DNA of 64,000 nt, taken from Phoronis australis. Taxonomy: Eukaryota > Animalia > Phoronida. The stretch is from positions 379,937-443,936 of the forward strand of contig NMRA01000255.1 in assembly GCA_002633005.1 (NCBI GenBank), read 5' to 3'. This document shows positions 1 to 64,000 of the stretch, piece by piece. Position 1 is the stretch's first letter, and every line of letters begins with the position of its first letter. The notes below the pieces were generated by a model. The model searched no databases, had not been told where the DNA came from, and saw only the letters and a list, made by a program, of their open reading frames with translations. The translations under genes and the position numbers were made by a program.

Positions 1-1761
1 TTGGAAGAAATTGACGATTCTGATGTCTCTGCTTATAGCAGCATTGCCAGTGAATCGGCATCTCATGACCACAATGCTGGAGGGTTATTGACTATTCCAA
101 GCAAACATGTGCCAACCCATTTGTTAATGGTGTCACTGTTGGAGCATGTGTGTTCTATCTATGAACCTGATCCGAAAATGAAAGATGAACTGTTTAAGGA
201 GATCTGCAGTCGCCTTGCCCAGTTAAAGGTTATGTCTCCTTTATGTTTTGTTGATGAGCTTGAAACTATCCGTGACAACTACAAAAAGAGATTCTCTGGC
301 TTGCTTGACTCTGCCAGAATCTCTGTTTATGAAAACAATAAAAAGCATGGCTTGATGTCATTAGTATCCCGCAAGGAAAGGTTAGCAATAATGTTTCAAC
401 CGCACATAAACCATAAGGAACCACGTATCAAAATGGGGGACATATTTGATGCCGATGCCTCTCGGTACCGGCAAGAGTTTGGCGAGCTCAAGTGTTTAGG
501 TCGTGGTGGTTTCGGAAGTGTGTACAAGGTACGCCATAAACTAGATGGCTGCCTATATGCTGTGAAGAAGATTCCACTTCCTAGAGCTGACCCTGAGATC
601 TTGCTGAGACTATTACGTGAAGTGCGTGTACTTGCTAATCTCCACCACAGTAATGTCGTTGGGTATAATGCTGCCTGGCTTCAGCAGGAATACATTGTGC
701 CGGCTAGAGTTCGTCCAGTTGACGATGAAAACGTCACTTCTCGTACTAATGAGGCTGAAGACAGTGATGTAGTCTTCCAAAACTCAGGGATGGGCAGCAA
801 TTCCCGAATGTCTGGAAAAAGCTCAGCAGATGAGAGGCACAATTCTCTCAAACTACATTCTGTAGACCGAGTTTGCAGTCATGGTGATGTGCAGTTTGAT
901 TCCCATAGAAACGGGCATGCTAAGGGGAAGACATCAGGACAGACAAGCATGAGTTGTGGTCAGGCTGAAGCATGTGGCCAACACAGTGCCGCCTCCTATG
1001 GGTATACTGGTGACTTACTCCACAATTCCAAAACAATGCTGTACATTCAAATGCAGTTATGTTCTTCAACATTGAAAGATTGGATTCACCATCGTAATGC
1101 TCACTGTGACAGGAATAAGGTATTTGATTGTGTAAATGAAGTACTTGCATTGCAAGCACTAAAGCAAATACTATGTGGTGTAGACTACATTCATAACCAA
1201 GGCTTAATTCATCGAGACATTAAGCCACGGAATATATTCTACGATGATGAGTTCACTATCAAAATTGGTGACTTCGGTCTGGCCAGGGACGATTTAGCTG
1301 GCATTAATCATGTGAGTGTCTCTCCAATAGTAAACGTTCTGGATGTACTGAATGTGGAAGATTACACCACGGGTGTGGGGACCAGTATATATGGTGCTCC
1401 AGAACAATTGTGTGGTCACAGCTATGACACAAAATGTGACATGTTCAGCGTCGGCATAACGGCATTTGAGCTTTTTCATCCATTCCTAACGGAAATGGAG
1501 AGGGCTAAGACACTGACAGAGCTACGTTCAGGTGTTGTACCGAAAGAGTTCCAGATGCGATGGCCGGCGATATCGAACGCTATCGTTGCGATGGTGAGCA
1601 CTGACCCTCGCCGGAGGCCGTCAGCCAAAGAACTGTTGGAGAGCGAGATATTCCTCACAAAGGATGAGCTGATTGCTAAACTCAGCTCAACTGTTGCAGT
1701 TCAGGCCAGAGAAATAGCTCAGCTGAAAAGTTACATCATGAAGCTGGAATATAAAAAGTGA
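1..1761 (+). CDS. EIF2AK1: eIF2-alpha kinase 1 (HRI) homologue, intronless over the visible part, 5' end outside the window
   Basis: 586-codon open frame. HRI-type N-terminal block LLMVSLLEHVCSIYEPD..ELFKEIC; eIF2aK signature SRYRQEF..LGRGGFGSVYK; YAVKKI; long kinase insert; LYIQMQLC; HRDIKPRN; DFG; GTSIYGAPEQ; C-terminal coiled coil. Confidence 0.93.
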   Translation: MEEIDDSDVSAYSSIASESASHDHNAGGLLTIPSKHVPTHLLMVSLLEHVCSIYEPDPKMKDELFKEICSRLAQLKVMSPLCFVDELETIRDNYKKRFSGLLDSARISVYENNKKHGLMSLVSRKERLAIMFQPHINHKEPRIKMGDIFDADASRYRQEFGELKCLGRGGFGSVYKVRHKLDGCLYAVKKIPLPRADPEILLRLLREVRVLANLHHSNVVGYNAAWLQQEYIVPARVRPVDDENVTSRTNEAEDSDVVFQNSGMGSNSRMSGKSSADERHNSLKLHSVDRVCSHGDVQFDSHRNGHAKGKTSGQTSMSCGQAEACGQHSAASYGYTGDLLHNSKTMLYIQMQLCSSTLKDWIHHRNAHCDRNKVFDCVNEVLALQALKQILCGVDYIHNQGLIHRDIKPRNIFYDDEFTIKIGDFGLARDDLAGINHVSVSPIVNVLDVLNVEDYTTGVGTSIYGAPEQLCGHSYDTKCDMFSVGITAFELFHPFLTEMERAKTLTELRSGVVPKEFQMRWPAISNAIVAMVSTDPRRRPSAKELLESEIFLTKDELIAKLSSTVAVQAREIAQLKSYIMKLEYKK

Positions 1762-3442
1762 ATTACAGTCTCTGTTTGGGTATGGGGTAAACATTTCCTC
1801 ATGAATTTTGGTAATTTTCACTTTTTATTAATTGAGAATTGTTCTGTTTGGTTCAGGACTCACTCCTTGTTTGTTTTAGATTCTCAACTTAAAATGGTCC
1901 CCAGTTCCATTGAAGAAACGAACTTTTGATTTAGATCATTAACGATTATAAAATTAGTCTCAACTTTTTCCATTCTCAAATGAGAAAGTATTTGTGGTCT
2001 TGGAAGGAACTGATGGTTTCAGTGTTATTTCTCAAGACCAAGCTTCTTGAATATAGTTACACCTCATGACTTCAAGTGAACTTGTAGACCTTGGTCTCGG
2101 TCAATTACAATTTGTCCTTCTCAAGCTTTGAAATAATATTCTATTTTTACTTAGGTAACATTTGAGACCAATTGGTTTACATCAAAATTTTTTTCTGAGA
2201 AATGGCAGGTGTGTACTGCAACCACTTTAAACAGTGTAAGTGGTAACCCAAACGGGCACAGTAATTACAACTTAGCTACCAAGAGTGCTGTGAATAGTTG
2301 TATTTGTTTTGTTTTGTTTGTATAGTTTGTTTCATGATTGTTTTTGTTTTTATGCAAACTACCAATGTGTTAAAAGTTTGAGTTTATTGGATGGTTTCAA
2401 AGGTTTGTGAAAATACTATGCTTTGTCAGCGCTTTATTTGATTTAGGATTTTACATAGGTGGGCCCGATTCTCGCATCCTAGTTTCATTTTTCCCCTCTT
2501 GTTGTGGTAAAATAATGCATTGTAGGACTGAACTAGTTTTTGAAACTGGTAAGACAAGTGACTCTTTTCTGAACTGAGTGGGACAACTGAATGATTAATC
2601 ATTAGCCTTCAATTAGCTTTTGATAGCTTATGCCTGCATTACAACTGACTATGGAATGGTAAAAGTTTGCGTGCACTAGAGTGACAAATGGTAAACTAAG
2701 CTAAGTATCATAGCGTTTAGTAATGGTTACAGTAGCATGGCAATAGTAGGCACAGGAGCTTATCTTGTGGATCTTTTTAGCACATACATGTACCTCTTGT
2801 ACTACAGGGCTTGGACTTTTCCTCTTTAAGAGGATTATTTCCTCTTTTGGTTTTGATTTCCTCTTATTTGATTTCCAGTTTCCTCTTTCATCTCTGAATT
2901 TATCCATGCAAAGATGTTTATTTCAGTTGAATTTTGCAACACCAAAAAATATTTCCATCTGACCCACAAGCCTTTTTATTTACGGAACAATACACCACCT
3001 GGTGTTCTCCACTGCCATCTATCTAGCATGAATGAAACAAAGTTCTCAAGACAATCTTTCCTCTGTGTGATGTGCTCTTGCAGCAGCAAATCAGGATAGA
3101 TAGTGGTTGATGAGTGTGCTGTGGTGGGGGCAATGAGATTCTCCCATGACTTATGGCTGATTAGTATTCTGGGAAGTAGCTATTTCTAGGTGATGAAATA
3201 AGCGTGCAGGAATTGTCAATATTTCATAGAGGAGTGGAGTCTTCTTTGTCTTGTGTGCGAACACTTTTTTTGAACTTATGAACTTACATCTGTGGTAGCA
3301 GAAGTTTTTTGGATATCCTTTCTTCTTGTCACCTGTTTTCTGAAAGTGCAGGTATTTTATTGGCTACAAATGAATGTTTTCCCACAATGCATGGCATAAG
3401 TGAACTGTGAAGCCCCCTTCTGTCTCTGTTACATGGTTTTTT

Positions 3443-3590
3443 ATAGGCGGCGCTGCACTGAAAAAAGTGGGCAGCTAAAGCCCCCTCAGCCCCCTTGTGG
3501 TGCCCCACCTATTGACCGTGTGTGCGTAGCTCTGGAAAAAGTGGTTGCTATAGCCCCCCCCCCCCCGCCCCCTATGGTGCGCCGCCCATG
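3443..3590. mobile_element. Doublet of ~70-bp G/C-run mini-MITEs (CATGGG...CCCATG type), probably in the HRI 3' UTR
   Basis: Two tandem short units ending GCCCCACCTAT and GCCGCCCATG; reverse-complement similar to the doublet at 11565-11725. Confidence 0.55.
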
Positions 3591-6500
3591 TTATTAGGCC
3601 CGTCCTGAATAGCACGGCATCACTCTCATTCTAATGTAGTTACCCACAATGCAACACATTCAAGTATCAGTGCTGGATGCACAATGAATTGTTCTTCCCT
3701 TGTTAATCAAGTGACAGTATCTCACATTTTGCAAAATAGGTCAGTCATACTATGCACTTTTCTACCTCCGCTAAGGAGAGTTTGATTGAAGACGTTCTAC
3801 TGTTGAGTAATATGTTATGCAGGCTTGCCTCAGATGTTGCTCACTATGATATTGACTTGAGAAATCTCTTTGATATAGTGCTGTAAATATCAAAAGCATT
3901 TTGTGAAAGCTCAAAGAATATAAAATGTATTATGCCAAGCAGAATCGTTGTTTTCTTGTTAGTTGTAAGGCTTACCATAGCACATATGGTCATTGGGAAT
4001 AGCTCTTGGCTAGTACCAGTAGTAGAAGAAGAATTGTCAATCTACCACAAGTACCTGGGTAGAAATTCTCAAACATGATAATCGTTGCTGTTGTAATCTG
4101 ATAAGTCATGGTTATGACAGGTCGTTAGACGTGTTATTGTTTGACCTTTCCAGATATCGGCCTGTTGAATAAACCGGCCGGAAGCAACAACGACACTATT
4201 TTAAATTATAACAATAAAATATGAAACACAAATATAAAAATATTGAACATAAGTACGAAAATAGATCAATAATCCGAATTTTGCTTCGGATAACTCGCCC
4301 GCCATACCCGGATGTCAGCGTCGTCCCCAATATTCTCACGCGGCTGACCCGGATATGTAGGCCTACTAAACATTCATTGGATATTAATATTGCATGCACA
4401 CTATCAACAGTTGTACATGAAACAGAAAACAAAGAGCCATCCGTTCCATTCCAACCGCGAACCGGGTGTCCAAGTGTTTGGGTGCAACAGCTTCTACAAC
4501 ACGTTTAAATTTGGATTGCCTACCAGTCAATCAGTCAATCTTTTTTTACTGGCGCTCATTATATACAATACAAACGTCGACGGGCAATCTCATGTTTAGG
4601 TCGTTGATCAAATATAGGACAGTCGAAGTCACCAAGTGGTCGTGTAGTCGCTTGAAATTTCCGTAAATGGCTAGACCTATTGGACACTTGTCACGTGATG
4701 TTAATATGCTAAATGAAACTTTCAGATAGACGTAGGGTTATTTATGCAGTAGTCTAATACGCTGCCAGGAATTGTCATTAAAATTTCGAAATTTGCTAGA
4801 GCAAAGTGATTTTATTTGCGGATCTGAAAACTGAATTTTAAAATCTCATTTCTGAGTTCAAAAGAAATACGGTGCTATTTTTGTTACCAGTGTAAGTTTC
4901 CTTTTTCACTCAATTTTGTCAAAAACCGAGCCAGTGCGTGACCCAATCAATGACACGCGTCCGCCCAACGTTAAATTATGCACGCTTCTACTTACACTGA
5001 GAAAATAAGATTTTTACTCAGTACTAGTGCAGCCGTCAATAATGCCACGTAAGCTGGATACATCTTGAATATCATCTTAAAGTTCAACTGTACTCTTTAG
5101 GTATTTTTGATTTTTCCTTGAAATTCAGTCATTCCCATAGAAACGTTATCTCCGTTGTCCGCGATGGATGAAAATAAAATTTCAAAGGTTGAATTTCATA
5201 AATAACATACATCAACAAAATGTCGACATGCCTTGTTTCAAATTATTCCCATTAGGTGTAACTAGCACTTTTATAATTTGAAATTTTCCAGTCGTGTTCT
5301 CCCACCATCTGTGACTATCTCAGTTTTACGGCCCTTCATTGTACCCGGATCGTCAACTTTGCCGCGGGACGCCCGTCTTCGAAAAAGAGGTGAACACACC
5401 AAGTAAGTGCGATGTAGGAAATTGCCGTCCATGGCCGACTGGAATTGGGGGCGCCCTACAGAAGTAGTGTTCTTTAATGCTTTTGGGAGTGAATGTGCAG
5501 ACCGGCCTGAGTTTAAAGCCGCTGGCTACTGCAGCTTGCGAGTGTGCAGGGGGCAGAGCTGCATGAAAAAACTTCCGTTTGGGCCCAAGAACTTCAACAG
5601 TACTCGGAACTCCAGCTCACATTTCCACCCATATCACTCACATCACTTAAATTAGTGTACTACCATTTGGTACTGATCCACGATAGCATTTTGAGCTTTG
5701 TGCGTGCAGCCCCTTGTCTGACTGTGGCACCTCGTTTATGTTATTTTCCGCCCAAGTGTTTTTAACCAGTCGACACCTCGCGTGGGGTTTCGCTCTCTCT
5801 ACTCATTCGGTGGTGGTGGGGGGGGGGGGGGGTNTTAAGGCTACCAGCTATTCCTTTAGGATATTCGTACGACTATTTTTTAGGTGGGTGTACATCTAAA
5901 ACAATAGCGGTGGTGGGCACGAAGCGCTCTTTGTAGTGAGCTTCCGCGGGGAAAATCACATGCCATTTTCAGAGCCATCTAGAGTTCTCAGTATTCACCG
6001 AGAGTGGCGTCAACTTTCATTCATATAACTCCCTAAAGTACTTCCTTTTGCAGAGAACTGGATAATCTAAAATTTACTTTTTCGTAAGATGCCTGTAAAT
6101 GAAAATCCCGCCCATCAGCCGTTCTGCATGCCACAATATATGCCGAGTGCGATGAACTTGTGCTGTCAACATATCGACACGTATTTCAGCGCCCGGGCGA
6201 CAGTATGTGTCTGGTGCGACAATATGTGTAGTGACATCAGCGTATGCGCCCCCAAGTGTTTTGAAATGCAGTCTGCTTATCAGGATATTTGGTGCATAGG
6301 CGGATCTACAGTGAGGGTACCGAGGTCCAGGAAATTGCAAGCAAGCCCAAACCGAGGTTCAGCAAGTTAAACGGGAGAAAGATCAGGGAGATGGTTGGTG
6401 ATTAAGATAACCATGCCAGCCTCGATTGCAGAAGTGTCGATTTTGTAAACTGGAACATTTGGGACACTAAAGAAGTGTTTTACTTCTTCAAACTTCATCT

Positions 6501-7136
6501 AGCTCACATAACCGATCTCTGGATCTTCCTTTCGACTCCCTGTTACACCCACGTCAAAGCGATTCGTCCGTGCCTGAAGCCTAGTACATGCAGTTTCGCT
6601 CAGGCCTACACGTGCACAGCCAAACAATTTCGCTAAGACATAGATGCTTTAAGAAGTCGGAAATATGTGTCATCTCAAATTTATAGCATATACTGTTGCA
6701 CGCGACACATATTGTCACCCCTTGGGCCAGAGGCGACAGCATGTGTGACAATATTTGTCAAACAGCGGTATAAATTACACAACTGAAAATATGATTGTAA
6801 CGCTCAAAAGTGCATGACGAGAATTTCCTATATAAGTAATTGATGTCAGAAAAGTACAGTAAACAGAGGTCGAAGTTCCGCTTGCACATTGATGTTTTAG
6901 ATTGATAGGTTAAATTGACATATTTGCATGATACATTGATCTACAACTAATCGGATGTTGACCTGCTAAATGATACTTTTATTCTTAAGAAAAGAGGAAG
7001 TACACAAAAACATTTGGCCAAACAAACAATATCGTTTTTCAAATAAACACGCTGTTTTCTTTTTAAAAGTCACGAGAAATGAAATCACGTTGAAGTTACA
7101 GATAACATTTGGCAACATTCCTAACAATGGGTTGAC

Positions 7137-7144
7137 TATAAATA
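7137..7144 (+). promoter_or_regulatory. TATA box of the 7268 ORF
   Basis: TATAAATA about 130 nt upstream of the ATG. Confidence 0.55.
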
Positions 7145-7267
7145 GGCGCAGTTTTGTACACTATCCTCTCATAAAGACCAAAAAGATAGTGACAACAACA
7201 ATTTCTGATTCTATGTGAAAAGACGCTTGGAACTCAAGTTTCCAGAAGAGGATTCTTCGAATTTTGA

Positions 7268-8422
7268 ATGAACTCATCAGGTACAGCAAGAAAAATGTTC
7301 GTAACTATTGTAGCGTTGGCAGCGCTTTTTGGAAATCTTGATATTTGCAAAGGCCAAATGTCTATAGACATTTCAAGAATAGCTGTCAAACTCGACCTTG
7401 GTGACGTTTCTTCTAACAAATCTCAACTTGTAGAAGAAGCGGTCAACAGAGTTGTCGGAAAGTCGATTTTTCATAAACTTCGTCTGGCAATCGCACGGCA
7501 GGCACAAAAAATTAATTTGTTGGAACGACGAGTCGACAGAACGGAAATCTTTAACAGAAAATTGCGACGACTAGTTGATAGACAAAGAATTATTGAAAGC
7601 GACGGTCCAGAACCAGGCAGGAAAGGCTTAGTTGAAAAGAAAAACTTAACAGCTTCTGCTGAGACGATGAAACCCACAAAATGGTATCAAAACTTCATGA
7701 AGTACTTGCAGAAAACTCGTGAGCTTGATGATGGAACGATTTCTAATGACAGCCAGTTCGATCCAGAGAACGTTGTTAGTGACAACGTGTTTTCCAACGG
7801 AGACGATTTGGTTGTTGCAATTGGGGAACTTCTGTCCAGCGTGAACGATTCTGCGAAGAAGGAAATTATAGCAAGCGGAGTGCACGGCAACCCTTCGACG
7901 TGGATTGACAGAAAACTCGAAAATATAACGACATTCATGCGAAGTATTTCGCATTGGAGAAATATTCAAACTGCGCTTGTGAAAAAAATTGATAGAGAGC
8001 TATACAGCAACACAAAGGCTATATCGACTTTAGAAGACAAGGTTAATTTTCAAGTTTCAAATGCGAGTGGACAAACATCCGTAGATAACAGAGAACAGTC
8101 ATTTCATTTCGATAACGTTCGAAATCTTGTGTCAAAAATCAACTCTCTAGAAGATGAGTTAGTGCGACTTCGTTTCACACAGGTCTTGCAAAACGCCACT
8201 ATTCACCAACTAAGTGACCATATTGTTAGAATTGAGGATACCCAAGAGTATATAAAGCGTGTGGCGGAAAACGCTCTGTCTACCAATCGCCAGACGGCGT
8301 TTCGAACATTCAGAGCTGACGGGCACCTGACGGCTCGCATGGCAGAGATTTCAGAGACGGTGAAAGAAATTAAAGTCCGATTATATTCGTTAGAACAGAG
8401 CAGTAGCAGTAGAGCAATGTAA
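7268..8422 (+). CDS. Secreted coiled-coil glycoprotein of unknown family (384 aa, single exon)
   Basis: Long ORF in AT-rich DNA; signal peptide MFVTIVALAALFGNLDICKG; heptad-rich segments; several N-x-S/T sequons; upstream TATA. Confidence 0.85.
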   Translation: MNSSGTARKMFVTIVALAALFGNLDICKGQMSIDISRIAVKLDLGDVSSNKSQLVEEAVNRVVGKSIFHKLRLAIARQAQKINLLERRVDRTEIFNRKLRRLVDRQRIIESDGPEPGRKGLVEKKNLTASAETMKPTKWYQNFMKYLQKTRELDDGTISNDSQFDPENVVSDNVFSNGDDLVVAIGELLSSVNDSAKKEIIASGVHGNPSTWIDRKLENITTFMRSISHWRNIQTALVKKIDRELYSNTKAISTLEDKVNFQVSNASGQTSVDNREQSFHFDNVRNLVSKINSLEDELVRLRFTQVLQNATIHQLSDHIVRIEDTQEYIKRVAENALSTNRQTAFRTFRADGHLTARMAEISETVKEIKVRLYSLEQSSSSRAM

Positions 8423-9079
8423 TGACGGGTGCATTGTGTGCCAGTCCGTTTTAATTCGCTTAAAATACTGCTTGAGAAAACTTTCTCTAACGAATCAAGC
8501 ATTGTCTACGGACATCCTTCTATACAAAACTTAAAATACTAGGCTGATTGACTCTAACAAAATGGTCTTAAAATTTCCTTGTCACAATATGACTTCATTT
8601 TTATAATCAAAAGGAATTTATAGTTAACCAGCCATTGGTATGAAGGAAGTTGGAGGGCTTGACCAACTGGACCAAAATTGACCATTAAGCCCTCATTCTT
8701 CTACCCTATGGATCGGGTGATACGTTTTCGGAATGGAAGGTTTGAGACACATTTTGTGTAATTGAGTAACCTGGCTCGTAATTTGTATTTTAGTAAGCAA
8801 GAATGAAAGAAATGTTCCTTTGATACTATGAAATGAAAAGACAGGTAACATACGTTATCGACACAAAAAGGTAGCAGTTTTAACGAAGCAGTGTACACAA
8901 TATAAGATGTGGACTTTTAAATGTCTTTTCATTGCAAGTTTAGTTAGGTCCGCATAACACATAGGCAGATTTTTTTTTGGTGGGGGGGCAGGGTGAACCC
9001 CCCCGCCCTTGGCTGCCGCAAGCAAAATGAAACAGCAACAACGTGATGCGTGAGGAAATATTGAGTTCAGTAACTAGGA

Positions 9080-9296
9080 CCGGTAGCGGATGGTGAGGGG
9101 GGGGGGCTCAGGCCCTAGATGGCGGCGGAATCGTGTTCTCGTTTTTTTCCTAGGCCCCCGACAGATTTTTTGAACAGAAGGTTCACAGCCCCGACCCCCG
9201 CCACTTTCGGGCGTCTGTGCACATACACTCGCGCTTTGCCCAATTCATCAGGGCAACATGTTGGGCCCCCCTCATTGTATCCTAGATCCGCCACTG
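9080..9296. mobile_element. MITE of the CAGTGGCGGA family
   Basis: Ends CCGGTAGCGGAT and TAGATCCGCCACTG; its reverse complement resembles the left part of the 20649, 39542 and 59416 elements. Confidence 0.6.
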
Positions 9297-9942
9297 AGGC
9301 AAGTCCTGGTTCAACATCAGGGTCAGGTAGCATTATCACGTGTCGCGATGGAACTGTTGAACAATGTATTTGACTTCACATCGCAATCAAATTTATCAAG
9401 TGGATAAGTTTTAAGTTTTGTGCAATCCAGCCATGAACGTAAGCTAAAATTTAATGAAAAAATTAAGACTCTTACCAGGAACAACGATCGTTAAAGGTTC
9501 TAAACCTTGCACGCATTACATTTCAATTTACCAAATGACCCTGGAAACAAGTTTATCTAGACATAGTACGGATGAAATCGATTTACGTACTATATCCTGT
9601 ATATATACATGATTAATAAGCCTTACGCAATCGAAATCAATTTGTTTGGTGAAGCAGGAAAATGGTGCCGATGGATTTGTAAACGGGTACCTTTCTGGGC
9701 GTAAAAAAACATACTCACTGTACGCGCGGAATCGATTGACCACTTTAAGTAGAACAAGGAAGGGAGTATGGAAAGCCATGCTCTCTTGAGAATACCTGTA
9801 TTGCACGCCGCGTTAGATTGCACTCGTTCATTCTCATTAGTGCAAGGCAACGGTCGCTGTACAATGCGCAGGTGAATCCGGGAGCCCCTGATGGAACACG
9901 CCCAGATAGTAAACATGCCTACAATGGTGGCTTTCAAAGCAA

Positions 9943-10237
9943 ACGAAAGTGTTAATTTGGCAATGCGTGTATTGCACTAGTTGATGCGAATGCCGTTCGG
10001 AATGCATGCGTGAGTTCGGAATTCACTGATAGCTGCACGCATTGGCAGATTTCATAGAAAATTGCAAATGAAGAAAAAGAACACTGGCGTTGGATTGTTC
10101 TGAAATCCGCCATTGCTGAGTGCTTGTGTTCTACTACTGAGCAACTTCCGTATTCACGCGTGCATTATATAACGACGGTGCATGCACTCTTATGAATGAG
10201 TGCAATACACGCATTGTCAAAAGAACACGCGTTCCGT
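9943..10237. mobile_element. Foldback MITE with ~35-bp terminal inverted repeats
   Basis: GTGTTAATTTGGCAATGCGTGTATTGCACT is inverted as AGTGCAATACACGCATTGTCAAAAGAACAC. Confidence 0.6.
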
Positions 10238-11440
10238 AAGGAAGTTACACTACGCGTACCTGAATCAGTGCCCGTACTTATAATGTAGAGTCAAATCCCC
10301 GGTTGTACAAGACCAATTTTGAAGGTCAGTATTGACGCTTTTTGTTAAGAGAGCTCACGATCAAATACTAATAAATCTAATTAATGTTGACTTGCTCAGA
10401 GGAAATTTATTCAATGACTCCACTTGACGATTTAACAGCCCTAATCGTATGCCTTTATCTTAACTTTGACACGCTGAAGGCACTCACTAATTCTAAAATA
10501 CCGATCTAGGAAACACTCAGGCTTGATAATTCTAAGATTATAAGGTGCTTTTCTGACCCTGATCTTGGTAGTCTTTGGTCATTATTCAGTTATCGTACGG
10601 AAGTACTCTCACCGATGTACAGGCAAAGATACAGGTTCGCGTCGCGTTATGACCTTATCCCATTTCTATGCGTAGAAAATGTGAATTTTTAGGGCAGAAT
10701 TGGGGGTTCATAACAATAGATATGATCGGACTAAAGGTATAATTAGAGGAATAACTCTACCCCCAAAGGTAGATGTTGTAAACTTGTACCCGGCATAGTG
10801 ACTGATTGTAACGATCATTAATACAAAATAAAAATAGAAATAAAACGTCACTAATGTTTCACTATACTATTAGCTATTGGAAACTTCAAAATTACATATA
10901 ACAACTACAACAAAGAAAATCTGCATATTTACATTATATCAATGCAGTGAATATGATTATGGAAACTCACTTAAAAGTCTTACGTATGTATGTAATTCTA
11001 ATTTTTGAACCACGAATTTGTTGCACTGTGATGGGAAATTTTTTCTTAAAAGTTTGTCTCAATGAGGTAATTCTAAATACTATCATTGTAATTAACACTC
11101 GTAGTTAATATGAATTCATATTTTGTAGAATATAAATCGGCAAATAAAACAACAAGAATGGATCAACTGAAATTTGAAATTTTTGGATGTAATAACTTCC
11201 TATGTCAACAGAAACAGAAAGAGAAATATTTTGAGTATTTTATAAAATTGTGTTGTTTATATATGTGGCGGTGGTTAACCCTTCGGTTTCTGTAACTCTT
11301 ACAGTTTATTTGTTACAACAAGGGTCACGTGTTGTACACTAGCTATTGTTAGGTAAACTAACATAATTGTGTTTCACGTAGGTTGTAGCCGGCTGTGCGT
11401 TGGTAGTTCGGGTTGAGGAGTGAAATAAAGCAATGTTCTA

Positions 11441-11751
11441 GGCGTGCGTTTAGTAACGCAAGGATCTAGTACGCTAGAACCTAGCTAAAATCTAGCTAAA
11501 GTCACGTGTTCTCATATAAAATACACGGCAATATCTCACAGTCTTGATTTTTAGCGAGGTCCTACATGGGTAGCGCACCACTAGGGGGGGTGGGGGGGGG
11601 GGGNGTGCAGCATTGCAATAGCCCTTCACTTATTTCAATGCTGCACTGCCCATGATTACATGGGGAGCGCACCACAGGGGGCTGGGAGCTATAGCCCCAC
11701 TCATTTATGTGCTGCCCCGCCCATACGTCCAAGCGTTACTAAACGGTAGGC
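11441..11751. mobile_element. ~150-bp MITE (GGCGTGCGTT...TAGGACCT family) interrupted by a mini-MITE doublet at 11565-11725
   Basis: Colinear with copies at 16569-16720 and 29702-29855 apart from the insert inside the right TIR. Confidence 0.75.
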
Positions 11752-13013
11752 TGGACCCTGGTGTTTTCCTCGCTTAATTAAGGTTCAGCGGCATCTGCAC
11801 TTACTTTTAAAATAACTACAACCGACAAAGAGTGCCAACTTTGCAGAAAGTGACACATTTTTCACAACAGTTGCCCTCCAACTTAAGAATGAGTATAACA
11901 CTCAAAATGACACAGGATTTTGACGAAGAATTTAACTCCAACATCACACGAACATACATTTTCATTTCAAGGAAACAACTCCAAACAGTTAATAGCTGCA
12001 TTTCGTCCTGTTAACAGAAAGAGAATCCTATCACGGCAAGGAATATTCCGAGACCGATTTAAGAGACTAAATGCTTATTTCGATTTTCAGCTTTAGCCGG
12101 CTAAACAGAGCGAAATGTAGCTTTTTAAAGCTTTTTTAAAAATCACAAACCACCGCCGTTGTGGGATTACACGAAGGAATTCTTAGATGATAGCTTTGAA
12201 TACAATCAGATGCAGCGTATTCACGTGTTCAAAGTGTTTCACTTTAGTTCTTTTCATTTAATATCAAACTTTCTCAAAATAAACACAAATTAGCACGTAG
12301 TTTTAAGTTCTTCTTTAATTTCTGATAAGGCACAAACAAAATGACAAAGTAGACAGCACAGTTCATGACACCGAATTCCATTTTTATGAGAAAATATGAC
12401 ATTGAAATACAAATTCGTACACTCATGCGCTATTTCACAATACGTTGATATTTTAGTGAAATCGTTTATGAAATTCGTACTCTTAAACGATAAAAAACAT
12501 AAACAGTGTCTTTAACAAAACACAATTTTAGAAATCGACTAACTAACTGACTATTAAGAATGTGCAGTGATATTAATCATAACTATCAATCTTTTAAAAT
12601 TACATTCACCCAGGCGTCGTGTGGCTTTTTTATGAGTAAATCGTCCTTCATGAACCAGGCCACAGTCCAAAACACTTCACAAATAACAGCAATGGTGCGG
12701 AAGACGAATTTACATCGCGTAAGTACACTGCACTGTACGTCCGTCAGTGAGTGCAACAGTGGATGCGCGCATTTAGCCCCATGCGCCTGCATACGAAACC
12801 GTGTTTTAGGCATGCGCCAAATATGCAAAACAGTTTAGTAGAAACAATGATCAAAAAGTGAGTGGGAAAATTATGTATCCAAACTAAAGTGGTCAGATGT
12901 TGACATGTCTGACAAAGAATGAAAAAAACTTCTCGTTTAAAGGATGTGTATGTGAAAGGGAATATGATTTTCCCTGTGGTTGAAGCGTATGCGTTGTAGG
13001 TGAAGTGTATGCG

Positions 13014-13415
13014 TACCGTATAACTCCAGAATTTAGCGCATGCGCCTAATTGAAGAGCTGCATCTAATTGTGGAATTAAGGCGCATGCACCTATATGCGC
13101 GACATTTGGGTAGAAACCAAGTGTTATTTTATCGACGATCATGGCGAAAGGATTTCTTAAAAATAAATCCAGAAGTTTTTAACCTGTAACTCTAACCTCT
13201 TTATTTTACTCAGAGTGTTACTGACGCCACACGCTGAGTGAAATAAAATGGTGAATTTAAAAAATCAAGATGTGCCTATCGGAGTACCGCTTGCGCCCTA
13301 TTCTTGAACTAAGGCACATGCGCCTATGTGCGGAACATTTGAGTTGACAGTCTTGCCGAAAAACCGCATTGCTCCGCATATAGGAGCATGTGCTTAGTTA
13401 CGGGGTTACACAGTA
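13014..13415. mobile_element. Tc1/pogo-like MITE with internal GCGCATGCGCCTA subrepeats
   Basis: TIRs TACCGTATAACTCC and CGGGGTTACACAGTA, TA termini, subrepeats in both orientations. Confidence 0.65.
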
Positions 13416-13625
13416 TACGCTTATTTAAATGTGCGAAACACTTAAACAAACCCAATCTTTCGAAGAAACTCACTCTTTCTAATGAGCTTTAATACGCGTG
13501 TATACGAAATATACTAATAACATATCTGAGACTGTTAACCGTACGACAAAATTTGTGAATATTCTGACTTGGACAACACAAATGAAAATAGGGCTTTCGA
13601 AAGGTCACCAGTGTCGACGACTTCT

Positions 13626-13955
13626 TCAGGTATAATCATGCACGTGATTGTCGTAAGCGTGTGCCTGCAGTTCCTGTATGACCACGTTCGGACCCATGGG
13701 TCGCACTACGCCGGTACCTATGCGCTTTCTTGAACTAAGGGCTTCGTTTTCACGCTTCATTTCTTGTATATCTTGTTTGAGTTCGTTTTGATTTTTCCTA
13801 TGGTAACGATAACAAAGAAACGACGACACCAAGAATGCTATGAAGCCGATAGCAATGAGAGTGTATGGGATCCAAAGTAGGTGGCTGCCAGTATCTCCAT
13901 CTGCTGTACCTGCTGTGGTAGTCTCTAAATAATTTGTTACGGTCGTTGAAGCCAT
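13626..13955 (-). CDS. Small single-pass membrane protein (109 aa), no signal peptide
   Basis: Thr-rich N-terminus, hydrophobic LLWIPYTLIAIGFIAFLVSSFLCY, basic stop-transfer RYHRK, short coiled coil, C-terminal AYDN; good ATG context AGGATGG; splice acceptor TTTTTCCAG near 14018. Confidence 0.75.
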   Translation of the reverse strand: MASTTVTNYLETTTAGTADGDTGSHLLWIPYTLIAIGFIAFLVSSFLCYRYHRKNQNELKQDIQEMKRENEALSSRKRIGTGVVRPMGPNVVIQELQAHAYDNHVHDYT

Positions 13956-15174
13956 CCTAACTACGTGCTCTAATACTCGTTGAGGTCAGTCTCGGTGCGC
14001 TGTAGTCATGCCTGCCCTGGAAAAATGTAAATTCAAAAACCACGACAAATTTACTGTATGCCATTATCATTCTGAAATAACGGCACCACTAAAGGCATGG
14101 ACCTTTTTACCTTTTTACGGTTGCGGAAAATACATATTCTTCGCCATTTGTTAGCCGAAAATGTAAGCTTACGTTGTTTGTAGTCATTGGTTGCTTACAG
14201 GGGTTCCTGGATTTTAAGAACCATTTTGATGCCTGTTATGCATTAAAGAAAACTGGTTCTCAAAATTTAGGTCTGATGTAAGTGACTATTATCGTCCCAC
14301 AATCCATTGAAGGCATTCCACAAATCCCTTACTGCAAAAATATCAGGTGCGTTAATTTATAATTTTGGCAAAACCTTCATGCAGCGGGAAAATCGGTTGC
14401 GAGGAAAAGCGTAATGTTTTATTTCAGTTGCATCAGACCTGCACTGAGGGTTGAAAACGTGGTGGAGACGCTTGAAAGGAACAGTGTCGGGAGAGTACAG
14501 CCTGTTCCAACCGGCCTCCAGCGCAGAGTGGGTTTTGTGGAAATTTTAGTCACGTGAGTTGACTAGACTGATAGGTACCGTTACCATATATCTTCAATAA
14601 TACTTTGGTTTACCGCCGAGAACAATGTGAAGGAGCATTTCATTACTATAGCAAGTAACGAATACCCAAAACGTCGTTTGTTATTTCATTGTTACTCACG
14701 CCAAGACTTCTCTAAAATATTGGTAACACTGAACAGTTAGGCAGCAGCCACAGGTATTTTGTAGGGTCTAGAATTTAAATAGAGGGTGTGTACATCAGGT
14801 TTTGAGCAATGCGTTGATAATAATTTCACAGAAACTGGAGTACTTGTGCTTTTGAGGAGAAAAGCAAAGTTTTGTAGTCGTGACTACTTTTGATGCAAAA
14901 TGGTGGCTGCACTTTGCTTTCAACCTCTGTCGCATGCTCTTTGAGAAACCGGGTGCGATTTCAGATGGCTGTCAAGCAGTTCAAAATTGCCAAGCGAGCA
15001 GCTGGTAAAGGGCATACTATGATCACATTTTTAGAGTCTAGAGAAAACGAGCATTATGAATCTGTAGTCAAAATTTTTCTAGCACCTTAACATATTTTTG
15101 AAACGCTATGAAGGTAAATTTCTTGCACATTGTGCTAACCCCGGAGCCATAGATGTAAATGACAGCGTACTCAC

Positions 15175-15277
15175 GAGAGAGAGGCCAAACGAAACACTTA
15201 ACACTGGCCCACCTCTGGAAATTAAAACAAACTTTCAAATGCAGTCAAATTGCGTGGAAGGAGTTTTCCCTTTATAA
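15175..15277 (-). promoter_or_regulatory. Putative TATA box and non-coding first exon of the small membrane protein gene
   Basis: Minus-strand TATAAAGGG near 15268-15276 followed about 100 nt later by donor GTGAGTA near 15174. Confidence 0.45.
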
Positions 15278-16568
15278 TTTGTGCTATAGCTTACCGGAAC
15301 ACCTAATCTTGTTGTCGAAATAATGCGATTCGAAACAGCGTGCACTGCTACCACTGTGTCTGTTTAAATCCATCAGACACCCGCAAGAATGAAGCTTGGC
15401 GTGTCAGTGAACTAGCCTGATGTATGAATGATCTTAGAAGATTAGCATCGTTGATACACAGCTGTGTGCGACACTTTCCCAGGGCCCGTTTTGATAATGC
15501 AACTCCACGCGGCAAAAGTTTGAGTGCAATGTGAACGAAACACACCGTGGAGAATCTACTGCTGCACAGTAGTAGCCTACACTTGCAAATCATGAACGGG
15601 TCAATACACCAGCAGACCCACAAAAACGTAACAACGTGGTGTTCATACTTACTGGCAAAAATGAAACATAGAAAAAAATCTACCAAAATCTGAAACGGGT
15701 TACAACAAAATCATCTTCAACATATGACCGACGTGGACATCTTGAAATCACTTGAACAGCTAGAACCGCTTCAATAATTATTATAGAGACATACATGTAG
15801 TTTTTGGGACTAGTCTCTGGTTTTAAAGGGAGAGCGCGCAGCCCACTGATATCGATAGAATTCAGATCTGACATGAGTTCAAAGTGGCGACAAAAATAAG
15901 AAAAAATCAATTGCATTGGTCAAATTCCTATGTCGAAAGGAAATGATGCATGAGCATTATAGATGGAATACTGTTCTGCATATCATTTGTATTACCTGAT
16001 GCCAACAGAACAATGTGTCTAATGACAGATAATTATCGGCTGGATCTCAATCGATGTAAATAACGCCACCTGGTGTCAGATGCTCCTTCGACATCGATAA
16101 GTTTAGGTATTTGCAAATTCTTTTTTATAAATTTGTTACATAAACGTAGCCGAGTACTGTTTGAAATGCGGTTTGTGACAAATTAACAGTTGGTCATTTA
16201 TAAAAAATTAAAAACATGTGAGACTTCATTTTTTTGTCAAAAATATTGGTTGTGGCCAACGCGGCTGCACAGCAGGCGACAGTGAAAAGTTCATTAGTGC
16301 ATACTACACGTGGCCGTTTTGGTAATTTGCCTTTTTGTACTAGAATACTCATTTGATTATCTCATTCCAGTAATCTTCTCTGTCATCATGTTCCTTTGAG
16401 ACTTTATATATCGAATTGTGCGACACTTGGCATGTTTCACCTGCAAATATACATGCAAACTCATGTTCTTTGCAGGTGCATCGGGGCGTGCCACGGACCA
16501 CGATGCAGTTGCAGGGCATCATCTTCATGGCGAACAGGATGGGCATCGAATAAACTGGTAGTACACCA

Positions 16569-16720
16569 GGCGTGCGTTCAGTAACGCTAGGACCTACGCT
16601 AGGACCTAGCTAAAATCTAGTCAATGTCACGTGTTCTCACTTAAAATATACGGTCATATCTCACGTAATCTCACGAAGTCTTGCTTTTTAGCGAGGTCCT
16701 AGCATTACTGAACGGGAGGC
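16569..16720. mobile_element. ~150-bp MITE, intact copy (PIF/Harbinger-like GGC terminus)
   Basis: TIRs GGCGTGCGTTCAGTAACGCTAGGACCT and AGGTCCTAGCATTACTGAACGGGAGGC; three copies in the window. Confidence 0.75.
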
Positions 16721-19700
16721 AGGAGACAATGAAACTTGATAACAGACTCCGTTGGTGGGAGACGCTAAGGTGCAAAAAGTTTGGTGAATATGTCTATAAC
16801 CTATGCCTAGCACAACGGATTCACTGTTCCGACCAAAAAAAAAAAACAAGTATCGCTTTCACGGCAAAGTTCTCGTTTTCATAATCCACACACTTTGGAT
16901 TGATGTTTCTGCTCACAACTGGATGATTTCATTCTCTTTCACAAGTTTCAAAACGCAAATGCGTTTTTGGAAACTGACTGCTCTTGATTGCTGTCTCTCG
17001 GACGCCCAGTTTTCTCCCTTTATTGATCCAGACCTTCTTGGAGGTGCAACAGTACATCACACGTAAAGTGTGAAGATCAGTGTCTTACATTGATGGTGAT
17101 GTATGCAATCAGCAACACGAAGATATCAATCACAATACATGATTCGTCTTTTCACTGTGGCGGACCTAAATTATCGCACAGATTTTCACAACATTCTGAC
17201 GTCGCCAGCCTACACGTAACTGTAGTCGAAGCCTCAAATGCGTCACCATTGTTCCAGAGACAAAACAGTTAGTTTTCTTGTTGAGAGGCCCGTTCTGAGA
17301 TGATTGATTTGGTTCCCGTGGCATTCACCCATCCCTTGAGTTTCATGTCAAATCCCGTTCAAATAGCAATTTCATTGATAAAAGTGGGTTGCTCACTCTC
17401 TAAATCTATGGTTTAGAATAAAAAACATGTCTCTGTGACAATTTTGAAATAAGTTGTAGCTTTTTATAGATTTTTAAGACATCTTGGCGGTCATCTCAAA
17501 AATGATGTAATTTTATTCCATTTACAGTGGTCAGATTTTGGCACGACATTTTTCTCAAAAGAAATATTTTGGTTTTAATTCTTTGGGATAAAGAATCTAC
17601 ATTCTTACCATTATAAAGCAATCAAGAATATTTTCTAATTCACAAATAGTGGTCTTTACTTTCTTCAAATTTCCATCCTGTTGAATATCGTCTCACAGTT
17701 TAGGTTGATTGGGGTGCATGCTTCGATGCTCCTGCAGTTCATATGAGCATATGTGGATTTCTCGACCAAGTTGAAATTTTATCCATTTCTCTGATTTACT
17801 GGGGGCAAAAGGACAACTGCCCCGGGCCGCCTCTTCGAGAGAGGATCCCGTCTGAAAGGAGGCCCCGTAATATGAAAGACGATATAATTAAACACGGAAA
17901 AAATGACATCTAATTCCTCATTTGCTGACCCTCCAAGAAATTATCTTCCTTAACACAGTAGCTTGCCAGTGCACGATTTTACAAAAGTAGACAAAGAGAG
18001 GCAACTGATTCCGCCATTGGGGCCTCCTCCGTGGGCGACACCTTAAGAAGAAAGGACCAAAATACAAATTAGGAAAAGTATGGCCATGTATGCCATCAAC
18101 AGGTCCCCTCCAATTGCTAGGGCCTCTTAATATGAAAGGGTATATTTCAAAAAAACAGGAAACCATGAGCAATTAATGCTATCATCATGGCACCTGTCCG
18201 TCAAGTTCCCAGTGATATGAATTTTCAAAAAGATGCAAAGAGAGAGACAGACGAGGCCATTGATGGGACCCTGTAGAAATACAACTTTAGCATCCCCTAA
18301 AAACTATCTTCTTGAATTTAAAAATTTGGATCCACTTAATCTGGACAATCTGTGCATAACAAATTGTGTCAGACTTTTTCGAATTATGTGCCTTTAAGAG
18401 CACGTATTCAAGTGCGATTACGCTTACGATCTATATCGCAAAAACTGGGGGCACCTAACAAAAAATGTCCTGGCCTGGGCCCCCGACGGATTAATCCAGC
18501 ACATGTAGTTGAGAAATATTCTCTTAAATTTCCTCTCTTCAACATGTTTCGCTATGTATTTCTCTATTTCGACTGCCCTGGCCCTACACCTATGCCGGTA
18601 GTCACGGTCCCACTGTCACTCACACCTGCAAATTATTGGGGAGGTAGGACGAGCTGGAGGTCCCTTAAGTCATTACCGACATCACTCCAACCTGTGCTGA
18701 ATCAGGTAGTCTAAAAGCACTCGCCCCGCTCAGTCACCAAGTTCACCCCTCTACTGAAGAAGCTGCTGCGTTGTTTCTCCTCAAACATTTATCTTGGTGG
18801 CCTTGCATATCCCTTATAGAAAAAAATCTCCGCTATAAATTGTTAGAGGGACTGAACATTGGGGGCAAAACTTCCTAATTAAGCATGGACTGGGCGATGC
18901 ACCAAGCAGCAAGTGTCGTGGAATGATGAAATGGCACGCAGCTAACGTAGACAATTATAAATACACAGTTTCACCGTTTTTACCTGAAATAGGATGGTTT
19001 ACGGCTGACTAGCTCTGACTTATCTCTCATATGACGAACTCTTCTTTAACACGGCTTCGTTAAGAAGGCACGTTGATGATTCTATAAACACATGCACAGA
19101 TACCGTATCCAATGAATTGCCTGGGGTTGAATAATTAATGAACGCAATCCATGGATTTTATTGGATAATCACCTAGTTTGTGACAGCCGGATTTTCTCAC
19201 ATTACCTGTACCCAGTTAATGTCGATCCCGTAGCAAAACAGCTCAAGTGCCCACGACATAATTTGGACGCACGTCGTAGAAACGATTCATTCAACCCGCA
19301 TGTAATTTTAAGATATAACACAGAAAAAGGGTGTGTCGAAATCACCATCACCGACCCTGTACTGACTGCTATCGTTTTACATCATGGCACGAATATAATT
19401 GGGTAAGATGTATTATGCGTATACATTACCTGTTAATTTCTCACCAGCCTTTTGTTTTTTCTGGATCGAAAATTTCAACTAAAAGTGCTATAACCTGTTA
19501 CTTAGCTGCGTACACTCAGCGAAGTCTGCCAGTTTGTTGATCAGATCAGCACTCAAATGCCTGACTTTTTCGTTCTTTACAACACATTAGTGAAGGGGTT
19601 TTAGCCTTTTCAGCTTAGAACTAGACAATGTGAAATTGAATGGATGCTTAAATCGACCAACGCTTGACACTTGATTTCTTTTACCGTTTTGCTGCTGCGT

Positions 19701-20011
19701 CGCTATGGATTAATCGAATGTCTCGATCCAGTCTATTGTTCCATTGTTGCACATGCTACTGCTTGTATTGCAGTCGCTGTAATACTATTCACGTGATTTA
19801 TAATAGTTCCTATAAAACAAACAAGCGGCCTTCAGTTGGGGTAATTGGCAAATAAAAGCCCCGCCAACAAAGTAAAGGAAGTAAGAGACATTTCCGCTGC
19901 CTGGTTCAGAATCCTTATTCACAAATCTCGGTGTGGACGCGAAAACCTCGCAAAAATGCAAGATAGCGCAAAATTGCGATGGACTTGATTACATAGCTAT
20001 TTTTCCAAACA

Positions 20012-20265
20012 CATGCGCTCACCTAGCGAGGGGGGGGGGGTTTCGAACGAGCATCCCCCATTTGACAAAGTGGGCCAAAAGGCCCACCTGAGAGAAACAA
20101 AACTCCGAAAAAAAGTTGAAAACGAGACAAAAGTTCACTAAGAAGGCAGGAACTACCAAAATTCAATGCAGACGTTCATAGCCCTTAAAGTACCCCCTGA
20201 ATCTTAGTAAAAGGTCCACATTCTAAAAATTCGAGCCTCCATTTTCTAGGATGGGTGCGCGCATG
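20012..20265. mobile_element. MITE with CATGCGC termini and a 5-bp target-site duplication AAACA
   Basis: CATGCGCTCACC...GGGTGCGCGCATG flanked by AAACA on both sides; related copies at 28058-28315 and a fragment near 41621-41670. Confidence 0.6.
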
Positions 20266-20648
20266 AAACACTACAATGACCATAGATCGAATCCTGCAAG
20301 TTGACCCCAAAGCACCCGGGTTAGAGTATATTAAACCCAACAGCAGGATTTCGTCAAACGGCGGACAGAAATTAGAGATTGTGCTACACTACGGCTACAC
20401 TCCAACCCCACTAAATCAATCTTACAAGGTGCTTGTTTAATTGTAGTTCGCCGGTCGTAGCTAAGACGGTCGTCAGTCCCGTTCACTGACGGTAGGTTTC
20501 TAACGTCGTTAGTGCTAATAAAAAGAACAAAACGTGATTGCAAATACTTTAATTAGTCGTAAGTTCGACGACCGTTTACCTGAACAACCACGTTCATGAA
20601 CCATGCAGTGATTCAGAACTTTTAGTTCATGTCATTGAACACTTAAAA

Positions 20649-21655
20649 CAGTGGCGGATCTAGGATATCACAAGGGGGGCCAACATTTTCTCCGGCTGTA
20701 AGCATTTGCGCAAACTGAACCACGATTAGATGCGCATAGCACCGAATGGGGGGAAGTCGGGAGGGGGGCAAACCCCCCCTCCCGCTCAGGAAATTTTTCT
20801 GTTTTACCTCTAAAAATCAAGCATTTTTCTTGATTCCTGAAGTATTATCCAAGAAAAAAAGAANNNNNNNNNNNNAAAAAAAAAAAAAAAAAAAACACGG
20901 AGAACGTGTCAAATAGTAAAATCTGAGTGTATCATAGATTCGAACTCACGACCTGGCGCATAGAGAGCGCGTGCTTTACCACTACACCACCACGACTGAA
21001 CTACTAATGCCATACTAAAAGACCTACTTGTTTATGGTCCACAGCGTTTGCGCGCGAAACCTACTTCTTTTCGTAATGCTATACGTTTTATATTTTGTGT
21101 CATCAATTCTTAACAAATTTTTCGTATTTAAAATAGTCTTCAAATGCCCAAAAGACCAAATCCGTTTTTCGTGTTGGCGATAATGACGGTATTGCTTTGG
21201 AAATCGTCTTAAGATAAGGTTTGACAAAGAGAGTATTGCGAGTTTCTGAGTGATTTACTAAGGCTTCGATTGAAATTCACATCTTACCAGCAGCTTCTGT
21301 TTTTTCATCGTCACTCAGGTTCCATTCTCTTTAAAAAATGAAGTAAATTTTCTTCATTGCACAGTGGAGCAGACGACGAAAACGGAGTCGTAGTGCGCAG
21401 CGCCACTGCCGGTCGCCTGGGATATCGCGGGAGAGCCTATACTTAGCCATAGTTNNNNNNNNNNNNNNNNNNNNNNNNNNNNNNNNNNNNNNNNNNNNNN
21501 NNNNNNNNNNNNNNNNNNNNNNNNNNNNNNNNNNNNNNNNNNNNNNNNNNNNNNNNNNNNNNNNNNNNNNNNNNNNNNNNNNNNNNNNNNNNNNNNNNNN
21601 NNNNNNNNNNNNNNNNCCGGGCCCCCTGGGCCCCCCCCCCCTAAATCCGCCTATG
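20649..21655. mobile_element. ~1-kb non-autonomous DNA element (CAGTGGCGGATCTAG...TAAATCCGCCTATG), contains two assembly gaps
   Basis: Homologous to 39542-40479 and 59416-60090; flanked by a 5-bp TSD TAAAA. Confidence 0.75.
20927..20998 (-). pseudogene. tRNA-like (pol III A/B box) sequence inside the element; not a functional tRNA
   Basis: GGTGTAGTGGTAAAGCAC-GCGC-TCTCTAT-GCGC-CAGGTCGTGAGTTCGAATC; D and anticodon arms pair, T and acceptor stems do not. Confidence 0.6.
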
Positions 21656-22020
21656 TAAAATACTACGTCGCAGACTAAGCAAGGAATAGCGACATCTGAC
21701 GTCCGGGCGGCATGAGTGAAAAGTGACATACCACGGCCAACTTGGTCAATATTATCATACATCGGAAGTTATTGTAGCGCGTTTTATGCAATCAAAAAAC
21801 AGAGATATTGGTTGTGCATTTAATTGTCGAGTGTGAGTTCGGAAATTAGCGGTGATTAGATCCTGAACCCGGAAATATTTATGTTTGTAAAGTTAAGATG
21901 CAAGTTTGTTAGTTAGTTAAGGCTTAGTAGCCTCGTTCCAGCTTCCACTGAGGGCACAGTCGGCTCGACAATGTAGTCAAGTTCCTAACTGTAATACAGT
22001 ATATTGACTTCCATATTTGC

Positions 22021-22110
22021 AAAGTTACGTGAATTGACTCGCATAATTGGTGTTGTTACTTTTGGAAAGTTACGTGAATTGACTGGCTTGATTGGTGTTG
22101 TTACTTTTGG
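22021..22110. repeat. Tandem 2 x 45-bp direct repeat
   Basis: AAAGTTACGTGAATTGACT...ATTGGTGTTGTTACTTTTGG occurs twice. Confidence 0.8.
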
Positions 22111-22429
22111 ATTTAAAAAGGCTGTAGAGTCTGATACATAAACACCGTTTGTTATTTTTTACTAGTATGTATATAAAGAATTAATCTATGTATCCTATAA
22201 GGATTACAATACGAAGACAGGGGTAGGATAAAGCATGTATCAGTGCCGTGCATTTGTTGTGAACTAACACCAGCGCAGTACGCACGGAGAGTGAAATTAC
22301 AAAATGTTGCCTTTACTGAACGAAATCAACACGGAAACTAAACGTAATAGCCTACTTGTCGACCCAATACAGTAAGCCTTGCAATGCTTAGCAGTTCAAT
22401 TTCTTTTCGTTAAAATCCATTAAATGTTA

Positions 22430-23590
22430 CCTGGAGAACAAAAATAGCGTGGTTGAACATTTTGCAAGTTCGAGAATTTTCTCAATACAAGATGGCGGAT
22501 GCCACTATTTTGAATTTCGGCCCATCTTCTAACTTTTAAATAGATGACTTACAGGTCATGCAAAACGTCGTTTACACCATTTTCTGGGATACGGCTTTAT
22601 TTCTGTTGTTATTATGTTAAAGCATTGCCATTCTCAAAGTTAAACCAGAGTTTAAGTGTCAAAACTGCCTAATATAATGTCCTTCTGGTATTTAGTTTTC
22701 CTCTCATTCACCTTTCGTTTTCCTAAGCACTTCAAGATATTCTCTTAAAACGCTGATAATGGGAGATTATTTTATGCCAAACGTCTTAAGTTTGCTCATG
22801 AGTTTCCAGGTATGTATATCGTTACCATGCTCATCAGTTCAGCATAGTCAACGGAAAGGCGTTGTCCTATTCTCTGTGGGCGCAGTCTCACAGCAGCCGT
22901 GTTCCTACTGAATTTCTACCCTTATTGGACCAAGACTTGTGAAAAGCTGGTGGAAGAAGGAAGCTGAATAAGAACGACTGGGAAAAGGTCGCGGAGGAGC
23001 TACAGAAGCACAGACATCCCATCACAAACCAGCAGTCATGTCTCCGTAACGTTTGAATGACCAAGTAGTTACTGACATCGTGATTGCTCAGAACGAACTG
23101 GTCTTTGGCAGTGAACTACAGGGCATTTGTTTGCATGCCTCGGCACGCCACTGCCTCCCCCCATTCTACGGCTTCAAAGAAAATCATTTTGTTTGAAATA
23201 TACGACTACAAAACTCCCTACCCAAAGAATCATTGGAGGACAAGACGAGAACCAGCTAAGCAAGGCTAACCCCAAACACCTCTTCTTTGCCGAGGAACTA
23301 CTCCAACAACGCTCTGTTCACGAACATTGTACGTATATGCAGCTATTGCCTTCCACACAACATGGAGCTGGTCAATAAGAGCTTAATTAGTTACCTATGT
23401 TGAAGCTAACGTCAGACTTCATAGGTGCATGTTGAAAGCGATGGAAGAGGGCACCAACAGCATCAGAATCTCAGTTCAATGACAACACTGACGTCTTCAG
23501 GCTCTTGGTTTATTGGACATTAAGGATGATATTTGATGCCAAGATTCATGTGCAGAAGTGGAACGGTAATATTTCGGACATAATTAACGA
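22430..23590 (+). mobile_element. Decayed DNA transposon with XPG/PIN-like transposase remnants (Academ-like)
   Basis: Frameshifted pieces DWEKVAEELQKHRHP, VEANVRLHRCMLKAMEEGTNSIRI and DNTDVFRLLVYW..KIHVQKWNG match the EAD..DTDV nuclease pattern; subterminal motif CAAGATGGCGG..TTTTGAATTTCGGCCC near 22490-22523. Confidence 0.6.
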
Positions 23591-24025
23591 GAACAGTCTA
23601 GAAATTAGAACCCAGAACATAGCCAAGTTTCTCCTGAGGCCAAGAGAACTGGTTTGGCTTACGCAATCAATTTTTGTCTGGATCACGGTTTTATGCTTAA
23701 TTTAATTACCCACAGTAAACATTTGGAGTGTAAAGTTTCTCCAGCAAGCAGTTTACAAGAAGAACGCATTGGAATTACTTTCCAATGAATGAACTAATCA
23801 ACAACGTGGCATTTGTAGGTAATTTGAAACATAGCTATACTTTAAAATTTTCGCAACTAGGAATATAATCATTTAGACTTTAAGTAATTCAAGTACAGTA
23901 ATTAAGAACATGTTTTCAGAATAGTGTATTTTTATTGAAAATCATCCCTGCGGCTAACAACAGTCACGTACTACATATTGAAAAAAGGACAATCGCAGCA
24001 ACAAATAAAAAGTTCATATTGATTC

Positions 24026-24056
24026 GACGTTTCGTCTGTTCATTAGACATCATCAG
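24026..24056 (-). ncRNA. Minimal Penelope-type hammerhead ribozyme motif
   Basis: Minus strand CUGAUGA-U-GUCU-aaugaac-AGAC-GAAA-CGUC: both core boxes, paired stem II and palindromic ACGU stem III; stem I weak. Confidence 0.55.
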
Positions 24057-25485
24057 GTTATAAACAATAAGACATCAAGTGTCGACATACCAGTCAGGTT
24101 ACATGCGTGTAGCGAATATGAACTTTTTTATTTGTCCGTTTTTTTGATCCTATTATGCCCAAAAACTGATGTAATTACTTACTGAAAGTTAACGTATTAA
24201 TTGATTCAAATGTATAGGTCTATAACAGGTCATAGGAAAATCACCCAATGTAAAATACGCCTTCACATTCCAAGGAGTATCAAATTCGCACTTTCTAACC
24301 TGGAATAAAGACAAAGTTTTCACAGCTAAGACAGAAGATAATCAAGTCTTAGGCAGTAACGAAGAGATAACAAGCTATTCAAAGACTAAACCTTGGCCAT
24401 TGAAAACGTTGAGTCATAGCTAATATGACTTTCTGATAAACAGTTCTGGAGTTCCAACATGTTACATAACAAGAGCTGTGAAGCTGACTGACTAGACTGA
24501 AAAGCAGGATATCTGACTAAAAATGGGGTCCTGTTAAAGTGGATTCTCCGTTCAATAACACCACACCAAAAATCGGAATAAAACTTTGGCCTCGGTGAGA
24601 CGTATAACGTAGCGAATGCTTTTGACTTTTTAATGGTTCGACGAGAACAAAACAGCTGGAAATCAATATAACATGTAAAAAAAGTCTAAAATTAAAATAT
24701 AGGATGAAATGTGTTGATTGTGTTTGCGCGCGACCGCATCACGCGAAGTGGTATATTGCAGTGTATGTGTGTGCGCTGGTGGGTACTTTCACTCTTCAAA
24801 TTAGCGTTAACTCTACTCGTAGTTGGACGATTTTTTCATTCGAAGTTGCTGGAAGGTATTTCCTTTAAACGAAAGCAAAAACAAATATATCCTGTGTAAG
24901 AAACACCGAATTTAAAATCAAAGAGAGGACAGCCATAACCAAATTGGACATCTGAGACGCACATTAACGGTCTTCACTGAGGGTTCGGGCTCAAAACCTG
25001 AAGTGCTGACGCTAGCCAAGGCTGATCTAACTCGTCAGCAAGAGAAAAATTGGCACTGAGAACAGTAAATATTCTCGTCAGGTGTCAGATTGCGATACAA
25101 TATTTTATTGGAAGATGACGACCCTCATACTTGAAGAAACGAACATTCCAGAACTCGGCCAGCTATAGGGAAAATCTGGTGCTACCCACGCCGTGCTTTG
25201 GGACACTTCATGTGCATTCTTCTTGCCTCTGTATCGGCAGAAGAGTTGCCAAATAATGAACAATGCCCATGTTCATTTCTACCAAGAACGAAAGATGCCT
25301 CCACCAAATACCACCAACAGATGTCAACGTTCACTTACGGACGTTCATAGCATACCTACAGATGTTGGAATGCACCTGATTAACGACATACATCGAAAAA
25401 ATAAAAGTAATACCTACTTTGGATTGAATGTCAGCAGCCCTCTATTAACACTGGCGTCATCAACAGTACCACTGATTCTCAACTT

Positions 25486-25662
25486 CTACTTGACGTACTT
25501 AGTTGCAGCTGCAATGAAGACAAACAGGAATACAGCGACAGACGATGCAGTTGCAACAGTGCTGCTGTTGGCCTCTAGTGGTAGGGGTGTTCTCACTTCT
25601 GCATAGTGTACACCAGCGAACAGACAGGTAGACGCTGAAGACGTTGAAAGACGACTAAGCAT
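25486..25662 (-). other. Candidate 58-aa small ORF or terminal exon with a hydrophobic C-terminus (TM or GPI-signal-like)
   Basis: MLSRLSTSSASTCLFAGVHYAEVRTPLPLEANSSTVATASSVAVFLFVFIAAATKYVK*, just after an AG acceptor at 25668/25667. Confidence 0.3.
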
Positions 25663-27059
25663 GCACCTGCCATTAATAATTGTACATTAAAATTACAGGT
25701 GTATAAATCCACATTCAGACAGGTGCATTTTCCTTAACCTTTCTACATATATATGCATTGAATTTTAATATAGTTCGGTAATGGTCCCTCACTTTCACAA
25801 GTTTGGTTGAATACACGAGGTGTATTGACTCTGTCCAGTTTTAAAGCTTTTAAAAAGCCAGCCTTTCGTAATTTCTCGTGTGTATTCAGTCAACAACAGT
25901 GCATTTAGACATGAGTTGTCCGTAGGACATCATGATCACATAGAAACAAAGATAAACATACTTAAATGTACGTATCCTCGTATGATAACACCCAGGTATT
26001 TCGGTCATCATAGACCATTAAAGGTGCAAATAAAATGCAAGCTTACTCATTCTCGACAATAGAACAAACTACACAGAGTAGTAATTAACACTATGCAACG
26101 AACGTGGCCAAGCTTTGGCCAATACAACCACATTACTGTACATGAGAGGGGGAAATAACGTTATTTGTACAAAGATAAATTTCTATTGAGACCCGTGTAG
26201 AGGGAACTAATTGATGGAGATTCGAATTTAACCATAAGGGCTTCAAGGATTTTCAGCCTGTGCGCATTTCGTTCAAAAGAGTGAATGCACGGGTTATCAA
26301 ATAGCATAGTGAATTTGAATATAAATTAAAGTTAGTGGCAATAACTCACCAGCATATCATAAGTCATGAATGCTTAGGTACATGTATGCTTAGTTCAATA
26401 TTTATGAAGGACGCTCCGATAATTTTGCGGCTTCATTTACTGCGATTTTGGTATTATTTAACATTTTATTTACAATGAACGAAATTGCAATGACTGAATA
26501 ATAAAACAGCACAAGAATGTTATCGTAGGTCTACACGTAGCATGTGCAAACTGCAAACACATAGTCTACATGTACTTATAACCTGTATGAAGGGGCGGAT
26601 ACAGGATTTTGAATAAGGGGGTGGCCAGGGCAGAGTATTAGCCAGGATTTTGCCCGTTAGACATTCGCACCGCCGAACTGCCACTGGGATCTGGGGAAAT
26701 TTTAGGGAGGGGCAGGACCCCCTTGGTCCCCGTAAATCTGCCCCTGGTATGGTCTAAACATATCCGTAATCACAAATAAACAACGTAATGTCGAGACTCC
26801 GATTATTGAAATTTTGGTAGAATATCTAGTCCACTATTACGCGATCCCTTATCCTCATCGCTATTCGATCTCATTTCGTCCACCAAAGAAGGTGGGTATT
26901 TCTTGTTTCAGTCCAACATGACCTTTGGCCTCTGTATTTGACCTTTATAGTAACTCTGCCCCCACTGAATAATACAGAAATGAACTCTAGCCCCACAACA
27001 CGTTAGAAACGATACATTGCAGGTCCTATAAGCCATCATGTACACGGCAGAAGATGGAA

Positions 27060-27232
27060 ATTGGGCGAAATTCAAAACGGTGGATGACGCCATCTTGAAT
27101 TACAAAAGATTCTCAAGGTTGCTCTAAGTGCAACCAAATTAAATTTATTCTCATAACCAAATATAGTAAATATCCCGTAAGAAAACTTAACAGTAAACAA
27201 CGTTGCATGTTCAACTTTTTGCAGCTAGACTA
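27060..27232. mobile_element. Opposite terminus of the Academ-like element family
   Basis: 27060-27115 is the inverted counterpart of about 22470-22525; ends GCTAGACTA. Confidence 0.5.
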
Positions 27233-28057
27233 TCAAGGAAGATATATCCACGAGGAGACAGAGTTTGAGTTCAATAACAGTAGTGTTTCGTACGAAACGC
27301 AAGACCTCGCGAGATTCCTCGAAATGTCGCCACGGATGATGCACTTCCAACGAGAGAACGTGATTTTCACCAAAGTTTTTCTCGCTGTGAGACAGTTCGT
27401 GAACTCGACCCGGGACGGAAAGTGTGACGGCACCCTACTGAGGTAGTCCAAGAGATTCTGCTGTAGTAGTACTATCTAGTGGCCATGTCCCTATGGGAAA
27501 TTTTATAGGGTCAAAAGTGGAATCTGGAAAGTCATCAGTTATTCTCTGTTTTAGAAAAAAAGTGGTCAATATACTAATGTTGTAGTTCTCATATGCCGTG
27601 CCACGAGTTTCAGATTCAAAGAGTCACTTTTGTTGAATTTTACTGATTTAAACAAGGTATCAGTGCAAGTGACAAGTGTTATATAGGATATCTCTGTCTC
27701 TAGTTTGAGTTATTTGCTCGGGGTGTGACGTAACCACTTTCCGTCCCAACTTGGAGGGCTAGCCCTCGTTGCTAGGTTACTCGTCCTCACTTTTATGACC
27801 AATAATGAAGTATAATACATCTGAGCAGTGTCATTTTGATTTCAAAACATGGATTGGTTAACTCGTTAAATTGCAGTACGTGCTTTCATACTGGACATCC
27901 TTTAAAAGTATTCTTATTCGTGAGTTAATGAAATAGTTTGTGTGATACAATTGCTATCTCAAAATTTTATTTTCAACAAGGCGTCGGTTTTTCTAAACAA
28001 TCTTTCTCGTCTGTTTCTACTCCTCCGTCTCGTCTTTCAACGTGTTTTTGAGCAGAC

Positions 28058-28315
28058 CACGCGCGCACCCAAGTTAGAAAATGGGGGGGGGCTCGAATTT
28101 TTGAGAATATGGACCTTTTGCTAAGATTCACGGGGTACATTCAGAGCTATATTGTGTATCCTGCCTTTTTAGTGGACTTTTGTCCCTGCCTTTGTTTTAG
28201 TGGACTTTTGTCTCGTTTTCTACCTTTTTCGGAGTTTTTGTTTCTCTGAGGTGGACTTAATTGCCCATTTTGCCAACTGAAATGGTTTGGGTTGGCGGCT
28301 CCTTCTACGCGCATG
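28058..28315. mobile_element. MITE related to 20012-20265, opposite orientation
   Basis: CACGCGCGCACCC...TACGCGCATG termini; the internal TAGAAAATGG..GCTCGAATTTTT..GTGGACCTTTT is the reverse complement of the 20012 copy. Confidence 0.6.
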
Positions 28316-28709
28316 CACACGTTGTTAAACATTGGCAAACTTGAATTACGCTTGAAACTTTCCAAAGTAAAACTACCAGTTTCGCCTCCGTTATTGCCTG
28401 ACGGGGTACTGTTTCGCGCGAATTTTTTTTCACTTGCTAACTATACTTCGTTCAATTGGTGTGGCGCATCCCTTTATTTATGCCGAAAGAGAATATCCGG
28501 GACTTGAAGTCTCAGTTTGACAAGCTAACGTGTCTGGCAGACATATTATAAATCTAACGACTTCTCTTATGTTAATGATTACAGAAAATTGATTCTTTGC
28601 ATTACACATAAAAAGGGTAATTTACTCCATTAGTACAAAAAAATCAATTATTATTTTAAGTGTCTGCCTTCTTGTCCCTGGCTGTCAACGGGGCACGAGG
28701 CCTCTCGAA

Positions 28710-28716
28710 TATATAA
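28710..28716 (+). promoter_or_regulatory. TATA box of gene A
   Basis: TATATAA 85 nt upstream of ATG 28795. Confidence 0.55.
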
Positions 28717-28794
28717 CACGACTTGCAGCTTACGAAAAAATCATTTGGAGTTAGAATTTTTTCACTGACGTAGTTCTCTGCTACTGATCGAGCT

Positions 28795-28843
28795 ATGAAG
28801 CGTACCTACGTAATCTTTGCAGTCGCATTTGTTTGGTTCTGTG
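28795..28843 (+). CDS. Gene A exon 1: signal peptide MKRTYVIFAVAFVWFC(G)
   Basis: ATG, hydrophobic core, phase-1 donor G|GTGAGT at 28844; not in the ORF track. Confidence 0.85.
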
Positions 28844-29015
28844 GTGAGTTCAAACTTTTTTTTGTGACTGATACCATTTTGTGCTAGTTTTACAGATTTG
28901 CCTGAAGTCTAAAACCTACTAAACACTAAACACTGATAGTTGGATTTCTTAACACTTTACATGCAGTGCTGGGGCGCAACCACAACCCTATTGCACATTT
29001 CACCGCTTTTTTCAG

Positions 29016-29230
29016 GCACGATGGCTAAGAAAAGTGCCGTTGACGAAGACGAATACGTCAGTATGGACGAACGCCAAGCCAGTTCCTTCCTGTCAGAGGA
29101 TGATGACAACATGTTTGCGGCTGTGGATGATGATGCAAAAGCTATGAAAACAATGCGTGAGGCAAAGTTCAACAAGCGCGCCTGGGAGCAGATGGAAATG
29201 GATTTCCCATCAGAAACGGTTGGTTATTGA
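29016..29230 (+). CDS. Gene A exon 2: acidic propeptide + KR + AWEQMEMDFPSETVGY (87-aa secreted peptide precursor in total)
   Basis: Acceptor TTTTTTCAG|G, phase 1 matches exon 1 (49+215=264 nt); homologous to the last exon of gene B; AATAAA at 29360. Confidence 0.85.
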
Positions 29231-29359
29231 GAGTGTCCATGGATTCAGCAGTTGCTCAGTGCAATGAGCTAGAACAGAACTACGCGACCTCATTGACGGA
29301 CAAAGATCACGTGAAATTATGTTACTGCGCCTTCTCTATTTAGCTCATTGCTCTGCGCA

Positions 29360-29365
29360 AATAAA
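29360..29365 (+). terminator. Polyadenylation signal of gene A
   Basis: AATAAA 130 nt after the stop, followed by a T-rich tract. Confidence 0.6.
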
Positions 29366-29701
29366 TCAACATGAAGCATAGAGTGATATCGTACAGTGTT
29401 TCATTTTGATTAAATGGAGTTTTCTTTCGAGCATAATTATTACCAGTTAGTATGTCATTCTGTTACCACATCCTGCTGTGACGTCATGACAGCCAGTCAG
29501 CCGCGCTACAACAACTAGTTATTAGAACGAGCTTGTTAGACAAACTTAAAGTAGTCCACCTAGCGTCCAGTTTGGCGAATACCAACTCGGCAAATGCTAT
29601 CTCAGATTTTCGATGGCGGTCTCAGGCATAAGTGTCCTCGGTCACTTTCCAAAATGAGACACCAAATTTTAATTCTTGCTGAACTTGCCAAACGCGACTT
29701 C

Positions 29702-29855
29702 GGACGTGCGTTCAGTAGACGCTAAGACCTATGCTAGGACCTAGCTAAAACCTAGTCAAAGTCACGTGTTCTCGTTTGAAATGCACGGCAATACCTCACG
29801 TAATCTAGCGAAGTCTTGCTTTTGAGCGAGGTCCTAGTATTACTGAATGGGAGGC
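29702..29855. mobile_element. ~150-bp MITE, third copy
   Basis: Colinear with 16569-16720. Confidence 0.75.
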
Positions 29856-30129
29856 AGGTTTCAACATTTCCACCACTAGCTATGTTTTGCAACGGACGTG
29901 TACTTCTGCCACGCACTGAGACACCGATATATAATTCTCTTGGTGAAATTGGGTATCAAGTGTCAGTTTGCGCTCAAATAGCGATATTATGTAATCTTTG
30001 TCAGAATTCTCGGAAAAGTCTTATTTATAATCATATATTCAGTAATTACTCAAGTCATGACGTTACTCGTATTTAGCAAAACAACTACAAGGTCCTTCGT
30101 TTATTGCCTGAATTGAAGTCGAGACGTGG

Positions 30130-30345
30130 GAATTGCTGTCTCTCAACCATTTTCAAGGATATGGAAGCCTGTCGCCTATTGATTTCACCCAAAATCTAAC
30201 CAATTAAAGGTTCCGCACGACCTATATATTCTGTTTTTCAGTCATTCCGTGACGCCCCTCCAAACACTCAAGCATTTGTTCTGTACACTGAAAAACAATT
30301 AAACATCACTACATACCATACTGAAATTTTCACAGATGGTTAAAA
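30130..30345 (+). mobile_element. Possible decayed LINE RNase H fragment
   Basis: Translates to ..YHTEIFTDG*K, like the IYTDGSK motif of RNase H-bearing LINEs; short and disrupted. Confidence 0.3.
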
Positions 30346-32750
30346 GTATCAAAATCCCACCATTGCATGACCGAAAGACTGCAGTGATGTCTGGGTCCGT
30401 CAAATTTTACTATCGACTTCCCTAAAAAATTGACCTCTTTGAGCGAAACTAATGAGTATTTTTAATTGTCTCCCTACTCGTCCTTAAGGATTCTTATTCC
30501 ATACTATTTCTGTTTTGCATCTCTCATCTTGAGAAAAATTCAAATGAAAATGATCTGACAGTGGGACACTGCTAAATTAAAAACAAAATCAACAGGTAAC
30601 TTAGTCTAAATGACCATGAGCAAATTATCTAGGCTAAAGTTGATATGATATTTAATCCCGTTTTAACAAATAAAAATACTAACTACAACAACACTTGTTT
30701 GAAAATTGAAACAAAATGTTCCAATTTTAATACCATCAAGCTTCAAACTCAGTTTCAAAATTCCTCTTACAATCTCTTAAATCGACAAGCGTGACCAACA
30801 CTTGAGGCAAGTTAGTCCACACCTGCGTAAAATGTCCACCGCGAATAACAGGATACATTTTGTCACACACTGACGACTTTGTTTTAGATGACTAATGCTT
30901 TTGCATATCAGAGAACGTATTACTCGATCAAGAAGTTTTGGATGAAATCAGTAATCCAGGATTAGAATTTTTTAAGCTATGAACGTGACAAATTAAGTAT
31001 AATCGACAATTATGTTGTATACAATCCACTCTGAAACGGGTAAATTGTCCACTTATCATTAAAGTAGTTGGAGTCATTACCCTAATTAATCGTACACAAA
31101 TATTTGATGATGTCTCACCAGTTCTACATTCCGTCATTTAGAATCATTACAAAGAGACACTGACGATTGCACATATGAGGTTGCGATGGCCTTTTTGACC
31201 CGGTTTGAAACTTTACGCTCACGTCGGTTTTTGCATGCTCTGCTCAATGTCAACTAGATAGGGACAAAAGAAATAAGATGAGAGTCTTTTAAGAATTGCA
31301 GTAAAGCCGCAGTTACACCTCCTGCTCTACCATGAAAAGTTGCCCACAGATGGCTCACGTTTTTCACCTGTGAAAGCTGACTGTATCCCTCCAGACTGAG
31401 GTTGACCACATACGCTGCAAATCCAAGCTTAGATGAAGCACCCGTACACCTGTAGACAGAAGGCGATTTTGACTCTGATAATAGTTTATTTTGTACTCCA
31501 TGTCTTTCGTTTACTCACAGGGTTGACTCATATATTACCACAGTAATCTAAGAATTCGTCCATTAATAATCTAGGCATTCCACCGATGAGGCCAAAAATC
31601 ACATTCCGAATAAAAAATAAAATCCATCTGTGGTGAGAAAAAAAGGTACGGTACTCAATTTCAGCGATTTCGGTTGGACGGAAGGAGGTCTGGAAGGCGT
31701 GCCAGTGCTTAAAAAGTCCTCTTTCTATCCCTATTGACGACAACAAACATGGGAGTCACAACCTTCTGCCAAATGGCGGTAAAATACTTTACAATAGCAG
31801 ATTTCGCTACCAAAAATTTTATTATCCTTCGAATTGTCTCTGATGAACACAATTTAGGAGCCAACACCGCGTCCTCACGCAGATTGGCTTGCTTCCCAAG
31901 GCTCGCACTCTCTGACGTCACTCGGCGTGTGAAGTCTATGATACAGGTCTCTAATAACAGCGGTTTTTATTGGCAACTTTTAACCCGAAAGCGCACCAAG
32001 GCTACCTATTTAAATTGCGGCATCTTCACCAGGTTGTAAAGAATGTAATTACCGACGACTTGCTATTAAAAATACATAACGATTAACAGTGAGCTTACAC
32101 TTTTTAATTGATATTCTTCTGTTTCACTGTTTGAAGGCACTTTATGGATTGAAAACGTATCGTACAGAAAAACTTGTTTCAGACTTTGTCAAATAAAATC
32201 AAGATAGGAATTTGGAACAGCTGGTATGACGAGGTATCTGAATAAATTAAGCGAATTATAGGAATTAGCAAAAGTTGGGAATTGTCTAAAAGCTGGATCT
32301 CTGATCTTGTTTGTGCGAAAGTAATTGATACCCATTAATGATGCAGCCGGGCAGTCACAAATCAAAACTAAAAGTTTTCCCACAGTTATCGATAGAAACA
32401 GAGCCCTTTCACAGGCAAAACACGAACATAACATACAGTAATGAAAATCACTGTGATTGGTTTACTCTCATTGTTGGCAAACGGATTAAAATTTTTGAGA
32501 GCCCTTATCTACCAGAAAGTCTACACAGTCCTGGTAATTTGAGCGGCCGCTCCATTTTCATCCCTTCCCCCGGTAGGAGCACTATTTATTTTGCAGGACA
32601 CCGTAATTTTCGAAGTCTTCCAGGTCGCCAAAATTTTCGAGCTACACTCCATCACCATCTTGTTCCTCGTGGCTTTGAGATGCGCATCGCCCAAATCAAG
32701 GGAACATTAGAAGCACCTTATGTATTTTTGTATTCTCAAATTTCTCCTTA

Positions 32751-33023
32751 GAGGTGAATGTAACCTTCGCATGTGCGGAATCAGTCATGTGCATTGACCT
32801 ATCGCTAGGACTTTGAGTGACGGCTTAACTGACCATTTAGAACTCATCATTCTTAGTTTCCAAGTCGCCATTTTACCCGGCAAACTACCAGTTGCCGAGT
32901 AAAATTTATTGTTTGTTAGCCGACATTACGCAAGGGGGCGGAGCTTGTGATAGGTCAGTTTAGAACTGGAGAATGGTTGGCCGTATGGTTGAAGTTCGCA
33001 CATGTGCAGAAAACATTAACCTC
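32751..33023. mobile_element. MITE with imperfect TIRs
   Basis: GAGGTGAATGT..TTCGCATGTGCG and CGCACATGTGCAGAAAACATTAACCTC; internal TGACCTATC / GATAGGTCA inversion. Confidence 0.5.
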
Positions 33024-36016
33024 CAAGGGAGGCACAGAACAGGTGTTTGTCTATCAGAACACACGTCAATGGACTCTTCACCCTGTCTTCACTCTGTCAA
33101 AAACTGCTTGCAAAGAAAGAAATTAAAGTTTTGAGTCAGTTAATATCAAAAGCCTTACAGATGAGCACAGGAACTTAATTCTCTCTTGTATTTTTGACCT
33201 TTTCACTCCCGCTGAAAACCAGGCAAAAAAACCCCGCAAAATCGGCACTTTTCAGCCCAAAACCACCACTTCCCTGCAGATGCTCGAATAAAGCCAACAT
33301 TAAATCCCGAAAGAAAATTTCCTACCGATTTCAAAAGTATGGTCTAAATGTACTGTCAGCCAACTATTTTTTTTTGAAAATCAGGCTTCCTGAAATCGCA
33401 GCCAATTTATCAGTTGTTACCCAGCAGTGCATAATTGCACCAAGGGGCCACCATATTGAAGAAGAGTGCAGTTACAGCCGAGCAAGTGGTCTTTTTCATT
33501 CTCACTATGTTCACAAATACAAAAAAACCGCATTCACTTGGCCTACATATAACACCTATTTAACTAAAAATGCCCCCAAGCCTGGCCTACACTTAGATTT
33601 TAATATTTTGGCACTGTTCAGTGCCACCTAGGCTAACCCGGAACACCACGGTTGTTTTCGAAGCATCATAATTTACCATAGAAGACGAGACACTATCTGA
33701 GTGCTCAAACATAAATCAGTCTTTCTTCTAAGCTTTGCACTCAATATTTTTTTTGAACCACCTGACTCAAATTTATTAAATTTGGAGCCTGCTAGGTTGG
33801 TTCGACCTTTTAAGTTTTGTGCTGCATTTGAACAGGCTACTAATGGCATTTTCTTGATTTTTGTATCTATCCAATTAAAGTCTGGCAGTTGATGAATCCT
33901 TGATCTACCTTTTCCCCACTTGTGGCTTTTTTTAACCTTTACCGCTTGCAAGTGGGAAGATGAAATTCAGTAAGAAATTCAGGTACACTTTTCAGACACT
34001 GGATTTGTAAAAAATCTGGCCCGTCGACAAGCAGTTTTCACCCGATTTCTATTGCCTGGAGAGCTTTGGCAGTCTAAATGCACTGTTTGTCTCTCAGTTA
34101 GTGGTAATAGCATGCTAATGTTGGCTTGGGTGAAAAGTTTTGATTTGAGTAATTTTGATCGTTTTTAAGCAGCCGGCTGCACTTGCGGTAGTCGTGAAGG
34201 ATGGGAAATTGACTAGAAAATTACTTTCAATTGATTTTGTGCAAGGTTTTTGAAGTGTTTTACCCAGGTTTTGTTCACCTTGTGAACAGAGTGTTGGTGC
34301 TGTTAAGATCTGGTTTTTCAAACGTAAAATCAATGAGCAAAAACTGTTGAATGTCGCCTAAAGATTGAAAGCCCACTGACTTTCCACATGACTGAAATAC
34401 GTACACGCATATGTATCGTATACCTCCGAGGGAAAAATTGAGGCTACGATAATACCCGAGGTGTTCAGAACGGGTACTAAGATTTAGCTTTAAGAATAAT
34501 CTGGTAATGGGGGAATACTCGACGATTTAGACAGTAAGACTAAAAAATAATCCAGGTTTGGTTCCAAAAACGTAAACCTAACCCTTTTGTATTAATTTTT
34601 GGGTGGCTGTCTTTATCACCCACTAACCTTGCAAAGCACGATGAGAGATCCCAAGTTATCAATGCGTATGTCCAGAGAACAACACTAAAAGTTCGTATGA
34701 GCATTTTGTAGTAGAAAAAGGTATCCCTTACCGAGATTAAAACTCCTATAGTGAAATTTGTTGTATAAATAAAAACGGTATTGTACGGAATTTTGTCGGA
34801 CTGAAAACGAACCTTTGGTTGGCAAACCGAAGTTGAAAATCGCAAATTTGAACATCAGAACCCATATACAACTACTGTGACAGAACCCACCTGGAAAGAC
34901 TTTAGGAGAGAGCACTTAAAGTCCACGGAGCATGAAGTGGATAATTGGTTTCACGACACCTAACTCTAACCCTATCCTAAGTCCCAAAGAACTTGGCTGA
35001 ACATCCAAAAAGTATTAACTGCGGCGTTGCATTCATAGTGTGCAGCTCTGATGGACGTTTTCTGGCTTCTAGATTCCTTTAAGTGTGCTGCGAATCAGTC
35101 ATTTGTTAAAAAAGACTAAATTTTGAGTCATTACTTATTCCCATTATAGTTAATGGTCTTGGGAGATCTGAAAGTTTTGTTATTGCTTGAAGTCTTGTTT
35201 TGTATACTATGATCAAGCCCACTAATTTAGCCAAGACTCGAGCAATAACGAGCTTTAATTTCAACTCAACGTAAGACAAAACTGTCTCTAATGTGATTAA
35301 GGATCTGAGACCATGTGGCTGATGTTAATAAAAAGTTGATTTTTTGAGAGAGATTGTGCTTATAGCAGCTTTAATTAACGCTTCATTTTGTGGATTCGGA
35401 ACTCAAAAAGGGCCCAGTTTCAAACAAAATTCTCCAATGCGTATTTGATAGGTTTTGGGGTTGAAAAGATGCTGATTCAAAGCCGTTTGTAGGATTTAAA
35501 ACCCTCAAAGGGATTATGTTGAGAAAGTAAACCTGTATACGATTAAAAGCAAAAGGCTTAATGCAATTTTTTTTCTTTGCGGTAAAATGAGGCAAAATAC
35601 AACTATAAGTTGATTCTTCGAAAACCGTTTTCATTCTTCGAAATTCTCTTTCTCATGGAAGATGATAATCGGAGTTTAGAGGGATAAAGTAAATTGTTAT
35701 CTACAAGAGGCAGAAGCACAAATGAAGTCCGCAAGTCGTAACAGTATTGGTAAGTACTGCAGTATTTTAAGTAGGGTGAAAACTGCTGATTTTTGTACTT
35801 TTTTCTAGTTTTTCAAGTATCCAGCTGCAAAAGTAAAATATGGAAAATTGACTTTGTAATCAGTTTTAACAAACATTGTGATAGGTTTTTGAAGCCTTTG
35901 TGCCATTATACTTGTTTTTATATTTTGTACATCCTGTGGAGCGGACTGTAGCGTACTCGACCTGGTTTTTCAAGCCCCCAATCAGGAAAAACTGTTGAGT
36001 GCAACTTCATGGTATA

Positions 36017-36160
36017 ATGGCGAGGTGTTGCGTTTGTGGTGGTTGTGACAATTTTGTATTTGACCACGCTGTGTCTCGTTTCACTTTCCCTCGAGACATC
36101 GGAGAAGCGAGGATATGGCATCATTTTGTACGAGAAACTCTCGTATTTGGATGGTCATGA
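36017..36160 (+). pseudogene. Degenerate THAP zinc-finger, probably a P/Harbinger-type transposon relic
   Basis: MARCCVCGGCDNFVFDHAVSRFTFPRDIGEARIWHHFVRETLVFGWS*: CxxxGC, FxFPxD, W..V pattern, then a premature stop before the CxxHF. Confidence 0.6.
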
Positions 36161-37181
36161 CACACTGTAGTCTACTGGCGCTGGGCACGTTAATGCGTCA
36201 CACTGATCATGTCCACGGAGTTAAAACATTTTCGATTGAAGTCGCTTTTCTTCTGTGTTCTCGTTTTTTTGATATTGAATGCGATTATAATAAGCAATGC
36301 TATTAATTTAAAGGAAGGCTCAATGATGCTGACAATGATGTCACCTGTCAAAACAAGGTAAAAGGTAGCTTTAAGTACTTTAAAGGGTGTTCAATAATTC
36401 CAGTTTTGGCCGAAAAGCGCATTTTGGAGATTGTTTTGAGTGGGATTGACATCTTATTTGCTTTGACGAGAATTATAACACAGCAAAATTTGATGTGCTT
36501 TCACAAAGTTTGTGATTTTGTTACACATCACCGATTCCTCACGATGGGTAGCATTCAAACTATCTGTTTTGTTGTTAGGGTCGAAAGCAGTGTGTAGGCG
36601 TGGTGGCGATCAGTGCCAACTTGGACAAACTAAGTGTGCGCGTTATTCTCGTAATTAATGTCTATGCAACGTTATAACGCGTTTTGTAAGTACCTTTATT
36701 ATTACCCGTAGTTTGGTGTTTGGTTGAGTACGCATTTAGAATACAATGACGTCACGTCAGGTAATAAAATTCGCGTTTATTCAGTGACGTGTGCACTTAC
36801 ACTGCGGGATTCTTGCACACACTTCCATACCCGTTAAAACAACACGTCTGAGATCCACTGAAATCATTGTGATTGTAGTTCTCCATAACTCAAATTCAAA
36901 GTCTCATCTTTTTGGGCATCTTCTTGAAATTATTAGGAGGAGATTTACTTTGGGTTACTTCGTGTACATATAAAAACAGTCTCCACCGATAACCGCTGTC
37001 GTCGAAGGTCTTGCAACACGTGCATGTAGCTGACGACTCCTAGACATGTAACCTGTGTAGCGATTAGAGCACTGGACTGACAATCTAATGGTCTCTCGTT
37101 CTATTCCAGACTGCGCCAAGAAAAAGTGCCCATCATCGACTACTATGAGTGTTCCATACACACTTCTAAGAACGCTGTGAC

Positions 37182-37217
37182 CTGAAGATGGCAGGAGAAG
37201 TGACCGACCGAAACGTC
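37182..37217 (+). ncRNA. Degenerate Penelope-type minimal hammerhead motif
   Basis: CUGAAGA-UGGCAGG...CCGACC-GAAA-CGUC; stem II has mismatches. Confidence 0.4.
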
Positions 37218-37657
37218 GTACTCATGAAAATAGGCTCGAGATTGGCGTAAACAGATACATAGATTTTAGAAATGATGTCATGCAATGACCTGTTAAGCTA
37301 GATATCCAATGTTTGTTAGCACAACTTTCCCTAATGAAACATTCATATTATCCTCAATTTGAAGAAATTAAGCCCCCTACTAAGTTACAAATTATTTTCT
37401 ATTTGAGGTCAATGTACGAACATAATAATTATTTGAAATTATGTTCATGAACAATTTACTGATAACTGATGTTTTTTGTTTAAGGTACACACGGTTAACA
37501 AAATAACGGTTAATTACCTTTCGCCAGCGTCCTCTTACACACGACACAAGTCAACAAACACCGAACGGCGATTTCGAGGTTTTCATTTTGAGCGATAAAG
37601 CTCTTTAGCCAACTGAACTCTTTCAAGGCAGCATTCCCCGGGATACGAGATCACTTA

Positions 37658-37666
37658 TATTTAAAG
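37658..37666 (+). promoter_or_regulatory. TATA-like box of gene B
   Basis: TATTTAAAG about 70 nt upstream of ATG 37727; the same position in gene C reads TACATAAAAG. Confidence 0.55.
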
Positions 37667-37726
37667 GGCCGCACAGCCGTCAAACTGAGTCCTTCTCGAC
37701 ACGAGTTTTGCCACACTGATTCAATC

Positions 37727-37784
37727 ATGTTCTTGCTGAAGTATTTTCTCGGACTGTTTTCATTCGTATTTGTTTTTTACTGCG
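37727..37784 (+). CDS. Gene B exon 1: signal peptide MFLLKYFLGLFSFVFVFYC(G)
   Basis: ATG in context ATCATG, hydrophobic core, phase-1 donor G|GTAAGT; conserved in gene C. Confidence 0.85.
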
Positions 37785-38719
37785 GTAAGTTTGCGAGACG
37801 CTTACTTTTGGAGCTTCTCTCTGGAGTGTTTGGAGTCATGCGACTGTTATTCGCAACTGAACTTACTGTTTCATTGTAATTGTAACTTATGTGGGTCTCG
37901 GTTTTTAAGTTTGATGTCTGCTATTCAGTAGAGAGTAATAGATCTCAAAAAACGCGAGACCTCTATAAGTGAGTATTATACATGTTTCAGAATAACCATG
38001 TACATGTACAGTAGAAGATGGTATTTATGAACATAAAGATTATTACTATCATCTACATCCAGTCGTAGAAAGTAAGCAAGCAGATTGATCGTGCTCTTGT
38101 ACTCTTGAACTAGGCAAAAAGAGAGGAAGTAAAAGTTTGAATTTCTGTGTTGAAACTTCTAATTCCGAGCAATAATACTTGAGATTTTGGGGAACTGCGG
38201 GTTTAATTATAAGCGACACGATGTTTAAGAGTCAGATTGATGAGTTTTGGGACTGCGTTTTGTGCTGAAAACATGCGTATCACCGGAACAGCAAAACGGG
38301 GGTCCGTTTATTACCTAGGTAAAATGTTTTGTTACAGACCAAACGTTTGTAATATTCAGTCACGAAATTTAGTGCTTTCTTATATCAACGTAGGCTTCTC
38401 ATGTTATTGTTCCGTATCTGAGCCTGTACAACTAATGCTTCACCAGGATATAATTACTCCCTCTACCGGTATAACGTACTTGTATTTTCTATGTACTTCG
38501 AAAAACAAAGGTTGGGTTTTGATAATTGGATTTTTTGATATAGAGCAAAATTATTTTAGCTTTCGACTGTTCAAAACATTCGCTAAATGGACCATCGGTT
38601 TTTGGGTAAGGCGATTTGTTACTTACGCCAGTGGTGCCCATTCTGTGCAGCGTTCTGTGTTGTTTTCTGTCAAAATGCCACATTTGCTAGCTCCGTTGGC
38701 CTTCTGCTATTCTTTTCAG

Positions 38720-38800
38720 GTGTTCATGCGGCGAACAAAGAGCACGCTGACTCGCCATTGACTAAAATCAACGTCTCCAAATCCAAACGCCAGGCCAGTG
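38720..38800 (+). CDS. Gene B exon 2: GVHAANKEHADSPLTKINVSKSKRQAS (signal end, pro-linker, KR site)
   Basis: TCTTTTCAG|G acceptor, 81 nt, phase 1/1, donor GTAAAA (GTAAGA in the paralogue). Confidence 0.75.
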
Positions 38801-39381
38801 GTAAAAATTGCACGTAAACTATTACACAGCGTAATTTCGACCAGAATTGATTTGGACAACTAGTATTGCACTAATAGCTGCTGTAAATCACGATCTTCCA
38901 TCAAAAACTAACTTTTGATTTCCACCACTTAACGCTATAAAACTGGTCTCATATATTTGGTCTTTGCCCAGATGAGCTCCTCGGGTTTTCAAAGAAATGA
39001 CAGCCTGAGACCATGCTCAGCGCAATAATTGACCAGTCGTAACAAACCAATTATTAAACCAGGACTCGAGTAATAACGAACTAATAGGTCTAACCAAGCC
39101 CAGTAATCCTTAAAATTTGTGTAGAGAACAAGTTCACACCAGCTCCTTGCTCTACGAGGAATCAACCAATTTTTAAGGAAAGCAGGTTTAAAGAACTTTT
39201 ATACTTCCGCTAACAAGTAGTTCCACTATCACAAAATGGTTCTTGTAGTTCGAATTGGTCTGTTGTTCCTCACATTCGTTGGTTAACTCTTCCAGAACGT
39301 TTAGTTATTTAGAAACACCAGCAGCATGATTAACAGACTTTTCAAATTAGTTCCATTTTTAGGATTGGTGAGGATTTCTAT

Positions 39382-40734
39382 GACCGGTTGCATGAAACAT
39401 TCCAAAAAGGACTAAACTAAGGTCCCTAAATCTTTTGCGTATTTGTTCGTTCTTTGCTGACAGATGCAATACTTTTCTATCAGTTTATCTTTATTATGGG
39501 CTCCTCTTTGACATATGGCATTACTAAAAACTGCGCCTTTACAGTGGCAGATTTAGGATGTCATAATTAACACTTTGTCTGGTAAACAATCGCGTAAAGC
39601 ACGACTGTAGAGGTACATAGCGCCGAATAGGGAAGGTCGAAGGGGGTTGTCCCACTCCCGCTCAGGATAAAAATTTGTTTTTGCTTCTAAAAACAAGCAT
39701 TTAACTTGATTTCTGAAGAATTATCAAAGAAAAACACTGAGAACATGTGTAAAACTGTAAAATCTGCATATACTACGGACTTGAACTCAGATAGTGCTCG
39801 CACATCCACTCCACCGCCAGACTCCCACTTACGGCGATGTATTGAGACATACCTGTTTATGGCCCACAGCGTTTGCGCGCGAACCTGCTTCTTTCCGTAT
39901 TGCTAATTACATGCGTTATATTTTGTGCAACCAGTTCGTAGCAAAAGTTGTAACTGTGTTTAAAATAGTCTTCAGTTACCGTTTTTCGAGTTGACATTAA
40001 CTACGCGATTGCTTTGCAAATCGTCTTAATTAAAATGCTTTACAAAGAGAAAATTATGAGTTTCTGAATGATTCTCTAAGGCTTCGATTAAAATTTACAT
40101 CTTACCACCAACTTCTGTTTCTTTATAGTCACTCAGCTTCCGTTTCCTTTGATGAAGTACTTTTCTTCATTGGGCAGTGGAGTAAGCGACGGAAACGGAG
40201 TGGTAGTGCACGCACATATCGGCCGGGAGGGCTATACTTAGCCATAGTTACGATCGCACCGCTGGTCTGAATCAGACACTTGAAATCGGGTCTGAGTCTC
40301 CCCACATACAGGCGCACACACAAACTCCACACATTGTTAAATCTTGCTTCAGCCGTGCAATGTTAATTACCGGAGTTAATTGATAACTCAATATTTCCTC
40401 ACCCTCTTCTTGTTTTATTTTTTTGCTGCAACCAAGAGGGAGGGGGCAGGCCCCCTGCCCTCCCGGAAGTCCGCCTATGCCTTAATTCAGTCAAAATAAT
40501 TATAGACAAAGTCCTAAAATTGGGATCGTTGCATGAAAAGAACCCTCACTCATTTTCAATAATATTGAGAATTTAACGTACAATTCGCCCTTGATTTGCA
40601 TCCAAGCCAAAACGTGACTCAGTAATCAGACGCAAACAGCATAAGAAAGAACAGTTTCTTCACAATTCTACAAATACGCTGTAGATTTAGGGAACTTGTC
40701 GAGTCCCTTTTTGTACCTATTTTACACGACCGGG
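39382..40734. mobile_element. GGCCGGTTGCATGAAAC-family MITE with the ~940-bp CAGTGG element (39542-40479) nested inside
   Basis: The empty site AAAACTGAGCCCTTAATTCAGTC is visible in the 53174-53550 copy; insert flanked by CTTTA/CCTTA. Confidence 0.7.
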
Positions 40735-41225
40735 TACAGAGCGCTATTACATGTAAAAGTTGTGATGCAACCGTGTGTAGTTTAAGTGTCTATAAATCCA
40801 CGTTTCGTTCAGGAAACGAAGTTTTGATTGAGGTTGCTTTTTCAATGTGCCATAATTCAATTTGCTTCTGCTTACGTAGAAGAGAAGTGATATTTGGGTG
40901 TGGAAAGAACCGACAGTTCCTTAGTCCTTGAGACCATCCAACCGATGCATTGAATGACACGTACTGTTAATTCAACTCATAGAGCCTTAACTCATGCATG
41001 GAAAATCCTTTCGAAACCCTACATTTGCCTGTAAACTGAGCGAGAAAAAATTTGAAACCGGTTTCATAATGTTAAGTAAGACTCAGTGATGGGAGGCGGG
41101 ATTATTGCCGCTTCAAATAAGCTTAAACGGGATTTACTCCCCTTATTAACAACTCTCATTAAACGACTAATCAAGAGCAAAGCAAAATTCTCTACCACTT
41201 CTCTTTTATTTACACGCATCCACAG

Positions 41226-41510
41226 TCCTTCTTCAAACGGTCTGCGAGCATTCAACCTTACGCCTACGGTGTTCGCAGCCAAACACAGTCATACGTGTAG
41301 CATCTGCAGTTTACGGCAGGCAGAATCGTCGCACGTGCATCCACCCGTCAATGCGCACGACTAATTGTGCATCGTCAAGTTCCCTTTCCGTTGTGCGCAA
41401 CAGATGCGAGGGAAAACAATCTTGTGCCGTTTCTGCGTCAAACAGCGTCTTTGGAGACCCGTGTGTAGGCACTTTCAAATATCTGACCGTTTCGTACCAA
41501 TGCGTGCCAA
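41226..41510 (+). CDS. Gene B exon 3: SUEL/rhamnose-binding (Gal_Lectin) domain 1
   Basis: CACAG| acceptor, 285 nt, phase 1/1, donor GTAAGT; VCEHSTLRLRC..AVYGR..C..C..CEGKQSCAVSASNSVFGDPCVGTFKYLTVSYQC with 8 Cys; absent from the ORF track. Confidence 0.92.
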
Positions 41511-43016
41511 GTAAGTAAGAATTCATTGCTGTTTCCGCATTCCATAACTTATTGACACAGTATTACAATATAGACGAAAATACCCCGCTCACTTATAGTA
41601 AAAACCGAAACTTTGATTCCCATGCGCGCACACAGGGGGGCCCCATTTGGCGAAGTAGGCAAAAAGGTCCTAGAAAATGAGGCATAAGTCCATTAAACAT
41701 GCGCAAACGCGGAATTCACAGTGGTGCCCCCGTTTTTTTAGTGCGCCCGCTTTTTTATTACCGACAAGTGAGTCTGGTTGGATGCCGAAAAAATATTTTT
41801 ACAATGTTTACGGTAACATACCCTACAAGTGCCAGGATCACAAATTTTCACTCCCTGAAGAAATAAGATTGTGTCTAAACTTTTATGGAAAGTCTAACTT
41901 TGCAACCATTGCAATGAGCTTTTCAGGGTACATTTCAAAGCTACAATTTATAGGGGTCGTTTGCCCAATTTTCATCTATCACAAAACCTGTAGGCCTATA
42001 TGCAAATTTCGGATTGATAGTTGGAGTAACTAATTTATCACATCATCCTGAACTTTTACTGACAACTGTACCAAATGGCACAAATGGTCCAATCAATTCA
42101 TAAAGATGCATAATACTGGATAAATGAGTAACTAAATTCTTCACAGAAAATCTGAGGGAAACTTATTCCAAAATCTTTGTCTTTATAGTTTAGAACTATT
42201 ATGCATAATTGTTTCCCTGGTCATTTATATAACCGGTGTTCTAGTTCATTTCAAATGTTATGGCACTATTACATACTGCTATTTTTCGAATTTCGGTAAA
42301 CTGTCGGTTTTTAGAATTAATTTTTGTTAAACCTGTCAGGTTTGCGAAATGATAATTACTGATGATTTAACTTTTGCGTCTTGTATAATCAAACACCAAG
42401 AACCGATAAAAGCGTTTTCTAGTAATATTACAACCAGGAAGAGATCTACCGGCAATTATGCAGAACAGTTTTAAAACGGCGGAGTTGCGAAACGTTTTAG
42501 ACAGTAAATTCCATAATAACACCGGAACAAACGAAGGCAAACAAATTCCACACATGTGCGGCGCAACCTCATCGGCGCAAGATCGGAGTTGACATGCCAG
42601 GGATAGAGTTCTATGTTTTGAACAATTAGTGAGGAATGGATATTGCTAAGGGATTCTCCCGCCATTCGCGATCAGTGCTATTCTCTAAGATATTTCTATT
42701 CTCGTGTTCATTTACGTGGACTGTTCGTATCTAACTATGGAATTTTTATATTTTGGTTTTAAAACACATTTGACACATATTCAGTGTATCTAACTATTTT
42801 GGAAAATGTGCAGCAATGACGAAAGTCTCGTTGAGTCTCACGTGATTGATGCCGTGAACTCTAGCGATCACTCCAAGCAATGTGGAATTGATGTTTCCCA
42901 CTGGACATCGATGTCTGTTTATGTCCGGAGTTCAGTTTTCAGATTTAGTGCAACTTCTCAAAACAGAGGGGTGCAGGTGCACAACATAAGATTTTGTTGA
43001 TATCATGTTTTTGCAG

Positions 43017-43304
43017 GAGGGAAATCTCGAGTTATGTGTGAACACGCCACTCTGTATCTTGCGTGCGCTAATCCAGAAGAAGTGTTGTCAATAACCTCGG
43101 CAATGTACGGTCGGAAAGACCGCCATACTTGCCCTCACAGGTATATCCGTACTACGAGTTGTGAGTCATCGCGTTCCTTATCTGTCGTGAGCAAGCTGTG
43201 CGATGGAAGACGAGTTTGTCACGTATCTGCGTCGAACAGAGTCTTTGGGGATCCTTGTGAAGGCACTTACAAATATCTAGCTGTGACATACCAATGTGTG
43301 TCAA
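43017..43304 (+). CDS. Gene B exon 4: SUEL/rhamnose-binding lectin domain 2
   Basis: TTTTTGCAG| acceptor, 288 nt, phase 1/1, donor GTAAGT; CEH..AMYGR..FGDPCEGTYKYL..YQC with 8 Cys. Confidence 0.93.
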
Positions 43305-44035
43305 GTAAGTTAATCCTTGAACATTGCTTCCAGGCTCTCAGAATGTTGCCTACGTTAGTCATCGAGTACGCTTGTCCTGCTTTCGCCAAAAATTTTGTTA
43401 AGAAAATGCGTTAATTGGCTTCTTGAGATGAGATGACCACGACATCTTGATTCATGCCACAGTTGCGGGTACATGGAGTTTGCGTTAAGGGAATTCTTAA
43501 TTGACGTCGTTTGATGGGTGACCACGACATCTTGGTATACGCTATAGTTGCAGATATATGTTGAGTCATTTACTTAGAAAACCAGCATAAGGGTGTCGAA
43601 ATCCCACTTCTCTTATACTCGGTGTCACAATAAGCTATTTAATAGCATGTACATTGAACTAATTTGTTAGTTTCGCTAGAGGTCTAAAATAACATATTTA
43701 CCAATAACTGCGCTTTTATTACGACATGCGTATCTTTTGCATTTACTGAAAGGCTTGCAGAGCATTTACATGTAAGCCTACACTTTGAAACAGGGAACTG
43801 CATCCGATTGTTAAACGGCTATTATTCCAGTCGTTGCGCCCCTTTAAAACATGCTCTCGTCCATCCAAGTTCCATTAAATAGCGTGTTTCTTGACTATTT
43901 TTTCTCTGGGCGGTTCTATTCATTGCGACACCAATTACAATGTTATCAGTTGGGTAGGCTCTGACTCTCCGACACGTACTGCTAGTCTGAGGAGTCCATC
44001 ATCTAATGTATTAAGTACCTTTCTTGTCGTTTTAG

Positions 44036-44169
44036 GCAGTGCGGGTGCAAAACGCTCTCTTGAAGAGGAAGGTTTCGTTAGCGTGGACAAACGGCGAGCT
44101 AACTCATTTTTGACTGGTAACAAAGAAAAACGAGCCTGGGAGCAGCAGGAGTTAGATTTCTGGACGTGA
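44036..44169 (+). CDS. Gene B exon 5: SSAGAKRSLEEEGFVSVDKRRANSFLTGNKEKRAWEQQELDFWT* (peptide-precursor tail)
   Basis: TTTTAG|G acceptor in phase 1; exons total 846 nt = 281 aa + stop; homologous to gene A exon 2. Confidence 0.85.
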
Positions 44170-44236
44170 ATTGTTGGTCATCGTCTGTGGTCGACAATCA
44201 GTGAATCTGGAACCCAATGAGTTTTAATGCATTTCA

Positions 44237-44242
44237 AATAAA
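44237..44242 (+). terminator. Polyadenylation signal of gene B
   Basis: AATAAA 68 nt after the stop. Confidence 0.6.
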
Positions 44243-46606
44243 AGGCAAGATATAATGGATGAATTTCTGATCAATCCCGCACTACTATCCGAGCACCGTG
44301 GAAGTACATGTCACACTTACAACTCAAGTTTGTTGGAAGTTAAGCTTCAAGTAATACCGAAAAAGAGCCACATGGCGGCTATTTCGAAAACAAGACTCGA
44401 AAAAGTCCCCACGACGGACTCTATTGGCATTGTTTTGTATTCCTGGCAGAAATATAGAAAAACGTGGAAAAGATTTAATTATTTTAATTTTGGACCCTTA
44501 AAAGGACGTTAGAATTTCAAATTTGTCTTTTTTCAGCTGACGTTGAACTTAAATTGTCGACAGAGAACACTTGCTCTTTATTCAAATATTATTTGATACT
44601 CTTGGCTTAATGAGGGCGCTACATCGGCTATGCAGTTTCCGAAAGAACCCGCTACATTTTTTTTCCGAAAAAAACAATGGTAGCTAATTTACTTCCTAAG
44701 GAGGCACTGTACACAGGGATTTGCTCAACATTGCGCTCGTCACTTTACACAGGGTTTTGCCAGCAGTGCACACGTCACTGTACGTTCTGCCATTCTTCCG
44801 CTTAATGTTTAGAATTCTACGAACAAAACCGCTACACCTGACCACAGAATCGTTATATTGTCTCACACAAGACATATTATAGTCCTGTTCTCTACCATAC
44901 AAAAGGAAACTACCGAGGCTTCCAAAAATGTGCTAATATCGTAAAAGTGACGATTTTAATTCCTTGGCAATGTTAGACAAAAACCTAGCACTAGATTCTG
45001 AAAACAATATTTCCTACATATTTCAAAAATGTAGTCCAAAAGTGCTCCCATCTCGAACTAAATTTTTTACAACTCTAGGCTGTTTGAGGGCTACCTGAAA
45101 CTGGAGTTGAAAACTCAGTCGCTACGAAGAAATGCTTTCAGGCCGCCATAACAACAGTGCAAAATCTACCTCAAAAATGCCACCAAACCTGGGCTACCCA
45201 ATTGTTTAATGGGAAATGGCCACGGCTACAGACAACGGTGCCATCTAACCCACATTAGCGAGTATTATCTTACGACTATCTTATTACAGTTATCCCCACA
45301 CAGTTACCACATGAGGGTATTTACAGACGAAAAAAAAGAACACCTAGGAGTGTGTTATTTATTATCTGACAATGCCACAGGAACATTAACGCTTTGGTAT
45401 CTGGGCATTTCCAGTGCTTCCCTTGCTCATGAATTTCTCAGATAATGGAGATTTTCGAGGGGTTTTCATGGACTGGAATATCCTACTGAACCGCCACAGT
45501 GATTGTCAGTTGTCCATGGCAAACTTGATTTTGTACGGATGGCAAATGTATGATACAAAATTCACCATGTAGAGTTACACCGTGGTCATTTGAGTGAAAA
45601 TGCCGATTCATAATCATGTTTTACGCCTTGCATTTTTTTGAGTTGCTCAAATGTTGTGGGTGAATTTTTCAGTCGACTCCCCTTTAAGGAATGTCCTTGT
45701 GGTCACATATTTTAACGTTCTTCGTAAAATTCACCTAAAGTGACATCTTCCGAACACATGTTGATGCCTCATTCCCTATTAACTTTCAATCAAAATTTTC
45801 AATTCTTTCAGTCTCGATTTTAGACGTCGGTTCTTTGCTGAAGTTATTTTTGAGCGTCGTCCATTTTCACCACATGTTGTGCGGCAGTTGTTGCAGAGCT
45901 GACTCTTGCACGTGACGGTCTCGCCAGTTGGTGACTACCTGAGGCTCTCTTTGTAAGCCAAACGTTTTCCAAAGAGCCCCGGCCCTGGGAGCTCTTTCAT
46001 GAATGTTCTGCAAGATAGAAGCGCACCTCTGATCAGAATTTGTTTCGTACTCATACGCTATTTTCACTATCATTGAGCCAACACAGTTACCACACACTAT
46101 GCAGTCAGTCATCATGTTTGCTAACTAGAAGTGAATTCCAGAGAAGATGCTGCTCTTTTGCTGAACCCTTTGCGTCACTTTATCTATCGTTGTATCAATA
46201 GTTAATAAGGGCTAGAAACAGGATCATAACGGAGAAATATGTCGACAAGATAAACAATGGTTTGTGTGTTCAGTAAACGATACCACCAACAATAATGACT
46301 TTCCTCTTTGAAGAAAGAATTATATGTTGTTCGTCCATTGGCGAACTGGAAAACATAAGTCACTGTAAAACTAGCAGAAGAGACCTTCATTTTCTATAGG
46401 TCAGTGTCCCATTTGTAGCCTCGTCTAAGCTACGACCGGGGTTACGACCTTTGATGACACTAACCCAACAACATTTTTAAATTAAGCGTTCGTAAGGACC
46501 TTAAGTGAAACAGCCGCCTTCTGTGTTCGTTTCCGATCAGTGCAGACTGACTCACTTTTTTTTACAGAAATAGAGCTCTTCAAACGTGAACGTGTGAGAC
46601 ACCAGT

Positions 46607-46729
46607 GGCTGGTTGCATGAAACAGTCCCAAATAGGGACTCAACTAAGTTCCCTAAATCTACTGCGTATTTTTGGACTTGTGAAAACATAGATTGTCCTT
46701 TATTGCATTGTTTTAGTTTCATTAATAAG
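46607..46729. repeat. Truncated left end of the GGCTGGTTGCATGAAAC MITE, apparently identical to 47839-47961
   Basis: 123-bp match with no mismatch seen by eye. Confidence 0.8.
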
Positions 46730-47838
46730 CCTCAACGCCAGAAATTTGTAACATGCACTACTGCGCATGCGCTAAATCTTGCCAGCAGCCCTCCATAAGA
46801 AATACACAAGAGCAGGCAAAAATCAGGAATTTATAAGCAAGGGGAGATAACTACACAATTTGCCGATAGCCTGTCACATAGAGTGTATGTTAAGACATGT
46901 TACCGCCAAATTTCAGCGCCAGTGGTGAAAAATTTTCCACGTCTCTTGAAGTTTGAAGGTTACCCCGTTCAGGCCTATGTTAACGATCGTCCGGAAGCCA
47001 CTATTTGAGCGCATAGCTCATTTTGAAGTCAAGTTTGTGGCTGAATTCATTTTGCCATCGGATTTGCCGATAGCCTAGGTGACTACCAGGAGTACTCAGA
47101 GGTTGCTGATCCAAATTTCATGTTGTTTCTCGAAAATTTTTCCACGTCTCTTGTGTTCAGAAAATGGATCGGCGTACAGTGCTGTCAGTGAGATGAAATG
47201 TTGCCGATCGCCTGGCTGTCGACTCTTTGCAATGGAATTTGCACTCTGTAGATGAGAGATTAGCGTAGAATCGGTAAGAAACTGATTTGTTCATTTTCTC
47301 ATCCGGTATGAGTTCAGAAATACTTTCGAAGTCGGATTTTGTACAGTCATTATGCAAGTTTCGCCTGTGAGTAGGCCTATATAGTTGATATACTAGTAAT
47401 CTTCAAAATGTTATTTCGTTTTTTGTGATCCACGGTACGTTGTCCTTCGTCTTAATTCAGTAACTGTTACATGCAGTGGATTCCGGACACAAATATGTAT
47501 TGACAAACATCAGAAAATTAATAAAAAGCGCTTTTTGGCAACCCGTTTAAGCCAATTGCAAGCAGACGCGGCTGGCTGGCTGGCGTTCAGTTCACATTTG
47601 TTGTGGTTATGTGTGTCTGTGACCCCAATCACCCAGCTAGCACTGTCATATGTAGACCCAGACATTCCAAATGCTGTTATTGTCAACTTGATAAATATTG
47701 CTCTGCAGAGCATACTGACTTCGGCTCCGGTAATAGTGCCCAAGCTTCATGACCTTTAACCTTACTATGCGTTGTTATGATTGGTTAGGGACATGGCGCT
47801 AAGCGTCACCTAGCGGATCAAGAATGTTACAAATTTCT

Positions 47839-48255
47839 GGCTGGTTGCATGAAACAGTCCCAAATAGGGACTCAACTAAGTTCCCTAAATCTACTGCGTA
47901 TTTTTGGACTTGTGAAAACATAGATTGTCCTTTATTGCATTGTTTTAGTTTCATTAATAAGTCAACATTTGACTTTGAAGCAAATCGAGAGTGATCTCTA
48001 CATTGAATTTTCAATATTTTCGAAAGTAATTAGGGACCTTTTCAAGCAACACCCCCAATTTCAGGAGTCCCTATATATTTTCAATGAACTCTGGTCCCAG
48101 TTTTTAGTTATATTATTAGAAATGTCATTAATCAAAGAGGAGCTCGTAATAAAGATGAAAATGTTGCATCTGTTAGTCCATAAACACACAAATACACAAA
48201 AAGATTTAGGGACCTAAGTTGAGTCCCTATTTGGGACTGTTTCGTGCAACCGGCC
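47839..48255. mobile_element. MITE with ~50-bp TIRs (PIF/Harbinger-like)
   Basis: GGCTGGTTGCATGAAACAGTCCCAAATAGGGACTCAACT and AGTTGAGTCCCTATTTGGGACTGTTTCGTGCAACCGGCC; relatives at 39382, 53174 and 59241. Confidence 0.8.
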
Positions 48256-49122
48256 ACACGGGTCTCAGGTCTCAGGTTCTTTACCGGAGTGTCGTGGCCC
48301 ACTTGTGCTCCGCCCTTACTATGTGGTGCGGATGCGGAAAATACTGTGTAGGTGGCGACTGAGGGCAGGTGACGGGCGAATTAAGTGGCCACCAAGAGAA
48401 CAGATAGGTGGCACCCATTCACAGTGACCAGGGAGGTGGTCAAATCTACGACATGGGTGACATCATTACATGCTGCCTGCGATGAAATCAATCACTATCC
48501 CAATTGTAAGAACACTAAGCTGTCACTTTTATCTGATACCAAAAGTTAATATGGGCATCAAGGCAGAAATTCAGTTATCCCTGTTTGCTTTGAATATTTC
48601 TAACCAAAGCATTTTTCTCATTTGCTTTCACAATATTACCGAAATTGAGATGCTTTTGGTACAAAACATGAGTAACGGAAGAAAGGTTATCTTTCGAATA
48701 TTCTAACTACACCATACCCTGGATGGCTAAACTTTCAAAAATTTGCACAAATTTAACGATCTTTTGCGACAAATTGGGAATTAAAAACTAAAGTTATGCA
48801 CTTACGCGAGATCTGCTGTCTCCACGTTGTTGCTGCACCTTGAGCACTGACCGCAACTTACGATGTGTAGGCGCAACGTTCAAATGCCAAAAGGTGGTTG
48901 GCTGCGCCCACGTGCGCCTACGCCGCCACTACAGCACTGGTGACTGGTGACAAGACTGAGCGCGAAAATGTAGGTAAACGTTGTGACGTAGTAAGCAAAT
49001 TTTGTCGACCTACTACGTATGCATTCGCATTCGACGTGTAGCCGAAGCTCTCTAATAAGTTACTCTGATACGTTGATTCATGTCTGGCCAGTTTTATTCA
49101 TGAGCGTCTAACACATGTTTCT

Positions 49123-49442
49123 ATGGTGGGCCGTCGAGGGGAAAGTGTCGCCGTAAAATTACGCTCGTAATTACGGTTTGATCCGCCATGATTCAGCGCT
49201 CGTTTCGTAGACATGAAATCCGTCAGTAAATAAGTATTTCCATGAGCGCGCGCGATCGTGGATTGTAAAACCCAACGTCATTGGCTAAGAGTTTAAACTA
49301 CATTACGAGCGTAATTTTACGCCGTAAGGAATTGAATTACGCTCGTAATTTTACGGCGTAATTAACAGCGTAAATAATGGCGTAATGTACACAATTACGC
49401 TCGTATTTTCCCGGCGACACTTTCCTCCCAACGGCCCATCAT
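49123..49442. mobile_element. MITE with ~30-bp TIRs, 8-bp TSD ATGTTTCT and internal ATTACG/CGTAAT repeats
   Basis: ATGGTGGGCCGTCGAGGGGAAAGTGTCGCCG and CGGCGACACTTTCCTCCCAACGGCCCATCAT; TSD at 49115-49122 and 49443-49450. Confidence 0.8.
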
Positions 49443-50618
49443 ATGTTTCTGGATCTGCGTTTGTGATCACATGCTTGCTCGTTCCCATCATCTGAAAATG
49501 TAACAAAAATCCGCGGTCTGTAAATTGCCAACAAATGTCTTACCCAAAACAAACACGGCCATGAGCTATGGACGTGGATTAAATACACTGAGATTTACAA
49601 TGTGTAAATATTTACTTGACAGGCTAGTAACAAATGATTGTCTTTTCAACGAATGGTTTATTTTGTTAACAATAGAAATATCCAATCACCATTCTTAAAA
49701 TACTGGACTTCTTGTAGCAATCGTTGCATGCATTTCTTTCGAAATAAACCTTAATTTGCCTAAGTTGAAGGAATGAGTGAGACATGGGGAGTGAGTGTAA
49801 AAAACCGAAAGGTTGTGTTGTACAACCCAAAATAGCAGAGAGATAATTGTGGCAATAAATCTTCGCTTATGGGCAGAAACCGTGAACTTCCTCCTATAAT
49901 TCAACATTGCAGCCTCACCGTAAACTAACTTCAAGGAAAGGAGTTTTGCTATTTAATCTACGCACGCTAGTAAGTTACTCGCCAAACACTCGCATTTTGA
50001 ATGGCATGATTTTTTGTAGTCTTGCGCGATCTGGCATTTCTCACAGGATTGCTGCAGTAACGCATCACCCTTGTCATTCGGGCGGAATGAAAAATTGTGA
50101 GGTCATAAGCCTCGCATGTAATATACAACGATATCACGCGAGAGTTGACATGACCATACCTAAAGAAACTTTCATTTAGTTATAATCCTTATTAGTGAAC
50201 GGAGCTCTCCTCTACTGTTCTGTCACATAAATCAACATTCCTGGAATGTTACTTGGGCCGCGTTTTCGACATATGCGCTCAACTCGACGGAGCTCTTGAA
50301 ATCTTAATTTTATTCTAAAGACTTCAAAGGATGAATACCGTTTGCTCAACATCTTATCCATAGTGGATTTCCCAAACCCCAAGTATGATGTCGATGATAC
50401 AAAATGCACCGTGGGCGACAACGACATTACGTAAGATCGTGAGGCTACTAACACATATAGGCAAGATCAACAAATTATGATTCTACACAAGTTAACCACC
50501 TAACCATACAAAAACTCAAAGTGATATAACATTTTACATCAAATTTGGTTCAATTCTGATTTTTACAAACACTGTAGACAATAAAAACATGCCGAACGTT
50601 TCAAGTATTTTCGTAGCC

Positions 50619-51033
50619 TCAAATTTTAACTGGCGCATATTCCTCTGTTAGCTGAATTTCCCTTTGAGACTTCTTCAACACACGTCTAACTTCAATTTGA
50701 ACACATATTAAGCGATAAGTCAACAATAGAATCACAAGCCCGTTTTTTGCAGTGAAGAACAAATTCGTGTAACTCATTATTTTGAAGTGGATGATTAGGG
50801 TTAGACGGAGAGCCAAAAGCGGCGCGTCCTGCATAATGATAGATATTAAAATTCCGTACACATCAGCTGTGCAACAGTCTGTTGTGTCGGTCTCTTGATT
50901 GTACTACCGCTGCACTACAACCAGGCGATTGGTCGCTACGTGATTTTGTAGCAGTTATGACCATGTGAAACTGAAGAAGGCTCCACGACCAAATGGCCAA
51001 GACCATGTAGGTTAGAAGCTCGTTTCGTTGGAC
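50619..51033 (-). pseudogene. TMEM26: TMEM26-family terminal exon with an internal frameshift
   Basis: Acceptor TTATTTTAG| then VQRNELLTYMVLAIWSWSLLQFHMVITATK in one frame, and CCTADVYGILISIIMQDAPLLALRL..FFTAKNGLVILLLTYRL in another; frame break between about 50905 and 50935. Confidence 0.8.
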
Positions 51034-51199
51034 CTAAAATAAGAATTTAAATGACAAGAAATGAGTGTATATATAATGCAATATTATTAAATTGTCTTTT
51101 ATACTTTGCTATTTGGGGATCGAATTTTCCGAACTTAGCCTGCCACAAAGTTCACTGAAGCACCATCAATTCTTAAAATATTAGCTTCTAACTGTCAAA

Positions 51200-51900
51200 T
51201 ACTTCGATTCCATCCCAAAATGGAAAGGCGCTGTCCAACTAGTTGGCCAAATTTCATGGAAAACCCTCGAACAACAGATAATGTACAGAGGTAAACGCCA
51301 AAACGAAAATTGTTATTTTGGGGCACATCGGTAGTCAAGGTCGTTCAAATTTTGTGGCCAGACATTGGCTTATTTATACGGTAGCATTTCCAAAAGATCC
51401 TGCAAACGATTAAATGCGATACAGCCGTGGACGCAAATAACAAAAAATCAACACCAGCCACGATTTTTTTCATCAGGAAACATTTGCCAATTTCCACAAT
51501 AATCCTTTGAGCGGTTTGGCGGATAGAAAGGCGGATCCAAAAACGGACTCCGTAATTGTAAAAATGTCCACTAACTGGTACAGAATACGTCAAATCCGTC
51601 TGAAAATAGAAAGGTGTTGTCGTTCCCTTGATAGAAACGTGTTTACCAAATTTCATGGAAATCCATCAAGAATCTCCGAAGATATAGGGACAACAGTTAA
51701 AAAATATAATTTATGGCACAGAGGAAGTCGGATCGATCCAGTGTTTGCCATCATCTATCGTCAGCTGCCTAGAGACAAACCTCATTACAATTCAGGAAGT
51801 GATTTAAGAGGTACAGCAGCGAACGCCTGACGCCCGGCGCCCGGATGCTAAGACACAGATGACAACAATGTGCATCCATAAATGTGTGGGTGCATACAAA
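51200..51900. mobile_element. Non-autonomous element with repeated CCAAATTTCATGGAAA motif and a terminal hairpin (possibly Helentron-associated)
   Basis: Motif near 51247 and 51646, GACGCC/GGCGCC microrepeat, ATGTGCATCCA..TGGGTGCATAC hairpin; similar motifs at 46900-47150. Confidence 0.35.
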
Positions 51901-53173
51901 TGGAAAAGAGAAGAAGTTATGTCCAAGATACTGTGACCGTCCTTCATTGACATAAAAGGTCCTAGAATTTCAAATAAAACAGGAAACTACACAGACAACC
52001 GATTCCATCTTTGGGCTCTCTCTCCGTGTTCAATAAAACACGAAACAGTGTGGCCATGTGGGAGCTATCAATGGATGTCCTCCAAGATCTGGGCCCTAAA
52101 CATGAAAGGGTTTATAATATCACAAAACAGGAAATGAGCTGCCATTGATGCTATTTGTCAAGTTATCAATTTTTATAAAGTGACGTACAATTTCGAGAAA
52201 AAAACAAAAGGGTAGAGCGACAGATGGCTCCATTATCCCATGCGGGAGAGGGTTCTCTGGAGAAATATATTTTTGCACGACCAAAATTGTCTTCTTGAAT
52301 TTGAAAATCCATTGATTTCGTGTGCTCAAAAATTTTCTACTATTTGAAACCCATGTGTGAAGGATTAGAATTAAGTACACGTTTTCAAGTACGTTTAAAA
52401 GATCCATGCTACAAAATGGAGCCCCCTAACAACAATGTCCTGATCAGGGCCCTCAAAGGGCAAATCAAGCACTGCTACTTTCTCAGCAGCTCCTGGACCT
52501 ACGGCTATGTCAGTTGCTACAGTTTTGTTAACCCTGACGCCTGGAAGTTATTGGGAAGGACGTACCCCCCCCCCCCCTCCTACCCCCACTTCATACAGCC
52601 TTGGGATTTGAGTACACTGAGAGGCTGATCTAGAATACACACTTGTTGCCAATCTTGTCACTTTAACAATAATGTTGCGCTCATTTGATATTTATAATGC
52701 TTGAGAATATCACTGAAATGCTAAAGGAGCGGAAAATCCTAGAAATTGATTGATGGCAAAGGAATTAAAGAATGAACTTCATGACTTGGAGCTGCTGTAG
52801 TTTTCTACTCCATTTAAGTAACGTTGAGTTGTTTCATGAATGGACTGACAACCACTTTGTTCATGAGCGTTAATTGGTACCTTCAATACCTGCTAGAAAA
52901 CGAAGCTTTGATGAGAATGCCTGTCCATTTCATGACCGAAATACTTTGCCAAGACGTATTTTGAAGTAAAAGGTTTGAAGCTAGAATTTGCCTAGTATAA
53001 TGATCCAGAAGGTAACTGCGATTTCAATTATAGTTCGTGTAAACCAGTTATGAAACGTGAATGTTAACTTCGACAAAAATATCTATTATTACATCGGTCT
53101 TCCCTATGCTGCGCAGTGGGTCAATCCACACACGTCTGCGTTTTCTATAAAGCACCGTAGCCTGGTACAACTG

Positions 53174-53550
53174 TAGGTTGTATGAAGCAGTCCCAAATAG
53201 GAACTGAAGCAAACTCACTGTTTCGTATTTTTCTGTTCTTTAGGCACACGTGTAGCATTTTTCCTATCATTTAACCTTGATTATGAGCTTTTCTTTGACT
53301 CCCATATAACTAAAAACTGAGCCCTTAATTCAGTCAAAACAATTAGAAACATAGTCCTTGAATTAGGGTCGTTGCATGAAAAGATCCCTACTTGTTTTCA
53401 CTAATATTGAGAATTCGACTTATAGTTCACTCTCGGTTTTTATTAAACGGCATCAGACATGACAATCGGTGTTTTCACAGGCCTACAAATTCCCAGTAGA
53501 TTTAGCGAATTTAGCTGAGTCCCCATTTCGGACTGTTTCATACAACCGAG
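53174..53550. mobile_element. GGCCGGTTGCATGAAAC-family MITE, uninterrupted copy
   Basis: GGTTGTATGAAGCAGTCCCAAAT...GGACTGTTTCATACAACCG; internal part matches both halves of 39382-40734. Confidence 0.7.
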
Positions 53551-56500
53551 CACCGGACGCTTATAAAACCACGTACGTAACCGCTTTCGGGGACTAATTT
53601 TGTTTTCATGTTTTGGAGAACACAAACCATTGGTCTCTTAGAGAAAAAGAAAATTTCACATTAAACTTGCACATTTCCATGAAAATGTACTTTTAAATTA
53701 GCGAACAATTATGCCAGTTAATGTGATAATACATTTACAGTTTCATCGACGTAAAACACTTGACTTTCCAAAAATCATTAAACTTTCTCCAGATGGTGAT
53801 AAATTTCCCTATTTTAATTCTTTTATACCTTCTTTAATGAAAACGTTTTAACAACTTGGATTACATCAATCCAACATTTGTAATAAGCTGTTACCGTACA
53901 GTGTGAGCATTCTTAATTTAAACAAAAATCAAATAAATCCTAAAATATCAAGAGAAAATCCCGTTTTTGATTCATTGCCGCCATAAGTAAGCATTATGAA
54001 GTAACTAAGTCCCTTTAGGTGTGTACCTTTGTCTTTTTCATCGTCAGGTTCTTTTGACCTGTCAGATTAAGTATGGCAACCTCGCTTTTACAAAAAGGGA
54101 TACATTGTCAACGCAAAATATGTTTAACACCAAATGAGGTCACATTGAACTCTTTAGAGGAAACAATTATTTTGTTTTTCTCTCATTCATTCCTCACAGT
54201 GTATATCTTTAATTGTCTCATTAGATACCCAAACAGGGTTAAATAGGTCAAGCCGGAATTGCAAACTTCAAGGTGGAATAAATCAAGTTAGCAGGGATAT
54301 TTTCAGCATAGTGACCTGAGTTCGCTTAGTGGTGTACCTAGGATAATTTCCCCCTCTGGGACAGAATATAACTTAGTTGCCCCCGCCCCCCCCCACCAAA
54401 ACAACCCATTTCGGTCCCACCAAATGCAGGGCCAACTTGGCTGCCGCCCCGAGGAGCCCAAGCTATGCGAACGTTGCTGCTGCTCCCCACATTACTCCAG
54501 CTAAGCCACTAGGAATAGTGGTTAATTACTGACTTATTCAAAACTAGGCCGTGGTTACCAAACATGACCCTGGAAAATTGGACACAAAGGAGTCGTATTT
54601 TTGACTTGGTAACCCTACTGGAATAGTTCTAAATTTCATTGAAAAATATTTATGTTCAGTCTTCATTCACTCAATGCCACTTGGTAGATTACAATTTAAC
54701 GTTCTCTATCAAAATGCAAAACTAGAACCGAGCATCCACTTGTCAGTTGATTTGTTTCACGTCAGTCAACGAAGGTCTACTACAAAAATGGAAACAGAAA
54801 TTTAAATGTACGCAATGAGTCTGTAGACTATCAAATAGTTATGGAATCATTGGCTTTGTAACGTCACATTCATAGTAGTAGTGAAACAGAAGAAAATCGA
54901 TATCAGTAAAGTCAGCCAGAGAACGTTTTAGGGATATTCCAGAGTCGTGAGGGGGCACATCCGTTACCATCTTAAAGCAACAGCTGATATTTTGCCTATG
55001 AAGGCCTAAAGCTCTCTAAAGGTTGTGTCGTGTTCCAGTGCGCGTTTAGAGGAAAGCTCGCTGCGCAAATACTCCCGAGCGTATGAACACGTGTTTTTAG
55101 TGTTTTACAAAGCTTTAAAACAGGCAAGTAGCATGTTTGCACTTTCCGCCATCGAAGATTCTTTTATGGATATGTGCTAAACCCCATTTGTAGTTAACTT
55201 ATACGTCTCAGTAGAGGGCAAAATCCCCGTCTAGATTTGATCATAATCGTCCTCTTTTACAGCGTATCTCCAAAGATTTAATCTACGGTATCTCTCTTCT
55301 GATTATCTTGTGTGAAATTAGTGCGACAAACCAGCATTTTCAAAATATTAATAATGAACAAACTCGTACAAATATTGAAACTTGACGCTGCTGTGAGAGA
55401 TAAGGGAACATCCCCCATTTTCCAACTGATAATCATTTTTAATTAAACGGCAAGCTGAAGTTTGCCGGTGTTGTGTAAGCTTTACGCAATCCCGTAAGTC
55501 TATCTAGCCAAATGGCCGTTACAAACGCAGCTTGTGCAAAGGTCCCGGTTTACACTTGTGCGTTGCACTCTGTCGCTTCAGATGCACATTGGTATATCTA
55601 TTTTGATAGAAGTCATTGCATTATAGGCATATCCCGAGCTACAAACAAAATCTATATGACCAATGGCAGTCATGGACAACCGAAGCAAAATTAAATTCCA
55701 ACACATTGCCAATTCATATATTATTAATTACCCGTACTTGCATTGCGCAGTTATGGGCTAGAAAGTGACTATCACCCTGATCTTTTCAAGATATACTGTT
55801 GTTGTACAATTTACCGAGATGGGATTACTGACCGTAGGTTTAATTAGCTGGCGTCACAAAATTCACTTGTTCTACGTGTCTTATTACAAAAATTATCAAA
55901 AATAGTCTGATGTCGTTACTGCGATAACTGCATCGGGAAAATGGTACCTTAAAATAGCATAGATATCGAGGTAGAGAGGCCAGCATCCGATGTCCCTTCT
56001 AGAACAATTGTTTTGGCTTCATGCAAGCTACGGCATGTAGCGATGTTTAAGTTAACGAAAGATGTCGGGAACAAATTAACGTACTTGTATACTTTTATCC
56101 CTATGGAAAAGTGGAGCTTTGGCTGACTTCATTGCAAAACAAACATCTAAAATCAAATATTGGTGCCATTTTCATTAAGGACATGAGTCGACAGTTGTCT
56201 ATTCAAAATATTTTAGTTTTAATAAGCTCTGTATAATGATGTTAATTGTGTGTAAATATCAATTTGAACCCGAGAACGATGATATAGCGGTTATCAGAAA
56301 ATGAGGAATGAGTTTCATAGCTGATGAACAACGTGTATGTGAGCAAGATTAACGTTTGCAAATGTGACTAATATGGACAGAACTATGAGTGCATCGGAAC
56401 TAGATTGTAACACTGATCACTGAGTAGCACTAATTCCAAACAAGACCTCCTAGGCTCTTAAAAGAAGGTAACACGTATTGGGGGTGAGGGGAACACAAAC

Positions 56501-57554
56501 CAAATCGTCTTCACCTAATTTGCTCCACCCCCCCTCTTCATATTGCCAACACCTCCGCCGGGGAATTGGTAGCAGCCATCAGCACTTGAGAGACGATGTT
56601 TGAATAAAATTTTACGGAGAGTTAGAATTAGGCCTAAGGGTCAGCACAAGCGGATAGCGGGAAGCTGGGCTGTAGTGGTTCTTAATGAACAAAACCTGTG
56701 ATACCAACTGAACATATGAGACCGGATAACTTAGGCTAGCCGCTGGTCAGCTCAGCTATAGATTCGCTTGAGACAGCTAGGTAGCTCAGCTCGTTCCTAT
56801 CCGTCTGCGCTGGCCGAGAAGTCAAAACTCATTTTTATTACGGTCCAGTTTGGGGGAAGTTCAATGTATTGGGGTCATGGTTTGGGGGAGGTTGAATGTT
56901 TTAGGATCACGCTTTCAGTGTATACACTGTATTTTGAAAGAGCGAGGAACCGGAGTCCTTTGTGCACTGCCTTTGGCTGTTTCACACAGGGTGTCCCAAA
57001 ATGCTCTAACACTTCAGTACAACGCCGGGAGTTCAAATTCAGTTCCCGTAAATCAGATTCTGGGCTAGGCCTTGTTTTGAAAGAGGGCGCGTGAGCCAGC
57101 ACGTGCTCTGCATGCACAAGAATGGCAAACAAAGGACTCAGTTTTGAAGAACTATTTTATTGCGCAATACTGTTGAAAACTAAACAACATCAAGAAAGTG
57201 CAAAGACAATTAATCTTCAAAGTCTATGAGCACAAAGTTTTAATTTGATTTAAAGACTTTATTGCTGTTTGATCTGCTATTTTCATCTAACCTTGTTCCT
57301 AGGTCAATAAAATACATTGTCACTTGGATTGAAAGTAGGTTACATTTTACAATACCCGATAAGCGCACGACACAAGTCAACAAACACCGAACGGCGATTT
57401 CGGGGTTTTCATTTTGAGCGATAAAACTCTTTAGCCAACTAAACTGTTTCAAGGTAGTATTCCTCCGGGATGCGAGATCTTCTATACATAAAAGGGCCGC
57501 ACAGCCGTCAAACTGAGTCCTTCGCGACACGAGTTTTGCCGCACTGATTCAATC

Positions 57555-57612
57555 ATGTTCTTGCTGAAGTATTTCCTTGGACTGTTTTCATTCCTATTTG
57601 TTTTTTACTGTG
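57555..57612 (+). CDS. Gene C exon 1: signal peptide MFLLKYFLGLFSFLFVFYC(G)
   Basis: Paralogue of 37727-37784; donor G|GTAAGT. Confidence 0.85.
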
Positions 57613-58542
57613 GTAAGTTTGTGAGACGCATACTGTTGGAGCTTCTCTCTACGGTGTTTGGAGTCATGCGACTGTTATTCGTAACTGAACGTACTGTTTC
57701 AGGGTAAATGTAACTTACATGGGTCTCGGTTTTTAAGCTTGATGTCTGTTATTCAGAAGAGAAAAGTAGTAGATCTCTATAAGTGAGTATTATACATGTT
57801 TCAGAATAACCATGTAGAAGATGGTATCTATGAACATAATTCAAAGATTATTACTATCATCTACATCGTAAAAAGTAAGCAAGCAGATTGATCGGGCTCT
57901 TGTAGAGTTGAACTAGACAAAAACAGAGGAAGTAGAAGTTTGAATATCTGTGTTAAGACTTCTAATTCCGAGCAATGAAACGTGAGATTTTGGGGAACTG
58001 CGGGTATAATTATAAGCGACACGATGTTTAAGAGTCAGACTGATGAATGTTGGGACTGCGTTTCGTGCTGAAAACATGTGTATCGCCGGAACAGCTAAAC
58101 GGGGGTCCGTTTATTACCCAGGAAAAATGCATCGTAACAGACCAAAGGTTTGTAATATTTATTCACGAAATTTAGTTCTTTCTTATATCAACTTAGGCTT
58201 CTCATGTTATTGTTCGGTATCTGAGATTAATGTACAACTAATGTTTCATCAGGATATAATTACTCCTTGTACAGGTGTAACGTACTTGTCTTTTCTATTT
58301 TTTTGCGAAAAACAAAGGTTGAAATTTAATAATTAGATTTTTTGATATACAGCAAAATTATTTCAGAAATCGACTGTTCAAAACATTCGCTAAATGGACC
58401 ATCGGTTTTTGGGTAAGGCTATTTGGGACTTACGACAGTGGTACTCATTCTGTACAGCATATGAGACCAAAGCCTTGTTATTTTCTGTCAAAATTTGCTC
58501 GCTACAATCAAGACTCTATTGGCTTTCTTTTATCCTTTTCAG

Positions 58543-58623
58543 GCGTTCATGCGACGAACAAAGAGACCGCTGACTCGCCATTGACTAAAACCGACGTCTC
58601 CAAATCCAAAAGCCAGGCCAGTG
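58543..58623 (+). CDS. Gene C exon 2: GVHATNKETADSPLTKTDVSKSKSQAS
   Basis: CTTTTCAG|G acceptor, 81 nt, phase 1/1, donor GTAAGA. Confidence 0.78.
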
Positions 58624-60090
58624 GTAAGAATTACATGTAAAATCACGACACAGGGCAATTCAAGAACGGTCTTTTAGTTTCGACCAGAATTCGACCAGAA
58701 TTGATTTGGACAACTAGTATTGCACTAAAAGCTGCTGTAAATCACGATCTTCCATCAAAAACTAATTTTTGATCTCCGCTACTTAACGCTATAAAACTGG
58801 TCTCATTTATTTGGTCTTTGCTCAGATGTTCTCCTCGGGTTTTCAAAGAAATGACAGCCTGAGATTATGCTCAGCGCAATAACTGACCAGTCGTAACTAA
58901 CCAACTATTAACCCTGTTAACCCTGGACTCGAGTAATAACGAACTAACAGTTCTCCCCACGCCCTAATTCAATGTGTGTAGAGAATAAGTTGAAACCAAT
59001 TCCTTCCTCTAGGAGGAATCAGCCATTTTTTTAAGGAAATCAGGTTTAAGGGAACTTTTATACTTCCGCTAACAAGTAGTTCCACTATCGCAAAATGGTT
59101 CTTGTAGTTCAAATGTGGTCTGTTGTTAATCGTTGGTTAACTCGTCCAGAACGATACCTAGAAACATCAGTAGCATGATTAACAGACTTTGGAAAGATTT
59201 TTCAAATTAGTTACATTTTGGGATTGGTGAGGATTAATGTGGCCGGTTGCATGAAACAGTCCAAAAAGGCCTAAACTAAGTTCCCTACATCTTTTACATA
59301 TTTGTTTTAGTTCTTTGCTTACAGGTGCAATACTTTTTCTATCAGTTTATCTTTATTATGGGCTCCTCTTTGACATATGACATTTCTTATAATAAAACTA
59401 AAAACTGAGCCCTTACAGTGGCGGATCTAGGATGTCATAAGGGGGCCTAACACTTGGTCTCGTAAGCAATCGCGCAGAGCACGACTGTAGAGGCGCATAG
59501 AGCAGAATAAGGGGAGGTCGGGAGGGGGTTGCCCCACTGCAGCTCAGGATAAAAATTTGTATTTGCCTCTAAAAACAAGCATTATCCTTAATTTCTGAAG
59601 TGTTATCAAAGAAAAAACACAGAGAACATGTGTAAAACTGTATGCATGTATACATGAACTACGTACTCGAACTCACGATCTGTCTGCCAGAGTGCGCTTG
59701 GTCTACCACTCCGCCACCAGCCTTCCACTTACGGCGATGTGACGAACTAGTTTATGATCCACAGCGTTTGCGCGCGAACATGCTTCTTCCCGCACTGTTC
59801 ATTGCAAGCTTTACATTTTGTGCAACGAGTTCGTAGCAAAAGTTGTTGTGTTTAAAACAGTCTTCAGTTGTCCAAAAGACTAAATCCGTTTTTCGTGTTG
59901 GCATTACACACGCGATTGCTTTGCAAATCGTCTTAATTTAAATGTTTGAGTGATTCACTCAGGCTTCGAGTAAAGTCAACATCTTATCAGAAACTTCTGT
60001 TTCTTCATCGTCACTCAGCTTCCGTTTTCTTTGATTATGTGATTTTTTTCATTGCACATTGGAGCAGACGACGGAAACGGAGTGGTAGTG

Positions 60091-63000
60091 TAACTCCCTC
60101 TATGACTTTGCAATTTATGCCTCTTTTCCATAAGAGGAATTCCGGTCTAGCAGAACTCCATCGCAACTCAACTTTCCCATTGAGTCCTCCCCGATGGTGA
60201 CATCTCAGTTCCGTTGGTTCTCTGGAATAGAGACCAGATGGCGTGGTTGAACAATGCTTTTGAATCACAGAACTCTAACCCCGCAATGCCATCTCGCACG
60301 TGTATGTAAGCGTACATGTACATGTATTCATTAGAGCTTGCGACCCCGAGACTTGCCGCGAGAGTTTGAACTGTGTCTGCTAGAGTGAGTTTTATTCGAG
60401 TGTCGTAGTTATGCGATCAAGCCTAATTTCATAGATTTAGCTTTATTTTTTCATTTTTGATCATTGAGCAAGACTCATGAGGGACGGTTCAATACAATTA
60501 ACGATTTCTCGGCAAAATTAGTCAGCACATCCGACAATTACACTGGTCATTCTTGAGAAGGACCGACCTGTGACTGTGGCTGGATGCCGGGAATACTCAC
60601 TCCTCGGGTATCTTTTATGTTTAGTCTTAAAACCACTTTCGAAAAAAATGTTTTCCGATGTTTACTGTAACACACACTACATGTATCAGGATCACAAATT
60701 TTCACTCCCTGAAGAAAGAAGATTGTGTCTAAACTTTTATGGAAAGGCTAACTTTGCAAAAATTGCACTGAGCTTTACACGGTACATTTCAAAGCTACAA
60801 TTTATAGTGGACGTTTGCCCAATTTTCATCTATCAGAAAACCTGTAGGCCTACATGTATATGCAAATATGGGATTGATATTTGGAGTAATTAGTTTATCA
60901 CTGCATCCTTAACTTTTACTGACAACTGTACCAAACGGCACCAATGGTACAATCAATTCATAACGATGCATAATACTGGATGAATGACTAACTAAATTCT
61001 CCACAGCAACTCTGAGGGAAACTTATTCCAAAATCTTTGTCTCTTTGGTATAAAGCTCTTACGCGTAATTGTTTCCCTGCTGGTTTTACTGGTCACTTAT
61101 ATAACCGGCGTACTAGTTCATTTCCGTTGTTATCATACTATTACACACTGTTATTTTTCGAATTTTGGTAAACTCTAGGTTTTTAGAATTTTATTTTTGT
61201 TAAATCTGTCAGGTTTGGGAAATGATTATTATTGATGAATTAAATGATTTATTTTTTACGTCTTGTATTAAAACACCAAGAACCGATAAAACGTTTTCTA
61301 ATGATATTACTGCCAGGAAGAGATCTTACAGCAATTATGCAGAACAGTTTAAAAACGGCGGAGTTGCGAAAAGTTTTAGACAGTAAACTCCATAACAACA
61401 CCGGAACAAACGAATGCAAACAAATTCCACACATGTGCTGCGCAACATCAGCGGCGAAATATCGGAGTTGCCAGGAATAGAGCTCTATGTTTTGAACAAA
61501 TAGTGAGGAATGGACTCGAAATATTGCTAAGAGATTCTCCCGCCATTCGCGATGAATAACGCCAGGCTGATCAGTGCTATTCTCTAAGATATTTCTATTC
61601 TCGTGTTCATTTACGTGGACTGTTCGGATCTAACTACGGAATTTTTATATTTTTTTAAAACATGTTTGGCACATATTAAGTGCAGCTAAGTATTTTGGAA
61701 TATGTGCAGCAATGACGAACGTCTCGTTGAGTCTCACGTGATTGATGGCGTGAACTCTAGCCATCACTCCAAGCAATGTGGAATTGATGTTTCCCACTGG
61801 ACAATGATGGTTGTTTATGTCCGGTTTAAGTTCTCAGATTTAGCGCAACTTCTCAAAACAGAGGTGTAGACGTGCACGACATAAGATTTTGTTGCTATCA
61901 TGTTTTTGCAGAAGAGGAATCTCGAGTTATCTGTGAACCCGCCACTCGGTATCTTGCATGCGCCAATCCACAGGAAGTGTTGTCAATAACCTCGGCAATG
62001 TACGGTCGGAAAGACAGCCATACTTGCCCTCACAGATTTATCCGTACTACGAGTTGTGAGTCATCGCGTTCCTTATCTGTCGTGAGCAAGCTGTGCAATG
62101 GAAGGCGAGTTTGTGTCATATCGGCGTCGAACAGAGTCTTTGGGGATCCTTGTTATGGCACTTACAAATATCTAAATGTTACCTACCAATGTGTGCCAAG
62201 TAAGTAAGAATTCATTGCTGTTTCTGCATTCCATAATTTATTGACTCATGGTTGGTAAGATACCATAAGTCAGGTCATACGTCTAGATCCTATAGTATTA
62301 GAATATAGACGAAATTATCCCGCTTACTTAGGGTAAAAACCGAAACTATGACTCTGGCTTGATATCAAACGTTCTTGTGATAGAATTCCACAATTTGTTA
62401 ACGTGGATTAAAATGTGAATGAAATTGCTAAGTTACGTTGTGGTACGTAGTTCAAATGTTAACTCCCTCTATGACTTCGCAATTTATGGCCTCTTTTCCA
62501 TCAAGAGAAACTCCGGTCTAGCAGAACTCCATCGCAACTCAACTTTCCCATTGAGTCCTCCCCGATGGTGACATCGCAGTTCCGTTGGTTCTCTGGATTA
62601 AAGACCAGATGGCGTGGTTGAACAATGCTTTTGAATCACTGAACTCTAACCCCGCAGTGGTTTCTCTCGTACGTGTATGTAAGCGTACATGTACGTGTAT
62701 TCATTAGAGCTTGCGACCCCGAGACTTGCCGCGAGAGTTTGAACTGTGTATGCTCGAGTGAGTTTTATTCTAATGTCACAGTTATACGATCAAGCCAAAT
62801 TTCATACTTAAGTTTCATTTTTTTCATTTTTGTTCATTAAGCAAGACTCATGAGGTACGGTTCAATACAATTAACGATTTCTCGGCAAAATTAGTCAGCA
62901 CATCCGACAATTACACTGGTCATTCTTGAGAAGGACCGACCTGTGACTGTGACTGGCAGCGGGAATACTCACTCCTTGGGTATCTTTTAGGTTTAGTCTT

Positions 63001-64000
63001 AGAACCACTTTCGAAAAAATGTTTTCCAATGTTTACTGTAACACACACTACATGTATCAGGATCACAGATTTTCATTCCCTGAAGGAATAAGATTGTGTC
63101 TAAACTTTTATGGAAACTCTAACTTTGCAACCATTGCACTGAGCTTTACACGGTACATTTCAAAGCTACAATTTATAGTGGAGATTTGCCCATTTTTCAT
63201 CAATCAGAAAACCAGTAGGCCTATATGCAAATTTCAGATTGGTAGTTGGTGTAATTAGTTTATCACTGCATCCTGATTTTTTACTGACAACTGTACCAAA
63301 CGGCACCAATGGTCCAATCAATTCATAAAGATGCATAATACTGAATGAATGCCTAACTAAATTTTTCACAGCAACTCTGAGAGAAACTTATTCCAAAATC
63401 TTTGTCTTTATAGTATAGGACTCTTACGCATAATTGCTTCCCTGCTGGCTTAACTGGTCATTTATATAACTGGTGTTCTAGTTCATTTCCGTTGTTATGG
63501 TACTATTACACGCTCTTATTTTTCGAATTTTGGTAAATTGTCGGTTTTTAGAATTTATTTTTGTTAAACCTTCCAGGTTTCGGAAATGAATATTATTGAC
63601 GAATTAAATGATTTATCTTTTGCGTCTTGTATTAAAACACCAGGAACCTATAAAACGTTTTCTAGTGATATTACTACCAGGAAGAGATATTCCAGCAATT
63701 AAACAGAACAGTTTAAAAACGGCGGAGTTGCGAAACGTTTTAGACGGTAAATTCCTTAACAACACCGGAACAAACGAATGCAAACAAATTCCACACATGT
63801 GCTGCGCAACATCAGAGGCGCAAGATAGGAGTGGCCAGGGATAGATTTCCATGTTTTGAACAGATAGTGATAAAAGGACTCGAAATTTTGCTAAGGGATT
63901 CTCCCTCCATTTGCGATGAATAACGCCAGGCTGATCAGTGCTATTCTCTAAGATTTCTATTCTCGTGTTCATTTACTTGGACTGTTCGGATCTAACTACG
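60091..64000 (+). repeat. Tandem ~2.37-kb intron + lectin-exon unit (60091-62459, then 62460 to window end), homologous to 41511-43304
   Basis: TAACTCCCTCTATGACTT at 60091 and 62460; paralogous ORF-track fragments at 61244/63608 and 60570/63019. Confidence 0.92.
61912..62199 (+). CDS. Gene C exon 3: SUEL/rhamnose-binding lectin domain; the gene continues past the window
   Basis: TTTTTGCAG| acceptor, 288 nt, phase 1/1, donor GTAAGT; AMYGR, FGDPCYGTYKYL, 8 Cys. Confidence 0.92.

What the first reader, a model, noticed from the sequence alone, without database searches (positions are those of the whole stretch)
29040..29230. Propeptide motif resembling augurin/UCMA/Gla-protein propeptides ahead of a Glu-containing peptide
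Seen: the best-conserved blocks between A and B are [YF]VS[MV]D[EK]R[QR]A[SN]SFL and KRAWEQxExDF. From memory, to be verified: augurin/ECRG4 has VAVDENKAKEFL...KRQLW, UCMA has IFMQESDASNFL..KR and MGP has FINRRNANTFI. These share the hydrophobic-x5-A-x-x-F-L pattern of vitamin-K gamma-carboxylase recognition sites. Here Ser replaces the key Phe. Invertebrate carboxylase substrates are little known outside cone snails. Inference: the acidic pro-region, the E-x-x-E peptide or the attached lectin may be gamma-carboxylated, or this is an invertebrate relative of the augurin-like group.
Basis: inference. Interest (0 to 1): 0.7.

Follow-up and report, generated by a model that had tools for sequence, protein, structure and literature searches.

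The report
Peptide precursor exon fused to lectins
An expressed, conserved exon encodes a short acidic peptide behind a likely cleavage site, standing alone in one gene and ending a sugar-binding lectin in its neighbour; the motif ahead of the peptide lacks the key phenylalanine of vitamin-K proteins and resembles the end of invertebrate insulin C-peptides, so it is likely a pro-region docking signal, with vitamin-K modification possible but untested.

Summary
The two blocks are real, expressed and under purifying selection (pN 0.12-0.16, synonymous sites saturated). RNA corrects the anatomy: gene B is an 87-residue precursor (signal, acidic pro-region, KR, 16-residue peptide) with no lectin; in gene A the same phase-1 exon is the last exon, behind two SUEL lectin domains. 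The motif meets five of six carboxylase-contact positions but has Ser at the invariant Phe-16, and no Pfam or PDB search links it to augurin, UCMA or Gla proteins. A closer match turned up: 35 of 38 phoronid and brachiopod insulin-like precursors in one published set carry this motif at the end of the C-peptide, and 12 of 16 rhynchonelliform entries lack Phe-16 (one has Ser). A neighbouring kinase groups with Lingula. Best reading: a convertase-cut secretory peptide module, shuffled onto a lectin, whose motif is a C-peptide-type pro-region docking signal. Gamma-carboxylation stays open (about 0.2); if true, invertebrate insulin C-peptides and this module would be endogenous substrates of invertebrate carboxylase. 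No homologue outside the window was found, but the most sensitive search could not be run.

The parts
28795..28843 (+). Gene B exon 1: signal-peptide exon, phase-1 donor
   Evidence: Spliced to 29016 in all three raw RNA runs: 68, 158 and 16 junction reads; hydrophobic core, predicted cleavage after residue 20; ungapped DNA likeness to the signal exon of A
29016..29230 (+). Gene B exon 2, coding part: end of signal, acidic pro-region, motif, KR, peptide, stop
   Evidence: Open frame with phase-1 acceptor; continuous read cover through the stop
29054..29092 (+). B motif, positions -18 to -6 (Y-V-S-M-D-x3-A-x-S-F-L); Ser at -16
   Evidence: no allele difference listed here in the three raw runs
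29096..29173 (+). B acidic spacer, 22 residues longer than in A
   Evidence: alignment A1; not a significant internal duplicate of the motif
29174..29179 (+). B dibasic KR site, predicted convertase cut
   Evidence: conserved in A; cleavage inferred
29180..29227 (+). B predicted mature peptide, 16 residues, core A-W-E-Q-x-E-x-D-F, no Cys, no amidation signal
29231..29424 (+). B 3' UTR
   Evidence: reads and contig X1 record 1
37727..37784 (+). Gene A exon 1: signal-peptide exon, phase 1
   Evidence: junction to 38720 in all four runs
38720..38800 (+). Gene A exon 2: signal end and short pro-region ending in KR-Gln (possible pyroglutamate start of the lectin)
   Evidence: junctions; dibasic site at residue 42; processing inferred
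41226..41510 (+). Gene A exon 3: SUEL rhamnose-binding lectin domain 1, phase 1-1
   Evidence: Pfam PF02140 E 5.9e-25; junctions
43017..43304 (+). Gene A exon 4: SUEL lectin domain 2, phase 1-1
   Evidence: Pfam PF02140 E 3.5e-25; best PDB hits are L-rhamnose-binding lectins; junction to 44036 with 323, 657 and 1084 reads plus a contig
44036..44169 (+). Gene A last exon, coding part: KR, 24-residue C-peptide-like segment with the motif (44074-44112), KR (44128-44133), 11-residue peptide (44134-44166), stop
   Evidence: transcript ends near 44249-44256
57555..62199 (+). Gene C, paralogue of A: signal exon 57555-57612, exon 2 58543-58623, SUEL exon 61912-62199; further exons predicted beyond the window end

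Best explanation
The exon encodes a secretory module that is likely cut by prohormone convertases at its conserved KR to release a short acidic Trp-containing peptide, and its V-S-[VM]-D-x3-A-x-S-F-L motif is likely a pro-region docking signal of the kind found at the end of invertebrate insulin C-peptides, predicted to bind a secretory-pathway partner (convertase or sorting factor) rather than to direct gamma-carboxylation. Shown: gene B makes signal + pro-region + KR + peptide; gene A makes signal + two SUEL lectins + the same exon; signal exons and last exons are homologous; motif and peptide are under purifying selection. Inferred: symmetric phase-1 lectin exons were shuffled into (or lost from) an ancestral two-exon peptide gene; in A, cuts at the KR after exon 2 and the KR after lectin 2 would free a tandem lectin, co-secreted with the peptide; the motif's partner and the peptide's target are not identified.
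For: Splice structure from RNA. Conserved KR with synonymous changes in both codons and pN 0.12-0.16 in the two blocks. In A the segment is bounded by KR on both sides like a C-peptide. In the supplement of PMC8557429 (counted by eye) 35 of 38 phoronid and brachiopod insulin-like entries carry x-x-x-x4-[A/S]-x-x-[FYLV]-[LFM] shortly before the basic site ahead of the A chain; Phe -16 is present in 20 of 22 non-rhynchonelliform entries but only 2 of 16 rhynchonelliform ones (12 have another residue, 2 lack the motif); a Terebratalia entry has Ser -16, Asp -14, Lys -13, Ala -10, Asn -9, Phe -7, Leu -6, as copy A does, while its apparent Laqueus counterpart has Phe. The window's HRI kinase groups with Lingula at 95/92. 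Aplysia insulin and Lymnaea MIP III carry the motif with Leu or Met at -16, and PMC5062327 says Conus Con-Ins G1 carries Gla 'unlike any other characterized insulins', so the non-Phe motif does not by itself predict Gla.
Against: No cleavage, peptide or binding partner is shown. Only two copies of the exon are in hand, so conservation rests on one pair. The insulin match is a short-motif match counted by eye on non-independent entries, with no E-value; Pfam Insulin did not hit. I found no paper that gives the C-peptide motif a function, so the docking role is inference. The one known binder of this motif class is GGCX. The motif is not measurably amphipathic and the AlphaFold model is low confidence (pLDDT 59, one long helix). 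The taxon placement rests on one long-branched gene with no phoronid, bryozoan, nemertean or rhynchonelliform row.
Confidence: 0.52

Rival explanations
1. The motif is a gamma-glutamyl carboxylase recognition site with lineage-relaxed position -16; the enzyme would carboxylate the two conserved Glu of the peptide, giving a short calcium-binding Gla peptide.
For: Five of six contact positions met; such a relaxed pattern is expected in about 3 of 100 stretches of 60 residues. In A the peptide's Glu fall at +5 and +8, near the first Gla sites of factor IX (Gla7-Glu8). Recognition sites can be internal or C-terminal. The enzyme is conserved in snails and Drosophila and a Conus insulin is carboxylated. 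Relaxed -16 recurs in rhynchonelliform insulin C-peptides.
Against: Phe -16 is invariant in known substrates and F-16A impairs activity. In B the conserved Glu lie at +27 and +30, behind a 22-residue insert. Only 2-3 Glu per peptide, no Gla domain. Characterised snail signalling insulins with the non-Phe motif are not reported carboxylated. The organism's own GGCX could not be examined (no genome).
Confidence: 0.2
2. The exon descends from the last exon of an insulin-like gene (C-peptide plus A chain) that lost its cysteines and B chain. This concerns origin and is compatible with the best explanation or the first rival.
For: KR-segment-motif-KR layout and close motif match to brachiopod insulin C-peptides; canonical insulin genes have an intron in the C-peptide region, and this exon starts a few codons before the segment.
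Against: No Cys in either peptide, no B chain, no A-chain pattern, no Pfam Insulin match; intron phase and position in brachiopod insulin genes were not checked.
Confidence: 0.12
3. The precursor is an invertebrate homologue of augurin/ECRG4 or UCMA.
For: Motif followed by KR and a Trp two to three residues later; a published Ecrg4 primer reads as KR-Q-L-W-D when translated by eye.
Against: No Pfam match (that Pfam holds Augurin and UCMA models is recalled); mature parts of 11-16 residues against 67-78; UCMA has five coding exons and appears absent from invertebrates; the shared motif is also widespread in unrelated insulin precursors, so it does not mark homology.
Confidence: 0.06
4. The tail is not released as a signal; B is an acidic secreted matrix or mucus peptide and the tail of A is an anchoring or assembly segment.
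For: A is abundant (hundreds to over a thousand junction reads in 11-13 million records) and A and B vary independently between runs; B's pro-region has 14 acidic residues of 52.
Against: The acidic insert is not conserved in A while KR and the peptide are.
Confidence: 0.08
5. The peptide is a diverged single-copy relative of the nemertean/brachiopod AxxxDF neuropeptides or of MIP/allatostatin B.
For: Starts with Ala after KR, holds Trp, ends its conserved core in DF; B has A-K-F-N just before KR, like the Lingula repeat unit.
Against: AxxxDF precursors are multi-copy hexapeptides flanked by KR on both sides; no amidation signal; neither peptide core occurs in that paper's supplement.
Confidence: 0.04

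Closest known systems
C-peptide end motif of protostome insulin-like peptides (phoronid, brachiopod, nemertean, snail; PMC8557429 supplement)
   Same: Same spacing of hydrophobic -17/-15, Ala -10, aromatic -7, Leu -6 ahead of a basic site; Ser -16 and Asp -14 occur in a Terebratalia entry; KR-bounded segment of similar length in A
   Different: No B chain, no cysteines, no insulin fold; product is a Cys-free 11-16-residue peptide; fused to lectins in A
GGCX recognition propeptides (factor IX, X, MGP, osteocalcin, PRGP1)
   Same: Five of six contact positions; Glu at +5 and +8 in A
   Different: Ser for invariant Phe -16; no Gla domain; basic site two residues (A) or 24 residues (B) later than the canonical -1
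Augurin/ECRG4 and UCMA/GRP
   Different: Mature part 11-16 versus 67-78 residues; no profile match; UCMA vertebrate-only with five coding exons
Tandem SUEL rhamnose-binding lectins (PF02140; fish CSL2/CSL3, PDB 5h4s)
   Same: Gene A and C lectin domains are ordinary members
   Different: None of the seven lectin relatives read (7 of 8 hits) has this tail; a prohormone-like C-terminal tail was not found in search 73
AxxxDF neuropeptides of nemerteans and linguliform brachiopods
   Same: Ala after KR, DF near the end
   Different: Single copy, longer, not KR-closed

Membership tests
GGCX substrate (propeptide type) | Hydrophobic residues at -17 and -15 | tested here: met
   Val and Val/Met
GGCX substrate (propeptide type) | Invariant Phe at -16 | tested here: not met
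   Ser in both copies; invariance from PMC13187478
GGCX substrate (propeptide type) | Ala/Gly at -10, hydrophobic -7 and -6 | tested here: met
   Ala, Phe, Leu in both
GGCX substrate (propeptide type) | Glu within reach downstream of the site | tested here: inconclusive
   A: +5, +8; B: +18, +27, +30, +36
GGCX substrate (propeptide type) | Gla domain or Glu-rich mature part | tested here: not met
   no Pfam hit; 2-3 Glu per peptide
GGCX substrate (propeptide type) | Vitamin-K-dependent Gla in the native product | not testable with these tools
   needs MS or enzyme assay
Augurin/ECRG4 | Profile match | tested here: not met
   0 Pfam families at E up to 10 for either exon; hmmscan filters drop weak hits and no profile-profile test was possible
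Augurin/ECRG4 | Long conserved C-terminal part (residues 71-148) | tested here: not met
   11-16 residues after KR
UCMA/GRP | 67-74-residue Glu-rich mature peptide, five coding exons | tested here: not met
Insulin-like peptide | B and A chains with conserved cysteines | tested here: not met
   no Cys after the signal in B or in the tail of A; no Pfam hit
Insulin-like peptide | C-peptide end motif before the A-chain basic site | tested here: met
   by-eye match to 35 of 38 entries; a shared feature, not a published definition
Convertase-processed peptide precursor | Signal peptide, conserved dibasic site, conserved short product, expression | tested here: met
   signal judged by hydrophobicity and the -3/-1 rule only
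Convertase-processed peptide precursor | Cleavage and release in vivo | not testable with these tools
   needs peptidomics
AxxxDF neuropeptides | Repeated KR-flanked hexapeptides | tested here: not met
   single 11-16-residue copy
SUEL lectin (gene A, C domains) | PF02140 above curated cut-off | tested here: met
   88 bits against 31.4 for all three exons

The most novel reading that the evidence does not exclude
The motif is an ancient carboxylase recognition site shared by vertebrate Gla propeptides and protostome insulin C-peptides; in this brachiopod-like lineage the enzyme tolerates loss of Phe -16, and the exon is a portable carboxylation tag that yields a Gla peptide alone (B) or co-secreted with a lectin (A). 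Invertebrate insulin precursors and this module would then be the missing endogenous substrates of invertebrate gamma-glutamyl carboxylase.
Probability: 0.18. Interest if true: 0.82.

Novelty: new variant of a known kind. Interest (0 to 1): 0.45.

Why it matters
At the least this is an undescribed secreted peptide family whose precursor exon has been joined to an immune-type lectin, a clear case of exon shuffling linking a peptide product to a pattern-recognition protein. It also shows that a motif known as the vitamin-K carboxylase site recurs at the end of most lophophorate insulin C-peptides and in a precursor with no insulin fold, so its partner lies outside the insulin fold. That makes a standing question, what invertebrate carboxylase acts on outside cone-snail venom, testable with short synthetic peptides and a natural Phe/Ser pair.

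Tried and rejected
No whole genome is held, so GGCX/VKOR, further paralogues and gene C's tail were not examined. Word-based homologue search with B exon 2: no candidate (38-123 residues only). Search with lectin 2, longer proteins: 8 hits, at most 49% identical, none of the 7 read has the tail. ESM Atlas: no usable hit for either exon; not evidence of novelty. Pfam, NCBIfam and PDB: nothing credible for the motif exons (eL13, BB0238 and haemoglobin hits are chance-level). The HMMER search of 1.84 billion representatives never ran, the queue being full, so remote homologues are untested. Run search: no RNA holder listed; the lays supplied the evidence. Amphipathic-helix idea: moments no higher than shuffles. 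B insert as a duplicated motif: not significant. Decayed extra copies of the exon in the window: none. AlphaFold on the two-row alignment: low confidence, not used for fold search. Earlier scan findings: none. Literature searches that found no paper linking the motif in augurin or insulin C-peptides to GGCX, or describing such a lectin tail; the library lacks most subscription papers and five wanted papers were not held. No complex was predicted: no GGCX sequence was available as a partner.

Full report
Observation. The window is animal genomic DNA (about 40% GC, spliced genes). A six-frame scan finds the two blocks only twice, at 29054-29227 (B) and 44074-44166 (A). Their alignment has 19 identical columns; the local score of 80 was reached by none of 20,000 shuffles. 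Of the 19 identical residues in the two blocks 11 use different codons, and pN is 0.16 in the motif and 0.12 from KR to DF against 0.46 upstream, with pS 0.67-0.94. Motif and peptide are therefore old and constrained.

Gene anatomy from RNA. Four runs of the same species label were laid (three raw RNA runs, about a fifth of each read, and one contig set). Gene B is two exons: 28795-28843 spliced to 29016, supported by 68, 158 and 16 junction reads, then continuous cover through the stop at 29228-29230 to about 29424, with loose ends only at the junction. It encodes 87 residues: signal, acidic pro-region, KR, 16-residue peptide. Gene A is five exons, all joined in phase 1: signal, short pro-exon, SUEL 1, SUEL 2, and the motif exon last; 281 residues with dibasic sites at 42, 243, 256-257 and 269 outside the lectins. 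One search left 45 weaker joints unshown, so minor splice forms are not excluded, and reads of the paralogue C may add to A's counts. The signal exons of A and B align without gaps over 54 bases, and the last exons align without gaps from the acceptor to the motif, so A and B share an ancestor and differ by symmetric lectin exons. Gene C (57555 onward) repeats A's first exons and runs off the window. Allele differences in B change residues 8, 26, 27 and 85 and none in the two blocks.

Organism. The intronless HRI kinase frame at 1-1758 scores best against Owenia, Lingula and a chiton. In a tree of the query and 25 of the 120 listed hits (chosen for taxon spread) it pairs with Lingula at 95/92 on a long branch; phoronids, bryozoans, nemerteans and rhynchonelliform brachiopods were absent. 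A brachiopod-like lophophorate is a likely, not a shown, source.

Carboxylase test. Two structure papers (passages of PMC13187478; one section of PMC12647623) define the contacts: hydrophobic -17 to -15 with invariant Phe -16, small -10, hydrophobic -7 and -6. Both copies meet five and have Ser at -16. The relaxed pattern is expected in about 3 of 100 sixty-residue stretches, the strict one in 1 of 1000 (background from 128 fetched proteins, mostly kinases). Glu residues lie at +5 and +8 in A and at +18 to +36 in B. Recognition sites may be internal or C-terminal (passages of PMC9146348 and PMC7395276), and the enzyme is present in snails and flies (passages of PMC4494067). Membership fails on a defining residue; working like such a site is not excluded.

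Augurin and UCMA. Pfam returned no family for either exon at E up to 10, and PDB searches with each exon and their profile gave only chance-level hits. UCMA has a 67-74-residue mature peptide, five coding exons and no apparent invertebrate orthologue (passage of PMC13204790); augurin's C-terminal fragment spans residues 71-148 (passages of PMC3042980). Homology is unsupported.

The nearer match. Searching the supplement of PMC8557429 (passages of the main text and supplement parts 3, 4 and 8 read) for the motif's core led to insulin-like precursors. Counted by eye in part 3, 35 of 38 phoronid and brachiopod entries carry the motif before the basic site ahead of the A chain; 22 have Phe -16, 13 another residue, 3 lack it. 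Phe -16 is in 20 of 22 phoronid, linguliform and craniiform entries but 2 of 16 rhynchonelliform ones (genus assignment from my own knowledge; entries include orthologues and one duplicate, so they are not independent). Terebratalia Ttra.rna.tri.31226 shares Ser -16, Asp -14, Lys -13, Ala -10, Asn -9, Phe -7 and Leu -6 with copy A, and its apparent Laqueus counterpart has Phe at -16. Nemertean, snail, tick and water-flea insulin precursors show the motif too, the pig and rabbit ones shown do not (not counted). Aplysia insulin and Lymnaea MIP III have it with Leu or Met at -16, while PMC5062327 (passages) states that Con-Ins G1 is carboxylated unlike any other characterised insulin. So the motif is a widespread protostome pro-region feature whose non-Phe form has no record of directing Gla.

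Mechanism. Most likely the precursors enter the secretory pathway, the motif docks on a processing or sorting partner, and convertases cut at KR. B would yield a 16-residue peptide; A a tandem rhamnose-binding lectin, possibly starting with pyroglutamate, a C-peptide-like spacer and an 11-residue peptide. Gene structure, expression, selection and motif identity are shown; cleavage, partner and peptide function are inferred. The KRR inside A's motif is not kept in B, so it is probably not a needed site. A and B vary independently between runs (first-junction reads 329, 604, 1029 against 67, 158, 16).

Novelty. No homologue outside the window was found, but the one search able to see remote relatives could not be run, and the organism's group is thinly sampled. 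Eight literature searches (listings seen, plus the passages cited) found no description of this family or of the C-peptide motif as a carboxylase site; older and subscription papers and figure alignments could not be seen and may hold it. Verdict: a real, undescribed peptide-precursor module shuffled onto a lectin, new variant of a known kind, interest 0.45; the carboxylase reading is a minority but high-value option.

Noticed in passing
window 1-1758 (+): Long uninterrupted frame of an HRI/EIF2AK1 kinase (Pfam Pkinase and HRI2_3H), open at the window start; no intron over 586 codons.
   Followed up: partly
window 7268-8422 (+): 384-codon frame starting with a signal-like stretch and coiled-coil-like content; no Pfam or NCBIfam match above cut-off.
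   Followed up: partly
window 13629-13985 (-): Exon-like frame with one hydrophobic membrane-spanning stretch and a short tail; no family match above cut-off.
   Followed up: partly
window 26950-27446 (+): Two exon-like frames ending at a stop near 27446, probably the 3' end of a gene just upstream of B; unidentified.
   Followed up: partly
window 60091-64000 (+): Tandem duplication of an intron-plus-lectin-exon unit (91% over 1553 bases); another SUEL exon is predicted just past the window end. The lectin exon at 61912 has upstream flank like A exon 4 and downstream flank like A exon 3.
   Followed up: partly
window 58543-58623 (+): Gene C exon 2 has Ser where A has the Arg of the KR-Gln site, so C would be processed differently at the lectin's start.
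   Followed up: no
window 28086-28251, 29705-29858, 32793-32960, 41666-41739: Short dispersed repeats transcribed on both strands with many loose read ends, likely small mobile elements.
   Followed up: no
window 21455-21616: Assembly gap of 162 N, plus shorter N runs at 20864-20875, 5834 and 11604.
   Followed up: no
PMC8557429 supplement part 3, not in the window: Several divergent brachiopod insulin-like A chains are Glu-rich (E-E-C-C and Y-E-E patterns), recalling from memory the Glu/Cys spacing of Gla domains; they sit right behind the motif and would be good candidates for a carboxylation test.
   Followed up: no
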